The notes under the pieces are model-generated. The model was not told the DNA's origin. It saw nothing but the letters and a program-made list of their open reading frames with translations, and made no database searches. From positions 1 through 59,501 of the forward strand of contig JBHLRA010000003.1 in NCBI GenBank assembly GCA_048883045.1: DNA of 59,501 bases, written 5' to 3'. A program made the translations under genes and the position numbers. Source of the DNA: Candidatus Thorarchaeota archaeon (lineage in GTDB: Archaea; Asgardarchaeota; Lokiarchaeia; Sigyniarchaeales; SOKP01). This document shows, piece by piece, positions 1-59,501 of this stretch (within the stretch, counting starts at the first letter, position 1; the number at the start of each line of letters is the position of its first letter).

Positions 1-11
1 AGTCTGCGGTC
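1..11. repeat. Left copy of 11-nt direct terminal repeat AGTCTGCGGTC
   Basis: Bases 1..11 are identical to 59491..59501. They lie in a GC-rich island (about 55% GC over 1..70) in an otherwise AT-rich genome. GTCTGC is repeated at 2..7 and 9..14. Hairpin GTAGCC-CCA-GGCTAC at 17..31. Confidence 0.95.
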
Positions 12-137
12 TGCATGTAGCCCCAGGCTACAAAGGACCCAAAGCCCTGATAGGCAAGCGATTCCAGGTAATTGAGTATATTATAATTAAATAATATATT
101 TTGTTTTGTTTAATGTTGTTAGTTGTATAATAATTGA

Positions 138-581
138 TCATAATATTTTATTGTTATATAAAATGCATTCTGGTTCTAGTATTGGTATTATTGGTTGAAT
201 ATAATAACCAAATTTTTCAATATTATTATTATGTATACCAGTCTCTTGGCCAATAAAAAAAGTTGTATTTATTGTTGTAATATAATGAACTACTACCTTA
301 TTTTTAGTTCCATTCTTCTTAAACCAATAATATCCAGATTCAGTGGGGCATAATTCTGGTGGTATATTACAAGGTTCAGTCTTTATTGTTGATGTATCTG
401 AAGGGTATTTTTTATCATCATGTTTGTCATATTCATATAATTTCGTTCCAGGAAGTAAAAAAGTTATTTCTTTTATTTTATCTAATACATCAATATAAGA
501 TGCAGTAAGTGCTCCATTTTCATCTAATTTATCAAGTATGTTCAATAATACTATTTTTAAATTTGGACCTATTTCTATCAT
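138..581 (-). CDS. Hypothetical protein; C-terminal half is paralogous to ORF 59240..59425
   Basis: 147-aa ORF with ATG preceded by GGGAGG. Shares SGYYWF...FGYYIQPIIPI with DGYYRF...YGSYFLEPIEPI of the 61-aa ORF across the contig junction. Confidence 0.5.
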   Translation of the reverse strand: MIEIGPNLKIVLLNILDKLDENGALTASYIDVLDKIKEITFLLPGTKLYEYDKHDDKKYPSDTSTIKTEPCNIPPELCPTESGYYWFKKNGTKNKVVVHYITTINTTFFIGQETGIHNNNIEKFGYYIQPIIPILEPECILYNNKIL

Positions 582-608
582 TGTATTTACCTCCCTGGAA
601 ATATGTTA

Positions 609-962
609 TTATTGATTAAGAACTATCTGCCGCCACGCTACTAATTCATTAAATCTTCTTCCCAGTTCCAGAATTATCTTGTCATAACAATCATTGAGAT
701 AATCGATTGTATCAAAATAAAAACGTTTAAAATTAGTTATGTTCTCTTTTGCAGTGACTTCTATTATGCCATTAGGTTGAAATATTCCATAGGGTGTATT
801 TGGATTTATATTAAGCCCTGGCAAAAGTTTTGAGGTGGCCAAAACAGCTCCCTGAGGTCCATCAAATTCAAATCCACCTATAACTATGTAATCTGGGTTT
901 CCTGTTTCTTTATTTGCGAATACACCAACTACAGTGTTCAATGGGTCATGTTGAAAACTCAT
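609..962 (-). CDS. Hypothetical protein
   Basis: 117-aa ORF with ATG preceded by GGGAGG. 4-nt overlap with the upstream gene end. Confidence 0.5.
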   Translation of the reverse strand: MSFQHDPLNTVVGVFANKETGNPDYIVIGGFEFDGPQGAVLATSKLLPGLNINPNTPYGIFQPNGIIEVTAKENITNFKRFYFDTIDYLNDCYDKIILELGRRFNELVAWRQIVLNQ

Positions 963-1648
963 AATTGCACCTCCCAGCGATTATGTATATATGAGAAATA
1001 TGGTTTATACGGTTTATTAAGTTGAATCCAGGGATATTTTGAGATAATATTCCGGATAGAGATAATATATTTGAAATATTCAAGTTTATGTGATAGGGGT
1101 AATAGCAATGATGAATCTATATAGTCGTAATTGTCATTTACTGGATATATTAAATATCCATGGATAATGTCTTGTCTCGCATCATGGCCATAGTTAGGGT
1201 ATGATTTGATAATTGATAGAGTTGAGCCAGTATCCATGTCTAATTTTTTATGTCGGAAATGAGAGTGATTTAGGTAGAATTTAAAGCCTATGCGATGTTG
1301 TGTATTGTTGATATAAAGTAATACGCGATCATGAAATTTGATGTCCAGTTTTTCGAGCAATGGAAGTGAGAATTCAAGCGAAAAATTGTTGAAGATAATA
1401 TAATCGGATTTGGTTAAGTGGATCTGGGAAATTTTGTTTATGTCGTGTTTTTGGGGGATGAAATATTTAGAAATATGTTTGTTCTTTTTTGATTTTATGT
1501 TATTTTCAGGGTATATTTTCCACGACTTGTTTGATTGTCTTAGCATATTACATATCCTCAGTTGGTAAATAAAATCTTTTATGTATGAATAGTCTTGTAT
1601 CATTAATTTTTTCTTTTTCCAAGATGGATCAAGTCGTAATAAACTCAT
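959..1648 (-). CDS. Hypothetical protein (paralogue family with 1923..2327)
   Basis: 229-aa ORF. Shares HRIGFKFY / YRLGFLFH and KYPWI motifs with ORF 1923..2327. Confidence 0.55.
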   Translation of the reverse strand: MSLLRLDPSWKKKKLMIQDYSYIKDFIYQLRICNMLRQSNKSWKIYPENNIKSKKNKHISKYFIPQKHDINKISQIHLTKSDYIIFNNFSLEFSLPLLEKLDIKFHDRVLLYINNTQHRIGFKFYLNHSHFRHKKLDMDTGSTLSIIKSYPNYGHDARQDIIHGYLIYPVNDNYDYIDSSLLLPLSHKLEYFKYIISIRNIISKYPWIQLNKPYKPYFSYIHNRWEVQL

Positions 1649-1922
1649 TAATTATTATCCTCTTTTTATATATAATACTAATGACGAAATTTCTAATTTT
1701 ATCTTCTATCATTTACTATAGTTAACTATTTGTTTTTATTAATTTTTACCTATCAAAAATTAAATTTAATACAACGTTGAATCCTACCTCAGTACAAGCA
1801 TATATTACTAATATATCGAGACATGTATTAAAAAAATGCGGTCATGTTGACCGTTTGTATCTATACAAAACAGCCGTTGTGTATATACAAGAGCGTTTTG
1901 TATAAATATATATTTCACTACA

Positions 1923-2327
1923 CTAATTTGATGTATCATTTGTATATGCGTCCCTATCAAGGGTTATGAACCAAAAACTAGCTTCTTTTTTAGGTTTAAA
2001 TCGTCTTTTTTTGATATCTGGATTTTTTGATATTTTGTTTATCCAAGGATATTTTTTATTTAAGGAATATGCTGAAATAGAAAATGTATTATTTTGCCGA
2101 GTTATTTTAAATTTATGTTCCATGTCATGTTCATCATGAAATAAGAAACCAAGTCTATAATTTTTTTCGTCTATAAAACAACTAATATAACTAGACCAAT
2201 TAAGGCCTTCTTTTTCAAGCAATTTCACGAATTCATGATTGAATTTAATTTGCCACGAATTAAGTGTTATTTGTGGCTGTGTTGATCTTTTGAATTTAGC
2301 TGTTTTCCATGTAAATATTTCAAACAT
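1923..2327 (-). CDS. Hypothetical protein (paralogue family with 959..1648)
   Basis: 134-aa ORF with ATG preceded by a GGGGG-type SD. Shared motifs RLGFLF and KKYPWI. Confidence 0.55.
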   Translation of the reverse strand: MFEIFTWKTAKFKRSTQPQITLNSWQIKFNHEFVKLLEKEGLNWSSYISCFIDEKNYRLGFLFHDEHDMEHKFKITRQNNTFSISAYSLNKKYPWINKISKNPDIKKRRFKPKKEASFWFITLDRDAYTNDTSN

Positions 2328-2434
2328 ATAACCCCCAATGGTATAATATTAATATAAAAAGTAATGTTTTATTATATATGTTACATATGCTATATATTAA
2401 TATTATACCATTGTTATTAGGTTTTTACAATAAA

Positions 2435-2806
2435 TTACTTTTTAAGTTCGCGGATTTTTAAATAACCGGCGCGCTCTTTTTCTTCGGTCGATTCTGTTTC
2501 TGCATCAGCTATTATTTTTGCAGCAACACCATATGCCAAAAGATTCTGTTTGAATTTATCTTTGTTAAATGTTGTATATTCTGTGCCAGGAACATAATCA
2601 ATAACATGATTTAGAAATTGAATTCCATTGATATTGTTTGCCTGGGCATAACTTGAAATTATTGATTTTTGAGCTTCGAGCTGGGATTCAAGCTCTTTTA
2701 TAGCTGATTTAATAGTGATAAAATCCATTACAGCGGCATTTAAAGCTTTTTCTTCGGTTGCTATTGTTGTTATGTCGATTATTACTTTTTCTGATTTCTT
2801 TGGCAT
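2435..2806 (-). CDS. Hypothetical protein, predicted helical/coiled-coil
   Basis: 123-aa ORF. AAGGAG SD upstream of the ATG. Confidence 0.55.
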   Translation of the reverse strand: MPKKSEKVIIDITTIATEEKALNAAVMDFITIKSAIKELESQLEAQKSIISSYAQANNINGIQFLNHVIDYVPGTEYTTFNKDKFKQNLLAYGVAAKIIADAETESTEEKERAGYLKIRELKK

Positions 2807-2863
2807 TATTTATGCTCCTTGGTTTAATTGTTTATAGTTTGTTTATACTGTTTAGTTAATTGT

Positions 2864-3076
2864 TTATAATCTCCGTAAAACCATATGAATCCATACTTTA
2901 AATTTAAGTTTAAGAGTAGCTACCTTCCAGGGTATACACATTGCATCCGTATGGTGGCCGCATTCCACAAAACACATTTTTGTTTGTGGATGAGGTTGTG
3001 AATGTCTACAATAAAATTTTGACTCACCACAATGACGGATTGAATAAGATTTGTTACAAATGAATTTATCAATCAT
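2864..3076 (-). CDS. Small Cys/His-rich protein (possible zinc-binding)
   Basis: 70-aa ORF with 7 Cys and many His. SD GGAGAG upstream. Confidence 0.45.
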   Translation of the reverse strand: MIDKFICNKSYSIRHCGESKFYCRHSQPHPQTKMCFVECGHHTDAMCIPWKVATLKLKFKVWIHMVLRRL

Positions 3077-3155
3077 AATTTATCTCTCCAAATTAATGAT
3101 ACTAAATAAATATATATACCGATTTCTAAACCGGTGATAATGATAATTGCACAAT

Positions 3156-5801
3156 TCATTTATTTATTCCCTTCATTTCAAGCCAATTATATCCGTATTT
3201 TTGATCTACACGGACTGGAACACTTAAAGTTATTGCATTTTCCATGATAGATTTAATAATCGGTGCTACTTCCTCAATGATATCTTCTGATACATAATAT
3301 AATAAATCATCATGAATTTGCATGACTGGTTGGACAATATATTTACCCCCTTGAGTTAATTCGTCGTGCACCTCCCTTAAATCAATCATTGCTTGTTTTA
3401 TTATTTGCCCTGCTCCGGATTGCGCTGGAGCATTTACAGCTTGTCTTAGAGCTTCGTTTTTTATATATGTTAGATTTGATTTAGCTCCAGGCAATAAACG
3501 ATACCTACCACAGAAATCTTTAACTTTGCCAGTTGTCCTTGCTTCATATTGACATATCTCCATAAATCTTTTTACGCCTTTGTAAATTCTGAACCATTCA
3601 AGAATTAATTTATCACAATAATCTTCTGAAAAATTTAGGCCCTCTGCACGGAGAATATCACTTAAACCAACGCCAGAAATACCATAAATAACACCAAATC
3701 CAACACGTTTACAAGGATAACGTTCAAGCTGTGGATCAATATCTTGTTCGGATTTGTCAAAAATCCAAGATGCAGTTTTTGTATGGATGTCTTGACCGGC
3801 GTTAAAGATATCAATCATAGTTTGGTCTTGGGAATCATGTGCTGTTAATCGCATTTCAATTTGGGAGTAATCAGAAGATAATAAAATACAATTTTCTAGT
3901 GCTATAAAAGCTTTTTTAATTTTACGGCCTGTTTCGGTACGCATTGGAATTGTTTGGAGCGGGGGTTCTTGAACACTAAGACGCCCTGTAGCTGTTTTTA
4001 TTGTGTTGATTTGAGATTTTATTATATTGTTCTTATCAGCATATAAAGGGAGTTTTTCAGAATATGTTCCTTTGAGTTTTTTGAGTTCACGGTAATCTGT
4101 TATGATATTTACGATTGGGTGTTTTGTACGGATCTTGTCTAATGTGTGTGAATCTGTAGATGATGTTTTGGATTTAACTAGACCTAAATTATACAATAAC
4201 TCAGCTATTTGCTGTGTTGATGATGGGTTTATATATTTATGATCAGTATTTTGTTCTGCAGCGTACATACATTCTATTTGGAATCGTAATTCATCCATAG
4301 TCATATCAAAGTAATTGGTTAAGTCTTTCAAATATGCTACATCAATCAACATGCCATGTTGCTCTGCTGAGATAAGCCAGCGTATAATACCTAAGTCTCG
4401 GTTATATGTTTCTTCTAGCCCAGAATCGATTATACGCAATTTCAGGTAAGGATAAATTGCTAATGTTGCTGAAGCGTCACGGCAAGCATATTTTAAAGCA
4501 TCTGAAAAAGGTATGTCTGCGAGGGTAGCATCTGGCATTAGGCCTAATTTATCCTGGACCATTTTACGGCCTTCAGCTAAGCCAATATTGTGCCATCGCT
4601 TTTTTAGGTCTAAATCTGGGTTTTTGTTATAATCATTTAGTATTCTTAATACTTTTTTAGATATATTTTGAGGGCGCTTTATGTGATGTTTACCATTAGG
4701 GAGAATTTGTGGAAAAGGTTCTGGATCCGGCCAGGGATATTGTAATATCTCGCATAGGTAATTGAGAGATTTGTTGGTTTGAGCTAGCGCAATTGTATCA
4801 TCATAATCTTCCATTTTTATGTTAGCTATGCGATAAGCTAATGGTTTTAAGCCACGGGGAAGATCTTGGAGAAGATAAGCCATGATCATTGTATCTTCAA
4901 ATTTGTTGATTTTAATGCCCATAGATTCAAGGATAGGTATGTCATATTTGGCATTGTGTAAGATGATTGTTTTGTTTTTTATCCATTCATTAAATTTATT
5001 CAAAACTTGGCTATTATCAGAACGTATCATATATGCTGATTTATTATGCAGACTAAATGTTAAACACCAAGGATTATTATTTTCTGATTCTGTATCTATT
5101 GCTATTAAAGAACTATCACAATTAGGCATTAATGTTAATAGTTCCGATAATTGTCTTATTTCAAAATAATTATTATATTTCCCTGCATCATACCCCAATT
5201 CCCTGGGTATTTCATTTTTATATATCACATTTCCTAAAGCTCTATAATCACTTTCAATAAATATCATATTTCTACTTTTATCTTGGCCATGCAAGCCATA
5301 TGCTGGATGATACATTGGGATTATAATTCTGTGACCAATATGTGTATTATTAGGCAAAAAATCGCACCAAAAAGGAATTCCATGTATGGTTTCCATGTCT
5401 ATATCCCGCCCGAGAAACCATCGTGAAGCAATACGGCCTAAACAAGCTATATATTGTGTTTTGACAACTTCTAGTTCTTGTTTTAAGATATAGCTACAGC
5501 AATTAATTTCATGGTCTGTTGGATCTCTGTTTTCTGGTGGTCTACATTTACAGATATTAGTAACATATGTATTATTACGATAAATACCTATATCTTTGCT
5601 ATACCGGGTATCTTCTATTCCTGCTTTACCACAAAAAGGAATGCCTTTTTTGACTTCTGTAGCACCAGGAGCTTCACCAATTTTAATTAACTGCGCTGAT
5701 AAAGGACCATCTGGGGGAACAAATGTTTTAAATCCAGGCATATATAGGGTGCAGGATTTGCAACGTTCTAAATTTATTTGTATGTGATCGGGAATATTCA
5801 T
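3156..5801 (-). CDS. Family A DNA polymerase with 3'-5' exonuclease domain and N-terminal family-4 uracil-DNA-glycosylase-like domain
   Basis: 881 aa. UDG-like motifs: CKSC, GEAPGATE..GIPFCGKAG, CKCRPP, HPAYGL. Exo motifs: IAIDTES, HNAKYD, YACRDA. Pol A motifs: SSDYSQIEMRL, RYPCKRVGFGVIYG, QIHDDL. Confidence 0.9.
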   Translation of the reverse strand: MNIPDHIQINLERCKSCTLYMPGFKTFVPPDGPLSAQLIKIGEAPGATEVKKGIPFCGKAGIEDTRYSKDIGIYRNNTYVTNICKCRPPENRDPTDHEINCCSYILKQELEVVKTQYIACLGRIASRWFLGRDIDMETIHGIPFWCDFLPNNTHIGHRIIIPMYHPAYGLHGQDKSRNMIFIESDYRALGNVIYKNEIPRELGYDAGKYNNYFEIRQLSELLTLMPNCDSSLIAIDTESENNNPWCLTFSLHNKSAYMIRSDNSQVLNKFNEWIKNKTIILHNAKYDIPILESMGIKINKFEDTMIMAYLLQDLPRGLKPLAYRIANIKMEDYDDTIALAQTNKSLNYLCEILQYPWPDPEPFPQILPNGKHHIKRPQNISKKVLRILNDYNKNPDLDLKKRWHNIGLAEGRKMVQDKLGLMPDATLADIPFSDALKYACRDASATLAIYPYLKLRIIDSGLEETYNRDLGIIRWLISAEQHGMLIDVAYLKDLTNYFDMTMDELRFQIECMYAAEQNTDHKYINPSSTQQIAELLYNLGLVKSKTSSTDSHTLDKIRTKHPIVNIITDYRELKKLKGTYSEKLPLYADKNNIIKSQINTIKTATGRLSVQEPPLQTIPMRTETGRKIKKAFIALENCILLSSDYSQIEMRLTAHDSQDQTMIDIFNAGQDIHTKTASWIFDKSEQDIDPQLERYPCKRVGFGVIYGISGVGLSDILRAEGLNFSEDYCDKLILEWFRIYKGVKRFMEICQYEARTTGKVKDFCGRYRLLPGAKSNLTYIKNEALRQAVNAPAQSGAGQIIKQAMIDLREVHDELTQGGKYIVQPVMQIHDDLLYYVSEDIIEEVAPIIKSIMENAITLSVPVRVDQKYGYNWLEMKGINK

Positions 5802-5803
5802 TT

Positions 5804-6430
5804 CTATAACAACTCACCTAACTGAGGTTTCAAAAACTTTCTTATTTTATTAATCCTTGTCTGCACCATCTCATAACTATTATAATGATATTTCTTTGCT
5901 AAACCTTCCATGGTTATTTTCTTGCCTGAAAATCCGCAATAATCATTAAATATTAGCCAATAATGTTGGCCAAATTCTTTTATTATTATTTTTTTTAAAT
6001 TGGCTATTAATTCTTTGTTATATATTTTAGTCTCAATATCACATTCATTTAAATCTATGTGATCCGGAACACCTATATAGATAGTCCGAATATCTTTATT
6101 ATTGACTGTCATTTTTGAGACTGTTATAGGCTTAACATATTTTCCATAATATATAGCAAAACTATTAAGGATATGGCCACGGGACCAACAAATAAACCTG
6201 CCCCGTTCTGGATCAAATTTATGGATCTTATCTAATAGGTATAAATGAGCATGTGCTATAGCATCTTCACAATGATACAGAAAAAGGTTATTATGGTTAC
6301 GTTGCATGAGATAAGCTATATAACTATGAATAGATAGAATTAGTTCATGGGCAGCTTCTAATTTCTCATGTGCACCCCGCTTGAATTTTTTTATAGTTTG
6401 ATTATAATTAAAATTTTTATCATTATTCAT
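5804..6430 (-). CDS. Sigma-70 family-like transcription factor
   Basis: 208 aa. Region-2-like segment (KFDPERGRFICWSRGHILN) and a C-terminal HTH-like region-4 segment (MEGLAKKYHYNSYEMVQTRINKIRK). Confidence 0.55.
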   Translation of the reverse strand: MNNDKNFNYNQTIKKFKRGAHEKLEAAHELILSIHSYIAYLMQRNHNNLFLYHCEDAIAHAHLYLLDKIHKFDPERGRFICWSRGHILNSFAIYYGKYVKPITVSKMTVNNKDIRTIYIGVPDHIDLNECDIETKIYNKELIANLKKIIIKEFGQHYWLIFNDYCGFSGKKITMEGLAKKYHYNSYEMVQTRINKIRKFLKPQLGELL

Positions 6431-6675
6431 CGTGATATCCCAGGTTTTGTATGATTGACATAAACACTCAATTCATCTTCAGTTATTGTTAATCCTAAAG
6501 GCAACCAAAGAGAAGGAATACGTAATTGATAAGATGATATTTTTTGTTTATTTATGGTCTTAGTGGCTGTTCGACGATAATTGCCCATATGATTATGAAT
6601 TCGGCATCTGATTTGTACAGAATCAGCATGTAATTCTTTCATATTTAAGATAAAGTCGTTATGTAAAATAGTCAA
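6427..6675 (-). CDS. Hypothetical protein (TTG start)
   Basis: 82-aa ORF. The track start is TTG, preceded by GAGGAG at about 8 nt. ATGA overlap with the downstream gene. Confidence 0.4.
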   Translation of the reverse strand: MTILHNDFILNMKELHADSVQIRCRIHNHMGNYRRTATKTINKQKISSYQLRIPSLWLPLGLTITEDELSVYVNHTKPGISR

Positions 6676-6687
6676 TTATATATCTCC

Positions 6688-6876
6688 TCAGTTAATAGGT
6701 GAATGCCAAGGCTCCAGATCTTCTTTTAATTCTACAGCTAGTGACCATAATTCATTAATTAAATCTTGGGTTGTTCCTTCATTGTTTCTCAATAATTCCA
6801 TAATTTGTGCAGCTTGATTAATTTTCTCAATTGTTCCTAAGGCTGCATCAATTAATGAATTATATTTATCTGCCAT
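6688..6876 (-). CDS. Hypothetical small protein
   Basis: 62-aa ORF with ATG start. Confidence 0.45.
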   Translation of the reverse strand: MADKYNSLIDAALGTIEKINQAAQIMELLRNNEGTTQDLINELWSLAVELKEDLEPWHSPIN

Positions 6877-6878
6877 GA

Positions 6879-7037
6879 TTATACCTCATGTATCTTAGGT
6901 TTGATTATTAATGTATCAATATCTTGATATTCCCTATAACCTTGGAGATCTTTAAGACAATCATTGGTATCTTTGTAATCCCCTAGAAGATATTCACAAT
7001 GCCCATCATTAAAGATTATGTCAATATCATATAACAT
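6879..7037 (-). CDS. Hypothetical small protein (not in ORF track)
   Basis: 52-codon ORF MLYDIDIIFNDGHCEY.... Its ATG overlaps the upstream stop as TAATG. Its stop is 2 nt before the next ATG. Confidence 0.45.
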   Translation of the reverse strand: MLYDIDIIFNDGHCEYLLGDYKDTNDCLKDLQGYREYQDIDTLIIKPKIHEV

Positions 7038-7288
7038 TAGCCTAGTTTCTTTAACGTTTCAATAACACTTTTCTCACAAGCATTTCTTACAATGGCTTGA
7101 ATTTCCGCGGCAAGTTCCGTTTGTTTCCAGGTTTCATCATATTCAACTATAAGTTCACCAATTTCTGCAGCGCGGGGATCTTCATGGCCAATAAGGTATT
7201 CAATATCTTCTTTGGTATATTCGGTTGTTATGAATCGGATTTCAGAATCGCCATTGGTATATTCTATTTTTGCTTTGATTTTTGCCAT
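7037..7288 (-). CDS. Hypothetical small acidic protein
   Basis: 83-aa ORF with ATG start. Confidence 0.5.
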   Translation of the reverse strand: MAKIKAKIEYTNGDSEIRFITTEYTKEDIEYLIGHEDPRAAEIGELIVEYDETWKQTELAAEIQAIVRNACEKSVIETLKKLG

Positions 7289-7300
7289 GGGATTAATCTC

Positions 7301-7402
7301 CTATGTTACAAGTTTATAAAGTATCATCAAACATATTATGAGAATTATACTACCCCAGCCTAACCAGGCTAAAATAGCTTTTACTAATGCTGTAGGAATC
7401 AT
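7301..7402 (-). CDS. Hydrophobic micro-ORF (33 aa, one predicted TM helix)
   Basis: MIPTALVKAILAWLGWGSIILIICLMILYKLVT. AGGA upstream. Fills the gap between two genes. Confidence 0.35.
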   Translation of the reverse strand: MIPTALVKAILAWLGWGSIILIICLMILYKLVT

Positions 7403-7448
7403 ATTATATCCTTTCTTTAGTTAAATCTCTTATTCATGACGATTTGAT

Positions 7449-7799
7449 TTATATTTTAAATTCAAAAATTCTTTCTTTGAATTTAGAATTTTTATTGATT
7501 ATTGTTAACCTTATTCCAGCCTCTTTCATGGCTTTCTTAATAATTAGAAATTTTTCTACATTTAAAAAAGCTCCTTTAAACAACCAGAAATTATTGTTCG
7601 CATCTTTTGATATACTTATTCTTAGCTGTTTTAGTCCTCCATATTCTGTTTCATGAAAATATGGTCTTTCCTCAAAATATTCCTTAGGAAGGTCTTCTTC
7701 TGATAAAACATTTTCCCAATCCAAAATTTGAAAAGCTAATTCTTTTCCCTGCCCCCAAGAATGCCCAGTTATCTTTATTTTTAATATAGCTTGTTTCAT
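7449..7799 (-). CDS. Hypothetical protein
   Basis: 116-aa ORF with ATG start. Confidence 0.5.
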   Translation of the reverse strand: MKQAILKIKITGHSWGQGKELAFQILDWENVLSEEDLPKEYFEERPYFHETEYGGLKQLRISISKDANNNFWLFKGAFLNVEKFLIIKKAMKEAGIRLTIINKNSKFKERIFEFKI

Positions 7800-7816
7800 T
7801 TTGAATTTTCCTTTCT

Positions 7817-8020
7817 TTAGTTAAATCTCTTGTTCATGACAATCTGCCCCGTCGGGGTAATAGTAGCTTTTATCTCATACACAGCCAGGAAATGTTTAAT
7901 ATAATCTTCTGTAGTACATACTTTTATTGTACCATGATTCTCACAGATAATAACATCTTGTTCCGAATCATGTGCTAATTTTCGAGCTTGTACCGTGTCA
8001 ATTTCTTCACTTTGTAGCAT
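7817..8020 (-). CDS. Hypothetical small protein
   Basis: 67-aa ORF with ATG start. First gene after the non-coding stretch 8021..8234. Confidence 0.5.
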   Translation of the reverse strand: MLQSEEIDTVQARKLAHDSEQDVIICENHGTIKVCTTEDYIKHFLAVYEIKATITPTGQIVMNKRFN

Positions 8021-8234
8021 GATTATTATCTCCTTTCATTTTTGGTTTATTTCCCGCTCTATTTATATTATCGGTTATTTTGTTTATTTTCTTCATACTT
8101 ATATAATGCATGTATTATGCCATATAACTTATATACCGTTTTGTGTAATTGGTTTGCAATTCGAGCATATATCAGTTTTTCTGTTTTTATTTATGTTCAT
8201 TTTTTAAACATTACTGTTTTAAAATTTTATCAAT

Positions 8235-8270
8235 AAAAAAAAAGCGGACCAAAATTAATCAGCCCGCTTT
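8235..8270 (-). terminator. Rho-independent terminator after gene 8292..10043
   Basis: 7-bp stem AAAGCGG/CCGCTTT (8241..8247 with 8264..8270), followed on the minus strand by a run of about 9 T (A-run 8235..8243 on plus). Confidence 0.6.
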
Positions 8271-8291
8271 TAATTAATATTTCATTATATC

Positions 8292-10043
8292 CTACTGTTC
8301 TGTTTGATCTACTATATAAAAATAAGAATTCATTCCGCTTATTTCATTTATTATATAGCCTTCATTGGGATGTGTTAAATCTCCATTTACGGTTTGCAAC
8401 CAATAATATGACCCATCATTAGGATCAATTCCGCACAATAAAACCGGATTACCATTATCTGAATATAAAACAAATCCAGGGTATGTTCCAAATCCCCACA
8501 TCTTATTACAATTTGCATGGGGCTCATATTCTCTGTATAATATTTCTTTACCTGTTATTGCATACTCTAAATTATCGCCAGTATACCAACTAAAATATCC
8601 ATAATTTGGTTCTAATCTTTCTCCTGTTAATAATGGAACCATATAATAACAACTTCCAGTTCCATAATACCATAAATTAGGATTAGGTTCACCAAAATCA
8701 CTTAAGTAAGTTTCATAATTTTCTACACCAAGTGATATAGTCCTATAATATCCATTAACAAAAGTGATAAAAGACATTGTATCTTTTGGAATCCAAAAAT
8801 CAAAAAATTTTATAAGAGGGGTTTCTCCTGAACAATAAGTCCCAGCTAAAAATAATCTTTTCTGACTAATAGGCATTTCTTTAGATTCTAGATAAACACT
8901 ATCTCTTGTATAAATACAAGATTCCAAAAGAACAAAAGGATCATTATAATAATCTGATGATGCTATTTCTTTGATTCTATTTAATCTCATCTCATCAGAT
9001 CTCATAGAAATTACTTTTACGATAGTATTTTCAGGTAACCATGGAAATTGTTCACCGATGGTATAATAACAATAAGATAGATAGATATCATTTTCAATCA
9101 ATTTTACATCAATACTTATTACACGACCATCTATATTAAAAATATATGTGGGTATAATTTGATTGAATTCCAAATCTAAAACTTTAACTATTATCTTGTC
9201 TTTTTCATTATCAATATAATCTAATTTTTGAGTAGCTATAATTATTATATCATTTTTAACTTCTATACCAATGTCAAACTGATTGTCATAATATTGACTT
9301 ACATTTAAATATTTTGTTTTTATATATTCTCCTGCTGTATTATATTTCTTTATAGCTATAAATTTGAGAGGATGTATATTACAATCGAGAGCAACATATA
9401 CATAATTGCCTGAGACTTGTAAATCTCTAAAAATTGGATCAAGAATTTGTGTTATTATACTCCATTCAGGACCGTAATAAAAGTGATTATATGATAATTT
9501 GTATAATATTGCACAATTGCTTTCATATTCACTATAACCTAAATAAATATCTCCATTATCCGCAATTATAGTTTTTAAATTAAATACATCATGATTAATA
9601 TACCAATTAGATATACTGGTATATTGCGATATAAAATCTAATGTTATATAAGTTCTGATTGGTCTATAAATTAGATGCCCCTCAAATAATCCAGTTTTAT
9701 AACCTGATAAAAAAATAAAATTTAAGATTACTTTCATATCAGTATAATGTATTTCACTATTAGGATCTGCAGGGATATTTATATCTTCTAAAATCATATT
9801 AGTAGATTTGTCTATTTTTGATATTTTATGAGTATATGGTGATTTATCATTCGATGTTAAAAGAAATAAAAAATCATCATATTCAATTGTTTTAATTGTA
9901 ACTCCATTTCGATTATAAGTAAATTCTCGTTCGGGTGTCTCAACAAAATATGCATGGCATATATAACGAGATAGAGAATTAAACAAAAACATTAAGCTTA
10001 AAGCTAGGATTACAATTAAGATTAATTTACTACAACTACGCAT
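8292..10043 (-). CDS. Large secreted or membrane-anchored Tyr/Asn-rich protein, unknown function
   Basis: The track ORF starts at TTG 10058. ATG at 10043 (MRSCSKLILIVILALSLMFLF, signal/TM-like) has GGAGG 7 nt upstream. 583 aa, beta-rich and Y/N/I-rich. Confidence 0.6.
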   Translation of the reverse strand: MRSCSKLILIVILALSLMFLFNSLSRYICHAYFVETPEREFTYNRNGVTIKTIEYDDFLFLLTSNDKSPYTHKISKIDKSTNMILEDINIPADPNSEIHYTDMKVILNFIFLSGYKTGLFEGHLIYRPIRTYITLDFISQYTSISNWYINHDVFNLKTIIADNGDIYLGYSEYESNCAILYKLSYNHFYYGPEWSIITQILDPIFRDLQVSGNYVYVALDCNIHPLKFIAIKKYNTAGEYIKTKYLNVSQYYDNQFDIGIEVKNDIIIIATQKLDYIDNEKDKIIVKVLDLEFNQIIPTYIFNIDGRVISIDVKLIENDIYLSYCYYTIGEQFPWLPENTIVKVISMRSDEMRLNRIKEIASSDYYNDPFVLLESCIYTRDSVYLESKEMPISQKRLFLAGTYCSGETPLIKFFDFWIPKDTMSFITFVNGYYRTISLGVENYETYLSDFGEPNPNLWYYGTGSCYYMVPLLTGERLEPNYGYFSWYTGDNLEYAITGKEILYREYEPHANCNKMWGFGTYPGFVLYSDNGNPVLLCGIDPNDGSYYWLQTVNGDLTHPNEGYIINEISGMNSYFYIVDQTEQ

Positions 10044-10069
10044 TACTACTACCTCCAAGGTTTTAGATT

Positions 10070-10822
10070 TTATTTTACGATCAAATCAGAATTGACTTGA
10101 TCTATTTGGGCTTGATAATCAGAAGGAAGGGGTAGATTGTGTTTTCGATAAAGTTTCTCATTTATTTTGTTGGATATGATTGATTTATAAATGATGGGAT
10201 ATGATTTAGGAATAGTTAAATGTAATTTAAGAAGAATGTTGCGAAAATATTCATAACATAATAATTCGCGGAAATCAATAAGACAAGCTATATTGTCTGG
10301 ATGAGTGTGCAAGAGCTGATTGGACCGACATAAGATTTCTTGTGTATACCAATAACATAACTGAAAATCTGAGTAATTATGTAAATAATCAGCCAATTTT
10401 GTCAAAGATAAATTACAATCAGACATTAAATACCAATGTATACCCGTCTTTGTCCTTCCCGGGATATCGTCTAATCTATACATAGATAAAGCAACTTGTA
10501 TTGGATCTCTATGTAATATGATAATCTCAATATCACTATTCAATTCCAGCATTGGTTCTATAAATCCCTTACCGAAGCTATGGCATGTCTCTATATAAGT
10601 TGATTTGTTATTTTCTTCTAGTAATTGATCTATAGCATTGAGTTTTATTTTACAGAATTCTTTTACATTAAAATTGTGCCGGGTTTTAAGATAAACAAAT
10701 GCATCAGAAAATAAGGGTTTGGGTTCATGTTCTGCATGGACTTGTGGTAATGGGCGCAATAGTTCTGTTAACAAAGCTGTACCGCTTCTGCCTGTTGTGA
10801 GTGTAAAAATTATACGTTTCAT
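10070..10822 (-). CDS. Sulfotransferase-fold protein (paralogue of 53442..54194)
   Basis: The N-terminus MKRIIFTLTTGRSGTALL resembles the 5'-PSB loop, followed by HEP and HRDP motifs. The track start at 10846 is TTG. ATG 10822 overlaps the stop of micro-ORF 10819..10890 as ATGA. Confidence 0.5.
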   Translation of the reverse strand: MKRIIFTLTTGRSGTALLTELLRPLPQVHAEHEPKPLFSDAFVYLKTRHNFNVKEFCKIKLNAIDQLLEENNKSTYIETCHSFGKGFIEPMLELNSDIEIIILHRDPIQVALSMYRLDDIPGRTKTGIHWYLMSDCNLSLTKLADYLHNYSDFQLCYWYTQEILCRSNQLLHTHPDNIACLIDFRELLCYEYFRNILLKLHLTIPKSYPIIYKSIISNKINEKLYRKHNLPLPSDYQAQIDQVNSDLIVK

Positions 10823-10890
10823 TGACAAATTATTTCGCTTATCCAATAAATTACAACACCTGATATAATACCTAATAAATACATTACCAT
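10819..10890 (-). CDS. Hydrophobic micro-ORF (23 aa)
   Basis: MVMYLLGIISGVVIYWISEIICQ. Starts 2 nt after the upstream stop. Its TGA overlaps the next ATG. Confidence 0.3.
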   Translation of the reverse strand: MVMYLLGIISGVVIYWISEIICQ

Positions 10891-10892
10891 TT

Positions 10893-11615
10893 TTATTTCC
10901 CTCCTTTTTGCAAAGATTCTACAATCTTACATGCAAGTTTCTTGCCAATACCGGGTATTTCTCTCCAATCATCCTCACTAGCCATACACATTTCTAATAC
11001 AGATCCGAATTTATTATTAATTAAACCAGCCTTCTTCCTACCTATCCCGTCTAATTCCTTAGCAACTCGTTTAAGCAATGTTGGCTTAACAAAGCTTATT
11101 TCAGGCTCATGTTCTTGCATCAATGCTCTATGTTCATCATATTCTTTATCTGTCCACCAACTATACAGGCTGGTAATAAATTGAACAGTTTCTTTTGGAG
11201 ATGTAGTAAACCATATCCTAACATTTCCCATGATAGATAAAGTTAATAAATATTTTATTATATGTGAAGTCTTATGAAAACGGTGATCAAATTTATAATC
11301 TTGCCAGCCAGTGTGAGTATACATTTGAACTAAACCATCTGTGGGGGATGTACGCCATATTCCCTCAATGATTATCCAGATATAATTATAAGTTGATAAT
11401 AGCCCTGGAAGTTGATGCCCTACTAAACGCCCAGATGTCATTGAACTTATTAAATCTGACATAACTTTTCGTTCAATAGCTACAGAGACTATGCCAGTTG
11501 GTCCATTGCCAAAAAATATGAAATCACCAAAATCTAAATTGTCTAATTGCGCTGTATTTTTGGGAAAATATTTTAATAATTCCTTTGAGCCTGTGCGATT
11601 ATCTATAATAATCAT
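10893..11615 (-). CDS. ERCC4 (XPF/Mus81/Hef)-type structure-specific nuclease with C-terminal helix-hairpin-helix
   Basis: 240 aa. GDFIFF...VAIERKVMSDL matches the GDx(n)ERKxxxD signature. C-terminal IPGIGKKLACKIVESL is HhH-like. Confidence 0.7.
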   Translation of the reverse strand: MIIIDNRTGSKELLKYFPKNTAQLDNLDFGDFIFFGNGPTGIVSVAIERKVMSDLISSMTSGRLVGHQLPGLLSTYNYIWIIIEGIWRTSPTDGLVQMYTHTGWQDYKFDHRFHKTSHIIKYLLTLSIMGNVRIWFTTSPKETVQFITSLYSWWTDKEYDEHRALMQEHEPEISFVKPTLLKRVAKELDGIGRKKAGLINNKFGSVLEMCMASEDDWREIPGIGKKLACKIVESLQKGGK

Positions 11616-12412
11616 TAACTCAATATCAAACTCTTTAAAGTCTCAAAGCTGGCATCTTCATTCACCAACTCCACACCATCAAATTGAGCTGTATCTCTAC
11701 AATCCAATATCTTGACTATAAAATCACTATCTTTTTTATAGCATTCACAATTAACCTGGACTATGTGTGGAAATTTTCTATAACCATCGAGCAATCTTCT
11801 ACCTGTTTTCATTTCCTTTACCTGCCCATTTGGCATAGTATATTTTTTATATTCGTCTTTCATTTCATGGATAGTTATTAAGTTTTTTATAGGTTTGCCT
11901 TCTTTGCGGTCATATACTGATTTGAATAACGCAGCAAGTTCTATATATACTGGACCATACAAAAATGGATCAACTTGGCCCAATTTACCAAATCGAGCTA
12001 CACAGATTAATTGATAAATTTCCGTAGCATTATCAATTCCAATGGTTTTAATATCATTATCTCTTAAAGCTTCTCGGAAATCAGATTTATAAGTTTCCCA
12101 AATATCAATAGCTTCATCGATATTGTATTTCAAGGGATTACTGGTTTCTGCTTCTGCAGCTTTTCTTGAAATAGCTTTGGATATTTTCTTTATCTCAAGT
12201 GGAATGTGATATTGTTTAAGGTAGATATCTTTTTCTTTTGCAAATTTTTGAGCTACTCCATATGTACCCATATTGGTGCTAAGTAATCCTATTGGCCCCG
12301 GAGCTGTTAAGAGCTGATATGTTCGGCCTTTTTTCTGTTCTCCGCGGTAATCTACTACTAGATTAGGTTCCCGGTGGGTTGTGGCTTTGGTAAAACCTCT
12401 ATTTTGTAACAT
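11615..12412 (-). CDS. Hypothetical protein
   Basis: 265-aa ORF with ATG start. Overlaps the upstream gene by 55 nt. No Walker A motif recognised. Confidence 0.5.
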   Translation of the reverse strand: MLQNRGFTKATTHREPNLVVDYRGEQKKGRTYQLLTAPGPIGLLSTNMGTYGVAQKFAKEKDIYLKQYHIPLEIKKISKAISRKAAEAETSNPLKYNIDEAIDIWETYKSDFREALRDNDIKTIGIDNATEIYQLICVARFGKLGQVDPFLYGPVYIELAALFKSVYDRKEGKPIKNLITIHEMKDEYKKYTMPNGQVKEMKTGRRLLDGYRKFPHIVQVNCECYKKDSDFIVKILDCRDTAQFDGVELVNEDASFETLKSLILS

Positions 12413-13623
12413 TTATTTTCTCCCATTTTTTTTTCTTTTATTAATTCTTTGTATTTTTGGTATGCTTCACTTTTAGGTTGTGCTTGACCTAATCCCTTAC
12501 ACCAGTAATCATTACGTAATAATACCTTACATAATCTCCTCCAAGAAGGTGCCCAACATTTACTTTCCAATTCATAAGGAGCTTCATCTGGTATTTCTTT
12601 ATAACCTCTCTGATGCCATCCCCAAATAAATTTTTTAAATCTATTAATATAATGTTTTTTTGTTTTTTCTGGCATTGTTTGAAGTAATAAATTACAAAAA
12701 CTACGCCAAGTATGATTATTTGGTTTGGTTATTTTGTTATAACCAGTCATATTACCTTTCTCTTGTATATATAATGCACCAGAATTTGCACCGTTGACTC
12801 TAGCAATTAATTTAAACCAAGTATTTGGCTCTAAAATATGATATAACCATAATCCTTGACGTTGATCATCCCCATAAGGTTGGCAAAGTCTTTGTTGGCT
12901 TAATTTTACACCTGCCATATTCATTTTATCATAAATTTTATTATAAGGTTTGTCCTGATGTCTAGCATGATATACCCAAATATCTTCAGTTTTCCAATCA
13001 TAAATAGGATAAATATTGTATGTGTGTTTAGATGTTTTTGTTGTCCAACGGTGATTATTAAACATCAAATCTTTTTTTTCCCAAGTAGCTATTGCACAAT
13101 ATCTATGCAGACTTTCATCCGCTCGTATTCCAACAAAAATAGCTGTGTTTTTTCCTCCACTATACCAATTACCGAATAAAGGCACAAATTCTTCAAATTC
13201 CATAGGAGGGATATAAAAGGAATAGTCATTTTCTGTTTTTGCCCATACTGGTTTTTCTCGCACCCAAATATCTTTCTTGTTTTCTTCCCAACAAATCCAA
13301 CGTGGTTCAAAATTAGAAACTGCATTTCTTAATAACATAGGAACGCAAACCCAATGTGGATCAATATAATCAGAATAAATATTAAATATATTCTTTAAAT
13401 GTGTTATTGTGTCTGCATATTGTGCTTCCATATCAATAAATAATAATGCTACTTTTCTATTTCTTTTTATAGCCTCTTCAAGTACTAGATGTACCATAAC
13501 AGTACTATCCTTACCTCCAGAAAAAGAACATGAAATATGTTCAAAATTATCAAAAACAATACTAATGCGTTTTTTGGAGGCTGTCAAAACATCTGTATTA
13601 TTATACTTTTTTACTTTTAACAT
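12358..13623 (-). CDS. PAPS-reductase-family PP-loop protein (IbrA-like)
   Basis: 421 aa. PP-loop SFSGGKDSTVM near the N-terminus. Long Trp-rich C-terminal extension. Adjacent to a ParB-like gene. Confidence 0.75.
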   Translation of the reverse strand: MLKVKKYNNTDVLTASKKRISIVFDNFEHISCSFSGGKDSTVMVHLVLEEAIKRNRKVALLFIDMEAQYADTITHLKNIFNIYSDYIDPHWVCVPMLLRNAVSNFEPRWICWEENKKDIWVREKPVWAKTENDYSFYIPPMEFEEFVPLFGNWYSGGKNTAIFVGIRADESLHRYCAIATWEKKDLMFNNHRWTTKTSKHTYNIYPIYDWKTEDIWVYHARHQDKPYNKIYDKMNMAGVKLSQQRLCQPYGDDQRQGLWLYHILEPNTWFKLIARVNGANSGALYIQEKGNMTGYNKITKPNNHTWRSFCNLLLQTMPEKTKKHYINRFKKFIWGWHQRGYKEIPDEAPYELESKCWAPSWRRLCKVLLRNDYWCKGLGQAQPKSEAYQKYKELIKEKKMGENKCYKIEVLPKPQPTGNLI

Positions 13624-13624
13624 A

Positions 13625-14773
13625 TCAATACAAACTCATCTGATTAGTAGAAATAGCTTCTTCCATAGAAATTTCTTTTCTACCATTATTAACTAACCAT
13701 TTATTTAAATACTTTAATGCTATTTCATTTGCATGCATTTGCTCTTCCTGTGATAATAAATTAAATCCTCCTCGAAATGTAGCAGGTATACCCGTTGCAT
13801 AACACATTGCTGCTTGTCCCAACCATGCTATTCTATTTAGAGCTGAATTAGTTAAATAATGTTCACATGAATATTTCCATTCAGTTATTACACAGTTTAA
13901 TGTCTCACTAAATATTTCATGATTATTTAAGAAATCATGATAAGCTTGTTCACATTCTTCTTTTTTCATTCCTTCCATAGTTGTAGCATAAAACCCTGCT
14001 TTATAACATTCCCATTTACTATAATGGTGAAAGATTCTATTCTCATCATTTGTATTAATAGTTCTAAATTTTTCAGTTTCACTTTGATCATATGTTGTTA
14101 TATCATCTGATAATTCTTCTTTTTTATCATCAAATTCAGAATCGATAATATCCCATGATTTAGAAAATTCTTGATCTGTAAATAATTTTGCAAGTCCTGT
14201 TATTTGACATAATCTTAATATTTCATCTTCGTCCATTCCTAATTGTTTAGCTATTCTTTCATTAGTCCAATTTCTATTTTTTAATTCTAAAATAATATCT
14301 GACATACCTAAAACTGTATGTTTACCCCTTGCCCTATTATGTCTAATAGTAGAAGCTATTCTATCACCCTTTTCAGATCGTTCATCATTTATTACTGTTA
14401 CAGGTAGATAATCATGAATACGCTTTTTAATCTGTTTATATTCTTTTCCAACTCTATTTCTATGGAATCCATCTATTACTTCATAATGATCATCATTTTT
14501 CCATGCTACTATTGGTTGCGTATATCCATCATTTTCAATAGACACTTTTAATAATTCCATTTCAGGTGGAGCAACAATATTAGGATTATAATCATTTGCC
14601 TTAACTTTATTATTTTTTACCCAAATAACACAATCTACAGGTTCTTCTTTAAAAGGACTTATTTTGTGTAATTCTTTTTTTATTATATTAATATATTTTA
14701 TTTTATCATCTATTTCTAATTTACTTATATCATAAATTAAATCATTTATAGAATTTAAAATTTTATCAATCAT
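13625..14773 (-). CDS. ParB/Srx-fold N-terminal domain protein (IbrB-like) with extended C-terminal domain
   Basis: 382 aa. VIDGFHRNR matches the ParB-type DGxHR motif. HTH-like NERIAKQLGMDEDEILRL. About 170-aa Cys/Trp-containing C-terminal region. Confidence 0.7.
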   Translation of the reverse strand: MIDKILNSINDLIYDISKLEIDDKIKYINIIKKELHKISPFKEEPVDCVIWVKNNKVKANDYNPNIVAPPEMELLKVSIENDGYTQPIVAWKNDDHYEVIDGFHRNRVGKEYKQIKKRIHDYLPVTVINDERSEKGDRIASTIRHNRARGKHTVLGMSDIILELKNRNWTNERIAKQLGMDEDEILRLCQITGLAKLFTDQEFSKSWDIIDSEFDDKKEELSDDITTYDQSETEKFRTINTNDENRIFHHYSKWECYKAGFYATTMEGMKKEECEQAYHDFLNNHEIFSETLNCVITEWKYSCEHYLTNSALNRIAWLGQAAMCYATGIPATFRGGFNLLSQEEQMHANEIALKYLNKWLVNNGRKEISMEEAISTNQMSLY

Positions 14774-15326
14774 TAATCATAGTCCTTGCATGTTCTAATA
14801 ACATATCCCAGTTATTTTGTAATTCTTCATCTGTAAATTCTAATAAAAAAGGTATACATTTAGGCCCTGTAAATTTATAATCCCCCATAATATACAAAAC
14901 ATGAAATCTTGCAATGTTATATCCAGAAACATAACAATACGCTTTAATTTGTACCATCCATTTCCATACATTCCAAGGCTTTGTTTTTGTACTTCTCCAT
15001 GTACATTTATATTCATCAACAATTTCTTGTTCTGGCTTAATACCATCAGGAGAACATGCTATACCATCTTTATGAATTGCTTTTGGCCTAAAACCTAATA
15101 AAGATTTAAATGCTAATGTTAAACATTCTTCCCAAATAAAACCAATAACAGCAAACCAAGGATTACTAAATCCTTTTTTTCTTTCATATTCTTTAGGATA
15201 TAATATTTTTTCTATATCATTTATTATAGCAGTTAAATGCAAATCTTTACTTCTTGGACCTGTTGTATTATATATTTTTTCTACTATATCATTAGCCATT
15301 ATTTCAGGTAATTCAATAGTTGTCAT
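14766..15326 (-). CDS. PD-(D/E)XK-type nuclease (candidate recombination exonuclease)
   Basis: 186 aa. CSPDGI...IVDEYKCTW fits D-x(n)-E-x-K. Confidence 0.5.
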   Translation of the reverse strand: MTTIELPEIMANDIVEKIYNTTGPRSKDLHLTAIINDIEKILYPKEYERKKGFSNPWFAVIGFIWEECLTLAFKSLLGFRPKAIHKDGIACSPDGIKPEQEIVDEYKCTWRSTKTKPWNVWKWMVQIKAYCYVSGYNIARFHVLYIMGDYKFTGPKCIPFLLEFTDEELQNNWDMLLEHARTMIND

Positions 15327-15601
15327 TTAAAATATCCTCTACGTTTCTTCTTAGTATATATTTCACAAGCCACACTTGATCTTTCTTTATGTTGCTGTGC
15401 CACCATCTTATTATTTTTTCTTTGCATGAACCAAACTCTTATCTTATAAAATCTTTGCGGTATCTGAAAATGATAAAATCCCAATGTCAATACCACCAAT
15501 AAACCGTCTAAAATATTGGCCCAACCAGTCAACCAATATAACAACCTAGATAATGCTGGATTTATATTCCCAAAATGTCTTAATTTATATTTTTTAAACA
15601 T
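15323..15601 (-). CDS. Small membrane protein
   Basis: The track start at 15604 is GTG. The adjacent ATG at 15601 has GGAG upstream. Hydrophobic segment LLYWLTGWANILDGLLVVLTLGFY. Confidence 0.45.
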   Translation of the reverse strand: MFKKYKLRHFGNINPALSRLLYWLTGWANILDGLLVVLTLGFYHFQIPQRFYKIRVWFMQRKNNKMVAQQHKERSSVACEIYTKKKRRGYFK

Positions 15602-15610
15602 CACATCTCC

Positions 15611-15646
15611 ACTAAAAGAGGTGGGGGATTTTCACCCCCCAAACCT
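15611..15646 (-). terminator. Candidate attenuator/terminator hairpin after gene 15646..16446
   Basis: AGGT-GGGGG ... CCCCC(C)-AA-ACCT stem (15619..15646), followed on the minus strand by CTTTTAG. G/C-rich stem in an AT-rich context. Confidence 0.4.
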
Positions 15647-16446
15647 CATGATTTAAGTTTTACAGTATTACTGGCTTCATCATATTCATATGGCATATCT
15701 TCAGCTTTAAGTACAGCATCTTGAATAATCTTAACACCTATCTTAACTTGATCAGGATCGCCTTTAAGATCTGGATCACCAAAAACCAAAGGTGATATCT
15801 TATTCTTGAGCAAACCATCCGGATTTTCACTAAGATATTTAATCAAATACTCTTTTGCTCTTTCTACAATTTCATCAGGAGAAGAAGATGCTTTCTGTGT
15901 ATTCTTTGTTGTGCCGGCCTTTTTCTTACCATTAGTTTTTCCGCCTGAAATATGTTCCGGTAATTCATAAATCTTAGTAACAATAGTCACAGAATATTTA
16001 CCGTCTTTTCCTATCGTTGACTTGCCGGAATCAATCTCTTTGGATTCAAAATGGCATTTAAGACCAATCAGCAATTTCTTGACATCTACTTCGCCTTTCA
16101 TGGCACTGGGCGGATAATTTGCATTTTTGATTGACGTGAGAAATTGCATTCCTGCACATTTATCAGAAAATCCACCAAATCCTTCAACAACAGCCTTGAA
16201 TCCGGTTTTACTTTCATTTGGAGCTATTTGATTCGGGGAACCCATTTTAAAAAACTTAGGAACAGGCTCAAATCCTTCCTCCAAATCGACAACAATATTA
16301 AAACCCACCAAGGCCTCACCATTGTTATAATTATCATTTTGGTATATTGTTGTCCCTGCATCAATAATCTTTCCGTCTACATTATCCAGATATCCAAAAT
16401 GTACTGCATCATCTGGATCTAAACTCAATAAAATCTCTTCTGCCAT
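15646..16446 (-). CDS. Hypothetical protein (position compatible with a DNA-binding/recombination partner, not recognised)
   Basis: 266-aa ORF. GGAGG SD. Followed by a hairpin. Confidence 0.5.
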   Translation of the reverse strand: MAEEILLSLDPDDAVHFGYLDNVDGKIIDAGTTIYQNDNYNNGEALVGFNIVVDLEEGFEPVPKFFKMGSPNQIAPNESKTGFKAVVEGFGGFSDKCAGMQFLTSIKNANYPPSAMKGEVDVKKLLIGLKCHFESKEIDSGKSTIGKDGKYSVTIVTKIYELPEHISGGKTNGKKKAGTTKNTQKASSSPDEIVERAKEYLIKYLSENPDGLLKNKISPLVFGDPDLKGDPDQVKIGVKIIQDAVLKAEDMPYEYDEASNTVKLKS

Positions 16447-16484
16447 AATTCCTCCATGGATGGAATAAAGGTTTATAGGGTTGA

Positions 16485-16781
16485 CTAATATTTCATGTTT
16501 TGCCAGGCATCACCTCCCCAACGACGGCCCAGGTTTATAGGGCGTTTGATTGGTATAGTTGCAGGGTTTATTTGTTTCATTATAGGTGTCCAATATTTTG
16601 AGAACAGATAATAACGGGTAAACATGATACCAACCTGTGGCGGTTTTAATTTTGTAGGTAAGTATTGTATATTAGTATATTTGAATGTAGTAAAATCCAG
16701 ATACCAAGTGCAGAACCAATCACAGATATTTGATTTTATGTATGCTAGTTTTAAAAATATGTGCCCGCGTAATGATAACAT
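16485..16781 (-). CDS. Hypothetical protein
   Basis: 98-aa ORF. AGGGAGG SD. Confidence 0.45.
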   Translation of the reverse strand: MLSLRGHIFLKLAYIKSNICDWFCTWYLDFTTFKYTNIQYLPTKLKPPQVGIMFTRYYLFSKYWTPIMKQINPATIPIKRPINLGRRWGGDAWQNMKY

Positions 16782-16805
16782 AATGCTTGCCTCCCTGTAA
16801 AATGA

Positions 16806-16976
16806 TTATGTTAATTTCCCTATATAATCTTTTGTTAATACATAAATATCTGCTTCTTTTGCCAAATCGTTATATAACTCTTTAGCCCATATTTCAGGTC
16901 TAGGTTTCAAATTAGCTGCCACTATTCGTTTTATACTATCTTCTAATATTTCTATTATAAATTCTTCATTAAGCAT
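16806..16976 (-). CDS. Hypothetical small protein (not in ORF track)
   Basis: 56-aa ORF MLNEEFIIEILEDSIKR.... Its ATG overlaps the helicase stop as TAATG. Confidence 0.4.
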   Translation of the reverse strand: MLNEEFIIEILEDSIKRIVAANLKPRPEIWAKELYNDLAKEADIYVLTKDYIGKLT

Positions 16977-18556
16977 TATAATTTCTCTTGTGGTTCTGGT
17001 ATTGTATTACTTTGCCTCAATAATCTCTTAAACCATCTATGCATAAATCTTTCATTCTTTTTCTTAAACCATAACCAATGATTATCAATAATAGAAGTCT
17101 CGCATCTATCATTCTCAAATCTCCAACCTCTACCACATGCCTGCTCCAAAGTTATCATAGTCATGTTATTATAATAATCCGGGTTTAATTCTCTTCGGAT
17201 CTTGTCAACTTTGCGCCGAGCATCAGGGAAAAATATTTTTGTAATGATTTGGTATTCGCATTCTCGCCCTGGAAAATCATAACCCGTAGTTATAGAAGGT
17301 GATAGTAAAATATTTGGTGGATTATCTTTATTCGATTTAAAATACTGAATCATTTTTTCTCTATCTTTTGAATCATGAATTATCATTTGATCTGAATATT
17401 CACTTTGAGCATAAATTATTTTACAATTATCATAACTAACAGAATGTATTATTCCATTTCTATCTAATCTATTACCTATTATATTATCAATTCTACTTAA
17501 CCAAATTCTATAATCTTGTTCCTTCATTCTATATTTGCCGTAAACTCTCACTGTAGGTATAAAAGTTATAGGATGATTCTTTGCCGGAAAATAGCTATCA
17601 AATTCATAATAAGTAATATCTTCTTTATCTGGCCCAAGATATTCAACCATCCCAGAATTAATTGTAGCTGAAGTTAATAAAATCTGGCTAATATCTTTGA
17701 ATAACATTTCCTCTGCAAAATCCAAAGGTTGTATAGGATCAAATGTCAAAGCTTTGCCTGTGTGTTCTACAACCCACTGTGTCGGATCGGCATCGATAAT
17801 TATATTTGCAAATCTTTGGGCAAAATCACATATTGCCTGAAATCTTTTATCATTTATTTTCTCTCTAAGAATATGTTTGTCTTTTGATATCTGTTCTACA
17901 TAAGCAATTGTTTGTTTACTTATATCTTTTATCCAGGACCAATAATGCTCGTCACCAAGATTATTATCTGGCAAATCAATTTTAAGTATATTTTCACATG
18001 TCCATTGGGTCAATGTTAAACTTAAAGCATCCAACATTTTTGAGGTAGTGTCATGTGCTTCATCACATACCAAGAAATCAATAGGCCCGATAGCTTCAAA
18101 TAATCTCCGATGTTTAAACCAAAAAGCATAATTTGTTATTATTATATTTGAATTCCGCGCCTTAGCTAAATTATCATAATAAGGACACCCAGACTTTTTA
18201 TAGCTACATGCTAGCCCAAATCTACAAGGACCATATTCGCAAGATATCGGGAATAACTGACATTTATATTCATTTTTGCCCATAACTATAGTTGCGCCAG
18301 GTTCCTGGCCAAAATCTCTATATAGTTGGTGTTGTAATCCTTTTGTCGATGTTAATATAGCTGTACGTTTTCCGGATAGAATTGCCGCAGTAATATAATC
18401 AAGAGATTTTCCCCCACCTGTAGGTTTATTTGAGATAGTGAAACGTGTCTCAGGTTGAGATATTAATAATATTGCACGTTCTTGATCCTGCCGCCAGGAG
18501 GTAAATTTAACGGGCAGGCCGAATGCTTCTGGTGGTGGTAGTTGATATTGATTCAT
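16976..18556 (-). CDS. Superfamily-2 DEAH helicase of the Rad3/XPD/DinG type with Fe-S cluster cysteines
   Basis: 526 aa. Walker A KPTGGGKS. DEAH box VCDEAHD. Cys cluster CQLFPISCEYGPCRFGLACSYKKSGC between motifs I and II. Confidence 0.8.
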   Translation of the reverse strand: MNQYQLPPPEAFGLPVKFTSWRQDQERAILLISQPETRFTISNKPTGGGKSLDYITAAILSGKRTAILTSTKGLQHQLYRDFGQEPGATIVMGKNEYKCQLFPISCEYGPCRFGLACSYKKSGCPYYDNLAKARNSNIIITNYAFWFKHRRLFEAIGPIDFLVCDEAHDTTSKMLDALSLTLTQWTCENILKIDLPDNNLGDEHYWSWIKDISKQTIAYVEQISKDKHILREKINDKRFQAICDFAQRFANIIIDADPTQWVVEHTGKALTFDPIQPLDFAEEMLFKDISQILLTSATINSGMVEYLGPDKEDITYYEFDSYFPAKNHPITFIPTVRVYGKYRMKEQDYRIWLSRIDNIIGNRLDRNGIIHSVSYDNCKIIYAQSEYSDQMIIHDSKDREKMIQYFKSNKDNPPNILLSPSITTGYDFPGRECEYQIITKIFFPDARRKVDKIRRELNPDYYNNMTMITLEQACGRGWRFENDRCETSIIDNHWLWFKKKNERFMHRWFKRLLRQSNTIPEPQEKL

Positions 18557-19110
18557 ATATTACCCCATTGTACAGCCATTGCTTCAGCTATGCCCTTATA
18601 TGTTCTACTTCTATTTTTCCATCTATCCTTATTTGGTGACATTTTGAATACTTTTTGCTCACGCCCACTTACAACATTTGTCGGTTTTAACTTTGGTAAA
18701 TTCTTTAACCAAAGACAAGTAGCTTTAGTTTCACCATGCCCAAACATCCATGGCTGGATTATTTGATCTGGTTTTCTGTATTTTGTGCTCATAACCCCTA
18801 TTGGATTTTCAATTGCTATTTTTGATATTGGAGCATGTACTAATTTCATAAAGAAATTGATCGCTTCTTTTTGCTCTGTTTGCTTATATTTGAACCAACG
18901 GCCCCCACTTCTGGCCAGATGTGTGCAGGGGGGAAAAGCAATTAACATATCCCAGCTATCATTTAACCACCATCCTACATTACCTTCTAAATGATAACCC
19001 TTTTCTGCACTTTCTGTGGGTAGTAAATCACAACTCCAAGCATCGTGTTTTTTTAAACGGAATGCATCGCGTACTATACCAGAAAATTCGCAAGCAACCA
19101 ATATTCGCAT
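18553..19110 (-). CDS. Short DNA (cytosine-5) methyltransferase-like protein
   Basis: 185 aa. N-terminal MRILVACEFSG (motif I-like) and FPPCTHLARSG (PC motif IV-like). Too short for a canonical C5-MTase. Confidence 0.4.
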   Translation of the reverse strand: MRILVACEFSGIVRDAFRLKKHDAWSCDLLPTESAEKGYHLEGNVGWWLNDSWDMLIAFPPCTHLARSGGRWFKYKQTEQKEAINFFMKLVHAPISKIAIENPIGVMSTKYRKPDQIIQPWMFGHGETKATCLWLKNLPKLKPTNVVSGREQKVFKMSPNKDRWKNRSRTYKGIAEAMAVQWGNI

Positions 19111-19115
19111 ATTAT

Positions 19116-19625
19116 TTATCCCACAAATTTAAGATTAACATCTAACATCCCATACCCCAAATTATTCACTACTTTTTCAATCACATTCGGATCTAACACT
19201 AATACCTCTTTCTCTTGCACCCCCCACTTTTCCGCACTTTCTCTATCTTTCATCCAGATGTCTAATTGTCCTCTTTTTCTCTTATGCATCCGATCATCAA
19301 TCACAAATTCATTACCATCAATATATACCTTACACCCCCTCCCCAACCCTAATTCTTCTAGATCCCTACTAACTGCTACCATACCATCATATACAGGATT
19401 ATTCCAAGCCGCAATATGTGGTGTATCATCTGTCTGACATACTTCAGAATTATAAGCTGTAACTTTTGACTTGATACACAACACAGGAATCTCTGTCTGT
19501 TGTGATAACTTACCTGATATCTCATAGATTATCAATGTCTTTGGTGGTGTATAATTCTTATACATCATACAGCACAAAGTTATTACAACAATTATAACAC
19601 ATAAAAATAAACAAAATCGTAACAT
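19116..19625 (-). CDS. 3D-domain (MltA/RlpA-like) cell-wall hydrolase with N-terminal membrane anchor; candidate lysis enzyme
   Basis: 169 aa. N-terminal TM segment. VTAYNSEVCQTDDTPHIAA...VAVSRD...IDDRMHKRKRGQLDIWM resembles the 3D domain. Confidence 0.55.
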   Translation of the reverse strand: MLRFCLFLCVIIVVITLCCMMYKNYTPPKTLIIYEISGKLSQQTEIPVLCIKSKVTAYNSEVCQTDDTPHIAAWNNPVYDGMVAVSRDLEELGLGRGCKVYIDGNEFVIDDRMHKRKRGQLDIWMKDRESAEKWGVQEKEVLVLDPNVIEKVVNNLGYGMLDVNLKFVG

Positions 19626-19628
19626 AAT

Positions 19629-20171
19629 TTATTTCTTTTCTTTATATAATAATTCAATATCATCAATAGAATCTAATAATTCTTTATATTCATTCAATAT
19701 TCTTTGTTCATAATGATTTCTCCAGTCCTCATCTTTTAATTCTCTTGCAATTCTTAGTATATCTAAAACATGCCGTGCTGCTCTTCTTGGTAACTTCTTA
19801 CTCTTACAATAAGCAACTCTTTTCCCAAGTTCAATCATAACATCATTAAACCCGGTTAACATTGTCTCTTCTATCATAAGATTTCTCATGCTCTCTATGC
19901 GCTTTAAATCCGATGTGGGTAGCTGTTTATCCGGGATAGTATCTATCCAAGTAAACAACATATATAAAGCATGTCTTACAATCTGTCCCCGGTTTATATA
20001 TGGATATTTTTTAAACTTAACCATGCGGTCCATTTGGGCTATCCAAGTTTTTGGCAAAGGTGTTTTTTCTGTGACATTATGGCCTTTGTCATCATCTGCA
20101 CCTGGGATAATCCACTCATTTGCATAGTCAAGGATTAATTCACGATATACATGTTTACCATTATCTGACAA
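19629..20171 (-). CDS. Hypothetical protein (TTG start)
   Basis: 180-aa ORF. TTG start preceded by AAGGGGG. Confidence 0.45.
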   Translation of the reverse strand: MSDNGKHVYRELILDYANEWIIPGADDDKGHNVTEKTPLPKTWIAQMDRMVKFKKYPYINRGQIVRHALYMLFTWIDTIPDKQLPTSDLKRIESMRNLMIEETMLTGFNDVMIELGKRVAYCKSKKLPRRAARHVLDILRIARELKDEDWRNHYEQRILNEYKELLDSIDDIELLYKEKK

Positions 20172-20184
20172 TCAAAATACCCCC

Positions 20185-20421
20185 TTATAATCTCCAAATT
20201 AAAAGACTTACAGAAGATACCAAACCACCAAAAAATCCACCAATAGCTGAATATGTTTTGCTCCAAAAAGAATGGCTTTTGAGTTTCTTGTCTATCTCAT
20301 CAAGTCTTTCAAGTATTTTTTCGTCTTGTTTACACATTTTATAAGTTCTATCATATAATACGCCAAGTTTAGACTTATCATCCATACAATCAAATGTTTC
20401 GCGGCTTACTTCACCGTTCAT
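20185..20421 (-). CDS. Small protein with C-terminal TM segment (holin-like topology, unproven)
   Basis: 78 aa. C-terminal YSAIGGFFGGLVSSVSLLIW. Confidence 0.4.
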   Translation of the reverse strand: MNGEVSRETFDCMDDKSKLGVLYDRTYKMCKQDEKILERLDEIDKKLKSHSFWSKTYSAIGGFFGGLVSSVSLLIWRL

Positions 20422-20987
20422 ATTTCCTTCAACTCCTTTAATAATTCTTTTTTTAGGGCCAATCTTTGCTTATTGCTATTGCCAAATTTAAGTTTATTAA
20501 TAGCTTTTTTTAATTTTAAACTAATACAAGCACGTGTGCAATGCATAATTTCTGCTATATCTTTTAATGATCTTGATTTACCATCAAAACCATAATATAA
20601 TTTTATGAGATTTATTTCAGCATAAGTTAAACATTGGCTCATTAATTTATTAAGTAAATCAAAAATTTTATCTAATTGTGATTCATCTTTTATTTTTTCT
20701 GGTATATATAAATCAAGTAATATATTATTATCAATATGTGTTTTTCTATATTCATCTACTATAGCCCATTTTAGATTATTACGTATATGAGCTGCAACAT
20801 AAGCTCGGAAATCTGGATCATTATCTATATTTATTTTTTTCTTATATGTACTGATAGCTTTGAGTATAGCCAAAAAACCTATTTGGAATAGTTCTTCTTG
20901 GTCATATTCTTTAAAATCATCATATAATATTTTATATAGGATTTTAGTATATGCCATTGCTATTTCATTACGTTCTTCTATCGTCAT
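20418..20987 (-). CDS. Sigma-70 family-like transcription factor
   Basis: 189 aa. Region-2-like LFQIGFLAILKAISTY. Region-4-like HTH SRSLKDIAEIMHCTRACISLKLKKAINKLK. Confidence 0.6.
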   Translation of the reverse strand: MTIEERNEIAMAYTKILYKILYDDFKEYDQEELFQIGFLAILKAISTYKKKINIDNDPDFRAYVAAHIRNNLKWAIVDEYRKTHIDNNILLDLYIPEKIKDESQLDKIFDLLNKLMSQCLTYAEINLIKLYYGFDGKSRSLKDIAEIMHCTRACISLKLKKAINKLKFGNSNKQRLALKKELLKELKEI

Positions 20988-20989
20988 AA

Positions 20990-21175
20990 TTATCTTTTAA
21001 AAATTTCTTCTATTTCTTTATTTATTAGAAAATTACTTAAACATTCTTTTGAACATATTGGGGGTTCAATGGGCAAACCTTGACAACTACAATCTCGTCC
21101 TGAGCAACAAAATCTAGGTATATAATTATCAACTGGCTTATCACAAATTATACAATAATATTTCATTACGTTCAT
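20990..21175 (-). CDS. Small Cys-rich protein (zinc-ribbon-like)
   Basis: 61 aa with 10 Cys (YCIICDK...FCCSGRDCSCQG...ICSKEC). Confidence 0.45.
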   Translation of the reverse strand: MNVMKYYCIICDKPVDNYIPRFCCSGRDCSCQGLPIEPPICSKECLSNFLINKEIEEIFKR

Positions 21176-21186
21176 CTATTGTCACT

Positions 21187-21339
21187 TTATCTGCCCTTCA
21201 AAACATTTTGTAGATAATTTAATTCTAATTTACTTAATTCTCTATGATAAGTCAGACAATACAAACAATCTTTGCAAAATAATAATCTAATATTTTCTAT
21301 AGTAACTTCTATACAATTAGTATGTCTACATTTATCCAT
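21187..21339 (-). CDS. Small Cys-rich protein (not in ORF track)
   Basis: 50-aa ORF MDKCRHTNCIEV...FCKDCLYCLTYH.... Its ATG overlaps the upstream stop as TAATG. Confidence 0.4.
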   Translation of the reverse strand: MDKCRHTNCIEVTIENIRLLFCKDCLYCLTYHRELSKLELNYLQNVLKGR

Positions 21340-22556
21340 TATATTAATCCCGGTAATATTTTGTCATACCAATCTTCTATTGACAGTTTTTGTTCAGCTA
21401 CTATTTTGAGTCTATGCGCTATACATTCTTTATTTGTTTTTATATCATCCAACATTCCTTTTAATACTTCCCATTTATCACCCACTTCTGCACGATATTT
21501 TATATATTTCTCTGCTATTTCTGGACCACCAAACATATAAGTAGCAAGTATTCTATTTCTTGCCATGTCGTCATAATACCAATTATAACCCCGGGAAATA
21601 TATTTATTGGCATAATGATAGCATGGTTCTCCAGGATAAATCCATTTATTTTTCCCAAGAATAGCTAAAGTAAAATTTATGAAATGCTCACCTCCACCAT
21701 AGACACCTAATTCTTTGGGCCAACCTCCCAATAAGTCGTACAATCCCCTCTCCATAAACATGAAGCAGGTTGACATGCATGGCACTTTATATGGTTGACT
21801 AAAGCTTTTTCTGTATTTTGTAAATGAGTAGTGATATTCTCCAGCATCTCTGGCGTTAATTTCATTCCAGGGAAGGACACAGTTTTTCCGTCGGTTGTAA
21901 TCTTGCACGTCTTTTTCATTCATGCCTCCTTTGAATTTATATATTAATTCCCCACCTTGCCGTTCGCACATATAAGCTATTGGGATATGTAAAGTGCCAT
22001 TGAGTCTTTTATAACTATCAGCGTAATAAAAGAAAGCTTTTCGGATACTACTTTGACTAGGGATTATATGTGCATCACAAAAGAAAAGAATATCACCTGT
22101 GGAAGCTGCAACACCTGCATTTTTGGCTTGCCAGTGAGAAAGTTTTTTATCATAAGTTATATATTTTAGCCATGGCCTACAACCCCCTGCAAGCTCTTTC
22201 ATGCGGGGTGTGCCTGGATCTTGTGTACGATGAATATCATAGCCTTTATCTAATAAATCTTTAATATTAACCAATGCCTCTTTATATGGAACCTGTAATT
22301 CAGGATATAGAGATAATGCATTTTGCACACGTTGTCCAAAATTATTGATAAAATCTTCAATTAGAATTGCATTCGGATATTTTTCCCCCCGTTTTACTGT
22401 TTGTTGTGCTGCTTCTTCACACCAGTTATCAATAAGTATAATTTCAAAATCATGCCCAACATGTACAACTGATCTAAGCTCATTCCACAAAGCTTGTACT
22501 GTGAATTCAATTTGAGGATATTCTATGCAATATGGGATTATGACAGAGAGTTTCAT
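21339..22556 (-). CDS. GT-A fold (family 2-like) glycosyltransferase with DxH motif
   Basis: 405 aa. N-terminal KLSVIIPYC...EIILIDNWC. LFFCDAH (DxH). Confidence 0.7.
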   Translation of the reverse strand: MKLSVIIPYCIEYPQIEFTVQALWNELRSVVHVGHDFEIILIDNWCEEAAQQTVKRGEKYPNAILIEDFINNFGQRVQNALSLYPELQVPYKEALVNIKDLLDKGYDIHRTQDPGTPRMKELAGGCRPWLKYITYDKKLSHWQAKNAGVAASTGDILFFCDAHIIPSQSSIRKAFFYYADSYKRLNGTLHIPIAYMCERQGGELIYKFKGGMNEKDVQDYNRRKNCVLPWNEINARDAGEYHYSFTKYRKSFSQPYKVPCMSTCFMFMERGLYDLLGGWPKELGVYGGGEHFINFTLAILGKNKWIYPGEPCYHYANKYISRGYNWYYDDMARNRILATYMFGGPEIAEKYIKYRAEVGDKWEVLKGMLDDIKTNKECIAHRLKIVAEQKLSIEDWYDKILPGLI

Positions 22557-22684
22557 AAAAGCTCCTTAATCTGGGCTATCTGCACCTCTAGGCTTACAAT
22601 CTTGTGTATACACACCCCAGCCACTACACACCCAAGAATTAACAGAAAATAGATAAACATATTTATCATAATAAGGATATTTCA

Positions 22685-23458
22685 TTATTTATTCCCTTTC
22701 ACTTTTATATATTCTGTAAACCAAGCCTTACTTCCCTTTTTCCTGTATCCGTTTTTAATCATCCATGGCCGGCCAATATCTCTCACTATAGGACCTTTAC
22801 CTCTCATACCCCATACACCATATCTATTAAGGTCTTGAAATAAATGTTTAAATTTTTGGTTTTTGCCTTTGATTTGTTTCTCTGGATTACGATTAGGATT
22901 AAGCTGGGGTGCAATTTCATTAATAAAAGATTGTCTAATAAGAGATGGATGGCCAGTAAAACCCAATAAGCCTCGTTCATTTGGTGGTATTTCATAAAAT
23001 ATACCATTCCAGGGTATATATTTATTCCAATTTTTTGTCCAATAAGTACCCCCCTTGAAAGCATTAAGGCGTAATATTTGCAAAGTTGGGAATTTTTGCA
23101 TAATTCTAATAAGATTGAGCAAATCTACAGATTGTAATAATTCCCAATCATCCTCAAGATGGAAAGTGAAATCAGCAGGAGTAGCATTACAACACCATGT
23201 ACGCCAAAAAGCTTTTCCAAAATGTGCTTTAATCGGTTCATGAATACCTATATCACTTTTTGGAAACATTTTTCTAAATATATATCTGGTTTCTTCTTTT
23301 GTGCCCTCTCCAATTGGATCTAAATTAATATATATACCAATTTTTAATCTTGGATCTTTTTCCATTGCTGGATAAAACATCTTCTCACAAAAGCTTTTTA
23401 ATACTCTTTCATGTAATTCTGGCCGTCGTATTGCTGTCATTGTTATATTAATGATCAT
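22685..23458 (-). CDS. Putative GT-A-like glycosyltransferase
   Basis: 257 aa. HLEDDWELL acidic motif. Located inside the glycosyltransferase cluster. The call is weak. Confidence 0.35.
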   Translation of the reverse strand: MIINITMTAIRRPELHERVLKSFCEKMFYPAMEKDPRLKIGIYINLDPIGEGTKEETRYIFRKMFPKSDIGIHEPIKAHFGKAFWRTWCCNATPADFTFHLEDDWELLQSVDLLNLIRIMQKFPTLQILRLNAFKGGTYWTKNWNKYIPWNGIFYEIPPNERGLLGFTGHPSLIRQSFINEIAPQLNPNRNPEKQIKGKNQKFKHLFQDLNRYGVWGMRGKGPIVRDIGRPWMIKNGYRKKGSKAWFTEYIKVKGNK

Positions 23459-23637
23459 AATATTTCCCTTAATTTTGATTCAGATGTTGTTAAAAATGAA
23501 TATAATAATTTATTTTCATGCCATAATTCTACTACCATATCAGATAATCTATTATCAATTATTCGTATATTAAATTCATTCTTTTTTAAGTTTATATTTT
23601 TTATATACGAGTTATGACATTTTAATTTTATTTCCAC
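23455..23637 (-). CDS. Hypothetical small protein (GTG start)
   Basis: 60-aa ORF. The start codon is GTG. Confidence 0.35.
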   Translation of the reverse strand: MEIKLKCHNSYIKNINLKKNEFNIRIIDNRLSDMVVELWHENKLLYSFLTTSESKLREIL

Positions 23638-24278
23638 TTTTCTAACCTTTCAAAATACATAAGATTTTGATAATATGCTTTGATGCCTTTTTTATTTCGC
23701 CATTTTTGCCATTTAAATTGTAATAAAGTTTCTACAGGTCTTATTTGTTGTAAAGTATTATCTACATATTCATCGATCAAAATGTCTGGTCTTATATAAT
23801 TTTTATCTTTAAATTTTTGTTCCCAATATTCTTTTGGTTGACAATTATGATGATGTATTCCACCTTGTCCCGGACCTGCTGCTGAAAATAAAATCCTATC
23901 TGATAATGAATATAAATTATCTAAGAAAATATTTGTGTATTCTGGCTCTATGTGTTCAGCAACTTCAAAGCAAATAGCAAGATCAAATTTTCTGAAAGTA
24001 AACGGATGTTCTATTTTATCTTTTCGTAAATCATATATCCAAATCCTATCAAAATTTTCTACATCAGATAATGCATTAACCGTGCCCTCAATACCAAATG
24101 TTTGTATATTTCTATTAATAAATCCTTTAACAAGATCCCCATTACCACAGCCTATATCAATTACACTTTTAGGTTTTAAAACATCAATTATAGCATCACA
24201 AACAATAGGTATCCGCCAAGCTAAAGATTTACGCCTAGTAAAGAATTTTTTTGAATAAGCTTTGTCTAGATTATACAT
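23628..24278 (-). CDS. Class I SAM-dependent methyltransferase
   Basis: VIDIGCGNGDL (motif I) and CFEVAEHIEP. The track start at 24296 is GTG. ATG 24278 overlaps the stop of micro-ORF 24278..24340 as TAATG. Confidence 0.7.
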   Translation of the reverse strand: MYNLDKAYSKKFFTRRKSLAWRIPIVCDAIIDVLKPKSVIDIGCGNGDLVKGFINRNIQTFGIEGTVNALSDVENFDRIWIYDLRKDKIEHPFTFRKFDLAICFEVAEHIEPEYTNIFLDNLYSLSDRILFSAAGPGQGGIHHHNCQPKEYWEQKFKDKNYIRPDILIDEYVDNTLQQIRPVETLLQFKWQKWRNKKGIKAYYQNLMYFERLEKWK

Positions 24279-24340
24279 TATGCTATTAAGCTCCACATAA
24301 ATAATATACCTAATATAAACCCAAATATAAAAAGCATCAT
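24278..24340 (-). CDS. Hydrophobic micro-ORF (20 aa)
   Basis: MMLFIFGFILGILFMWSLIA. ATGA overlap with the upstream GT stop and TAATG overlap with the downstream ATG. Confidence 0.3.
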   Translation of the reverse strand: MMLFIFGFILGILFMWSLIA

Positions 24341-25509
24341 TTTAATTTCCCCAAATTTTCCAATACTGTTTTAAAATCACCAGATTGAACATTCTTTATA
24401 GCATTAATCAAACTTGCCATTCTTGGCAATGCAACCTCCCACAAACCATTTACAGAATGATACCATTTGACTAATTCTGATCTATATATATTAAAAGACA
24501 TCCAATTTGTCGGTATCTTTGCCCAAGCCCTCTCAATTGCCTTTTCCCAATCCAGAATATAATGACTATTACATATAGTTACAAATTCATTTTCCTGCAT
24601 CCATGGACTATATCTTTTAGGATCTTTTATCATTATAGGAATACCACATGATAAAGCTTCTAATACACTTCGGTCATTTTGCCCCCCAGGGCCAGCATGA
24701 ATTAGAAGCTTGGAGTTGTTCATAAGTTTAGCAAGACAAGATCTTTTTTGCGCCCCAGGTTTATATAACCAGATCGGCCAGGATTTATTTATTAGATCAT
24801 TTGTTTTGGCCCGGATCATTCCTCCTGGCATTATGTAATGAAGATCTTTGAATTTTTTGTCTTTTGCGGCTAAGGCATTGCAAGCTTGAAGTGCCAAGAA
24901 TTGACCTTTTTTGGTATGAATGTGGGAGGCACCCAACATAATGTCATATTTGTGTTGCGCGGGTATTATTGGCTTGAAGATATATTCATTTACAGGTTTG
25001 CGATAAGGAAAAACTAATCTTTCTTTTTTATTTTTTATATTAAAATAAAAATCTGTCCAGGTATCTTTTTCTTCAGGAATTAAATCATTTAATATAATAT
25101 CCCAATATGGCCAATGACCATGATTTGTATTTGCACGGTAATATAACTTCCAATATTCCTTTTTATCTAATTTATTCAAAAATGGAAGCCATGATCTAAA
25201 TCCACCTCTAAAAAATAATACATCTCTTTTTGTGGCTACATTATTAAAGCATTCTATTGTTGGAACGCAATATATTGTACTCGTCGTCGTAGGCCTTAAA
25301 GTTCCATTTCCCCTTTTTGAATCTATAATATGATATACATGATCAACAGTACCAGTTACAGCTAATAAATCCAACAATGCAAATACACCATCGGATTGAA
25401 GATTAATAGCAAATTTATTGGTTGCAGGCTGTTCTAATTCAGATAAAGAAATAGAGCGGTTGCAGGGTTGATCACTCACATAGAAAAAGATTAGATTCAT
25501 TATATCCAT
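24337..25509 (-). CDS. GT-B fold glycosyltransferase-like protein
   Basis: 390 aa. C-terminal HAGPGGQNDRSVLEALSCGIPIM resembles the GT-B nucleotide-sugar-binding segment. An alternative in-frame ATG at 25500 overlaps the upstream stop. Confidence 0.5.
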   Translation of the reverse strand: MDIMNLIFFYVSDQPCNRSISLSELEQPATNKFAINLQSDGVFALLDLLAVTGTVDHVYHIIDSKRGNGTLRPTTTSTIYCVPTIECFNNVATKRDVLFFRGGFRSWLPFLNKLDKKEYWKLYYRANTNHGHWPYWDIILNDLIPEEKDTWTDFYFNIKNKKERLVFPYRKPVNEYIFKPIIPAQHKYDIMLGASHIHTKKGQFLALQACNALAAKDKKFKDLHYIMPGGMIRAKTNDLINKSWPIWLYKPGAQKRSCLAKLMNNSKLLIHAGPGGQNDRSVLEALSCGIPIMIKDPKRYSPWMQENEFVTICNSHYILDWEKAIERAWAKIPTNWMSFNIYRSELVKWYHSVNGLWEVALPRMASLINAIKNVQSGDFKTVLENLGKLK

Positions 25510-26876
25510 CCTCTACTCGCAGCCATTATTGGAGCATAGTAATACTTATACAATGCATCTAAATTATAACTTTTTATGAAGTGATTTTTTGATCTCAAAG
25601 CTTTGTTCAAATCAAATTCATGTAAAATAACCTTAGCTATTTCTTTCAAATAAGCTGGCAAATCAGGAGCATTAAAAGTCACTTCATGGCTTCCCATGGC
25701 AAAGAATAAAGCATTAAAATCTGTTATTTCTTTCATAACATCAAGAGATTTATTGAGGACCAATAAATTACCAAATAAAGCAGCTTCCGCAATTGCAAGC
25801 CCAAATGTCTCTTCTTTTGTGAGACTAATATAAATATTTGTATAGTGGAGCAGATCAAATATTAAATCATGACTTATTCCAACCTCACATTTACCTTTAT
25901 CAAAATCACTTGTAAAGAATAAATCTTTATTTGGTATAAGTCCCAGATCAATAGCTGCTTTTTTATAGCGGTCAACTTTATCACGATATTTATCAACATT
26001 ACACCATTGATTCGCAATTATCAAACAAACTTCCCGCCCTAAGCGTTTCATCTCTGCAAAGATATGGATATTTTCTAAAACTCTTTTGGACTCAAATCTA
26101 TCTACTGCAGCCATATATAATTGCTTGATATCTGCTGTCAATAGCCCTGGACACCAATCCAAAAACTTTAATGTTTGATCTGAATTTAACTGCCCAAATG
26201 TCCGGAAATCTTTAGGGTGGGGTATTACCAGTACATCTTTTTTCCATCCTTTGAATTGTTCCGCGCAACGTAAAGAATCCGACTCGTTCGGATATACAAG
26301 TTTATGCTGGCCCCCATATAAAGCAATATTCCAATAGTCGCGACCATTTGGGCCAACATTGGGAACACTATGAATCCAGTGCATAAAACGGGTATCAGGT
26401 AACTCTTTTGAAGCTTCAGCACAGGCTAGGCCGTATGGTAGATTCCAGCCCTGAAAAATCCAGTCATGAGTAAAAGCCAACTTGATCTCAAGTCGTCTAA
26501 ATTCTTTCCGAAGCATTTGGGCAGTATTATTTTTTAATAATAATAATTCTGGTATCTTTTTTGCTTCTGTGGGGTCTGCTGGGATAGTTACTGTTTGACC
26601 ATTGTTTGTTTTGAAACTAAAACCTTCTTTAAGTTTCCGGGCATAGTCTAAACTGAATTGCTGTAACGATTGAAAATCGAATAAATGCCCCTTGGGAACT
26701 TTCTTTTCAAGAATCACACCTTCAGGTAATGGTTCTGTATCTTCGTATGTTTCTAACACATATAGATGGACCTCATGCCCGTTTTTTATCAGCATTGTTG
26801 CTTGGTCTTTTGCAATACCTACCAGGGAATAACCGCGTCTAAAATCACCGAAGTTTGTTAAGATAGCGACTTTCAA
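25500..26876 (-). CDS. GT4-like (GT-B) glycosyltransferase
   Basis: 458 aa. N-terminal (TTG)KVAILTNFG...GHEVHLYV. EETFGLAIAEAALFG (E-x7-E motif). Confidence 0.75.
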   Translation of the reverse strand: MKVAILTNFGDFRRGYSLVGIAKDQATMLIKNGHEVHLYVLETYEDTEPLPEGVILEKKVPKGHLFDFQSLQQFSLDYARKLKEGFSFKTNNGQTVTIPADPTEAKKIPELLLLKNNTAQMLRKEFRRLEIKLAFTHDWIFQGWNLPYGLACAEASKELPDTRFMHWIHSVPNVGPNGRDYWNIALYGGQHKLVYPNESDSLRCAEQFKGWKKDVLVIPHPKDFRTFGQLNSDQTLKFLDWCPGLLTADIKQLYMAAVDRFESKRVLENIHIFAEMKRLGREVCLIIANQWCNVDKYRDKVDRYKKAAIDLGLIPNKDLFFTSDFDKGKCEVGISHDLIFDLLHYTNIYISLTKEETFGLAIAEAALFGNLLVLNKSLDVMKEITDFNALFFAMGSHEVTFNAPDLPAYLKEIAKVILHEFDLNKALRSKNHFIKSYNLDALYKYYYAPIMAASRGWI

Positions 26877-27172
26877 TTATTTTGCCTCCCATGACTGAAT
26901 TTGTTTCTTATCCTCTTTAACCATGATATTTTCTTTAAATACCTTGGATCAATGTTTTTTAAATCATCTTCTAATATTGTCAAATCATTACATATAAATT
27001 CGATCTGATAAACTCTTTGCTTCATATGCACAAACTGCGCCACATTAACCTTAATTCCTGGTTTATTTCGCCATTTAGTAAAAACCTGCCACACATCAGA
27101 AGGAATTATGTCATAACAAATCAAACTGATTGCATTGTTTTTTACAAGACGTTTATGCAATTTTTTATTCAT
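26873..27172 (-). CDS. Hypothetical protein (99 aa)
   Basis: The true start is taken as ATG 27172 (MNKKLHKRLV...). The upstream part of track ORF 26873..27370 is read-through of the stop-free repeat array. Confidence 0.55.
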   Translation of the reverse strand: MNKKLHKRLVKNNAISLICYDIIPSDVWQVFTKWRNKPGIKVNVAQFVHMKQRVYQIEFICNDLTILEDDLKNIDPRYLKKISWLKRIRNKFSHGRQNN

Positions 27173-27423
27173 GACCCTGACCATGCTCCTGATCCTGATC
27201 TTGCCCATGCTCCTGACCCTGACCTTGCCCATGACCATGCCCCTGACCCTGACCATGACCATGCTCCTGATCCTGACCCTGACCCTGACCATGACCTTGC
27301 TCCTGACCATGACCATGACCATGACCTTGACCTTGACCATGACCTTGCTCCTGACCATGACCATGACCATGATCTTGACCTTGACCTTGTTTTTTTGGAT
27401 AATTGTCTTTTACTGATAAACAT
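27169..27423 (-). CDS. Candidate Ser-X dipeptide-repeat peptide, copy 1 (84 aa); coding frame and strand uncertain
   Basis: Conserved ATG: MFISKRQLSKKTRSRSRSWSWSWSGARSW.... The TGA overlaps the ATG of 26873..27172 (ATGA). Confidence 0.35.
   Translation of the reverse strand: MFISKRQLSKKTRSRSRSWSWSWSGARSWSRSRSWSWSWSGARSWSGSGSGSGAWSWSGSGAWSWARSGSGAWARSGSGAWSGS
27173..27389. repeat. Imperfect hexanucleotide array 1 (minus-strand unit G[G/A][T/G]CA[T/A/G])
   Basis: About 36 units punctuated by CAGGAGCA. Open in 5 of 6 frames. Confidence 0.9.
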
Positions 27424-27425
27424 AC

Positions 27426-27644
27426 TCATGACCCTGACCATGACCTTGCTCCTGACCCTGACCATGACCTTGCTCCTGACCATGACCATGACCTTGCTCC
27501 TGACCATGACCATGACCATGATCTTGACCTTGCTCCTGACCATGACCATGACCATGACCTTGACCTTGACCATGACCTTGCTCCTGACCATGACCATGAC
27601 CATGACCTTATTCTTTTGGATAATTGTCTTTTATTAATAAACAT
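27426..27644 (-). CDS. Candidate Ser-X dipeptide-repeat peptide, copy 2 (72 aa); coding frame and strand uncertain
   Basis: Track ORF MFINKRQLSKRIRSWSWSWSGARSW.... Its stop is 2 nt before the copy 1 ATG. Confidence 0.35.
   Translation of the reverse strand: MFINKRQLSKRIRSWSWSWSGARSWSRSRSWSWSWSGARSRSWSWSWSGARSWSWSGARSWSGSGARSWSGS
27429..27608. repeat. Imperfect hexanucleotide array 2
   Basis: Same unit as array 1, about 30 units. Confidence 0.9.
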
Positions 27645-27663
27645 AATATATAATCCTATAATA

Positions 27664-27933
27664 TTATGGTATTACTTTAGTTATAAAATATGATTCTATT
27701 GAATTAAGTCTGATACATAATTCATTAGTAGGTAATTTTTGACAATCATTCCATGATTTGTTTTGCCATGCGCCGGTTTCATAGACAATGTAGGGATTTT
27801 TTAAGATCAAAAAATTATCATTTATAGCAATCAATGTACCTGTGTAATGATAAATTCCGCAAAAAATGAACAGTTGTTGATCCAGATATACTTCTAATTC
27901 TTGTTTAGTTTCAGTTTCAATTATTCTTTTCAT
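27664..27933 (-). CDS. Hypothetical protein
   Basis: 89-aa ORF with a strong SD AAAGGGAGG. Lies between arrays 3 and 2. Confidence 0.55.
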   Translation of the reverse strand: MKRIIETETKQELEVYLDQQLFIFCGIYHYTGTLIAINDNFLILKNPYIVYETGAWQNKSWNDCQKLPTNELCIRLNSIESYFITKVIP

Positions 27934-27960
27934 AAATGCCTCCCTTTTTGGTGTTAAATA

Positions 27961-28128
27961 TTATCCTGATCTTGACCATGACCTTGACCTTGACCCTGAC
28001 CATGACCATGCTCCTGATCCTGACCCTGACCCTGACCATGATCTTGACCTTGACCATGCTCCTGACCTTGACCTTGACCCTGATCTTGACCCTGCTCTTC
28101 TATATAATTTCCTTCTATTGATAAACAT
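27961..28128 (-). CDS. Candidate Ser-X dipeptide-repeat peptide, copy 3 (55 aa); coding frame and strand uncertain
   Basis: ATG 9 nt after the stop of 28138..28980: MFINRRKLYRRAGSRSGSRSRSGAWSRSRSW...; TAA stop. Confidence 0.3.
   Translation of the reverse strand: MFINRRKLYRRAGSRSGSRSRSGAWSRSRSWSGSGSGSGAWSWSGSRSRSWSRSG
27964..28096. repeat. Imperfect hexanucleotide array 3
   Basis: Same unit, about 22 units. Confidence 0.9.
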
Positions 28129-28137
28129 AGTATTATA

Positions 28138-28980
28138 TTACCAATCGTATGTCAAAGTTGCATATACTGTCTCATCATTTGTAACCCTGTTGATCCTATA
28201 TCCAACAAATCCAGCCCATCCCCAGGAGCCTCTTGATTGTTTGACACCATGTCCAATTGATGTATATGTATTATCTATTGTCATTCTGGAGATATGGTCT
28301 ATTCCGTAAGCGTTATCAAAATTAACTTTAACCCGGCCCAATTCCAGCCCATTGACAGATTTGAATATGATATTACCAAATGCCCAATATGTACCTTTTG
28401 GGAAAGTGACAATAACTTCTGTGGATGCAGTCCCATTATCATGATCAATTGTTATTTCAGGAGATAATATTTTTATATTTGGCTGATCACCAGCTATTTT
28501 TAACGTTATAGGCGAGTCAGAAGTAACAGTGATGTGAAACTGTGCAAAGCCGTCTGGTTTTACCTTTGCTATTACCTGCGCAGGATTAAAATAAAGTTTT
28601 GTATAATTAACAAATAGTCCAGATCCAGGGGATGCAATTGGTGCACCATAATATTTTGCATTTGTGATTTGATTATAATTTAAGGAATCGGCTTCGGAAT
28701 TTATATCATTATGAAGCTGTATAGCTTGATTTTCAATGACACCAGAATTGTCAATATTAATATAATTATTCGTAGTAGAATTTATACTATGATCATAATT
28801 ATATGTTTGATCCACATCATAATGATAATCCGTATCATTATAATTATTGTACGTGTTTTCGGTAGTGTTATAAGTGCCATAATCATAATAATTATCATTA
28901 TGGTGTGTTGCTCCATCTGCAAAACAATTTACTGCAAAACAAAGCAGAATACAAAGAATAAGTATGATTGATCTTTTCAT
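28138..28980 (-). CDS. Secreted protein with N/Y/D/T low-complexity region and beta-rich C-terminal domain
   Basis: Start moved to ATG 28980 (MKRSIILILCILLCFAVNCFA, signal peptide), preceded by AAAGGGAGG. 280 aa. Confidence 0.65.
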   Translation of the reverse strand: MKRSIILILCILLCFAVNCFADGATHHNDNYYDYGTYNTTENTYNNYNDTDYHYDVDQTYNYDHSINSTTNNYINIDNSGVIENQAIQLHNDINSEADSLNYNQITNAKYYGAPIASPGSGLFVNYTKLYFNPAQVIAKVKPDGFAQFHITVTSDSPITLKIAGDQPNIKILSPEITIDHDNGTASTEVIVTFPKGTYWAFGNIIFKSVNGLELGRVKVNFDNAYGIDHISRMTIDNTYTSIGHGVKQSRGSWGWAGFVGYRINRVTNDETVYATLTYDW

Positions 28981-28997
28981 GTTGCCTCCCTTTAAAT

Positions 28998-29051
28998 AAA
29001 AAAAAATATATCTGGAGTTGATAATATCTACTAATATCAACTCCAGATATA
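28998..29051 (-). terminator. Rho-independent terminator immediately upstream of gene 28138..28980
   Basis: Perfect 17-bp inverted repeat TATATCTGGAGTTGATA / TATCAACTCCAGATATA (29007..29023, 29035..29051). Followed on the minus strand by 9 T. Confidence 0.6.
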
Positions 29052-29082
29052 ATGTATCACTTGGCTTAGGCCGGTATAGATA

Positions 29083-29133
29083 TTACAACATTATTTTATT
29101 TTTTAAATTTATCTTTCGGCTAAATGGATTCAT
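29083..29133 (-). CDS. 16-codon micro-ORF with perfect SD (candidate leader peptide)
   Basis: AAAGGAGGTGA, then 7 nt, then ATG: MNPFSRKINLKNKIML. Ends 31 nt before the terminator hairpin. Confidence 0.3.
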   Translation of the reverse strand: MNPFSRKINLKNKIML

Positions 29134-29436
29134 ATATAAAATCACCTCCTTTATTATTTATTTTTAGTCTGGGCATTACCGAAATTTATTATTTGTTCTA
29201 TATCCTAGCAATGCCCAGACTTTTGTAATACATTCTTTAACCTAACTTACTTTAACCTAAAAATAATAATACTCTTTGCTGATAATAATAATTTCATTTC
29301 AGCATCATTACCATATATGCAACACCTGTGCCAAACCATTAACTAATTGAAAAATAAAACAATCATTTTATAAACATTACCAATTTATCTATTTATTTGT
29401 TCAAATATTAATCAACCATGCTCAAAAAAGGGAGGC

Positions 29437-29469
29437 GGGAGAAGCTTTGATATTATCTCTGCTTCTCCC
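29437..29469 (-). terminator. Candidate stem-loop/terminator after gene 29516..30376
   Basis: 9-bp stem GGGAGAAGC / GCTTCTCCC with a 15-nt loop. The T6 run on the minus strand begins 7 nt after the stem, which is non-ideal spacing. Confidence 0.3.
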
Positions 29470-29515
29470 TGGCATCATAGGATATATGATGTTTCTCTAT
29501 ATATTAACCCAACAC

Positions 29516-30376
29516 CTATGGTCCAGGTGGGGGAGGGGTTGTACTAGTTGTGGTATTAGATGTGGTGCTAGTACAAGTGCTGGAAAGTGTTGATGTTGTT
29601 GAAGTTTCCGTGCTTGTCGTGGTAGATTCCGACGAAATTGTCGAGGTCGAGGATTCTGTTGAAGAACAGGAACTTGTACTTGATTCGGTTGACTGGGAAC
29701 TTGTCGACGAAATTGTCGAAGAACAGGAACTTGTACTGGAAATCGTTGAAATCGTTGAACTACAGGAACTTGTAGAACTCTGAGTGGAAAGTGTAGATGT
29801 TGAGGATTCAGTAGAACTACAACTTGATGTCGACGAAATTGTCGAAGTTGATGATTCAGTACTTGAACAACTCGAAGTTGTTGAAATTGTTGAACTACAA
29901 GAACTTGTAGTTGATTCTGTACTCGCTGTGGAACAAGAACTTGAACAAGAACTTGAACATGTTGATGTACAAGTACTTGAGCTTGTAGTACTTAGTGTAC
30001 TCGCTGTACTTAGTGTACTTATTGTAGAACAAGAACTTGAACAACTTGAGCTACAAGAACTTGTACAAGATGAGGTAGAGCATGTTGAGGTACAACTTGA
30101 GGTACAACTTGTGGTGCAAGTCGTTGAACATGTTGTAGTACAAGTACTTGTACAAGAACTTGTGCAGCTTGAAGTCGAACAGGTGCTTGTCGTTGTGCTG
30201 GTACATGTACTGGTCGATGTAGTCGTCGTCGTAGTAGAAAACCCAAATAATTCATATACTTGCTCTAATGTAGCTTGCTTTGTAGTTCCTGTATGATTTT
30301 GGTGAACTATTATTCTATCTTGCCAACGCGCTTTATCAACAATTGGATATGCGTTAAAATCACTCATTTTGGGCAT
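29516..30376 (-). CDS. Ser/Thr/Cys-tract protein (45-aa N-terminal domain plus 240-aa low-complexity tract ending PPPPGP); candidate fibre
   Basis: 286-aa ORF. AGGGAGG SD. The tract is almost entirely S, T and C. Confidence 0.7.
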   Translation of the reverse strand: MPKMSDFNAYPIVDKARWQDRIIVHQNHTGTTKQATLEQVYELFGFSTTTTTTSTSTCTSTTTSTCSTSSCTSSCTSTCTTTCSTTCTTSCTSSCTSTCSTSSCTSSCSSSCSSSCSTISTLSTASTLSTTSSSTCTSTCSSSCSSSCSTASTESTTSSCSSTISTTSSCSSTESSTSTISSTSSCSSTESSTSTLSTQSSTSSCSSTISTISSTSSCSSTISSTSSQSTESSTSSCSSTESSTSTISSESTTTSTETSTTSTLSSTCTSTTSNTTTSTTPPPPGP

Positions 30377-30393
30377 ATATTAACCTCCCTTCT

Positions 30394-32013
30394 TTAAAAA
30401 ATATAAGTTAAACCTTCCCATCGTGTAGGATATTCATTTATAGGTAAAGTAAAATTATGTCTCCAGAGTTGAGTAGATGATATACCAGCATGTTTTCTTA
30501 TATTAGCTCTTTGATATGTATCATCCCAATGTAATGATAATAAATTTCCATCCGGATCAATACCAAGACCCCTTGCGCTAAAATCATTTATATCTTCAAT
30601 CCATTCTGTGACTATTGAAGTTAAATTCATACCATTACATTGTCTAATTCTGGATTGAAATAATACCGCCCCCCCAGGGCCTGATTGTGTAATACCATCT
30701 AAATAACATATAATTAAATCCCCATTCCAAATTGTACAACCATTTATATATGATATTGATGTACCAACACTGGGAAGATATGAACGTGATTTTTCTGAGT
30801 TAGTAAACCCATTTAATACCTGAAGATATGCTTGTAAGGATACAGTATCATAACCAACTGTAAAAACATCACCATCGGGGGTAACATCAACACCACGCAT
30901 ATATTGAGAGAATCCAGAAAGATCAATTTCACTACGAGTTGTATTTCCATCTACATCTCTAAACCATATTCTATTACCTGTAGTATTTATTAATATTTCT
31001 TTTGTATCATGCCACCAACCTAAGCCATAAGGATCTCTCCAAGTATTAATAGTTTTTATTAATTCATGACCAGGATATCCACAAATATAAATTGTATTTG
31101 TTGTGCCTGTGCCTTGGCGTTGAGCTATGGCATAATAACTATAATTACAAGCTTTTGGATTAGTTTCAAAACCAATAATGCGGGGGTTTGTATGGTCCTG
31201 AGATATAAATTCAACAACAACACGATCATCTACTTTAAAGACCAAACCATCACAATCCATGTAAACTATAGGCACATCTGTTAAAGTATTAGTAACATTT
31301 ACATCAAGTTGCTGTACCGTACTTGTAGCAGCATCCAAAGTTATATTTGCTGTATCTTGTGTTGGTTTGGCTGTGATTATTCCAACCCGATAAGTAGGTT
31401 TCCATTTTTGCCAACCCGGAAACATGGCGTAATTGTAATAAACTCCTGGAGCTGTTGAACTTACTACTTGTTGTAATTGTCCATCACGGGAAGCAGAATA
31501 AATTGCAGCTCCATCATATCCAGGCCTAACTTGTACATCATTTGTTCGTTCATTCGGGATTTCTATTGTTCCAACATTGCCGGTTAAATCTTCAGTCAAA
31601 TCAGCACACCAGGCTTGCACTGTCGGTTCAGGATTTTCAGCTAATTTATTCTCTATGTATTCTTTACGTTTTTGTAATGATTTTTGTCTTAATTGTGCTC
31701 CCCACCAGGTACGGTCATATTCAACATATAAACGATATTTAGAATTTGTATCTGCCACGGCCGCTGCTACTTGTTCTTTTGTTGCTGTACCAGATATGTA
31801 ATGATTTATTATTATATTCATTTTGGATTTAGCACTATCATACATTGCCCAGGCTGTACCACGACTTGCATGTAATTCTATGATAGTTGTATTGAGCTGT
31901 AATATTGATGCATCTAAATTTATTATTGATTGTTGGGCTCTGGAATCGTCAATATCTAATATAATATTATATTGACCATCTGCTATATGATTTACTATAG
32001 TTCCTTTGCCCAT
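30394..32013 (-). CDS. Tail tip/baseplate-associated protein (unknown family)
   Basis: 539 aa. Position downstream of the tape measure and distal tail genes. The C-terminal half is beta-propeller-like by composition. Confidence 0.55.
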   Translation of the reverse strand: MGKGTIVNHIADGQYNIILDIDDSRAQQSIINLDASILQLNTTIIELHASRGTAWAMYDSAKSKMNIIINHYISGTATKEQVAAAVADTNSKYRLYVEYDRTWWGAQLRQKSLQKRKEYIENKLAENPEPTVQAWCADLTEDLTGNVGTIEIPNERTNDVQVRPGYDGAAIYSASRDGQLQQVVSSTAPGVYYNYAMFPGWQKWKPTYRVGIITAKPTQDTANITLDAATSTVQQLDVNVTNTLTDVPIVYMDCDGLVFKVDDRVVVEFISQDHTNPRIIGFETNPKACNYSYYAIAQRQGTGTTNTIYICGYPGHELIKTINTWRDPYGLGWWHDTKEILINTTGNRIWFRDVDGNTTRSEIDLSGFSQYMRGVDVTPDGDVFTVGYDTVSLQAYLQVLNGFTNSEKSRSYLPSVGTSISYINGCTIWNGDLIICYLDGITQSGPGGAVLFQSRIRQCNGMNLTSIVTEWIEDINDFSARGLGIDPDGNLLSLHWDDTYQRANIRKHAGISSTQLWRHNFTLPINEYPTRWEGLTYIF

Positions 32014-32016
32014 GAC

Positions 32017-32529
32017 TTATGTTCCTGTAATTTCGATTGTAGCTTGACGTGAATTAATAGTATAGGTTATCTGCTCTGCTGTGATATTTGCATAAGCCCC
32101 GGCAATAATTGTGTCAGCCGGTTCAGGATTATTTATTATGCTACAACGAATTGATGTTTTATTTGTAGTGCCTATATAAGAATAATCCTGTAAGGTTACA
32201 GTTGTGGGGGATAAGTTAGAATACGTACGATGTCCAGAAAGTGTGATTGATTTATTATTTGGCCCAATATATGTATAAATATTCTCCAAATCAACCCAGG
32301 CTATCAATCTCCAAATTCCTGTACCTATTATTTTTTTATATAAATACATATCACCATCGGATCGAGAATTTATTGCTGATAATTGGCCATAATAATCTGG
32401 AATAGTTACTTGCATATAAGTTGGATCACCAGAACGAATACGAGTCGAAGCTGAAGAAATTGGAATAGTGACATTTCCTTCACCTGAATGAACCAAAACA
32501 AATTTTATTCTATATCCATAAATACTCAT
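32017..32529 (-). CDS. Tail-module protein, unknown function
   Basis: 170-aa ORF tightly coupled to its neighbours. Confidence 0.5.
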   Translation of the reverse strand: MSIYGYRIKFVLVHSGEGNVTIPISSASTRIRSGDPTYMQVTIPDYYGQLSAINSRSDGDMYLYKKIIGTGIWRLIAWVDLENIYTYIGPNNKSITLSGHRTYSNLSPTTVTLQDYSYIGTTNKTSIRCSIINNPEPADTIIAGAYANITAEQITYTINSRQATIEITGT

Positions 32530-34026
32530 TTATGACCAATCAATATATAAAGCTGCTTTGTAACTTGCTCCCCGATCTATATTAGAGAAACTTCTAAATG
32601 CCCCTGTTGATGATCCATTTTCCATGACTAATATTTGAATATCATTTCCAGATGCCCAACCCCCACGATTAACAATTTCCTGTATAATAGTTTTAATATC
32701 CGGAGAATCATATGCAGTATCTAAAGTCCAGGCCCCCTCATTATTCCAATTAACACTTGCTGTTGTTAAATTCATTGCCACAACATCTGCACAACTTGTT
32801 GGTGTTGTAGCTGTGTCTTCGTCTTCACCTTTCATTAACCATGCAATGCTGGTTCCTGAATCTGAATCTCCGGCTGTTATTGTTATTTTAGCTGAATCAA
32901 TCGTGGCAGAATTGGGAATATTTATATTTTCAAATTTACATCCCCACGACCAAATCCAATCTCCTGCACCATCACGTCCTATATCATCAATAGAATCTGT
33001 ATTATTAAATGTAACTTCAGTAGAATTAAATACCCAATCATCATTACTGGAATCTGGGTAAAATGTACCTTCTGTTGGTGGGGGAGGTGTACTGGAAGTT
33101 GTTGAATTTGTTGATAAAGTGCTGGCTGAAGATGCCGTGGAACTCTGGGTTGATGTCGACGATTCTGTCGAAATTGTGCTGGAGCAAGTGGAAGTTTGAG
33201 TCGTGGAAGACTGGCTGGAAACCGTTGATTCCGTGGAGGTACAAGAACTAGTGCTGGTACAAGTGCTTGAATTTGTTGATTGTGTACTGATTGTAGATTC
33301 CGATGATTTTGTCGAGGACTGGCTGGAGGTCGACGAAATTGTCGAACAACTAGAACTACAACTGGAAGTAATTCGGGTGGTGCTGGTGCTTGTAGATGAC
33401 TGGCTGGAAATAGTTGATGCTGTAGTGGTTTCAGTGGTACTACTCGTAGATGTACAACTGGTGCTGGATTCCGATGACTGGCTGGAACCTGTTGATATTG
33501 TTGAGCTACAGGTTGACGTACAAGATGTAGTATGTGTTGTGGTGCAGGTACTAGATATAGTGGTGTGACTGGAAGTGCTTGTGCAGCTTGAGGTTAGTGT
33601 TGTCGAGCAAGAACTTGAACAGGAACTTGTACAAGTGCTAGTCGTAGTGGTTGTTGTAGTTGTGGGTACAACCCAATCTGACAGAGAAGATTCAACCATA
33701 AAAGTAATCGTAACTAAACCATGTTCGTTTCTTAACTGACTTAAATTTCCTTGATATGCACCATCCGGGGTCGTAAGCGTCAATACATAATAATTTTTAT
33801 GTAGAGTATAAAGAGTATTATATTGTTCTTGTGTCACATTAGCCTGGAACGTAAATGTACGATCTCCATGTGACCATCCATTGTCCCGGATGTTTATACC
33901 TGTATCAAGTGTTGCCGTTTTGTTGACTCGTCTTGATAAGTCTTGATAGTTGGAACCTGACTCCAACACATCTAAGTTTATATAATCATCCAGGGAAAAA
34001 GTTTGCGCTGATATTGATATTTTCAT
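32530..34026 (-). CDS. Distal-tail-position protein with internal 197-aa Ser/Thr/Cys tract and C-terminal beta-sandwich-like domain
   Basis: 498 aa. Its start overlaps the tape-measure stop. The tract is aa 121..317 (33076..33666) and ends TPPPP. Confidence 0.65.
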   Translation of the reverse strand: MKISISAQTFSLDDYINLDVLESGSNYQDLSRRVNKTATLDTGINIRDNGWSHGDRTFTFQANVTQEQYNTLYTLHKNYYVLTLTTPDGAYQGNLSQLRNEHGLVTITFMVESSLSDWVVPTTTTTTTTSTCTSSCSSSCSTTLTSSCTSTSSHTTISSTCTTTHTTSCTSTCSSTISTGSSQSSESSTSCTSTSSTTETTTASTISSQSSTSTSTTRITSSCSSSCSTISSTSSQSSTKSSESTISTQSTNSSTCTSTSSCTSTESTVSSQSSTTQTSTCSSTISTESSTSTQSSTASSASTLSTNSTTSSTPPPPTEGTFYPDSSNDDWVFNSTEVTFNNTDSIDDIGRDGAGDWIWSWGCKFENINIPNSATIDSAKITITAGDSDSGTSIAWLMKGEDEDTATTPTSCADVVAMNLTTASVNWNNEGAWTLDTAYDSPDIKTIIQEIVNRGGWASGNDIQILVMENGSSTGAFRSFSNIDRGASYKAALYIDWS

Positions 34027-36539
34027 TATGGATTTATCCCCAACAAGAAGTCTTGTTGTTCTTCATTAACTCTTATTTGTATTTGTTCTAATATATAAAA
34101 GAATATTGCTTCAAGATGGGGTTCAAGGCCTTCAGCATTTATTGTGATTAGAGGGTCACCGCGGTTAAATGCTGTAATACGGGCTTGTAATGCTGCAATC
34201 TGGGCTTCTGTTAATTCTTTTTGGAGTTTAAGTGATTCTTCACGTCGTTCATTTTCTTGCCGAATTTGTTCTTCTATATTCCATCTAGTTATAAAGTCCA
34301 TATCTCCTTCAGCAAGTAATCCGAATAATTCTGATAAAACATCGCCAGTGGATTCTATAGCTACATTCACTGATTCAAAAGCAGCTTCAATGCGTTTTGT
34401 ATCTGCTTCTATTTGAGCAATGTCTATTTCAGCTCTGAGTTCTAAGGATTTCTCAAGAATCTTTGCTTCAGTTTCAAGTCGTTCTTTTATACGTGCTAAT
34501 TCATCTGGAGCAGTTACAGGTTTTACTTTTACTTCACGGGTTTTTGGTATAGTTGCATCCATTTGTTCTTGTACTATTCCAGCTTGTAATGTATCCCAAG
34601 CAGCACCAGTTTGTATTATTTTAGAATCAGGAATTGATTCATCAATTTGAGTTCCTACTTTTTTGACTTCGTCAGTCATTTCTTTTGCTGCAGATCCTAC
34701 GGCAAAAGTAGTTTCATTCCAGGCATCTGATATCACACCTGCGCGTTCTTTTATATCTTCCCATCCACCTTTTACAAATTCATCTGTAGCTTCTTTGGCA
34801 TTTTTTATTGTATCAACCATACCAAAAGTTGCAGTATTAGCAAATGATAATAATGTATCAACAAATAATGCCCAGGATAAAATCCATGTATCCATGATAA
34901 TTTGAGCACCTTGATATAATGTTATTAAACTATCATGGATTACTTCAAAAGAATCAGATAATTTAAAACTTGAATCTTTCATAGATAATAAAGCTGTGCC
35001 AAGATATAAACCTGCTTCTTGTAATATCACAGCTCCAGCTAATAACTTACCTATTGTACTTGAACTTTTGTCATCTAAAGCCGTAAATGATTCCACACTT
35101 TCATATATTTTAGTAAACAAGCTACCAAAAACAGGAATCATTCCGTTTGTAACATCAATCAATGTTGCTATTATATTAACTATGCCTTGTAATATTTCAT
35201 ATAGACCTTCAGGTGTTGTAAGATCTAAATCAAATAAATCTTGTATAGATTTTGATGTTCCACTTAATGCTTCAGTAATAACACTAAAATCCATACGAGA
35301 TAAAGTTTCTGGGATTACATCTGCCACACCTTTTAAGAATTCTGTAAGTTTGGCAATAAAATCATCATAAGCATTAAATAAAACATCAAAAGAACCCTCA
35401 TTAATTCCTTTTGTTAATACTTGGAATATTTGAGAAATAATATTTACAGCCTTACCATAACCCTCTTCTAAAGATGTACCAATAGTGACTAAAAGAATAT
35501 CTAGATTATTAAGAAATCTTTGATTAACTAATTCAAAATTATTCTGCATTTTTTCAAACGCAACGCCTACAACTCCAGCACGGTTTGACATTCCTTCAAG
35601 AGCCGTTGCCATATATCCAGCATTATCTCCACCTATGACAAGGGCAGACCCTAAACCTCTGACATTACCAAATAATTCTGCAACCGCTCCAGCATTTCCT
35701 TGTACTTTATTGAATACATCTTGCATAATAGCTACAAAACCATCAGATCTTAATCTAGCTGCATCAAATTGTATTCCAAGTGTTTTTGCTGCTTCTGCTG
35801 CTTCTCCTGAAGGTTTAAGAATATTACTTATAGCTGTTCTAATAGAAGTCATTGCTTTCGATGTTGGCAAACCTGCTGCTGTCAATGTTGCTACCGCCGC
35901 CGCTACTTCATCAAAAGATATACCCGCTGGAGCTGCTACCGCTGTTACCATAGCAAAAGAATCTGCCAACTCCGGTAATGTCGTCAAACCATATTTAACA
36001 GTTTGAAAAAATACATCAGAATAATCACCAGCCTCGGATGCAGCCGCACCGTAAGCATTCATTGTTGATACAAGAGCTTTAGTGGTACTCTCTAAATCTC
36101 CCCTACCTGCAATAGCTAATTTTTCAGCTTCTCGGACAAAATCAATAGAATCTTTATAATCAATTTGGCCAGATACAGCCATGTACAAAGCGCCGGTTAT
36201 GTCTTCTAAACTCTTAGAAGAATCAGCACCATAAGCTAAAATCTGAGTTCTATATTGTTCCAGATCTGCCGTACTGGCATCAATTAAAGTTGATATTTCT
36301 GCAAATGCATCATTAAACTCACCAGACTTTTTTATAGATAAAGCCATGCCGCCAACCGCCAAAGCTGTCAAAGCTGCATCCGCCGCAATAATACCCTTTC
36401 CAATTTGCGCGAACGGATCAACAATTTTCATTGCCATTCGGTCAAGCTGGTCTAATGATGCCGTAATATTCTTAACCGCAGTTGTGACTTTATCATCTGC
36501 ATTAAATATTATATCAACTGTTCTACTTACATTTGCCAT
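34026..36539 (-). CDS. Tail tape measure protein
   Basis: 837 aa. Ala/Gly-rich helical N-half and coiled-coil C-half. Immediately downstream of the frameshifted chaperone gene. Confidence 0.85.
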   Translation of the reverse strand: MANVSRTVDIIFNADDKVTTAVKNITASLDQLDRMAMKIVDPFAQIGKGIIAADAALTALAVGGMALSIKKSGEFNDAFAEISTLIDASTADLEQYRTQILAYGADSSKSLEDITGALYMAVSGQIDYKDSIDFVREAEKLAIAGRGDLESTTKALVSTMNAYGAAASEAGDYSDVFFQTVKYGLTTLPELADSFAMVTAVAAPAGISFDEVAAAVATLTAAGLPTSKAMTSIRTAISNILKPSGEAAEAAKTLGIQFDAARLRSDGFVAIMQDVFNKVQGNAGAVAELFGNVRGLGSALVIGGDNAGYMATALEGMSNRAGVVGVAFEKMQNNFELVNQRFLNNLDILLVTIGTSLEEGYGKAVNIISQIFQVLTKGINEGSFDVLFNAYDDFIAKLTEFLKGVADVIPETLSRMDFSVITEALSGTSKSIQDLFDLDLTTPEGLYEILQGIVNIIATLIDVTNGMIPVFGSLFTKIYESVESFTALDDKSSSTIGKLLAGAVILQEAGLYLGTALLSMKDSSFKLSDSFEVIHDSLITLYQGAQIIMDTWILSWALFVDTLLSFANTATFGMVDTIKNAKEATDEFVKGGWEDIKERAGVISDAWNETTFAVGSAAKEMTDEVKKVGTQIDESIPDSKIIQTGAAWDTLQAGIVQEQMDATIPKTREVKVKPVTAPDELARIKERLETEAKILEKSLELRAEIDIAQIEADTKRIEAAFESVNVAIESTGDVLSELFGLLAEGDMDFITRWNIEEQIRQENERREESLKLQKELTEAQIAALQARITAFNRGDPLITINAEGLEPHLEAIFFYILEQIQIRVNEEQQDFLLGINP

Positions 36540-37158
36540 TATTTTTTAACTTTCTTTGTCTTGGCGTTTAAATCTTTTAAATATGCATCCCATAAAAGAA
36601 TCTCATCTCTTGTCAAAAATCCATAAGGAAATAAATCCGGTCTTACTTGAAACAAAAATTGCCCCCTGACATGACATAAAGCAAGAGCTACCCTCACTTC
36701 TGGGTCTTGCCAGAGGGCTTGGCTTTTCCCAATTCTGAACCAAGTCCTGTGAGTCTAGTTATTGCGTTTGTTAAGTCATAAAATTCTATTGGAAAACATC
36801 TACAAAGTTTTTTAGCTAAACTCAAATCAACTTTGGGGTCTACACTACCAAGCTGTATCATTTCTAGTCTACGTGCTATATCATCTGGTACTTTTGCGTC
36901 TGATGTACCTATAGTTTGTTTTATTGCTTCTATTTTATCTCTATCAATATTACTTAATAATCCATCAAGAATAGCTGCTACATTTTTATTTTTCTGTACT
37001 GCCTGGTTAACCCGACCAAGTTCTTCACCTGTGAGATTACGAACTTTAAAAATTGGATCTTCTTTTGGATCAAAATAATCTCTTAAAACTTCCATTTTTA
37101 CAGATTCTATTCGTTCTATAAATTTTGCATTTTGAAATTTATTAACATCAAATCCCAT
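36539..37158 (-). CDS. Tail assembly chaperone, -1 frameshift-extended form (lambda gpGT analogue)
   Basis: After a slip at 36724..36730, the -1 frame stays open for 61 codons (SQALWQDPEVRVALALCH...NAKTKKVKK). Its TAA overlaps the tape-measure ATG (TAATG). Confidence 0.65.
36694..37158 (-). CDS. Tail assembly chaperone (lambda gpG analogue)
   Basis: 154 aa. Lies between the tube gene and the tape measure. Contains the in-frame slippery heptamer G_GGA_AAA. Confidence 0.75.
   Translation of the reverse strand: MGFDVNKFQNAKFIERIESVKMEVLRDYFDPKEDPIFKVRNLTGEELGRVNQAVQKNKNVAAILDGLLSNIDRDKIEAIKQTIGTSDAKVPDDIARRLEMIQLGSVDPKVDLSLAKKLCRCFPIEFYDLTNAITRLTGLGSELGKAKPSGKTQK
36724..36730 (-). promoter_or_regulatory. 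Programmed -1 ribosomal frameshift slippery site G_GGA_AAA
   Basis: X_XXY_YYZ heptamer in the zero frame (TTG GGA AAA), 10 codons before the gpG-like stop. Confidence 0.7.
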
Positions 37159-37177
37159 GATAGCCTCCCATAATTTG

Positions 37178-37207
37178 GCCGGGGAGACGTTGGACTATCT
37201 CCCCGGC
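37178..37207 (-). other. GC-rich stem-loop between the tube gene and the chaperone gene
   Basis: Perfect 10-bp stem GCCGGGGAGA / TCTCCCCGGC with a 10-nt loop. No U-tract on either strand. Confidence 0.7.
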
Positions 37208-37225
37208 ATTATCCAACAATTTATA

Positions 37226-38245
37226 CTATGCGGACATCTCTACAGAAACAATACTTGCCGATATTGTGCAAGATAATGTTATACTACCATCTGCAGGAAA
37301 TGCCCGTGTGACTCCAAGTTTTCCTTGACATAACAAATAAGGATCTTTATATTGATCCGGAAAGAATTTAAAAACAAGTTTCTGATTCTTCAATGTTGCT
37401 AGCGGATCTGTTATTCCATCTTGACCGTATGAAGTAAACGAACCTTGATTTATACTCGAAGAACTAGACCCAATGACTCCACCGTAAACTTGTTGGGATG
37501 AGACAGAATGCGATTCATCCGGCGGCACAAAATCAGATACAGGTCTTGCTTCAGAATATATGACATCATAATACTCTGCATAGACTCCTTTGACAACAGG
37601 ACCCACATGGTCAAGCCCCAAAGCTGAAACAAAGCTAATCGATCCCCCATCTGTTGCGTCTTTTTCTGTGGGTAGATAATTGATTTCCCATATAGGATAA
37701 TCCCAACGCTCTTGATGGACACCAATAACTTGATAGATTTCGTCTTCGGCCACGACTGCTGCTACAGAAGAATCAAACCAGATTTGGCCCACTTCGATGT
37801 AAGAAACTGTGATGAGAGGTGGACCGCCAGCGGCCCCGCGCGTGGTTGAAAATGCACCACCATCAACACCAGCAACTTCAGCATATGCCCCTAAATTTGT
37901 GACACATATAGAATCTTTCTTGTGAGTTGCTCCACCACCACCAGCAGGCCGTGTGCAAGCTATAGACGCAGCAATTACAGAAGTTTCAACTCCAGCCAAA
38001 TAACAAGTACATGCCGCAATATCTACAGTATCATTTACTAAAGCATCATCAGGTGTAATAGCACCACCTGTTATAACTCCATCTGGCTTAACATCTGGAC
38101 TATAACCACTCTGGTCTGACCAGACTGTGCCATTAGACGTGAATGTGATATGATCACCTGAATCTGTCAAAGCCTCCATGGCATAAAAAGTATGACCTGC
38201 TTCATATTGCAATTTAGCATTTTCAGCAGTATTCGAACTTAACAT
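37226..38245 (-). CDS. Major tail (tube) protein
   Basis: 339 aa. Position directly upstream of the G/GT chaperone. Strong SD GGAGGT. Followed by a stabilising hairpin. Confidence 0.65.
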   Translation of the reverse strand: MLSSNTAENAKLQYEAGHTFYAMEALTDSGDHITFTSNGTVWSDQSGYSPDVKPDGVITGGAITPDDALVNDTVDIAACTCYLAGVETSVIAASIACTRPAGGGGATHKKDSICVTNLGAYAEVAGVDGGAFSTTRGAAGGPPLITVSYIEVGQIWFDSSVAAVVAEDEIYQVIGVHQERWDYPIWEINYLPTEKDATDGGSISFVSALGLDHVGPVVKGVYAEYYDVIYSEARPVSDFVPPDESHSVSSQQVYGGVIGSSSSSINQGSFTSYGQDGITDPLATLKNQKLVFKFFPDQYKDPYLLCQGKLGVTRAFPADGSITLSCTISASIVSVEMSA

Positions 38246-38261
38246 ATTATATTACCTCCGT

Positions 38262-38954
38262 TTAAACGTATGGATTGTCGAATGCTGTCGTATATTGCAT
38301 TCTTATATTTAAGACTACTTCGATTATTTTTTCCCCTGGATCTGGAGATATGTCTATTCCGGCTTGATCATAAATAACCTGGCCAACTGCAGTGCCATAC
38401 GGATATATGCGGTCTGAGTCACCCGCTATTGTTGCAGAATCAATACCTGAGACTTGGATTAATTCAGATTGATAATTTCCATCTTGATAGCGAAGTTTGA
38501 GGGTACCGTAAGCATTTGCAGTTGCCCAAGATCCACCATTGATTGTTACATCTGTAACAATAGAAGTTGCTCCACTAATTTTACCTGTTATTGTATTACC
38601 TTCTGAAATTTCATGATCACCTAAAGTGAAATCTAACTCATAAATAGGATTGAACACATTTATTATTAAATCACCTAGAAGAGTTTCACCTAGAACTGAT
38701 GGGTTTTGACTACTTGTAAATTCTCTATATGCTTTGATCTCCACCGGCATATCATGTACAGCTTCAGAATATCTTTTCTCTATATTTTCAAGTCCAGGGA
38801 TGACTAATATAGCAGGTAGTTCAGATTCGTGAATTTGATTACGGCCGCGAATTATTTTAGCATCTGCAAAAGTATTATTATAACCATAAGTAGATTTAAT
38901 ATATTTGAGTTGAGTTATAAGATTCTGAATTACTGTTTCTCGAATAGTATTCAT
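38262..38954 (-). CDS. Neck/tail-terminator-position protein carrying an inserted GSWA module
   Basis: 230 aa. Occupies the lambda gpU position. Residues ~117..170 match a module shared with 46232..47170 and 40286..41908. Confidence 0.4.
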   Translation of the reverse strand: MNTIRETVIQNLITQLKYIKSTYGYNNTFADAKIIRGRNQIHESELPAILVIPGLENIEKRYSEAVHDMPVEIKAYREFTSSQNPSVLGETLLGDLIINVFNPIYELDFTLGDHEISEGNTITGKISGATSIVTDVTINGGSWATANAYGTLKLRYQDGNYQSELIQVSGIDSATIAGDSDRIYPYGTAVGQVIYDQAGIDISPDPGEKIIEVVLNIRMQYTTAFDNPYV

Positions 38955-39142
38955 TAAAATTTTATTCCTTTGGTATCAAGATCAATATTAGCAGCTTTGC
39001 ATAATCTTTGTGATATATCAATCAATTCATTTATAGTTAATTTACGATCTGCAATAGCTTTTTCTATTGTTTCTAAGACTTGAACTTTATCTGCCATTGA
39101 TATAAATTTTATTGCTATTGTTAAATACTTTAAATATTTCAT
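38954..39142 (-). CDS. Hypothetical small protein
   Basis: 62-aa ORF. AGGGAGG SD. Confidence 0.45.
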   Translation of the reverse strand: MKYLKYLTIAIKFISMADKVQVLETIEKAIADRKLTINELIDISQRLCKAANIDLDTKGIKF

Positions 39143-39163
39143 TTTTTAACCTCCCTTACTGCT

Positions 39164-39763
39164 TTAAAGTCTAGATAACATATAATCAATTTGTGATGCA
39201 AGTTGTTTGTCAAGTCTAGCATTTGCTTTTTCTTGCACACGATCAAATGTTGCTTTATTTGATAAAACGTCTGGAATACGAGATCCATATAATTGTTTTA
39301 TTACTGACCGTCCTGTTCGGCTTGTTCGTGGTGGTTGTTCTATTTCAAATAACCCAACATGGCCAGACGGCATTGTCATTCTAAAAGCATGAGCTAATAA
39401 TGTTTTACCCCGGTTTCTTTGTATTGTCACATAAACTTTCTTTGCAAAACTGGCTTTATTTCCACGTTGATTACTATATTGAATTAATGGAACATTTGCA
39501 CTTTTTGTTGAAATAGATCCCCATAGTTTCAGACTTGATGCATAACTAAAAACAAAAGTTTTTTCTGCATCTTTACCAGTTTGTTTATTGAGAAAAGTTT
39601 TAGTAAGATTTACATCTGCTACTATCTCGTTACTTACATCAGTTTTAACACCATTAAGAGTATTATTGATGGCCCTAGTTAATACACCAGGGCCACCGTG
39701 ATAAATTGCATCAAGTAAAGCTTGAGTTTGTTTTAATTCAACTTGTATTGTTACATTGGCCAC
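39164..39763 (-). CDS. Tail completion protein (lambda gpZ-like), GTG start
   Basis: 199 aa. The N-terminal pattern (ANVTIQVE...AINNTLNGVKTDVSNEI) and the position resemble the minor tail protein Z family. Confidence 0.45.
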   Translation of the reverse strand: MANVTIQVELKQTQALLDAIYHGGPGVLTRAINNTLNGVKTDVSNEIVADVNLTKTFLNKQTGKDAEKTFVFSYASSLKLWGSISTKSANVPLIQYSNQRGNKASFAKKVYVTIQRNRGKTLLAHAFRMTMPSGHVGLFEIEQPPRTSRTGRSVIKQLYGSRIPDVLSNKATFDRVQEKANARLDKQLASQIDYMLSRL

Positions 39764-39768
39764 AATCT

Positions 39769-40284
39769 TTATTTTTGTTTAGGTACTGTATCTAAACTAT
39801 TCTGAGGATATAGAGTTATTTTATCTTTCATTTTACTAATAATTTCTGCCTTTTCAGATGTAGTTGCTAAATCATCTTCTAAAATTACAATATCTTCATG
39901 TGTAAAATCTTCTACAGTAAATTTATATTTAGGTTGCACATGGATTTCATACCAATCCGGAGGCGTTGCATTTTCGTCAAACCAATATTTTACAAGATCT
40001 CCTTCATCATTGTAAAATCTAGCTGTTTCAACTTGGATTAAATCAGTTAAAGTTGTCAATTCTATTTTTGTCATATTAGCAATGTGGATAATTTCAAATA
40101 ATTCATAACCTGGCCCTGTTAAATCAACATCATCATCCTGTATTTCTACAATATCCCATATATCACAGATTCCTTCACGTTCAGTTTCCAAACCAATACA
40201 AACTAATTGAACAGCTTGACATGTTGTAACAATACAAAAACATAAAATTAATAATACTACTAACATTTTAATAAATCTTTTCAT
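39769..40284 (-). CDS. Secreted paralogue of 41909..42313
   Basis: Start moved to ATG 40284 (MKRFIKMLVVLLILCFCIVTTCQA). Shares IQDDDVDLTGPGYELFEI and YW..........WYEI..PKY with the 134-aa ORF. Confidence 0.55.
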   Translation of the reverse strand: MKRFIKMLVVLLILCFCIVTTCQAVQLVCIGLETEREGICDIWDIVEIQDDDVDLTGPGYELFEIIHIANMTKIELTTLTDLIQVETARFYNDEGDLVKYWFDENATPPDWYEIHVQPKYKFTVEDFTHEDIVILEDDLATTSEKAEIISKMKDKITLYPQNSLDTVPKQK

Positions 40285-40285
40285 A

Positions 40286-41908
40286 TTATAGCCTTTCGTC
40301 ATTGTCAATATCATCCCATAATGGTAGATTTGCGTCGGATGATAAATTTGTACCATGTGCCTGCGCCAATGTATCACCCGCACCTAAATGGAAATCATCT
40401 CCACCTTCATTATTAAAGGTTACATCCCCAAAAATATTGGTACATACTGCATAATTTTTCCCAGATATAAAAATATCATCATTTAATCCAAGTTTACCTA
40501 TACCTGCTTCTGCTATAGATGTTACATATGTATATGTTGTATCAGTTGTGTTTCTTACAACATTGCCAACTATTATACCTGAAAATGTTTCCCCTGAATC
40601 TACTAATTTATTTGCTTCTGTTCCATCTGCTGTTCCAGTTGTATGACTTGTAACAGATGCAACATAAGCAATTTGTGAATTTCCTATATTATAACTAGAT
40701 GCTATATTTATAGCACCATAAAAGGGGTATCCCGTTGCATATATATCATTTACAATACAATTATGTACTATTAAACTAGTGAATCCTTGCATCCCATTAG
40801 AGCAATTGAATATAGTAATATTGTATGCGTATCCTTGCATAGATATAGCTATATTACCATCTTTTGCCCCATTTTCCCAATCATATATAATACAATTATA
40901 TGCATATGTAATATTATTATTATTTATACCATATGCATTATTATCCCCACCTGTTAAGGTAGCTTTAATTATAGAATAACCAATATGTACATAACTTGCA
41001 GTCCCATATACTCCAACACATCCACTACCACTATTATTATATAATTGTAAATTTTCTAACTTTACATGTCCATCCGAAACAGTTATTAAATCTCCTGTTC
41101 CTGTTTCCAAGAACCATTTATTCCCATTCCATATTCCAGAATGTTTTTGGTCATTTACACTTTCTTCATTTCCTTGTGGTGCAAAAACATATAATGTATG
41201 TTCCACATCTGTTGTAGCTCCATCAATAGTTACATTTGTGCTGTCTGCTGTTTGGTCATCATGATCATAATAGAGACAAATATGTGCCATAATATCAGCA
41301 TTACCAGCAGTCAAATTAGTATCATTTATATGATTTGCATCTAAATATCCTGCCTCTGCTGCCGATAAAGAAGCATATTCATGATGAATAGAATTAACAG
41401 TTTCAGGCCCAGCAACATTACCTGCATCTGTTCCATCTGGATCTTTAACAACAAATTCATCAACCATGTTACCTTGCAAAGTGCTATTTGTTGTTAATAT
41501 ATTTGCAGATCTAGTTGGCCGGACACGATTTATATTTTCTCCAGATTGAAATGTTCCTATAACTTTGCGGAAATAAATATAACCTGCTGCATCAGTTCCA
41601 GCCCAAGAACCAGATGATAATTCTACAGCTCTGACAATTCCTATTGCTCCAGATGTTACACCTCGAAGCTTATTATTTATTAATGGTTCGACTGACCCAG
41701 AATTAAAAGCTATACGGCATGGTGCAATATAAACAAGAGTTGGCCCTGATCCAAAATCAATACAATCTCCTGCACCGATATTACCTGTTTGGTCTACAGT
41801 TAAAGTTGCAACTCCTGACGTTATAGATAATGTAGGTGATCCTGTTTTTATATCACCTGTTCCGAAAGGTGACGCACTAAAAAATACTACATTTGCCGCC
41901 GTTGCCAT
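40286..41908 (-). CDS. Beta-helix-like fibre/spike protein (possible glycan-binding or depolymerase) with N-terminal SGSWAG module
   Basis: 540 aa. Repetitive N-x-I/N-C-I turns (NNITYAYNCIIYD, YNITIFNCSNG, IVHNCIVNDI). Residues ~78..128 carry the shared module. Confidence 0.45.
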   Translation of the reverse strand: MATAANVVFFSASPFGTGDIKTGSPTLSITSGVATLTVDQTGNIGAGDCIDFGSGPTLVYIAPCRIAFNSGSVEPLINNKLRGVTSGAIGIVRAVELSSGSWAGTDAAGYIYFRKVIGTFQSGENINRVRPTRSANILTTNSTLQGNMVDEFVVKDPDGTDAGNVAGPETVNSIHHEYASLSAAEAGYLDANHINDTNLTAGNADIMAHICLYYDHDDQTADSTNVTIDGATTDVEHTLYVFAPQGNEESVNDQKHSGIWNGNKWFLETGTGDLITVSDGHVKLENLQLYNNSGSGCVGVYGTASYVHIGYSIIKATLTGGDNNAYGINNNNITYAYNCIIYDWENGAKDGNIAISMQGYAYNITIFNCSNGMQGFTSLIVHNCIVNDIYATGYPFYGAINIASSYNIGNSQIAYVASVTSHTTGTADGTEANKLVDSGETFSGIIVGNVVRNTTDTTYTYVTSIAEAGIGKLGLNDDIFISGKNYAVCTNIFGDVTFNNEGGDDFHLGAGDTLAQAHGTNLSSDANLPLWDDIDNDERL

Positions 41909-42313
41909 TTATTTTTTCTTCTTTGCTGGAGGTTCTTGTTCGTCATTATTTTCTGGTAATAATGTAAATGCTGTCAAAATTGTATCTATTATTGCTAATT
42001 TTGTAGCTTTATCGGTATTAGGATTTTTTAATTTATTCAGATCACCTACTGAAACACCTGTAAGATTATGATTATATTTTGGCATATTATTAATTTTATA
42101 CCAAATTAAATCTTCTGAATTTAACCAATAACGACCACCATTTTCAAATTTTCTATCCGGCCATTTTTCATTGAATATGGATTTAATTTCAGCTTTTGTA
42201 ACATTAGGGATATCAAATATTTCAAAATTGGCATAACCTGCCCCAGTTAATTCAACATCATCATCATGAATCTCTGTTATATTATAATTAGTGTCTAAGA
42301 CTGCCCTAGCCAT
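41909..42313 (-). CDS. Hypothetical protein, paralogue of 39769..40284
   Basis: 134 aa. IHDDDVELTGAGYANFEI motif. Confidence 0.55.
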   Translation of the reverse strand: MARAVLDTNYNITEIHDDDVELTGAGYANFEIFDIPNVTKAEIKSIFNEKWPDRKFENGGRYWLNSEDLIWYKINNMPKYNHNLTGVSVGDLNKLKNPNTDKATKLAIIDTILTAFTLLPENNDEQEPPAKKKK

Positions 42314-44744
42314 TATCAGCTCCTATTGACCAACCTGGCCCTGTAGTGGTTGTCGTGGTTGAGGTTGAAGTGCAAGATGTTGTTGTCGATGCCGTTTCTT
42401 CTGGAGAAGATGCCGTGGAACTGCAACTAGAACTACAAGTTGAGGTTTGGGTTGACGTGGAAGTTGTTGAAATTGTTGATAATGTAGACTCTGATGATTC
42501 TGTGGAGCTACAAGTTGATGTCTGGCTGGAAATCGTTGATTGACTTGACTCTGTAGATGCACTGCTAAAACTACTTGAGCAACTTGTACTTTCAGTCGTT
42601 GAAGTTTCAGTTGTCTGTGTAGTTTGAGTACTTGTACAAGATGTGGTATGTGTTGTTGATTCGGTACTATATGTTGATTCCGTTGATTCAGAAGTTTCAG
42701 ATGTTACACTGGTGCAACTCGACGAGCTGGTCGAGGTATGGGAAGTTTTTGTCGTTTCCGTAGAGGTACAGGTTGAGGTCTGGGTTGTCTGGCTACTGGT
42801 AGAGCTGGTACATGTGGTGGAATGGGTAGTAGGTTCTTGATATTCAGTTACAGATGATGTGCTACAACTGCTTGAAGTACAAGAGGTTTCAGTTGATTCG
42901 CTGGAAATTGTTGATTCCGTTGATGTTTCTGACGTGCTACAAGATGTAGTAGAAGTATGTGTTGAGGTACAAGATGTAGTATATGAGCTACAAGTACTTG
43001 TTTTTGTTGAAGTAGATGTAGATTCAGTACTTGAACTCGACGAAATTGTCGAAGTTGAAGATTGTGTACTTGCTGTAGATTCAGTCTGGCCAGTAGTGCT
43101 GCAAGTGCTTGATTCTGTTGATGTTGATGTAGAAATAGTGGATTCTGAACTCTGGGAACTTGTTGAAGTTTGAGTTGTCTGAGTAGAAGTACAAGATGTT
43201 GTGGATGTGCAAGTAGATGAACCACTAGATATGGTAGTTTCCGTCGTTTCCGTTGATGTGCTTGAGGTTTGGGTGCTTGAAGTCTGTGTGGTGGAAGTTT
43301 CCGTAGTTCCTGATGTCTGGCTGGAACTGCTTGAGCTAAACGTAGTTTCAGACGTAACACTGGAAACTGTTGATGTACTTGAAGTTTGAGACGTTTGTGA
43401 ACTTTGGGATGTAGAACTTTGTGTGGTGGAAGTTTCTGTTGTCTGAGAGGTTTCGGTCGAGGTGGAAGATGTTTCTGTGGTTCCTGTAGAAATTGTTGAT
43501 CCTGTTGAACTTTGAGTCGATACACTAGATATTGTGGTTTCTGTACTGGTAGAGCTACAAGATGTGGTGTGGCTGGAAATACTTGATGTAGAAGAAGTTT
43601 GGGTAGTTTCCGTGGAACTGCTTGAGCTGAGCGTGGTTACAGAAGTTGAGCTACAAGTGCTTGAAATTGTTGACTCTGTAGATGTGCTACAAGATGTAGT
43701 GGTTTCTGTTGAGCTGGTACTAGATATTGTGGATTGACTTGAAACTGTTGATTCTGTTGATGTACAGCTTGAAGTACTTGTCCCACTTAAAGTTTGAGTT
43801 GATGAACTACAAGTAGTTGAAATTGTTGATTTTGTTGAACTTGTAGTAGATTGGCTTGAAACAGTTGATTGACTTGTAGTTTCAGATGTGGTGCAAGATG
43901 TAGAAGTACAAGTTGTTGATTCTGTTGAAATTGTAGATTCTGTCGTTTGTGTAGTTGTAGAAGTTTGAGTCGTAGTAGAAGTTGTCGTCGTGGCATTATA
44001 TTCTAATACCTCAACCATATAAAAATCTGCATTATCATGGACTACAACTTGCTGTATCTCATAAGTTGCTCCATGAGTTATTATTCTATCACGTTTCTTA
44101 GGGTCACGGCTTAGACTTGCAATATCAGATTTTAGTAATTCTATTCCAATTAATTCTGTAACAGCAAAATTGCCACCATAACCAGGCTGGTTTGTTGATT
44201 CCTTTATATAATCAATTCCAGTTAAAGTTATATTCGCCTCACCAGTAATTGGAACATAAATTGCTGTATCACCAAATTCAAATAAATCCAAAGCCGCAGA
44301 ATGAATTATATCATCTAATGTTTGTTCAAGTGTTGGATTTGAAGCTGTTCCAGATATCATTACAGCCACAGTATAAAAATCATTATCACTTGCAATTATT
44401 TGTTTTATTGTATATATGGTTTCGTCGGTTTGAATCTGGTCAAATTCTACTGGATCGCGGCCAAGACTAGAAATATCTGATTTCAAGAATTCGATAGAAA
44501 TATATTGTGCTACTGTATAATTTGAGCTGTAACCTGGTTGTTCAGTTAAATTATCAGTAATATCAATACCCGTTAATAAGATTGATGAACCGCCGCCATA
44601 AGGTACATAGACGGCGGCATCACCAAAATTAAAAAGCTGGCTGGCGGATGCAGTTATACTACTGCTTATCGTCATGAATAATACGCCCAAGATGATCACG
44701 GATAGTATTACCCGTGTTATCAAGGATTTTTCTTTTATCCGCAT
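42306..44744 (-). CDS. Signal-peptide protein with duplicated N-terminal domain and about 550-aa Ser/Thr/Cys tract
   Basis: 812 aa. N-terminal hydrophobic segment. Two ~95-aa repeats (FGDAAVYVP... / FGDTAIYVP...). The tract is aa 251..801 (42342..43994). Confidence 0.7.
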   Translation of the reverse strand: MRIKEKSLITRVILSVIILGVLFMTISSSITASASQLFNFGDAAVYVPYGGGSSILLTGIDITDNLTEQPGYSSNYTVAQYISIEFLKSDISSLGRDPVEFDQIQTDETIYTIKQIIASDNDFYTVAVMISGTASNPTLEQTLDDIIHSAALDLFEFGDTAIYVPITGEANITLTGIDYIKESTNQPGYGGNFAVTELIGIELLKSDIASLSRDPKKRDRIITHGATYEIQQVVVHDNADFYMVEVLEYNATTTTSTTTQTSTTTQTTESTISTESTTCTSTSCTTSETTSQSTVSSQSTTSSTKSTISTTCSSSTQTLSGTSTSSCTSTESTVSSQSTISSTSSTETTTSCSTSTESTISSTCSSTSVTTLSSSSSTETTQTSSTSSISSHTTSCSSTSTETTISSVSTQSSTGSTISTGTTETSSTSTETSQTTETSTTQSSTSQSSQTSQTSSTSTVSSVTSETTFSSSSSSQTSGTTETSTTQTSSTQTSSTSTETTETTISSGSSTCTSTTSCTSTQTTQTSTSSQSSESTISTSTSTESSTCSTTGQTESTASTQSSTSTISSSSSTESTSTSTKTSTCSSYTTSCTSTHTSTTSCSTSETSTESTISSESTETSCTSSSCSTSSVTEYQEPTTHSTTCTSSTSSQTTQTSTCTSTETTKTSHTSTSSSSCTSVTSETSESTESTYSTESTTHTTSCTSTQTTQTTETSTTESTSCSSSFSSASTESSQSTISSQTSTCSSTESSESTLSTISTTSTSTQTSTCSSSCSSTASSPEETASTTTSCTSTSTTTTTTGPGWSIGADNG

Positions 44745-44816
44745 CTTCCATCCATGGAGGGACTAAATAAATAGGCTCCAATATAATTTCTCTCTGGGGG
44801 ATAATCGTTTCTACCG

Positions 44817-45149
44817 TCATTTATTATCCCCCGAAGCTATATAAAGAGAATAAGTTTTTGCTGCATCATAACCAGTAGGTGTAAATTTTACTCCATCAAG
44901 TAAAGCATTTATCTGTAATGTATAAGGACCGTTGATTAGATCAATTGTGCTTGCCATGTCTTCATATGTATCAGATCCAGGTGTTTTAATTGATACTGTC
45001 ATAGTTCCGGCAATTACAGGTGTAGCAGATGGTACAAATTGAATTTGATGAAATAAAGCACCATTGGCATCGGTTAGGCTGACGGTTTGTGCGCCGTCAG
45101 CCTGTGACTTATCCTCAACTGAATTTTTAATAGTTCCGATATATGGCAT
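44817..45149 (-). CDS. Hypothetical head-module protein
   Basis: 110-aa ORF directly after the capsid gene. GGAGG SD. Confidence 0.5.
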   Translation of the reverse strand: MPYIGTIKNSVEDKSQADGAQTVSLTDANGALFHQIQFVPSATPVIAGTMTVSIKTPGSDTYEDMASTIDLINGPYTLQINALLDGVKFTPTGYDAAKTYSLYIASGDNK

Positions 45150-45167
45150 AAGGTTAAACCTCCAATC

Positions 45168-46184
45168 TTAGGTGGATGAATAAACCCTTACACATAATTC
45201 GGGACGGGATACAACCGGCAAAGGATTAGATTGAGTGTGGATATCTATACCTCGGTTAAAATCTCTTGCTTGTTGTTTAGCATAATAAGGCAAACCAAGT
45301 GTATTTACAGTTTCCATAAAATCAGCCGGGGCATAATAACAATTAAAGGTATTGGTTGTACCTTCAGGGAAAGCTATACAATCTTTTGAAGATAAGAATT
45401 TGCGGACTGTTCCATCTTTATCAAAGGTGGTTCCTTCATATTCTTCAAAAGTTAAACCACAGAAATAAAAACCTTTGCGGTCATCTTGGCGTAAAAATGT
45501 TCCTGCTTCCCAACGTTCATAAGCTTCAATAACTTTGGCATGGTTTGTTAAAGAATCCATGAAATCCTTGTCACAAAGAACACGAACTCCGGTCATACGT
45601 TCACCCTGTAAATGAGTTTCTATATGACGTAAGACTTCCTTACATTTGGCTTTGATGTTGGTTGTAGATGTTCCCAAAACAAAATCAACTTCTTTTTTGT
45701 TCTGAAGGAACTCTTTATGAAAGTTATAAATTACTGTACTAGCATCTGAATCATAAACAATACCTTTCAAAGCCCCCATCATGAGCCATTCAAGAGTTTG
45801 GTCATGTTTATTTTTCAGGGTTTGTAAATGATCATTCATTATACTAGCTAGAGTTTCATTAACATTTTCTTGACCAAATGCCCGAATACCATCATATTCT
45901 GAAGCTAAGATTGTATCATCAAGAGGAAAATGGGGGATAACAAGAGATTGCGTTCTGCGGGTTCCTTTAGTATTTTTCAATCCAGGCGAACCAACCGGCA
46001 TATTATCAAGAATATTGATAACTCCATCTTTATGGTCAATTAAGACAGTACGTGTCGAAACGCTCTTAGTCCTAAATAATCCCATTTGCATCACTCGACC
46101 ATAAAGATTAGGGAGTTTATTGATTGCTTGAACCATGCTAACTAAGTTAAAAGCATCGGTTCCAAACGGATTTAACATTGGCAT
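45168..46184 (-). CDS. Major capsid protein, lambda gpE family
   Basis: 338 aa. The N-terminus FGTDAFNLVSMVQAINKLPNLYGRVMQMGLF is typical of the gpE family. Synteny with protease, decoration and portal genes. Confidence 0.85.
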   Translation of the reverse strand: MPMLNPFGTDAFNLVSMVQAINKLPNLYGRVMQMGLFRTKSVSTRTVLIDHKDGVINILDNMPVGSPGLKNTKGTRRTQSLVIPHFPLDDTILASEYDGIRAFGQENVNETLASIMNDHLQTLKNKHDQTLEWLMMGALKGIVYDSDASTVIYNFHKEFLQNKKEVDFVLGTSTTNIKAKCKEVLRHIETHLQGERMTGVRVLCDKDFMDSLTNHAKVIEAYERWEAGTFLRQDDRKGFYFCGLTFEEYEGTTFDKDGTVRKFLSSKDCIAFPEGTTNTFNCYYAPADFMETVNTLGLPYYAKQQARDFNRGIDIHTQSNPLPVVSRPELCVRVYSST

Positions 46185-46231
46185 AATTAATTTTACCTCA
46201 CTAAATAAAGGTTACTATCAAAGTTTTAGAA

Positions 46232-47170
46232 TTAACCAGAAGTCCTTGTTACAATTCCTTTGTCTGCAAGCTGATTCAAAGCTGCTGTTTTTTGAGCTGC
46301 TGTGGCCCCTGACGGCCATTCGAGATAATCCGAAACTATCTCTGCATCTCTTACAATTGCTACTCCAGGTTGATCCGTGGCAGCAGTGGCCGTCATTGCA
46401 CCCGCAATTGTTGCTACATTAGTATTACCACCAACATTGAGATTTTCGGCAACAAATGTCCCATTATGAGTATCAACAGTTAAAGTTCCCGCTGCATCAC
46501 CTCCAGCCCAAGAACCAGATGATAAAGAAACAGCCACAACACGGGCAGTTGCAGCAGAGGTTGCACCTACAACAGTATCATTGGGGATAATCTCATAAGT
46601 TCCACCAGATGTGAAGGTTCGGGTATACTCACCTGAAGCTGAAGCATCAACGGCATCATATAAGATTCCGTAAGCTATTGCTGAACCATCTACACCTGAA
46701 AAATTAATAGCACGGACCTGGCCACCACCGGCAGGAACAGCAATTGTAAAGGTATCACCATAAACAAAATCAGTTCCCGCATCAGTCAATGTGAAATTAA
46801 TTTCATCACTCGTAAAAACACCTGTTTGACCTGCACCAGGATCAATAGCACAAATTCCAATGGTTTCACTATTGGGATTGACTACTGAAAAAACACCGCC
46901 ATTAGCTACTGCTTGAATACAAGTTAGGGTATAAGTTCCTACTATTACATTGACTCCACCAGTAACAGCAGTACAGGTTCCATTTCCTGTATTAGTTCCG
47001 CCGGCGGTTCCGGTAGTGGGTACGGTTCCAGCAGTTATTTTACCCAGAACTGCAGCAACACCTAAATCCTGAGCTGCTAGCACAGTTACTTCTTCACGGG
47101 AATGTAATACATCACTTTCCCATTTTAGGGTTCTTTGAATATCATAAGATTGTGTTGTATCAGTTGGCAT
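46232..47170 (-). CDS. Head decoration-like protein with large insertion
   Basis: 312 aa. gpD-family-like ends (EEVTVLAAQDLGVAAVLGKITAG ... AIVRDAEIV). Insertion includes the SGSWAG module (aa ~195..250). Confidence 0.5.
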   Translation of the reverse strand: MPTDTTQSYDIQRTLKWESDVLHSREEVTVLAAQDLGVAAVLGKITAGTVPTTGTAGGTNTGNGTCTAVTGGVNVIVGTYTLTCIQAVANGGVFSVVNPNSETIGICAIDPGAGQTGVFTSDEINFTLTDAGTDFVYGDTFTIAVPAGGGQVRAINFSGVDGSAIAYGILYDAVDASASGEYTRTFTSGGTYEIIPNDTVVGATSAATARVVAVSLSSGSWAGGDAAGTLTVDTHNGTFVAENLNVGGNTNVATIAGAMTATAATDQPGVAIVRDAEIVSDYLEWPSGATAAQKTAALNQLADKGIVTRTSG

Positions 47171-47502
47171 TAATTATCCTCCTTATTTACGCAATCACAT
47201 GAATTGTATTCATGTTTTCTGTTTTCTGCATTTTGAATTAAAGGGTTATCTATTTCAGCGTTATTACCTCCACTAGCAGCTTCAAAAGATCCATTATGAG
47301 AGGAGCAATGCGATCGGGCGGCTGAAGCTGTCCAGATTCGTTTTGGATAACGGTATGCTTGAATTTCTGACTTGCCAGATTTTATGCCATAAATAACATC
47401 CAGGCATTTTCCCCCGGATTTCATATCACAATTTTTACGTCTCATTGTATCATATTTATCCGGAGAATTTAATCGGCAAGCATGTTCATTTGGATATGGC
47501 AT
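47170..47502 (-). CDS. Hypothetical head-module protein (EHACRL motif)
   Basis: 110-aa ORF between the protease and decoration genes. Confidence 0.5.
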   Translation of the reverse strand: MPYPNEHACRLNSPDKYDTMRRKNCDMKSGGKCLDVIYGIKSGKSEIQAYRYPKRIWTASAARSHCSSHNGSFEAASGGNNAEIDNPLIQNAENRKHEYNSCDCVNKEDN

Positions 47503-47505
47503 AAT

Positions 47506-48723
47506 TTAGCGTCCTATATGTTCTTGTGCCCGTTTCTCAGCATCTTTGATAAGTATATTATCATTTATTGAAGTTGAATCATTATTAGGATTAGATGATA
47601 TAGATTCGATTTTAGATTCCAATGTCTTAGCTTGCATTATCAATGCTGCGGCCTGATCAGGAGTATTACCATTTTTTATTAGGTCAAATGCAAGATCAAT
47701 TTTCTGGCTGATAATACATTTATCTAAAATAGATAATATACGATCTACTTCAACTATTTGCCCGTTTTTTGTGGCTTCTGCAATCATTGCTGGAATTGCA
47801 TCTTCCATTTCTTTGGTATCTTTTTTATAGATATCAAATTCGGTCTGTAATTTAATTAGATCTGTTTTTGTTTTGTCTAGTTCTGCTTGTAAATCCATAT
47901 TATTGCCTCCATAAGTATTAATTACATTATCAAAAGTTGTCACTTTATCGGCAAGACCAAGTTCTACAGCTTTTTGGCCTTCATAAACTTGGGCCTCGGT
48001 ATTGTATATTGATTCTGGAGCAAGTCCACGATTCCTGGCTACTGTTTGCACAAATAAGTTATATGTATCATTGACACGGCTTTGTATAGACGATTTAGCT
48101 TGATCAGATAAAGGTTTATAAGGTGAACCATCATCTTTATATTTTCCAGCTTTGATTGCTGTATATTTTATGCCGTCATTTTCAAGTTTTTTGGAGATGT
48201 CAGCGTGAAGAGCAATGACACCAATTGAACCAACACCGGCTGTACGAGTTACATAGATTTTATCTGCGGCTGAAGCTATAGCATAAGCTGCAGAGTAAGC
48301 AGATTCATTTGATATAGCTATAATGGGTTTTGTACCGCGGGATGCATAGATATGATCTACTAAGTCAAAACATCCGTTAACCTGGCCGCCATTGCTATTG
48401 ATATTTAATAAAATTGTATGTATAGATGGATTATTTAAAGCTTGATCAAAATTAGCTTGAATTGATTGATAACTCATAAGGCCAGATTGAGAATTTACTC
48501 CTGTCATTGGAGCATGTGTCAATGTTCCATTTATAGGAATTATTGCTAGTCCAGATTCAGAATAAGGATTCTGTATATTATTACTGTTTTCTAATATGCT
48601 AATATTATTATTTTCTAAACCTATTCGTGGCCCAATAGCTTCTAAAATTTCATATAATTTTTCTTCAGTAATTATTAATGGCTGATTATATATTAAAGAA
48701 GCTATATGTGGTAATTTACCCAT
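47506..48723 (-). CDS. S49 (SppA/ClpP-fold) prohead protease with C-terminal scaffold-like region (lambda gpC analogue)
   Basis: 405 aa. INSNGGQVNG...KPIIAISNESAYSAAYAIASAADKIYVTRTAGVGSIGV. The C-terminal part is helical. Confidence 0.85.
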   Translation of the reverse strand: MGKLPHIASLIYNQPLIITEEKLYEILEAIGPRIGLENNNISILENSNNIQNPYSESGLAIIPINGTLTHAPMTGVNSQSGLMSYQSIQANFDQALNNPSIHTILLNINSNGGQVNGCFDLVDHIYASRGTKPIIAISNESAYSAAYAIASAADKIYVTRTAGVGSIGVIALHADISKKLENDGIKYTAIKAGKYKDDGSPYKPLSDQAKSSIQSRVNDTYNLFVQTVARNRGLAPESIYNTEAQVYEGQKAVELGLADKVTTFDNVINTYGGNNMDLQAELDKTKTDLIKLQTEFDIYKKDTKEMEDAIPAMIAEATKNGQIVEVDRILSILDKCIISQKIDLAFDLIKNGNTPDQAAALIMQAKTLESKIESISSNPNNDSTSINDNILIKDAEKRAQEHIGR

Positions 48724-48725
48724 AT

Positions 48726-50207
48726 CTAAAAACCTCCAGTTGATTTGCTGTGCTGTGTTCCTGTTTGATTTACTTTGCGACCGTCCGAATCAAGTTGTAA
48801 TCCAAGTTCATCTGCCAAGGAATTATCTTTTGCTATTTCCTTCATTACATCTCGTGAATTCTTACCCCGCTCACCTAATGATTCATCAAGAGATTTACGG
48901 CCTGATCTTATAGCTAAGATTTCAGCTTTTTCCGATTTAAGCGGGTCAACCCATTCCCAACCATCAATGTCCCATTTCATTTTTGAGATAAAAGATTTGC
49001 GACGATCAAGATAATTTTGTATTTTAATTATGCTGGATACATAAGCTATATCAAGCCATTCTTGAGCTATTGGACGGCACATTTGCTGGATAATTATGTG
49101 GTTTTGGAACATTCTGAATAAACGGCGGACTTCTATATAACCAGCTCGGATAGACGAATAATTAACTTTAGATAAATCTCCAGTAAGTTGCTCACGTGTT
49201 ATTCCCATACCTTTGGCTATTGAACACAGATTCCGATCGATAAAAGCTTCATAATTACCACCAACATCTGCAGGTAATGAAACATTCATTTTCTCACCAG
49301 CATTAAGATATGTCATTAATCCTGGTTCTATATATTGCACATCTTCGGTTTCGCCATCTGAATTTGTAGCTTCTATTGTCTCACCACCAAGGCCTACGTC
49401 TGGATCTCCATCGGGAGTTTCTACAAAATAAGCAACCATAGCTGCCATTTTCTTACGTGTTAATTCTGCATCTTCATATTCATCAAATTGATGCATTCTA
49501 GCTATAATAGGTGATAAGGTAGGATAACCGCGGATCTGCCCTGGACGTCGTATACGATATATATGTAAGATTTTATTTGCTGGAATACGAATAGTTGTTG
49601 TATCTGAAAATATATAAGTCTCGCCTGGATGATTTTTATATAAATGATAAGCTACACGCCTATTTGATCTATTAAATTCTATTCCTAATTTTAATGTATT
49701 TCCATTGGGGAGAATATAGCTACTTAAATCGTTTAAATGATCACATTCTAAAAGTTTTATTTGGAATGGAACTGTTAATCCAGATTTAAGAGTACGATAA
49801 ATATATTGGACAAGAATTTCACCGGATATACTTATTGTGTCTGTTGCTAAAGCTTGTAGACCATAGAAATCTAATTGCTCATTTGCATCTATCTCTAGAG
49901 CGGATTGGTCCCATAGTTCTTTTATTGTATCTGAGATGTCATCTATATTCCAACGAGGAGTTATACCACGACCAATTATATTTGCTGTTTTTGTATCTAT
50001 GCCACCTGATATTTCTGGGTTGTTACGGTGGAGATCACGGGTACGATTTACAAGATTTGTACGTGATCCGGATAAAGCTGTATTGATACCTGAAGATGAT
50101 AAGCCCCAGGTTCTAAGGCGTCGAGTTTGGCTTGCTCCTTCATAGTCTGTTGACATAGAAGTGTTGATGTTCATTTTTTTAACTAACCAAGATAGTAATC
50201 TGTTCAT
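48726..50207 (-). CDS. Portal protein, lambda family
   Basis: 493 aa. Position between gpW and the S49 protease. Lambda-portal-like sequence character. Confidence 0.8.
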   Translation of the reverse strand: MNRLLSWLVKKMNINTSMSTDYEGASQTRRLRTWGLSSSGINTALSGSRTNLVNRTRDLHRNNPEISGGIDTKTANIIGRGITPRWNIDDISDTIKELWDQSALEIDANEQLDFYGLQALATDTISISGEILVQYIYRTLKSGLTVPFQIKLLECDHLNDLSSYILPNGNTLKLGIEFNRSNRRVAYHLYKNHPGETYIFSDTTTIRIPANKILHIYRIRRPGQIRGYPTLSPIIARMHQFDEYEDAELTRKKMAAMVAYFVETPDGDPDVGLGGETIEATNSDGETEDVQYIEPGLMTYLNAGEKMNVSLPADVGGNYEAFIDRNLCSIAKGMGITREQLTGDLSKVNYSSIRAGYIEVRRLFRMFQNHIIIQQMCRPIAQEWLDIAYVSSIIKIQNYLDRRKSFISKMKWDIDGWEWVDPLKSEKAEILAIRSGRKSLDESLGERGKNSRDVMKEIAKDNSLADELGLQLDSDGRKVNQTGTQHSKSTGGF

Positions 50208-50432
50208 TTAATAACCTTTGCCAGTTGCAACATAACGATGTCTTGCATTTCCGGCGGTTAAATTTATATCACGTTTTATTAAAGCTCTAAGTTTTATTAA
50301 ATCATCAAGATTAGATTCTGAATATTGTATTGTTTTACCTGAAGAAAAACGTACTAAGACAACACGGGTGCCTGTACTAAGATCTGTTATTGCTGATTCT
50401 ACAGAAGTTAGATCTGAAGATGTAAAAGCCAT
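50208..50432 (-). CDS. Head-to-tail joining protein, lambda gpW-like
   Basis: 74 aa. Position immediately upstream of the portal. Pattern L..VE.AI..L..G..VV.V....G..I.Y. Confidence 0.6.
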   Translation of the reverse strand: MAFTSSDLTSVESAITDLSTGTRVVLVRFSSGKTIQYSESNLDDLIKLRALIKRDINLTAGNARHRYVATGKGY

Positions 50433-50498
50433 GATAACATCCTTTGAATGATATATGATTATATAAAAATTCTTTTCTATATATATAATACAATAATT

Positions 50499-50527
50499 TT
50501 TAGATTTTTACAATATTTTGGCATAAT
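50499..50527 (+). promoter_or_regulatory. Candidate sigma-70-type promoter for the plus-strand cassette
   Basis: TTTAGA, then 17 nt, then extended -10 TGgCATAAT. About 120 nt upstream of ATG 50648. Confidence 0.3.
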
Positions 50528-50647
50528 ATATGCATAGTAATTGGGATAGAAATTAAATTGTAATTAAATTGAAGAGAATTAAAAAAGTTGCCGATAATAT
50601 AAATAGAGCAGGAAATAAGATAACTTAACCGAAAGGGGAATAAGAAA

Positions 50648-50854
50648 ATGTACTTAGATAAACCTAATTATGAAGATTATAAAAATCACTGTCATATTTC
50701 TATTATTTTTGAAAGCAAAACCAGTTCTAAAAAATTAAGATTATTAACCAATCTAACTACCCTTCAATCACTTTTTGAAGTCACATATAACTTAACTTAT
50801 AGACAATTTAATATATTAAAAAATGCAATTGATTTTTATAATAAATTACCATAA
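50648..50854 (+). CDS. Hypothetical small protein (plus-strand cassette)
   Basis: 68-aa ORF. AAGGGG SD. Confidence 0.5.
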   Translation: MYLDKPNYEDYKNHCHISIIFESKTSSKKLRLLTNLTTLQSLFEVTYNLTYRQFNILKNAIDFYNKLP

Positions 50855-50867
50855 GGAGACAGACAAA

Positions 50868-50969
50868 ATGACAATCTCAACCAAATTATCAATAGATTTT
50901 AGAAATATTTATTATGGTAGTTGGGCAGGTATTTTAATTATTGGTATTATTTGTTTAGCTATTCTATAA
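50868..50969 (+). CDS. Hydrophobic micro-ORF (33 aa, plus-strand cassette)
   Basis: AAGGAG SD. MTISTKLSIDFRNIYYGSWAGILIIGIICLAIL. Confidence 0.4.
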   Translation: MTISTKLSIDFRNIYYGSWAGILIIGIICLAIL

Positions 50970-51000
50970 TAATAAATTTCTAAGAAAGGAGATAAATAAA

Positions 51001-51222
51001 ATGTCACATCAAATAAATTTAATAAAAGATTTAGCAGATATTAAATACGAAATAGTTCTAGCATCATCAAAAGAAGATGGTAAAAAATTGACAGCTATTT
51101 GCAGACCATTTTCTAAGACTTATACTTATCGTTTATATTATGAATGGGGAATTAGTAGCAAAAACCCATTTGATGAACATATAGATTTAAGAACAGCAGT
51201 AGCAGCATATAACAATATTTAA
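51001..51222 (+). CDS. Hypothetical small protein (plus-strand cassette)
   Basis: 73-aa ORF. AAGGAG SD. Confidence 0.5.
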   Translation: MSHQINLIKDLADIKYEIVLASSKEDGKKLTAICRPFSKTYTYRLYYEWGISSKNPFDEHIDLRTAVAAYNNI

Positions 51223-51238
51223 TTACAGGTAGCCAATA

Positions 51239-51331
51239 ATGTCAAATAAAACTGAAAGCTGGGAAGAATGTATTGCTTGGATTAATAAAATAATAGAAGA
51301 TTATAAAAAAACTAAAAAAGAAAGGGGGTGA
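51239..51331 (+). CDS. 30-codon ORF (plus-strand cassette)
   Basis: MSNKTESWEECIAWINKIIEDYKKTKKERG. Weak SD. Confidence 0.25.
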   Translation: MSNKTESWEECIAWINKIIEDYKKTKKERG

Positions 51332-51430
51332 TATTATGTATTAGTTTAACCCAAAATAAATGTTTGATCAGTCATAAACCAAAACTTTAACATCTAACAG
51401 TCAAATGAATCAGCATTATTATCTTTTTAA

Positions 51431-51464
51431 AGCGTATAATCAATTTCGATTATACGCTTTTTTT
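51431..51464 (+). terminator. Rho-independent terminator of the plus-strand cassette
   Basis: Perfect 11-bp stem AGCGTATAATC / GATTATACGCT with a 6-nt loop, followed by T7. Overlaps the convergent terminase stop codon. Confidence 0.7.
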
Positions 51465-53340
51465 ATCGCATTCTTGTTTTTAATCTTTTTCTTTTTGGGC
51501 TGGATTTAATAATTTTTGTAGGTCTATTTTTGGGGTCGAATTGTTTCATAAGTTTCCGACCAAGTCCAATTCTTAAAGCTGCAGCCAATGCATATACCTC
51601 ACAATCCAAAGCTTCATTTCTTGAACCTGAAGGCAAAACCCAATTATAACTCGGAAATCCATCTTTATATTTTATAACACGTTTTTCCGAGGTAAGCTGA
51701 AGATAATAATCATCATCAAGACCTTGCGGAAAGTGCATCATACCAGGACCTGGTTGTTTTATTGTTAGCCTAGAATAAATCAATGACTTTGCTGTATCTG
51801 TACCTATTGGCCATAATTCAACACCATGTTTTATTACAGTTCCTTTATAATTGACATCTTGTTTCGTTGGGCGACCTAGAACTGGTTTACGAGGTTGTGC
51901 CATTCCTTTTAATGCCATAGGCCGAAGAATTGATTTTGAGCGTACATAATTATATACATCATGTGTATGATAACCTGTATCTATTCCGGAACATTGTATT
52001 AATAATGGATGTTGATCATTATTTCGTATAAGTGTTCTATTCATCAATCCTGTTAATTCATCCCAAGTTGATTTGTCTTTAGGATCTCCAAATATTTCAC
52101 CCCAGAAAATAAGCCATGATTCTAAATCATTGCCCCAGGCTTTTATTATTACAGCTAGACGGTCATCTTGAACATCAACACCAGCAGTGAGGACAAGACC
52201 ACCTTTAGGAATTGTTAGTGGTTGGTATTGCTCAGCACGATTTCGGATTATTTCCCAGTTTGGCCGGTCTGCTTCAGTTCCAGATGGTTCACCAAGACGG
52301 GTGTTGATCCATGCTTTTATTGATTCAGGGTATTTTTTAGCTTCAAGAAATTCCTGGACCATTTGTGGCCAGGATACCCAACCAACAGGACTATATAGAG
52401 AAGATAATTGATATCCTCGGCTTATTTCTGATCGTTCCGGATGAGTTGATATCCATTTACCTTTAGATAACATTTCTGTTTTTGAAGTTTCATATATAGG
52501 TTCATGGCATTCTTTACAGATATAGCAGACTGATTCAGGGATTAATTGACCAACTTCATCACGTTCAAATTTTATTCCATGTTTTATTTCAGGACCGCCC
52601 CAGATTAGACGCTGCATAAAACCACAATGTGGGCAAGGAACATGATAATATCTTTGGTCAGATTCTTTAAAAAGTTTTTCTATGCGGGAAATATCACGTT
52701 CAGTTGGAGTACTAACATAATATAATTTTTTATCATTTCCAAATGCATCAGTCCTCTTAGGAAATAATATTAACGGATCGCCTTGTCCATCCATATCTTG
52801 TGGGAATTCATCAATATCATCTAACATCATGTAACAAACTGATACAGAACGTGCAGAAGCCCCAGAATTTGCACCTGTAAAAGCTGTTGACCCACCAGGA
52901 AATTCTTTTAACAATAAAGTATTTCCTGATGATTTTTTCGACGGATCTCCAAAAATATTTAATAATTCAGGTACTTGTTTTATAGACGGACCAAATTTTT
53001 TTTTACTATGTTTTTCTGCCATATCAACAGTTGGTAAAGTCATCATACAGGGTCTAGGATATCTATGTGCAATATACAAGAACCAATTATTTCCAACTTC
53101 AGTAGCTCCAATTTGCGTTGGTTTCATGAATATTACACGTTGTATAGGAGACCCAACACTAAGACATTCCATTATTTCTCTTAAATATGGTGTCCGAGAC
53201 GTTGAATATTTTCCGTATTCATGTGCAGCTTCTTTTGGGAGATAACGGTAAGTATCAGACCAATCAGGGAGGGATATATCAGGGTCCGGGGTTAAGCCAA
53301 GTTTTATGTATTTTGTATAGAGTTGGTAGCCGTCTTGCAT
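51463..53340 (-). CDS. terL: Terminase large subunit, lambda GpA family
   Basis: 625 aa. YHVPCPHCGFMQRLIW zinc-finger-like element. Walker B-like MMLDDIDEF. Size and synteny are typical of the GpA family. Confidence 0.9.
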   Translation of the reverse strand: MQDGYQLYTKYIKLGLTPDPDISLPDWSDTYRYLPKEAAHEYGKYSTSRTPYLREIMECLSVGSPIQRVIFMKPTQIGATEVGNNWFLYIAHRYPRPCMMTLPTVDMAEKHSKKKFGPSIKQVPELLNIFGDPSKKSSGNTLLLKEFPGGSTAFTGANSGASARSVSVCYMMLDDIDEFPQDMDGQGDPLILFPKRTDAFGNDKKLYYVSTPTERDISRIEKLFKESDQRYYHVPCPHCGFMQRLIWGGPEIKHGIKFERDEVGQLIPESVCYICKECHEPIYETSKTEMLSKGKWISTHPERSEISRGYQLSSLYSPVGWVSWPQMVQEFLEAKKYPESIKAWINTRLGEPSGTEADRPNWEIIRNRAEQYQPLTIPKGGLVLTAGVDVQDDRLAVIIKAWGNDLESWLIFWGEIFGDPKDKSTWDELTGLMNRTLIRNNDQHPLLIQCSGIDTGYHTHDVYNYVRSKSILRPMALKGMAQPRKPVLGRPTKQDVNYKGTVIKHGVELWPIGTDTAKSLIYSRLTIKQPGPGMMHFPQGLDDDYYLQLTSEKRVIKYKDGFPSYNWVLPSGSRNEALDCEVYALAAALRIGLGRKLMKQFDPKNRPTKIIKSSPKRKRLKTRMR

Positions 53341-53445
53341 TTAATAAATATATTCTTCCTCTTCTTCATCCCAATAATTATTTTTTTCATCATCTTCATC
53401 ATCTTCCAACCATAAATCTTCTGGGTCTATATAATCTTCTATCAT
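53341..53445 (-). CDS. Highly acidic 34-aa micro-ORF abutting terL
   Basis: MIEDYIDPEDLWLEDDEDDEKNNYWDEEEEEYIY. ATGA overlap with the upstream stop. Its TAA is directly followed by the terL ATG. Confidence 0.45.
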   Translation of the reverse strand: MIEDYIDPEDLWLEDDEDDEKNNYWDEEEEEYIY

Positions 53446-54194
53446 AACACTTTCTCCTCTACTTTATTTATAAAATCCTGGCCAATTACATTTATTACGT
53501 CTTGTTTATCTGAATCTGACCATTTTTCCCAATTTGGCATTTTTCCACGTTTAGCGGTATTAAAACGAATAGATCTAACAAAATCATAATATGTTCGAGG
53601 CGTAAATCTTAATCCCAAAAATCCAACCATTTTATACCAACCATTGCCCATTTCACTGTATAGATCTTTTATATCAAATATACAATCAGCAGAATCTATA
53701 TAACATGATATCTTTTCTTTCCAATACCATGCAAGTTGTTTTTTTCCTGTATCAATTTTTGGATCATTACTTTTGAGCCAACTTACACCATTCTCATATC
53801 CTCGATTAGCCATAGAAGGAATAAAAGTTCTATAATCACGTACAAGACCAACTATTTTGCAACCAGGAAAAGTTTTCCGCAATGGTTCAGCCAAAGAGAA
53901 TAAATTATGATTACATTCAATATAATAGCATTTTTTATAGAGAATCCTGGCACAGCGCACATTCGCCATACGAGCTTTGCGACATGCCCGGACTGCATCA
54001 TTAAATTTAAGTTTTTTGGCATGATACAATAAACCGATCGGTTTTATCATAGGTGGCGGTTCATGTACTGCTAAGACTGAATTGTAACAAACATTTAATG
54101 CCCATGCAAGCCATTGTGTTGCTGTGCGACCAGTTGATAAGAAGAAGATTGGTGTTACAGGGCCTGAGATATGTTTATTTTGGAGCATAATCAT
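53442..54194 (-). CDS. Sulfotransferase-fold protein (paralogue of 10070..10822)
   Basis: 250 aa. IFFLSTGRTATQWL...HEPPP...YIECNH...GLVRD...AWYWKEKI parallels IFTLTTGRSGTALL...HEPKP...YIETCH...ILHRD...CYWYTQEI. Confidence 0.45.
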   Translation of the reverse strand: MIMLQNKHISGPVTPIFFLSTGRTATQWLAWALNVCYNSVLAVHEPPPMIKPIGLLYHAKKLKFNDAVRACRKARMANVRCARILYKKCYYIECNHNLFSLAEPLRKTFPGCKIVGLVRDYRTFIPSMANRGYENGVSWLKSNDPKIDTGKKQLAWYWKEKISCYIDSADCIFDIKDLYSEMGNGWYKMVGFLGLRFTPRTYYDFVRSIRFNTAKRGKMPNWEKWSDSDKQDVINVIGQDFINKVEEKVL

Positions 54195-54376
54195 AATTCA
54201 ACCTTAGTAAATATTAAATCGATATCAGGATCTTGAGCTTCTATATGTATAAACTTGCCATTTTCTAATCTCAAAGTAAGAGATGATAATCTAAATTCTG
54301 ATCCTTTTGTCAAAAATGTGGCCGTTTTTCCATCTAATTCAGCAACATTTTTACCATTTAATTCTTCTGTTTTCAT
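54191..54376 (-). CDS. Hypothetical small protein
   Basis: 61-aa ORF. ATGA overlap downstream. Confidence 0.45.
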   Translation of the reverse strand: MKTEELNGKNVAELDGKTATFLTKGSEFRLSSLTLRLENGKFIHIEAQDPDIDLIFTKVEL

Positions 54377-54393
54377 AATTTATATTCTCCCAT

Positions 54394-54555
54394 TTATAAA
54401 GAAATATATTCTTTTATTTGATCTTCGGTATATCCTAGATCTGTCAATAATTTTTTAAATACAATTATGCAATCTGTTAATTCCGTTGGCCATTTATCAT
54501 TTTCAGTTACTTCTATTATATTACCTCCAATTGAACCTAATGTTATCTTAATCAT
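54394..54555 (-). CDS. Hypothetical small protein (not in ORF track)
   Basis: 53-aa ORF MIKITLGSIGGNIIEVTEND.... ATGA overlap with the upstream stop. Confidence 0.4.
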   Translation of the reverse strand: MIKITLGSIGGNIIEVTENDKWPTELTDCIIVFKKLLTDLGYTEDQIKEYISL

Positions 54556-55070
54556 AATTTATATTCTCCTATTCCTATAGTATCACACCAAGGCTTGATG
54601 CCATTATTATATATCTCTAAAGGTTTTATATTCACCCAGGAAAACAAAGTCTTCATTCCGTCTGGCAATATACGCCAATAATCAGGTTTATGGTGTTCCG
54701 GCCCTGTGCCTGGAGCTATGAGACATATTAAACATCCTTTTGGATCTGCTACAGATATAAGTGATTGCATGAACATGAAATGATTGTCAACATGTTCAAG
54801 AGTCTGGCCAGAGATAATGATATTGAATTTCATTATAAGTTGAGATCCTAGATAATCTTTTGGGCTAACTATTATATCAACATTCGGGCCATCAACAATA
54901 TCAACTCCAAGATAACTACAAGAGAATTCAGTATGCTTCTGTAATAGATTATTATAGGTCTTGTGGCCATGAACAGAAAGCGAACCTATATCAAGTATAT
55001 TATAAAATTTATTCTTTATTGGATATTTAGTAAAAAAATTATCCATTTCTTTTAAGCTGCTTTTATGCAT
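54552..55070 (-). CDS. Class I SAM-dependent methyltransferase
   Basis: 172 aa. ILDIGS (motif I-like). IIISGQTLEHV. Confidence 0.6.
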   Translation of the reverse strand: MHKSSLKEMDNFFTKYPIKNKFYNILDIGSLSVHGHKTYNNLLQKHTEFSCSYLGVDIVDGPNVDIIVSPKDYLGSQLIMKFNIIISGQTLEHVDNHFMFMQSLISVADPKGCLICLIAPGTGPEHHKPDYWRILPDGMKTLFSWVNIKPLEIYNNGIKPWCDTIGIGEYKL

Positions 55071-55753
55071 TTAAGATAACCTCCAGAGTTATAAGTTATT
55101 CCAAATCGCTCACAAGTTCTATCAACAAGAAACCGGCCACAATAATTAAGAAATTCGTCCACAGCTTCAGCAGGGCCAGGTTTAGGACCTGTGTTAAGTC
55201 CGTGGTAGCATATTGTATCTTCGACGATGTAATATTGGTCTAAAGTAATGAATTGAGAATATATGTTAAGGTTTGCAAGTGTGTCAGCATAAGTATGGGA
55301 GCCGTCATCAATAACCATAATTTTAGGATTATCATGTTTTAAAAAATGTCCTAATCTCCAGCCATTTTTTATTAAATAGTCCAAATCACTTATTACTTTT
55401 TCATCAGTGGCTTTACCTTTTAAATATGAAATACCATCATAATTCATTGTATTATGATTACCTGGATCAATCGTAATTATTGTTGCAAATCGCTCTTGCC
55501 CATGAATAGCAGTTAATAAATTCCGTAAATATTTAGCCGATCCTCCTTTATAAGTTCCAATCTCAATAATAATATCAGGTTTAGTACGATAAATGATTTC
55601 TTGATATATAAATAAATCAAGTGGGTTTTTCAAGATCGGCAAGCCACAATAATGAGATTGCTGCAAAGCTTTATGAAACATAGGCAAAAAATCTTTTAGT
55701 TTCATGTTTAATAATGATTCAAGTTTTTGTGGTTGGGCTTGTTTTGGCATCAT
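55052..55753 (-). CDS. CmcI-family (cephalosporin hydroxylase-like) methyltransferase
   Basis: 233 aa. GLPILKNPLDLFIYQEIIYRTKPDIIIEIGTYKGGSAKYL closely follows the CmcI family signature. Confidence 0.75.
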   Translation of the reverse strand: MMPKQAQPQKLESLLNMKLKDFLPMFHKALQQSHYCGLPILKNPLDLFIYQEIIYRTKPDIIIEIGTYKGGSAKYLRNLLTAIHGQERFATIITIDPGNHNTMNYDGISYLKGKATDEKVISDLDYLIKNGWRLGHFLKHDNPKIMVIDDGSHTYADTLANLNIYSQFITLDQYYIVEDTICYHGLNTGPKPGPAEAVDEFLNYCGRFLVDRTCERFGITYNSGGYLKCIKAA

Positions 55754-55896
55754 TCACCATTCCATAATTTCTCAATAGCATTCTTAAAACCATTATTAGC
55801 AACACATACTCCAAATTCAACTGCACCTAAAGGAATCCATATTGGCGAGCCTATTATAATAACCAAACTTATTAAGATATATTTTATTACTTTCAT
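55750..55896 (-). CDS. Small membrane protein (48 aa)
   Basis: Start moved to ATG 55896 (MKVIKYILISLVIIIGSPIWIPLGAV), which overlaps the upstream stop as TAATG. Confidence 0.45.
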   Translation of the reverse strand: MKVIKYILISLVIIIGSPIWIPLGAVEFGVCVANNGFKNAIEKLWNGE

Positions 55897-56477
55897 TATG
55901 ATTGCTCCGTCCAATGAAGATGATTTTTGCCACGTTTGCGAATAATACTTAATCCGCAATGTGGTCCAGGTAATGTTACACATTCATAATTATGAAACCA
56001 AAAAGAAGGTTCGATAAATTTTTCATGCAAACTGTGACCCACTTTCCATGCATCATTACAATATCCAGGCTTAAGATATTTTTTGTTTATCGGGTAAGTA
56101 TCATGTAGTAAAATTAAACCAGTGCCGGGTGTTACAAATTCCGACCATGTGAGAAAATCTTGTTTTAATGAATTATAAGCATGATTTGCATCGATGTATA
56201 ATAAATCTATTGTCAAATCTTCTGGCCAGAGTTTAGCAGCTTCTTGGGTTGATTTTTCAATAACTTGTATTGATATCTGTTTCTTAATCCAAGCATCCTC
56301 TTTTTTGAGATCTATATATTTTTTTAAGTTTATATCACACCCAAACGCATAACTTTGAACATATGGCACAACAGCATTAAAAACATAACCTGCTGCAATT
56401 CCAAGTTCTACATAAACTTTAGGTTTAAAAAGACGTGCAAGTTCTACAATTAATGGTTTGTGTTCATTCTGTGTCAT
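55896..56477 (-). CDS. Class I SAM-dependent methyltransferase (Methyltransf_24-like)
   Basis: 193 aa. VYVELGIAAG and LLYIDANHAYNSLKQD motifs. Confidence 0.65.
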   Translation of the reverse strand: MTQNEHKPLIVELARLFKPKVYVELGIAAGYVFNAVVPYVQSYAFGCDINLKKYIDLKKEDAWIKKQISIQVIEKSTQEAAKLWPEDLTIDLLYIDANHAYNSLKQDFLTWSEFVTPGTGLILLHDTYPINKKYLKPGYCNDAWKVGHSLHEKFIEPSFWFHNYECVTLPGPHCGLSIIRKRGKNHLHWTEQS

Positions 56478-56673
56478 TTTTTACCTCGCAATATTCACAA
56501 TTATTTCCAGCCCAGGAATATATACATTTAGTCCAACTATCAAATATTTTTGTATTAATTTTAACCAATATTTTAAAATGTTCTGACATATTCTCTGGCA
56601 TAGAAAACGCGATATCAACAGGTTTAAACTTGCATACGTTTCTATGTATACAATATAAGCAACTTTTATTCAT
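56464..56673 (-). CDS. Small Cys-rich protein
   Basis: 69 aa. CLYCIHRNVC ... CEYC. C-terminal KNDTE overlaps the next start. Confidence 0.5.
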   Translation of the reverse strand: MNKSCLYCIHRNVCKFKPVDIAFSMPENMSEHFKILVKINTKIFDSWTKCIYSWAGNNCEYCEVKNDTE

Positions 56674-56685
56674 TTATTGCTCCCA

Positions 56686-56898
56686 CTATTTTGTTATTAA
56701 TTTATATAAGTCAGGATATTTAAAATTTACTTCATCAGCAATTTTACAAGGTTCTTTCCATCCATTATGTGTTCTTTTCCAATTATCATCTCCCCATTGA
56801 CCTAAACTTATTGGAGTTTCACCGCATTTCACACATATTGGTAATTCCCCCCGATACCACAAGTGTGTATTATCATACTTATGTCTATTCTGTGTCAT
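56686..56898 (-). CDS. Small Cys-containing protein
   Basis: The track start at 56907 is GTG. ATG 56898 (MTQNRHK) has AAGGTGG upstream and repeats the junction seen at 56477. Confidence 0.5.
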   Translation of the reverse strand: MTQNRHKYDNTHLWYRGELPICVKCGETPISLGQWGDDNWKRTHNGWKEPCKIADEVNFKYPDLYKLITK

Positions 56899-57070
56899 TT
56901 TTACCACCTTCAGCTTCTTTTAACTCACATCTCATAACATACGGGCATGATTCTTTATTGCCACAGATTTTAATACCATCATATGATCCAATAACATAAT
57001 CACATTTGGCAGGCTCTTGGACAGTGCAAATATCTAACGTGCTGTTGAAAATATCAATTTTGTTTGACAT
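56885..57070 (-). CDS. Small Cys-rich protein
   Basis: ATG 57070 (MSNKIDIF...) follows the upstream TAA by 1 nt and has an SD. The alternative start is ATG 57085. The C-terminus is KNDTE. Confidence 0.5.
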   Translation of the reverse strand: MSNKIDIFNSTLDICTVQEPAKCDYVIGSYDGIKICGNKESCPYVMRCELKEAEGGKNDTE

Positions 57071-57071
57071 T

Positions 57072-57239
57072 TTATTTCCCTTCATATTTTGTCAATTTAT
57101 ATGTTTCCTGGTAAAAACAATTTTGTGTATAAAGACATAAGCTAATGTAACATCCTGCTGCTATATGTGCTCTATTATTACAGTTAGCACATGAATTAAC
57201 CACATTTAAAGTACAAATTTTTATTTTTGCATCTTCCAT
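57072..57239 (-). CDS. Small Cys-rich protein (not in ORF track)
   Basis: 55-aa ORF MEDAKIKICTLNVVNSCANCNNRAHIAAGCYISLC.... AAAGGGGG SD. Confidence 0.4.
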   Translation of the reverse strand: MEDAKIKICTLNVVNSCANCNNRAHIAAGCYISLCLYTQNCFYQETYKLTKYEGK

Positions 57240-57240
57240 T

Positions 57241-57318
57241 TTATGCCCCCTTTAAACAAAATACTATGAATGCCAAGACTAAAAAACAAATTGTGAACGG
57301 TCCTAAGATATTAGTCAT
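57241..57318 (-). CDS. Hydrophobic micro-ORF (25 aa)
   Basis: MTNILGPFTICFLVLAFIVFCLKGA. Overlaps the GT gene end by 8 nt. Confidence 0.3.
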   Translation of the reverse strand: MTNILGPFTICFLVLAFIVFCLKGA

Positions 57319-58054
57319 TTTTATTTCCTTCTCTCCATTTTCGGATTGCTCTTAAGTAACTTTTATGTTCTTCACGTCTGCGTTTAGATAAATGCAAATT
57401 GTGTGCCGAAAGATCTATTTTAAGCTGTGTTGATGTAATATGGCCATGATGATATACATAATTTCCATAGTTAATGTTTATGCTATAGCCTAATCTGCGT
57501 AAATGTGACATGATCCAGTTATCACCATACCAGATTTTACACTCTTCCGGAAAAGGAGGAATTTCATCAAATATTTGTCGAGGGATAAACCAGGCGTATC
57601 CATTTCGTGTTTTAGTTTTGCGCACTTTGTATGATACTTGAACATCTTGTAATTTAGATAATTTTCCCACAGTTTGGGGATAGAGAAGAGATATATTTTT
57701 ATGTGTATTATATGAGAGAGAAATATTTTGTATGAAGTAGGGTGATATTTCTATATCATCGTTTAAAAAACCTGCAATACCATAATAAGGAATATATTTA
57801 GCTAATATATCATAACCTAGTGTCCAAGCTTCATTTGTTCCTAGATCAGGCATATAATATCCGCGGTTACATTGCGGGGGATAACGTCTATATGCTATAT
57901 CTAAATCAAAATGAGGATTTATTATTCCCTGTCCATATTCGCTAACATCTATAATAATTAATTTATCAGGTTTTACAGTTCCTTGAGCTAATTGTTCGAT
58001 TAATTTCTTTGCAAGTTCTGTTTGTACTACTGGGATTATTATGCCAATTTTCAT
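57311..58054 (-). CDS. GT-A fold (family 2-like) glycosyltransferase
   Basis: 247 aa. MKIGIIIPVV...LIIIDVSE. FLNDDIE (DxD-like). Confidence 0.65.
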   Translation of the reverse strand: MKIGIIIPVVQTELAKKLIEQLAQGTVKPDKLIIIDVSEYGQGIINPHFDLDIAYRRYPPQCNRGYYMPDLGTNEAWTLGYDILAKYIPYYGIAGFLNDDIEISPYFIQNISLSYNTHKNISLLYPQTVGKLSKLQDVQVSYKVRKTKTRNGYAWFIPRQIFDEIPPFPEECKIWYGDNWIMSHLRRLGYSININYGNYVYHHGHITSTQLKIDLSAHNLHLSKRRREEHKSYLRAIRKWREGNKND

Positions 58055-58055
58055 T

Positions 58056-58217
58056 TTATCCCCTTATTATTAAATAAAATATTCCTAGTAAAAAACTTCC
58101 GCCTATTGCTATAAATAAACAACTTGGATAGTTTCGTTTAAAAATTGTATTATTAACATCTATGATACTTGCTGAAATCCACATTATTGCATGTGCCCAA
58201 AACCAAATATTATTCAT
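58056..58217 (-). CDS. Small membrane protein (53 aa, not in ORF track)
   Basis: MNNIWFWAHAIMWISASII...FIAIGGSFLLGIFYLII. ATGA overlap with the upstream stop. Confidence 0.35.
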   Translation of the reverse strand: MNNIWFWAHAIMWISASIIDVNNTIFKRNYPSCLFIAIGGSFLLGIFYLIIRG

Positions 58218-58672
58218 TTTACTAAATCCTCCAATATTTTATTTATTTCTTCGCCTACTATCTTCTTAGTTTCTTTATCGGCAAATTTATTTTTTATCAT
58301 CAATAAAGCATCACGTATTTTGCGCCCTTGTTCAAATGCTGCTTTTTTAACATCGACCACTGAACACAATTCATTCTCTTCCTGTTTGTATTGTAGTTCC
58401 GCGCGTGCTGCTTTCATTTCTTCATGTTTGGCACGGGCAGAATGATATCTTTGCACATAATCGCGTGTTAATGAATCTGCAGGGCCGGTTTTAAGTTTAT
58501 GTGCATTATGGCCAGTACCTCCACGTTTCGCCAATTCATCAAAATTTTTGTCTAAATCAATATAACCATCTTCATCTCTTGTTATTTTTCCAGCTTTGAT
58601 TAATTGAGTTATACGAGAACGGTTTAGACCTAATTCCCGCGCCAAGTCTGCTGGCTTTAATTTTATACCCAT
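58214..58672 (-). CDS. HTH protein, candidate terminase small subunit (lambda Nu1-like)
   Basis: 152 aa. N-terminal HTH (LKPADLARELGLNRSRITQLIKAG) followed by a helical charged region. First recognisable packaging-type gene inside the putative cos end. Confidence 0.45.
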   Translation of the reverse strand: MGIKLKPADLARELGLNRSRITQLIKAGKITRDEDGYIDLDKNFDELAKRGGTGHNAHKLKTGPADSLTRDYVQRYHSARAKHEEMKAARAELQYKQEENELCSVVDVKKAAFEQGRKIRDALLMIKNKFADKETKKIVGEEINKILEDLVK

Positions 58673-58676
58673 AATT

Positions 58677-58781
58677 CTATCTTAAATCATAAAAAATAGA
58701 AATTATTATTGTCGCAATAAATATTCCTAATGAGAAATACACTAATGCTGTACATAAATTACTAACTTCAAAAATTGTCAT
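58677..58781 (-). CDS. Hydrophobic micro-ORF (34 aa)
   Basis: MTIFEVSNLCTALVYFSLGIFIATIIISIFYDLR. Confidence 0.3.
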   Translation of the reverse strand: MTIFEVSNLCTALVYFSLGIFIATIIISIFYDLR

Positions 58782-58803
58782 GATTAGCACCTGGACTTCC
58801 TAA

Positions 58804-59208
58804 TTATTGATTAACTTCTATATTTTCAATTTGGATAATACTTTTAATCCTAAAACTCCCCGGTACTGGAGGAGCTCCGGTCTGATTCTGATTTACTTCA
58901 TTCGAACTATCGGAAGTCAAACCATCATTATCATATGCCCTAAGTACCCAATAATAATTCTTTCCATCCGGAACATTTTGCAAAGTGTATTCCCGTGCCG
59001 TGGCATCTTCTATTGTAGCTATTGGTGCTTCAAAATTATATGCTCCTGTTTCCCCTTCACGTTGAAATAATTTAAAACCAGCAAGATCGGGAACAGTTTG
59101 CATTCCCCAGGCAAAAGTAATTCCGGTTGTTGCATGGGATAGTGATGTAACACTCAAAAAAATAAAACATGTTAGCAATAGAATTAAAATAATTTTAAAA
59201 CTTCTCAT
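58804..59208 (-). CDS. Secreted fibronectin type III-like domain protein
   Basis: 134 aa. Signal peptide MRSFKIILILLLTCFIFLSVTSLSHA. FN3-like YYWVLRAYDNDGLTSDSSNEV. Confidence 0.6.
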   Translation of the reverse strand: MRSFKIILILLLTCFIFLSVTSLSHATTGITFAWGMQTVPDLAGFKLFQREGETGAYNFEAPIATIEDATAREYTLQNVPDGKNYYWVLRAYDNDGLTSDSSNEVNQNQTGAPPVPGSFRIKSIIQIENIEVNQ

Positions 59209-59239
59209 ACTCTAAACCTCCCTAGAAAATTGCCAGGTG

Positions 59240-59425
59240 CTAATCAAATTTTATTGGCTCTATAGGTTCAAGGAAATAAGATCCATAATCCATTTCTTCT
59301 TTAATAGAATAACCATGATCTCCATATACATAAAAAATTAATTCACCTTCTTTTTTAACTACTGTGTTCTTATCACAATCAACGTCATAAAAACGATAAT
59401 ATCCATCTTGTTCAGGAATCTTCAT
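59240..59425 (-). CDS. Hypothetical small protein, paralogous to the C-terminal half of 138..581
   Basis: The track start at 59446 is TTG. ATG 59425 (MKIPEQDGYYRF) has GGGAGG 5 nt upstream. Confidence 0.5.
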   Translation of the reverse strand: MKIPEQDGYYRFYDVDCDKNTVVKKEGELIFYVYGDHGYSIKEEMDYGSYFLEPIEPIKFD

Positions 59426-59490
59426 TCTTACCTCCCATCTGTTCAAAAACTAAACAAAAAACATACCCTTTTACGTGCCCTATTTTCGCA

Positions 59491-59501
59491 AGTCTGCGGT
59501 C
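59491..59501. repeat. Right copy of 11-nt direct terminal repeat AGTCTGCGGTC
   Basis: Identical to 1..11. Confidence 0.95.

Follow-up and report, generated by a model that had tools for sequence, protein, structure and literature searches.

A tandem gpFII-type neck protein with a long Ser/Thr/Cys tract in an uncultured sediment siphovirus, and a ppGalNAc-transferase-like enzyme that probably glycosylates it

A long open reading frame in the head-tail gene block of a siphovirus raises the question of whether its product leaves the infected cell by way of a Sec-type signal or is built into the virion. The window (the whole stretch of DNA that was analysed, 59,501 nucleotides) is that of an uncultured sediment phage. 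When read from its furthest upstream ATG, the frame comprises 812 codons at 42306..44744(-), where (-) denotes the minus strand. It was confirmed, and a Logan contig assembled independently from the source run agrees with positions 41800-45200 throughout (0 differences, depth 42). A first-pass annotation described the product as a signal-peptide protein with two N-terminal repeats and a Ser/Thr/Cys-rich tract, the largest in the genome, extending to 11 residues from the C-terminus. The repeats are real, with 49% identity between aa 25-129 and aa 142-247 (E = 7e-34), and so are the tract, at aa 251-801, and its rank in length. The N-terminus calls for a different interpretation.

The two repeats are domains of the gpFII (Phage_attach) family. 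Pfam PF05354 matches the protein in two stretches (40.5 bits; cutoff 26); domain 1 occupies aa 25-129 (44358..44672(-)) and domain 2 aa 142-247 (44004..44321(-)), with its best Pfam stretch at aa 150-237. In the AF2 model the core of domain 1 has a pLDDT >90, while domain 2 is of low confidence (pLDDT ~60). Foldseek returned, with a probability of 1.0, lambda gpFII in the neck (8xow_f, 8k37_M) together with the Chi, R4C and T1 stoppers. The target-normalised TM scores to 8xow_f, 8k37_M, 8vhx_F and 8gtf_M were 0.48-0.59, and the E values to the stoppers were only ~2e-3 because the query has two domains.

The position of the gene agrees with this assignment. The major capsid gene lies on one side of it and the tail completion and terminator genes on the other, in the same order as in Marinobacter phage PS3, and the context is of lambda type: terminase gpA, gpW, portal, protease, D and E, then Z, U, tail tube and an 837-aa tape measure. 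In lambda-type necks FII pairs with the head-tail adaptor gpW (Ad1), which is encoded here at 50208..50432(-) (Pfam PF02831, 25.8 bits, cutoff 22.5; phrog_75, E = 9e-12). The Z-like tail completion protein (Neck1; 39164..39763(-)) matches phrog_27 (E = 3e-17) and, weakly, Pfam Minor_tail_Z, and the U-like tail terminator (38262..38954(-); phrog_4204) contains an inserted module of ~45 aa and aligns with the PS3 terminator in two pieces. None of the other genes searched gave an FII-family match, so that this protein carries the only FII domains found in the phage. Sequence family, fold and gene order thus identify the product as a siphovirus head-tail joining stopper, homologous to lambda gpFII, with tandem domains. 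Between FII and Z lie three genes (39769..42313(-)) that are not at this position in PS3. The encoded proteins are one of 134 aa, one of 540 aa whose repeats are beta-helix-like, and one of 171 aa that is a paralogue of the first and has a signal-peptide-like N-terminus. None has a family match in Pfam or PHROG, and they may specify a collar or neck appendage.

The gpFII protein is typically a small single domain of about 100-120 aa, whereas the present product has 789-812 aa, depending on its start, with two domains and the tract. A profile search that recovered the named FII proteins found 182 other members of the family, all of 76-198 aa, and no large added domain was detected in any of them. 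Among these 182 proteins the combination of a doubled FII unit and a long tract is unprecedented. In a close relative, domain 1 is retained at ~90% nucleotide identity, while domain 2 diverges faster, only patches of it aligning at >=80%. The relative also carries an in-frame insert of 348 nt, the size of one FII unit, and may possess three FII domains.

Domain 2 is followed by a mucin-like tract of Ser and Thr with Cys, Glu and Gln (42342..43994(-), 551 aa). Its composition is 37.4% Thr and 37.2% Ser (75% in sum), 6.7% Glu, 5.3% Gln and 4.4% Cys, and proline is nearly absent (2/551). No tandem repeat or periodicity was found in its DNA. The frame closes with the 11 residues GPGWSIGADNG (42309..42341(-)), and its last 8 nt (42306..42313) are shared with the beginning of the next gene. 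Two shorter tracts of the same kind occur in the tail module, both in proteins without signal peptides. One, of 217 aa (33061..33711(-)), forms an internal linker of a 498-aa tail protein (32530..34026) and ends in PPPP. The other, of 252 aa (29519..30274(-)), makes up most of a 286-aa protein (29516..30376), places a Cys at every fourth position over part of its length, and ends in PPPPGP.

A candidate initiating enzyme for these tracts is a 405-aa GT-A glycosyltransferase, GT2 (21339..22556(-)). It matches Pfam Glycos_transf_2 (32.7 bits; cutoff 23.3), its AF2 model has a pLDDT of 92.6, and the top 50 PDB matches of the model are all polypeptide GalNAc-transferases (ppGalNAc-Ts; E = 3e-13 to 2e-10). 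In the profile alignment DAHC, the DxH motif, is placed on DAHC, and YGGGE on WGGEN, the GGE motif; residues D161, H163, G287-E290 and H314 are invariant in 49 homologues. The protein has neither an N-terminal hydrophobic segment nor a ricin-type lectin domain, and its C-terminus is helical in the model. As it lacks the lectin domain and the membrane anchor, we describe it, on the strength of the model, as ppGalNAc-T-like and do not file it as a GT27 member. Its neighbours (22685..26876(-)) are a 257-aa EDD-motif protein, a SAM methyltransferase that passes the Pfam thresholds (23628..24296(-)), and two GT-B-like proteins (24337..25509(-) and 25500..26876(-), the latter with an EX7E motif), each of which scores 16.9 bits in Pfam, below threshold. 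Elsewhere in the genome are a rhamnosyl O-methyltransferase/CmcI-family protein (55052..55753(-); Pfam E = 8e-30) and a Methyltransf_24 protein (55896..56477(-); Pfam E = 3e-11). Transferases such as these could instead have DNA, the host envelope or other proteins as their targets, which would speak against a glycosylated tract.

We propose that the phage's own ppGalNAc-T-like enzyme probably sugar-coats the tract, because three tracts are present in virion modules, the enzyme has the appropriate model and motifs, further sugar-modifying genes are encoded, and mycobacteriophages provide a precedent. The main competitor, which we regard as unlikely, is a neck stopper whose Ser/Thr tract stays unmodified and works as a flexible spacer, a tether or an entropic bristle; the transferases would then serve to hypermodify DNA, to convert the host surface or to modify some other protein. 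Phage glycosyltransferases commonly act on DNA or host glycans (PMC12619734). Furthermore, the best sequence-level PDB match of the GT2 profile is the wall-teichoic-acid GlcNAc transferase TarP, by way of the generic N-terminal GT-A region, and six other phage contigs with GT2 homologues have no Ser/Thr tracts within +-10 kb, their structural modules lying mostly outside the fetched flanks. Against this, the fold match is specific to ppGalNAc-Ts over the whole protein and includes DxH and GGE, the genes searched against Pfam gave no match to a dUMP/dCMP hydroxymethylase, and three long Ser/Thr tracts beside several sugar-modifying genes in a 59-kb genome would be a striking coincidence.

The question of export turns on where translation begins. 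The longest-ORF choice had missed a 53-aa gene, o53 (44659..44820(-)), situated between a 110-aa gene and the FII gene. Its start overlaps the stop of the upstream gene (ATGA) and is preceded by the strong Shine-Dalgarno (SD) sequence GGGGGA (-8.6 kcal/mol). Compared with the ~90% relative, it has 6 synonymous changes and 1 non-synonymous change, and in the overlap region a codon model prefers its frame by 12 bits. The gene has no Pfam or PHROG match; its substitutions demonstrate that it is real and under purifying selection. The first 23 codons of the 812-codon ORF (44676..44744(-)), whose translation looks like signal-peptide n- and h-regions, overlap o53 in another frame. They show 0 synonymous and 4 non-synonymous changes, and the codon model explains them best, by 8 bits, as the +1 off-frame of a real gene. 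Set beside the 6:1 of o53, codons 1-23 stand at 0:4 and codons 25-141 at 22:7 (Fisher p = 0.008), a value that depends on four substitutions in the extension and, like the other substitution tests, on a single relative lineage.

The next candidate start is Met24 (ATG 44675..44673), and a 789-aa coding sequence at 42306..44675(-), overlapping the end of o53 by 17 nt, is most likely the true one. Several observations favour this start. The only close homologue, P0001 (102 aa), has its Met1 aligned with Met24, and its contig has the same arrangement with a short overlap (14 nt). The self-alignment places the beginning of the repeat unit at aa 25. Purifying selection on the FII frame is seen from codon 29 onward (22 synonymous changes, 7 non-synonymous), and upstream of Met24 the codon model favours the frame of o53. 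The SD of Met24 is the weakest of the three candidate starts (-3.1 kcal/mol, compared with a middling -4.9 for Met1), and this counts against it.

An n-h-c pattern is indeed present in the conceptual translation from ATG 44744, and a 19-residue stretch of equal hydrophobicity is rare, occurring in only 0.15% of stop-free off-frame windows. However, the residues taken for a c-region, SSSITASAS, make up the first helix in the FII repeat unit, and the predicted cleavage site, ASA/SQ, falls within that N-terminal helix, which is part of both the internal repeat and P0001, rather than ahead of a mature domain. Moreover, the frame under selection here is that of o53. Since the 23 codons lie inside o53, and the repeat unit and the homologue begin at Met24, the extension is probably an off-frame reading of o53, and the apparent signal peptide probably not a feature of the protein.

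It might still be argued that both starts are used, Met24 for a cytoplasmic neck protein and Met1, overprinted on o53, for a minor signal-anchored, mucin-like envelope isoform that acts, for example, in exclusion or masking. The rarity of the hydrophobic 19-mer off-frame and the textbook layout of the extension are in keeping with this idea, as is an SD for Met1 that many genes of this phage do not surpass. The Met1 frame is also open in the relative, where all four substitutions retain or increase hydrophobicity, 51 nt of the overlap with o53 are free of substitution, and at least two other phage proteins have apparently genuine signal peptides (39769..40284 and 28138..29040). Nevertheless, the isoform would overlap for 86 nt a gene under clear purifying selection, its frame has no synonymous-site signal and is off-frame in the codon model, cleavage would cut into the FII helix, and none of the 182 homologues has a comparable addition. 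We consider a dual start decidedly unlikely.

A product made solely from Met1, Sec-exported or membrane-anchored and not part of the virion, is very improbable. Apart from the N-terminus itself, it can appeal by analogy only to Gram-positive serine-rich repeat adhesins, which are glycosylated in the cytoplasm and then exported. The genome has a complete lambda-type neck set, from which such a product would remove the sole FII domains found, although these domains are under purifying selection; moreover, its N-terminal codons are occupied by o53, and the other two tract proteins, in the tail module, have no signal peptide. The earlier proposal of an exported cell-surface masking or exclusion protein is not supported, since the only gpFII-type domains of the phage imply a cytoplasmic task, o53 is the selected frame, and homologue and repeat begin at Met24. 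The alternative proposal, a neck fibre with a modification-ready tract, is largely borne out. The neck protein, the conserved tract, the GalNAc-transferase-like enzyme and the further sugar-modifying genes uphold it; its uncleaved hydrophobic segment, most likely untranslated in this frame, is probably mistaken.

The tract itself is kept in the ~90% relative, its length differing by in-frame indels. Changes fall 25/9/3 on codon positions 3/1/2, and of the changed codons 22 are synonymous and 12 non-synonymous, with the other five frames far worse. Seven of the 12 non-synonymous changes are exchanges between Ser and Thr, and Cys is conserved. Because the changes are biased to third positions and mostly synonymous in this frame, the comparison establishes the tract as translated and under purifying selection. 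That it is non-functional low-complexity DNA or a decaying extension of the gene has next to no probability and was already disfavoured: low-complexity DNA does leave several frames open and the length does vary between relatives, but the substitution pattern holds in this frame only, the indels are in frame, and all six Ser and all four Thr codons are employed, a sign of selection acting on the protein.

We therefore favour, with moderate confidence, a neck FII stopper that starts at Met24 and carries its tract as putatively O-glycosylated whiskers. Translation from ATG 44675 would be coupled to termination of o53 and would yield a 789-aa cytoplasmic protein without a signal peptide, consisting of two tandem FII beta-barrel domains, the Cys-dotted tract of 551 residues and an 11-residue tail. 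The better-conserved domain 1 would take its place in the FII ring, below gpW and on top of the U terminator, and domain 2 and the tract would point outward as a collar of long flexible whiskers, presumably six per neck if FII is a hexamer as in lambda. The contour length of a whisker would be ~140-200 nm, comparable to the tail of ~125 nm implied by the tape measure. O-glycosylation of the tracts, in the FII protein and in the two tail proteins, would take place in the cytoplasm ahead of assembly: the ppGalNAc-T-like enzyme would initiate the glycan, which the remaining transferases and the O-methyltransferases would lengthen and cap. In this way the virion may acquire a mucin-like brush of glycans, as a shield or as a means of weak adhesion to sediment polysaccharide matrices.

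A bolder version, whose chances we place somewhat short of even, is that the phage has a mucin-type O-glycosylation system of its own, which turns three virion proteins into phage mucins. In that case gpFII would be a modular anchor of two or three domains, with a copy number that varies between close relatives, bearing glycan bottle-brush whiskers about as long as the tail, and the regularly spaced Cys might be sites of S-linked glycans or of disulfide cross-links.

If the tract is glycosylated, virion glycosylation would extend beyond the mycobacteriophage cases cited here (PMC12619734), to acceptors of mucin-domain size and to the type of enzyme that starts mucin O-glycosylation in animals. 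GT2 and tract peptides would form an enzyme-substrate pair open to direct testing. The case would show that gpFII, a stopper that is minimal as a rule, can be duplicated and serve as a fibre anchor, and it would suggest how phages of sediments or biofilms tune stickiness, shielding or stability. The locus also holds a lesson for annotation: choosing the longest ORF across a short overlapping gene produced a convincing, probably false signal peptide and concealed a conserved gene of 53 codons.

Among known systems, lambda gpFII is the nearest. It belongs to the same sequence family, has the same beta-barrel fold with an N-terminal helix, occupies the same position between the capsid gene and Z/U, and co-occurs with gpW; it differs in being a single domain without a tract. 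Neck appendages are known in the form of T4 whiskers (fibritin), lactococcal neck passage structures and the collar appendages of phi29. These are likewise fibres or collars at the head-tail junction, with extra genes in the neck module, as at 39769..42313. In contrast to the tract proposed here, which would be disordered and fused directly to the stopper, they are folded proteins in their own right (coiled coils, beta-helices) and attach to the neck by binding. The adhesins Fap1, GspB and SraP have long Ser-rich tracts that are O-glycosylated in the cytoplasm by GtfA/GtfB, a GT-B followed by a GT-A enzyme. The repeats of such adhesins are short and periodic, and an LPXTG anchor and an accessory Sec system go with them, whereas the present tract has no tandem periodicity, and no cell-wall anchor or accessory Sec genes were found among the Pfam matches. 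Eukaryotic mucin domains and their GT27 enzymes share with this phage the dense, non-repetitive Ser/Thr tracts and a GT-A enzyme with DxH and GGE. GT2 has only 12-15% identity to GT27 enzymes and neither ricin-type lectin domain nor membrane anchor, and the tract departs from mucins in being almost free of proline and in its Cys content.

For virion glycosylation the precedent is found in mycobacteriophages, in which the C-termini of capsid and tail-tube proteins are glycosylated (Freeman et al. 2023, Cell Host Microbe, as cited in PMC12619734). Those phages likewise encode their own glycosyltransferases, here represented by GT2, present C-terminal acceptor segments, necessarily undergo modification in the cytoplasm, and have been assigned a proposed shielding role. 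They infect a different host group, and their acceptors are segments at the capsid and tail-tube C-termini. In the sediment phage, the acceptor-like Ser/Thr segments on structural proteins are the three tracts in neck and tail proteins; these putative acceptors are 217-551 aa long and are borne by the neck stopper and tail-end proteins, and the candidate initiating enzyme is ppGalNAc-T-like.

The 812-codon open reading frame at 42306..44744 (minus strand), which the first-pass annotation had described, is present in the window, and its product is a stopper of the lambda gpFII head-tail joining family with duplicated domains. The tandem duplication noticed earlier in its N-terminal part is borne out by alignment, residues 25–129 and 142–247 sharing 49% identity (E value 7e-34), and both copies fall in Pfam family PF05354 (Phage_attach, lambda gpFII), with a score of 40.5 bits where the curated cutoff is 26. 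An AlphaFold model of residues 24–262 has a pLDDT above 90 in domain 1 and is weak in domain 2, where alignment depth was lacking, and it shows the same strand pattern in both. The Foldseek matches of this model at probability 1.0 comprise lambda gpFII as it sits in the neck (8xow_f, 8k37_M) and stopper proteins from phages Chi, R4C and T1. None of the other genes searched gave an FII-family match. Because sequence, fold and genomic context agree, the protein is placed in the FII family.

The context is a lambda-type head and neck set. It includes a terminase of the lambda gpA type, a gpW adaptor (50208..50432), a D-like decoration protein, an E-type major capsid protein, a Z-like tail completion protein, a U-like terminator, a tape measure, and a tail-tube protein with 52% and 43% identity to those of a Manatee Spring siphovirus and Marinobacter phage PS3, respectively. 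Portal- and protease-like head genes lie between gpW and D and were assigned by reading and position, without a family search. In PS3 the order is canonical, i.e., capsid, small gene, 105-aa FII, Z, U and tube. Among 5.8 billion proteins a profile search recovered 182 members of the FII family, every one of them 76–198 aa long, while the two-domain query returned a single match, P0001 (102 aa; E value 7e-4), in an exhaustive HMMER search of 1.84 billion representatives. As judged from sequence, the combination of two FII domains with a long tract is without counterpart among the FII-family proteins found. The N-terminal part had no match in nucleotide and protein searches of the phage collection or in a word-indexed search of the 5.8 billion proteins, scanning the tail-tube protein against IMG/VR and GTDB contigs returned nothing, and no read of the phage turned up in a sample of about 1 in 100 raw reads from two sister runs.

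Several other features of the neck module were observed. A module of about 45 aa (G.(T/S)SGA.g.V..v.l.sGSWAg.dAaGtL...) is common to the D-like decoration protein (46232..47170), a 540-aa neck-module protein (40286..41908) and the tail terminator (38262..38954; all minus strand), into which it is inserted, and may be a shared surface-exposed domain. The 540-aa gene, which has beta-helix-like repeats, is flanked by the genes for a 134-aa protein (41909..42313, minus strand), encoded directly after the FII gene, and a 171-aa protein (39769..40284, minus strand). The latter opens with MKRFIKMLVVLLILCFCIVTTCQA, which is signal-peptide-like and is overlapped by no other gene; beyond this segment the protein is paralogous to the 134-aa one.

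The Sec-type signal peptide attributed to the long reading frame is unconvincing, and five grounds argue that residues 1–23 are not part of the protein: an overlapping reading frame, a codon model, substitutions, homology together with the repeat boundary, and the job of the protein. The overlapping frame, o53, has 53 codons (44659..44820), its ATG overlaps the TGA of an upstream 110-aa gene (ATGA), its Shine-Dalgarno sequence GGGGGA (-8.6 kcal/mol) is stronger than those of 71% of the genes here, and it ends 14 nt past the ATG of Met24. A frame-specific codon model, trained on 46 window genes and classifying 66-nt windows correctly in about 94–97% of cases, favours, by a margin of 8 bits, reading the 23-codon extension as a real gene seen in its +1 off-frame and, by 12 bits, reading the overlapping part of o53 as in-frame. 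Substitutions were counted against a relative of about 90% identity, present in three runs of another study. In its own frame o53 carries 6 synonymous and 1 non-synonymous codon changes; codons 1–23 of the long frame carry 0 and 4 (L8W, I9M, R11L, V12A), and codons 25–141 carry 22 and 7 (Fisher p = 0.008 for the latter two stretches). Met1 of P0001 aligns to Met24 (MTINSILDAAGQDI vs MTISSSITASASQL), and the internal repeat unit starts at residue 25 (copy 2: TLDDIIHSAALDLF), so that what had passed for a c-region with an ASA cleavage site forms the N-terminal helix of that FII domain. The P0001 contig is arranged alike, the gene before FII running 14 nt into its start, compared with 17 nt for o53 and Met24. 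Lastly, head-tail joining is a cytoplasmic process, and this protein gave the only FII-family match among the genes searched.

Met24 is most probably the functional start, giving a coding sequence at 42306..44675 of 789 aa; four lines of evidence speak for it, namely homology, the point at which the repeat unit begins, the distribution of substitutions and the geometry of coupling. An argument from Shine-Dalgarno strength fails, as that of Met24 is the weakest. An additional isoform starting at Met1 is unlikely, though the Shine-Dalgarno sequence of Met1 is somewhat better than that of Met24 (-4.9 vs -3.1 kcal/mol) and just 0.15% of the stop-free windows in the +1 frame of this genome contain a 19-mer as hydrophobic as that of the extension. 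Moreover, the four changes leave the segment hydrophobic, and the substitutions taken by themselves would be compatible with a translated extension should o53 account for most of the constraint.

In the relative, domain 1 is conserved at about 90% and domain 2 aligns in patches only, which suggests, at the sequence level, that domain 1 sits in a constrained ring and domain 2 is more exposed. The relative also carries an in-frame extra 348 nt (116 codons) between the two domains (its contig positions 2040 to 2431, corresponding to 44273 to 44316 of the window). The FII repeat period here is 117 aa; a third FII copy in the relative is therefore likely, as judged from size alone. Tract length and, in all likelihood, domain number vary among close relatives.

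The Ser/Thr/Cys-rich tract extends, as had been reported, to within 11 residues of the C-terminus, covering residues 251–801 (551 aa). It is made up chiefly of T (37.4%) and S (37.2%), with E at 6.7%, Q at 5.3% and C at 4.4%, and draws on every one of the six Ser and four Thr codons. At the DNA level it is not a tandem repeat, and an origin by recent repeat expansion was rejected, as TRF finds tiny arrays only and the DNA common to this tract and two others in the genome is confined to patches of 20–120 nt. Between residues 452 and 560 the relative differs at 37 sites, which fall 25/9/3 on codon positions 3/1/2, and the changed codons in this frame are 22 synonymous and 12 non-synonymous; of the other five frames, four have ratios of 5:29 or poorer and one has 13:21. 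This pattern rules out coding through the tract in another frame or strand. Seven of the 12 replacements exchange Ser and Thr, and every Cys of this segment is kept. These substitutions indicate that the tract is translated and is constrained in sequence beyond composition alone. Its length is plastic, the relative lacking about 48 and 58 codons at two places (some 106 codons shorter). Disulfides after release, metal binding and S-glycosylation are candidate roles for the Cys residues. A Logan contig of the same run, built independently, matches 41800–45200 with 0 differences at a depth of 42, so the tract region is not an artefact of one assembly program.

Two further Ser/Thr/Cys tracts, both ending in PPPP and both in proteins without a signal peptide, were found. 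One is a 217-aa internal linker (33061..33711) in a 498-aa protein encoded just downstream of the tape-measure gene; the other (252 aa; 29519..30274) is the bulk of a 286-aa protein (29516..30376, minus strand) in which Cys occupies every fourth residue for about 20 turns (SSCT SSCT STCT TTCS ...), far more densely than in the neck protein.

The phage encodes a ppGalNAc-transferase-like enzyme, GT2 (21339..22556, minus strand), and other sugar-modifying genes. The model of GT2 has a pLDDT of 92.6 (49-sequence alignment), and its top 50 PDB matches are all polypeptide GalNAc-transferases (E values 3e-13 to 2e-10; about 425 aligned columns), among them human T1, T2, T4, T7, T10 and T12, fly PGANT9 and Toxoplasma T3. 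In the profile-to-PDB sequence search its DAHC aligns to the DAHC Mn-binding motif of these enzymes and its YGGGE to WGGEN; D161, H163, G287–E290 and H314 are invariant in its family. Unlike the GT27 polypeptide GalNAc-transferases, GT2 has neither lectin domain nor membrane anchor, and for this reason it is named ppGalNAc-T-like and not a GT27 member. It passes the Pfam threshold and sits in a cluster that follows the tail genes and whose members probably handle sugars; the others are two GT-B-like genes (sub-threshold in Pfam; EX7E motif in one), a SAM methyltransferase and a 257-aa protein with an EDD motif. A gene of the rhamnosyl-O-methyltransferase/CmcI family (E value 8e-30) and a Methyltransf_24 gene lie upstream of the terminase gene. 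The transferases had no tblastn match in the phage collection and no useful match in a single-sequence PDB search.

Homologues of GT2 number 475 at E values of 0.001 or below, and lie on phage-like contigs wherever examined. On L004 (3902..11008) and L009 (3549..11671), from contigs of 59 kb and 74 kb, they directly follow a gpJ-like tail gene, in clusters that also hold a GT1, a hexapeptide acetyltransferase, methyltransferases, an epimerase and a UDP-glucose dehydrogenase and that look like a recurrent phage glycan cassette. No long Ser/Thr tract was found within 10 kb on either side of GT2 homologues on six other phage contigs, a weak result since structural modules lie mostly beyond these flanks.

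The window, from a sediment metagenome, has a low GC content (about 33%) and all its long reading frames on the minus strand. Its ends, 1..11 and 59491..59501, share an exact 11-nt overlap (AGTCTGCGGTC), and it is probably a complete genome of about 59.5 kb that either is circularised or ends in cos sites. The tail genes are separated from the glycosyltransferase cluster by an array at 27172..27607, in which a degenerate hexamer (TGACCC/TGACCA) is present in about 72 copies, with a super-period of 48 nt; it yields spurious reading frames on both strands. Read from an internal start, a 300-aa frame between the tail and transferase genes (28138..29040, minus strand) begins with a clear signal peptide (MKRSIILILCILLCFAVNCFA). 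This frame matches the WGxxGxxG family weakly and includes a region rich in N, Y and D, and its product resembles a secreted protein. A family A DNA polymerase fused to a UDG-superfamily domain, a PAPS-reductase/DUF3440 protein adjoining a ParB_N protein, and two weak sulfotransferase-like proteins (3156..5801, 10070..14773 and 53442..54194, all minus strand) hint at more DNA or glycan modification.

Thus the reading frame, repeats and tract of the first-pass annotation stand and its signal peptide probably does not, and the second of its two proposals, a neck fibre with a modification-ready tract, was close to the mark. The protein would assemble at the neck under gpW and dock the U-capped tail, as lambda FII does. 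Its tract might project as whiskers, with a contour length of some 140–200 nm (0.25–0.36 nm per residue) next to a tail of about 125 nm as estimated from the 837-aa tape measure, and the three genes between FII and Z (134 aa, 540 aa and 171 aa) may add a collar. We propose that O-glycans are added to the tracts of the neck protein and of the two tail proteins while these are still in the cytoplasm, ahead of assembly. The predicted pairing of GT2 with the tract as enzyme and substrate is coherent in terms of sequence, fold and context. According to a passage of PMC12619734 that cites Freeman et al. 2023, mycobacteriophage capsid and tail-tube subunits carry glycans on their C-termini which shield the virion, and the proposed O-glycosylation of the tract would parallel these. 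The protein extends what is familiar of the FII stopper and, if its tract is glycosylated, of phage virions that carry glycans.

Follow-up and report, generated by a model that had tools for sequence, protein, structure and literature searches.

An accessory cassette of putative glycan-tailoring enzymes between the terminase genes of an uncultured phage

We describe a cassette of five enzyme genes lying between the small and large terminase genes (terS and terL) of a phage of uncultured sediment origin, known from metagenomes only, for which glycan tailoring is a well-supported role. Judged by its sequences, the set, consisting of one GT-A glycosyltransferase (GT), three methyltransferases and one PAPS-type sulfotransferase, looks like one that builds a glycan and then tailors it. 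We suggest, tentatively and with a little less than even confidence, that this accessory cassette acts on an acceptor which is likely a phage-made protein; virion proteins are possibly its target.

Results

Organization of the terS–terL segment

The window is the whole 59.5-kb stretch of DNA analysed here, and its source genome is probably that of a cos-type phage, and complete. Sixteen minus-strand ORFs (53341–58217) lie between the small terminase and a gpA-type large terminase, among them all of the genes that the initial annotation had placed there. Distances from gene to gene across the segment, terS to terL, lie between −19 and +17 nt, with no terminator-like site found inside 53341–58217, so that the stop–start chaining described earlier holds and the segment looks like a single operon with terS and terL. 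Because translation of the enzyme genes is chained all the way from terS to terL, their products are probably made along with the terminase. Their location on what had been called the late strand is uninformative, since the minus strand carries every sizeable gene of the window, with the exception of a small plus-strand cassette (50648–51331). The features, from terS to terL, are as follows.

58214–58672, minus strand: terS, small terminase subunit, 152 aa, N-terminal HTH (phrog_57 'terminase small subunit', E=1.4e-18, residues 4–150)
58056–58217, minus strand: tm53, hydrophobic/membrane 53-aa ORF with an ATGA overlap with terS, in the variable slot between terS and GT
57311–58054, minus strand: GT-A fold glycosyltransferase, 247 aa, as predicted from AF2 model, Foldseek and conserved residues
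57241–57318, minus strand: tm25, 25-aa membrane micropeptide (MTNILGPFTICFLVLAFIVFCLKGA), conserved frame
57072–57239, minus strand: cys55, Cys-rich 55-aa ORF, 6 Cys, window-specific
56885–57070, minus strand: cys61, conserved Cys-rich microprotein, four invariant Cys
56879–56902, no strand: junction repeat copy 2, cys61 end '...KNDTE-stop' overlapping cys70 start 'MTQNRHK'
56686–56898, minus strand: cys70, conserved 70-aa microprotein, CxxC plus one more Cys
56464–56673, minus strand: cys69, Cys-rich 69-aa ORF (CxxC...CxxC), 6 Cys, window-specific
56458–56481, no strand: junction repeat copy 1, cys69 end '...KNDTE-stop' overlapping Methyltransf_24 start 'MTQNEHK'
55896–56477, minus strand: Methyltransf_24 SAM methyltransferase, 193 aa (PF13578)
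55750–55896, minus strand: tm48, 48-aa membrane ORF, called in the Logan contig
55052–55753, minus strand: CmcI/rhamnosyl O-methyltransferase family protein (RMNT_CmcI), 233 aa (PF04989)
54552–55070, minus strand: third class I SAM methyltransferase, 172 aa (Methyltransf_23, 1.1e-3; phrog_32762, 1.9e-6)
54394–54555, minus strand: s53, 53-aa ORF (ORF call)
54191–54376, minus strand: s61, 61-aa ORF (ORF call)
53442–54194, minus strand: PAPS-type sulfotransferase-like protein, 250 aa (motifs and profile relatives)
53341–53445, minus strand: acid34, highly acidic 34-aa ORF abutting terL (ORF call)
51463–53340, minus strand: terL, large terminase subunit of lambda gpA type, 625 aa

The candidate small terminase had been called Nu1-like; the phrog_57 match upholds the terminase assignment, and, as the Pfam scan of terS gave no Nu1 match, the name Nu1 derives from position and PHROG only. 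Relatives L002, L019, L020 and L021 carry terS at the equivalent position (67–89% identical). TerL matches GpA_ATPase (PF05876, 3e-73), GpA_nuclease (PF20454, 1e-90) and phrog_15 (5e-226), and its closest deposited relatives are those of Wolbachia phage WO (43% identical).

Enzymes of the cassette

The enzyme classes proposed in the initial annotation were borne out by Pfam, profile and AF2 matches. For the 247-aa protein, which matched no GT family model in Pfam (GT2 included), PHROG or NCBIfam, membership of the GT-A class is predicted from its AF2 model (pLDDT 89.1, pTM 0.88): the top Foldseek matches in the PDB were ppGalNAc-transferases, POMGnT1, K4CP, TarS and WrtF (E ~1e-8, TMq ~0.6), those in BFVD were small phage/viral GT2/GT-A proteins (E down to 2e-11), and residues D36, S38, N98-D99-D100 and Y176-G-D-N-W180 are invariant across 15 homologues.

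By family, two of the methyltransferases would belong with sugar O-methyltransferases and one would be a generic class I enzyme. The Methyltransf_24 protein matches PF13578 (2.9e-11, 44.6 bits, cut-off 26.3) and is 41–71% identical in L002, L006, L007/L010 and L024. The CmcI-like protein, whose gene was found only in the close relatives L002 and L019, matches PF04989, the rhamnosyl O-methyltransferase family (7.8e-30, 104.6 bits, cut-off 23.2), and scores 68.7 bits against NCBIfam RhmsylMtase, far under the equivalog cut-off of 400. The third methyltransferase is 35–87% identical in L002, L006, L007 and L024–L026, its homologues in L006 and L007 matching Methyltransf_23/11. There was also a weak PDB match to 6g7d, which we take to be a sugar O-methyltransferase.

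Both PAPS-binding motifs (STGRTAT and VRDYRTFIPS) are present in the sulfotransferase-like protein, for which a profile search found 1114 relatives; S18, G20, R21, H42, E91, R117 and S125 are conserved across the 62 sampled, 51 of which match Sulfotransfer_3 (PF13469) and 31 PF00685. Its own Pfam matches are sub-threshold and its AF2 model (pLDDT 48.8) gives no usable fold. A distant paralogue lies at 10070–10846 of the window (hhalign probability 94%), and one profile relative matches Methyltransf_24 too.

Distribution in related phages

The GT, Methyltransf_24 and third methyltransferase genes, usually with the sulfotransferase gene, recur in diverged relatives (TerL 46–83% identical), where they invariably adjoin terL, lying upstream of it or between it and gpW. 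The first three occur together in L002, L006, L010, L024 and L041, flanking terL in varying order; L026 has GT and the third methyltransferase only. The terS–terL or terL–gpW slot is used in a minority of the phages that share the head module: about a quarter of an unbiased sample carry the cassette and about three-quarters lack it. Comparison with relatives in which the terminase genes lie close together, suggested earlier as a check, indicates that the segment is accessory, since terS overlaps terL in L048 and a single small gene separates them in L039 and L052.

Elsewhere the slot between terS and GT holds an 87-aa Cys protein (L002), MazG (L019, L020) or a 159-aa protein (L021), and the acid34 slot of L002 holds a 301-aa C5 DNA methylase. 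Other cargo in relatives' slots includes a DUF4406-like protein (L006), which we take to be nucleoside 2-deoxyribosyltransferase-like, a SpoU methylase with a DprA-like protein (L008), and a peptidase. Considering this varied cargo, the patchy distribution and a base composition that matches the genome's, we conclude that the cassette is old, accessory and mobile or exchangeable, and that it occupies a hot-spot for cargo within the packaging operon. The term 'island', taken as a recent arrival, is not sustained, given that composition and that the enzyme core is common to phages with TerL about 46–52% identical, in two arrangements around terL.

Microproteins and junction repeats

The four Cys-rich microproteins (55, 61, 70 and 69 aa, with 6, 5, 3 and 6 Cys) contain 4.3–10.9% Cys vs 1.67% in large ORFs. 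Recurring in relatives are cys61, cys70 and tm25, the last of which is absent from Logan gene calls and, by DNA alignment, keeps its frame and sequence in L002, L019 and L020, being the best-conserved non-enzyme stretch vs L002 (83% nt). Cys70 is 86–88% identical in L019 and L020, with only three further relatives among 5.8 billion proteins. Cys61 had no match in IMG/VR, Pfam, PHROG or NCBIfam. In the relatives examined no homologue was found for cys55 (nor any family match), cys69, tm53, s53 or s61; in L002 the place of s53 is taken by a non-homologous ORF, also of 53 aa, and that of tm48 by a hydrophobic ORF of 50 aa.

The junction repeat copies (family D1) form a 24-nt direct repeat, 88% identical, and bracket a cys70–cys69 insert that is absent from L002; an N-D-T/S-K/E-stop / M-T-Q-N junction is also present in L019, L020, P0173 and P0174. 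A further 29 nt, from the s61 start region, are repeated at 54552–54580 (family D5).

Discussion

The five enzymes are without membrane segments or signal peptides and should therefore act in the cytoplasm. There, the GT-A enzyme would move a sugar from a nucleotide-sugar onto an acceptor, the three methyltransferases would methylate that sugar with SAM, and the sulfotransferase would add sulfate, with host PAPS as the source. Since the island contains a single GT, the glycan would be small. Candidate acceptors are the virion proteins first and the conserved microproteins second.

The enzyme set thus agrees with the glycan tailoring proposed initially; its coupling to virion decoration fares less well. 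Adjacency to terL argues weakly for a virion target, since relatives' slots hold virion-unrelated cargo (MazG, DNA methylase, DUF4406-like protein, SpoU methylase), and the major capsid and decoration proteins of cassette-positive vs -negative phages displayed no cassette-specific insert, tail, Ser/Thr feature or systematic difference. A precedent comes from mycobacteriophages, in which O-methyltransferase and GT genes are responsible for modifying proteins of the capsid and tail tube (PMC11600133 and PMC12619734, both citing Freeman et al. 2023).

With respect to the acceptor, the best PDB fold matches of the GT are protein O-glycosyltransferases, a hint of a protein acceptor, with protein-acceptor and glycan-acceptor enzymes (TarS, K4CP, WrtF) scoring alike and giving no discrimination. 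A similar hint comes from L012, where genes for a GT-B glycosyltransferase and for two giant proteins containing mucin-like Ser/Thr repeats precede the GT-like gene. The three membrane micro-ORFs of the island could instead point to a membrane-linked acceptor.

Host envelope remodelling, in which the cytoplasmic enzymes would modify lipid-linked precursors of surface polysaccharides (O-antigen, capsule, teichoic acid), is a less likely but serious alternative; the receptor so altered would prevent superinfecting phages or progeny virions from binding to cells already infected or to debris. It would account for the polysaccharide-building GT-A enzymes TarS, K4CP and WrtF among the fold matches, for the small membrane ORFs, of which tm25 is conserved, and for a cassette that is patchy and accessory like other host-interaction cargo, and it has a precedent in serotype-converting phage glycosyltransferases, a known role (PMC12619734). 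However, the scanned ORFs included no Gtr-type flippase, polytopic membrane transferase or integrase, the genome encodes a PolA and a helicase of its own and appears to be lytic, and enzymes expressed from a late operon would remodel the surface only just before lysis. Moreover, the GT-like protein had no match in 185,579 GTDB genomes, nor had it or the sulfotransferase-like protein any in 50,697 deposited phages, which leaves no link to a known polysaccharide locus.

That the genes share no pathway, being independent morons piled up in an insertion hot-spot, is improbable. The slots flanking terL are indeed hot-spots with variable, unrelated content, and cys55, cys69, tm53, s53, s61 and acid34 are without homologues; against this, GT, Methyltransf_24 and the third methyltransferase co-occur, in most cases with the sulfotransferase, down to TerL identities of ~46–50%, and stay together even where rearrangement has moved them to the opposite side of terL. 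The pairing of GT with Methyltransf_24 also persists in unrelated contexts: GT-like homologues at only 27–35% identity still adjoin a Methyltransf_24-like gene in L009, beside GT1 and hexapeptide acyltransferase genes, and in the jumbo-phage cluster L013–L015, which by sequence inspection has a hexapeptide-repeat-like acyltransferase too.

Somewhat harder still to accept is a glycocin- or RiPP-like product, in which cys61, and perhaps cys70, would acquire sugar, methyl or sulfate groups and be set free by lysis as a bioactive peptide, analogous to sublancin (SunA/SunS) of prophage SPbeta. Cys61 lies between GT and Methyltransf_24 in all of its four to five relatives (L002, L019, L020 and L021 among them) and is under strong purifying selection, at 98% aa and 89% nt identity to L002 where its flanking genes are 65–71% identical; in L020, further, the cys70 ORF continues in frame into Methyltransf_24. 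That 'fusion' may be incidental, since the L020 Methyltransf_24 gene retains its own start codon, and the first Cys of CxxC is missing from one relative of cys70. The cys61 spacing in the window (C-x7-C-x13-C-x5-C) differs from the glycocin pattern (C-x6-C)2, the island has no leader/double-glycine motif, ABC transporter-peptidase or thiol-disulfide oxidoreductase, and the enzyme core (GT, methyltransferase, sulfotransferase) occurs without cys61 or cys70 in L006, L010, L024–L026 and L041.

We give least credence to hypermodification of phage DNA or nucleotides near packaging time as a means of evading restriction. In its favour, the cassette adjoins the terminase, relatives' slots hold a C5 DNA methylase, DUF4406-like and SpoU/DprA-like proteins, and some phage glycosyltransferases have DNA as their substrate, as outlined in PMC12619734 (citing Pyle et al. 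2024). Against it, the Pfam-scanned ORFs of the probably complete genome yielded no thymidylate-synthase-like hydroxymethylase, the methyltransferase families point to sugar O-methylation (PF04989; weakly, 6g7d), and no sulfated modification of DNA is known to us.

The initial annotation had read the cassette as the second half of a glycan-tailoring pathway. Outside the terS–terL segment, the window contains one other glycan-like block (21339–26876), a five-gene unit that is conserved separately from the cassette described here.

Organization of the terminase region and genome ends

The window is AT-rich (33.5 % GC) and has practically all of its genes on the minus strand. Read along that strand, its right end carries a 68-aa, a 134-aa and a 37-aa ORF, then terS, the sixteen ORFs of the island and terL, followed by a lambda-like head module.

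Features of the terminase region
58214–58672, minus strand: terS, small terminase subunit (phrog_57, E=1.4e-18)
53341–58217, minus strand: island of sixteen ORFs
51463–53340, minus strand: terL, large terminase subunit (GpA_ATPase 3e-73, GpA_nuclease 1e-90)
Beyond terL: a 1-kb stretch with four small plus-strand ORFs, then gpW, portal, S49 protease, gpD-like decoration protein and gpE-like capsid protein

From terS to terL the spacing between genes is −19 to +17 nt, mostly with stop–start overlaps, and no terminator-like hairpin lies within the island, the only two across 50000–59501 being downstream of or inside terL. The initial annotation therefore described the island accurately as a chain of ORFs between the two terminase genes. 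Promoter-like sites (60, against 56 expected from shuffling) equal the chance number, so nothing can be drawn from them about internal promoters. The same annotation had also read significance into the island lying on the late strand; this carries no weight, since the replication genes (PolA with a UDG domain, helicase, ERCC4, and a PAPS-reductase/ParB pair) share that strand. When reads of sister samples were mapped to the island, essentially no coverage was obtained. Among the genes of the window, an 881-aa family A DNA polymerase (3156–5801) combines N-terminal uracil-DNA-glycosylase-superfamily and 3'–5' exonuclease domains in one protein.

Upstream of terS, the 134-aa protein (58804–59208) has a signal-peptide-like N-terminus and is fibronectin-III-like by eye, and the 68-aa protein (59240–59446) contains '...EQDGYY...FLEPIEPIKFD'. 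Both are without a family match and are kept upstream of terS in the relative phage loci L002, L019, L020 and L021.

An exact 11-nt direct repeat (AGTCTGCGGTC) is found at 1–11 and 59491–59501 and nowhere else in the window; the first 70 nt have 56 % GC (33.5 % overall), and a separately assembled Logan contig shares its last base. Given the terminal repeat and the gpA terminase, the window is probably a complete linear cos-type genome of ~59.5 kb whose 11-nt cohesive ends were filled in during library preparation. The features of a lambda-like cos terminase are present, namely ATPase and nuclease domains of the gpA kind, a small-subunit gene upstream and the terminal repeat (from which cohesive ends are deduced); if the genome is cos-type, the island, like nu1 and A in lambda, would be near the left cos end, at a distance of ~1.3 kb. 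The head genes also follow the order of lambda (cos, nu1, A, W, B, C, D, E), with gpA-type TerL, gpW, Phage_portal_2, S49 protease, gpD-like and gpE-like proteins in succession. Unlike in lambda, 4.9 kb of cargo keeps terS and terL apart, and there is a further slot for cargo between terL and gpW.

Enzymes encoded by the island

All three methyltransferases that had been proposed for the island are borne out. The Methyltransf_24 protein (PF13578) scores 44.6 bits against a cut-off of 26.3 and spans profile positions 1–105 of 105; the CmcI-like protein scores 104.6 bits against RMNT_CmcI (PF04989; cut-off 23.2) over residues 30–228 and profile positions 4–204 of 206, and is matched by CmcI structures at 4e-5; the third (172 aa, 54552–55070) is a generic class I enzyme. 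With NCBIfam NF045824, the mycobacterial rhamnosyl O-methyltransferase, the CmcI-like protein reaches 68.7 bits where the equivalog cut-off is 400, and its placement by sequence is thus one of family membership, which does not imply a substrate specificity.

The glycosyltransferase-like protein (GT; 247 aa, 57311–58054) had no match in Pfam (no GT family at E≤0.1, including Glycos_transf_2, PF00535), PHROGs or NCBIfam, and has only about 15 relatives among 5.8 billion proteins. An AlphaFold (AF2) model built from the relatives' alignment is confident (pLDDT 89.1, pTM 0.88), and a Foldseek search of the PDB with it gave 373 matches at E≤1e-3, the best 50 of the 373 all being glycosyltransferases, mostly of recognized GT-A families. 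The top PDB matches are polypeptide GalNAc-transferases, POMGnT1, chondroitin polymerase, TarS and WrtF (E about 1e-8), and the top BFVD matches are small phage GT2/GT-A proteins (E down to 2e-11); the GT profile reached E=0.1–0.2 at best with PDB sequences. Residues D36, N98-D99-D100 and D178 (within YGDNW) are invariant in the 15 homologues, and these acidic residues are the putative equivalents of SpsA D39, D98, D99 and D191. The protein is thus GT-A by its predicted fold, with the expected acidic motifs. Of its earlier description as a GT2-like glycosyltransferase, the GT-A fold stands and GT2 by sequence does not: with no family model matching, an assignment to CAZy GT2 by sequence cannot be made. 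Neither tblastn against 50,697 deposited phage genomes (E≤1e-3) nor the GT profile run against 185,579 GTDB species genomes found a relative; the latter result yields no prophage and no clue to the host.

The sulfotransferase-like protein (250 aa) is sub-threshold in Pfam (PF13469, 19.1 bits for a cut-off of 27; PF17784, 16.2 bits for 22.8). An AF2 model from a six-sequence alignment reached only pLDDT 48.8 and was replaced by a profile search and Pfam census. The profile, made from six homologues, drew in 1114 representatives; among 62 that were sampled, 51 match Sulfotransfer_3 (PF13469, best 1e-15) and 31 match Sulfotransfer_1 (PF00685). The PAPS-binding motifs STGRTAT (residues 18–24) and VRDYRTFIPS (116–125), presumably the 5'-phosphosulfate-binding loop and the 3'-phosphate-binding motif (R...S), contain some of the best-conserved columns: S18, G20, R21, R117 and S125 are at least 90 % conserved across the 62 relatives, in which H42 and E91 are invariant. 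Searches of PDB sequences (single sequence or profile) and of the 50,697 deposited phage genomes gave no match, and a cluster look-up of the relatives gave no informative names. Profile relatives and PAPS motifs support the class, and hhalign (94 %) upholds the proposal that the protein is a paralogue, though a remote one, of the gene at 10070–10846 in the replication region. That second sulfotransferase-like gene has TGRSGT and HRDP...S motifs, and its neighbours (10070–14773) encode an ERCC4-HhH nuclease and Sak4-like, PAPS_reduct+DUF3440 and ParB_N proteins.

Distribution and age of the cassette

Relative loci for the synteny comparison were found through GT and fall into two arrangements.

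Gene order in cassette-bearing relatives (parentheses, not in every member; square brackets, variable content)
Type A (window, L002, L006, L019–L021): terS, [variable], GT, [micro-ORFs], Methyltransf_24, (CmcI), third methyltransferase, sulfotransferase, [variable], terL
Type B (L010/L007, L024/L041, L025, L026; reduced in L011/L049): terS, (sulfotransferase), large protein, terL, peptidase_M15-like, Methyltransf_24, third methyltransferase, one or two GTs, gpW

Within type B the sulfotransferase was seen only in L010, and the large protein in L010 and L024. The latter, conserved between terS and terL in type-B relatives, is 541–955 aa long, starts with 'MGKG/MARG...' and has no Pfam match (L010 3284–6151, L024 817–2451, L008 4651–6276). 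The terL–gpW slot, where type-B relatives hold GT and methyltransferase genes, is filled in the window by 50433–51462, the only plus-strand stretch near the island; its four small ORFs (68, 48, 73 and 30 aa) have no family matches, and it is closed by a strong 13-bp hairpin with a T-run (51429–51460) that abuts the terL stop.

In the loci compared, identity to the window drops in parallel for backbone and cassette (L006, for instance, is 52 % identical in TerL, 65 % in the capsid protein, 38 % in GT, 43 % in Methyltransf_24 and 41 % in the sulfotransferase), and the GC content and tetranucleotide usage of the island are those of the genome. From this parallel divergence and genome-like composition, the cassette is old in the phage lineage. 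A recent foreign island was considered and rejected on the same compositional grounds.

As a control for ascertainment bias, 62 IMG/VR loci were collected through the decoration protein and cassette markers were mapped on them. Among the loci that show the terL region and encode a TerL of at least 43 % identity, cassette genes were present only in L041, L046 (the same contig as L010), L049 and L011, and were absent from L038/L039, L042, L044, L045, L048, L050, L052, L069–L071, L082 and L093. The comparison with relatives whose terminase genes are adjacent, which had been suggested as a check, could thus be made: terS overlaps terL in L048, and a single gene of ~185 aa separates them in L039 and L052. 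Variable positions are occupied by other cargo: MazG in L019 and L020, a C5 DNA methylase in L002, a DUF4406-like protein in L006, and in L008 a SpoU methylase together with a DprA-like protein. By these gene orders, both flanks of terL are cargo slots, exchangeable within a lambda-like head module, and the glycan cassette is an accessory and mobile, if long-resident, occupant. Megablast of the region against deposited phages and a single-sequence TerL scan of IMG/VR gave no match.

Micro-ORFs and junction repeats

Four micro-ORFs of the island (cys55, cys61, cys70 and cys69) are rich in Cys (4.3–10.9 %, against 1.67 % in large ORFs), and none of the micro-ORFs has a match in Pfam, PHROGs or NCBIfam. 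The product of cys61, which has four invariant Cys residues, recurs in L002, L019, L020 and L021, always between GT and Methyltransf_24. Its identity to L002 (98 % in protein, 89 % in DNA) is far above the 65–71 % protein identity of its neighbours, which indicates strong purifying selection; no match was found in IMG/VR. cys70 occurs in L019 and L020 at 86–88 % identity and, in L020, is in frame with Methyltransf_24, whose own start codon persists; its family has only three more members among 5.8 billion proteins, one of them without the first Cys. The 25-aa hydrophobic peptide tm25 (57241–57318), which the public gene finder missed, has its sequence and reading frame conserved across four phages. 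No homologues were found for cys55, cys69, tm53, s53, s61 or acid34, which are orphans. The idea that the Cys-rich microproteins are obligatory partners of the enzymes was rejected, since distant cassette carriers are without them.

A 24-nt direct repeat (56458–56481 and 56879–56902) brackets the cys70–cys69 insert and encodes '...KNDTE-stop' overlapping 'MTQNxHK'; the junction N-D-T/S-K/E-stop overlapping M-T-Q-N recurs in relatives at the borders of micro-ORF inserts and cassettes. We interpret the repeat as a short junction left by recombination and originating in the 5' end of Methyltransf_24. A further repeat of 29 nt, 86 % identical (GGAGAATATAAATTATGA; 54373–54401 and 54552–54580), covers the ribosome-binding region and start of two adjacent micro-ORFs, and short conserved start-region sequences seem to be recurrent at cassette borders.

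Relation to known systems

The closest described cassettes are those of cluster O mycobacteriophages, in which an O-methyltransferase gene is followed by three glycosyltransferase genes and virions are glycosylated, according to the accounts of Freeman et al. (2023) given in PMC11600133 and PMC12619734. As there, the island joins phage GT and sugar-type O-methyltransferase genes, is accessory and patchy, and encodes cytoplasmic enzymes by which virion proteins could be modified before they are assembled. It differs in having one GT, three methyltransferases and one sulfotransferase between terS and terL, and in lacking detectable sequence similarity (GT being without a tblastn match in the 50,697 deposited phages); the likeness of GT to Gordonia and other phage glycosyltransferases is at the level of fold only. 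The capsid and decoration proteins have no cassette-specific feature.

In the chlorovirus PBCV-1, A064R unites two rhamnosyltransferase domains with a rhamnose O-methyltransferase domain and serves the capsid glycan. By description this resembles the island, in which viral GT-A and CmcI/rhamnosyl-O-methyltransferase-family proteins likewise accompany each other, the PBCV-1 methyltransferase acting on a deoxyhexose; unlike the window phage, PBCV-1 is a eukaryotic giant virus with N-linked glycans and no sulfation. Rhizobial Nod-factor tailoring, with the sulfotransferase NodH, the methyltransferases NodS and NoeI and the GT2 enzyme NodC, also combines a GT, SAM methyltransferases and a PAPS sulfotransferase, there acting on one small saccharide. 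The Nod system, unlike the island, is bacterial and yields a lipo-chitooligosaccharide, homology extends only to family or superfamily level, and the island has no acyltransferase or exporter. Finally, the glycocin sublancin is made from the precursor SunA by SunS, a GT2 S-glycosyltransferase, both on prophage SPbeta; this too is a phage-borne GT-A enzyme beside small Cys-rich peptides, whereas the island has no leader peptide, transporter-peptidase or oxidoreductase, has other Cys spacing, and keeps its enzyme core without the peptides in more distant relatives.

To our knowledge, phage glycobiology is young, the known roles of phage glycosyltransferases other than mycobacteriophage virion glycosylation being DNA glycosylation and serotype conversion. 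The phage glycan-modifying cassette is known as a kind, and the island fits no described system. No phage-encoded combination of a GT, three methyltransferases and a sulfotransferase was found; phrase searches of the literature found no paper on a phage or viral sulfotransferase, and a search that combined phage and sulfotransferase with glycosyltransferase, methyltransferase and terminase returned only a paper on Pelagibacter genomes. The placement within a terminase operon and the conserved Cys-rich and membrane micropeptides are unusual. The GT-like family and an essentially unannotated sulfotransferase subfamily also gain new members.

Likely function

Judged by the predicted enzyme classes, GT would transfer a sugar, which the methyltransferases would then O-methylate and the sulfotransferase sulfate; functional statements beyond enzyme class are put forward here as suggestions. 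The recurrence together of GT, Methyltransf_24 and the third methyltransferase, and the pairing of GT with Methyltransf_24 in distant contexts alongside hexapeptide acyltransferases and other GTs (L009, L013–L015), argue for one pathway and make it improbable that these are unrelated morons that share no pathway. Since membrane segments are absent from all five enzymes, the acceptor must be accessible from the cytoplasm.

We tentatively favour glycosylation by the cassette of a phage-made, probably virion, protein. We lean towards a protein acceptor because the best PDB fold matches of the GT model are protein O-glycosyltransferases, though polysaccharide enzymes score almost as well, and because genes for a GT-B enzyme and for two very large proteins with mucin-like Ser/Thr repeats precede the GT-like gene in L012, a distant IMG/VR contig. 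By analogy, mycobacteriophage O-methyltransferase and GT genes modify capsid and tail-tube proteins, as related in PMC11600133 and PMC12619734. The two L012 repeat proteins (3791–10666) are of 1149 and 455 aa, the first with a discoidin-like N-terminal region. The virion target that had originally been proposed cannot be assigned with confidence: neighbouring cargo in the same slots is non-virion, most phages with the same head are without the cassette, and alignments of the capsid and decoration proteins between cassette-positive and cassette-negative phages gave no discriminating inserts, tails or Ser/Thr content.

Remodelling of the host envelope is a somewhat unlikely alternative to a phage-protein acceptor. 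A glycocin-like peptide product, which the Cys-rich micro-ORFs beside a GT-A enzyme might bring to mind, is improbable given that the island lacks a transporter or peptidase and that GT occurs without cys61 or cys70 in L006, L010, L024–L026 and L041. DNA modification is less probable still, no thymidylate-synthase-family hydroxymethylase or other base-activating enzyme appearing among the Pfam-scanned ORFs, a set that leaves most ORFs of the virion module (30394–48723) to PHROGs or unscanned.

Returning to a virion acceptor, we consider it unlikely, but worth stating, that the product is a small O-methylated, sulfated glycan on virion proteins for which cys61, cys70 and the 25-aa membrane peptide serve as dedicated adaptors or carriers. 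If true, it would be the first bacteriophage glycoprotein known to carry sulfate, and a charged, methyl-capped virion coat could alter adsorption to sediment particles, host recognition or stability. More generally, should the target be the virion, sulfation and multiple methylation would be added to phage-surface chemistry, with a bearing on phage–particle and phage–host interactions in sediments. The biology of the cassette is plausible and testable by heterologous expression.

The window holds a second glycan-like block at 21339–26876, with five genes encoding proteins of 458 and 390 aa, a class I methyltransferase (23628–24296), a 257-aa protein and a GT2 enzyme (21339–22556; PF00535, 8.5e-8). 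All five genes stay together in the IMG/VR locus L099, with the same replication genes after them; three of the five proteins of the block have no family match.

Within the virion module, which includes the major capsid protein (45168–46184) and putative tail proteins in 36694–38954, a domain of ~60 aa ('...GATS..TA.VV...LSSGSWAG.DAAG.L...') is common, at 37–46 % identity, to the 312-aa decoration protein (46232–47170; a gpD-like core with extensions), a 540-aa protein (40286–41908) and a 230-aa tail-terminator-like protein (38262–38954), and could serve for display on several virion proteins. The proteins encoded at 39769–40383 (204 aa, with an N-terminal hydrophobic segment) and 41909–42313 (134 aa) are paralogous, sharing 33 % identity over 129 aa (E=7.5e-15).
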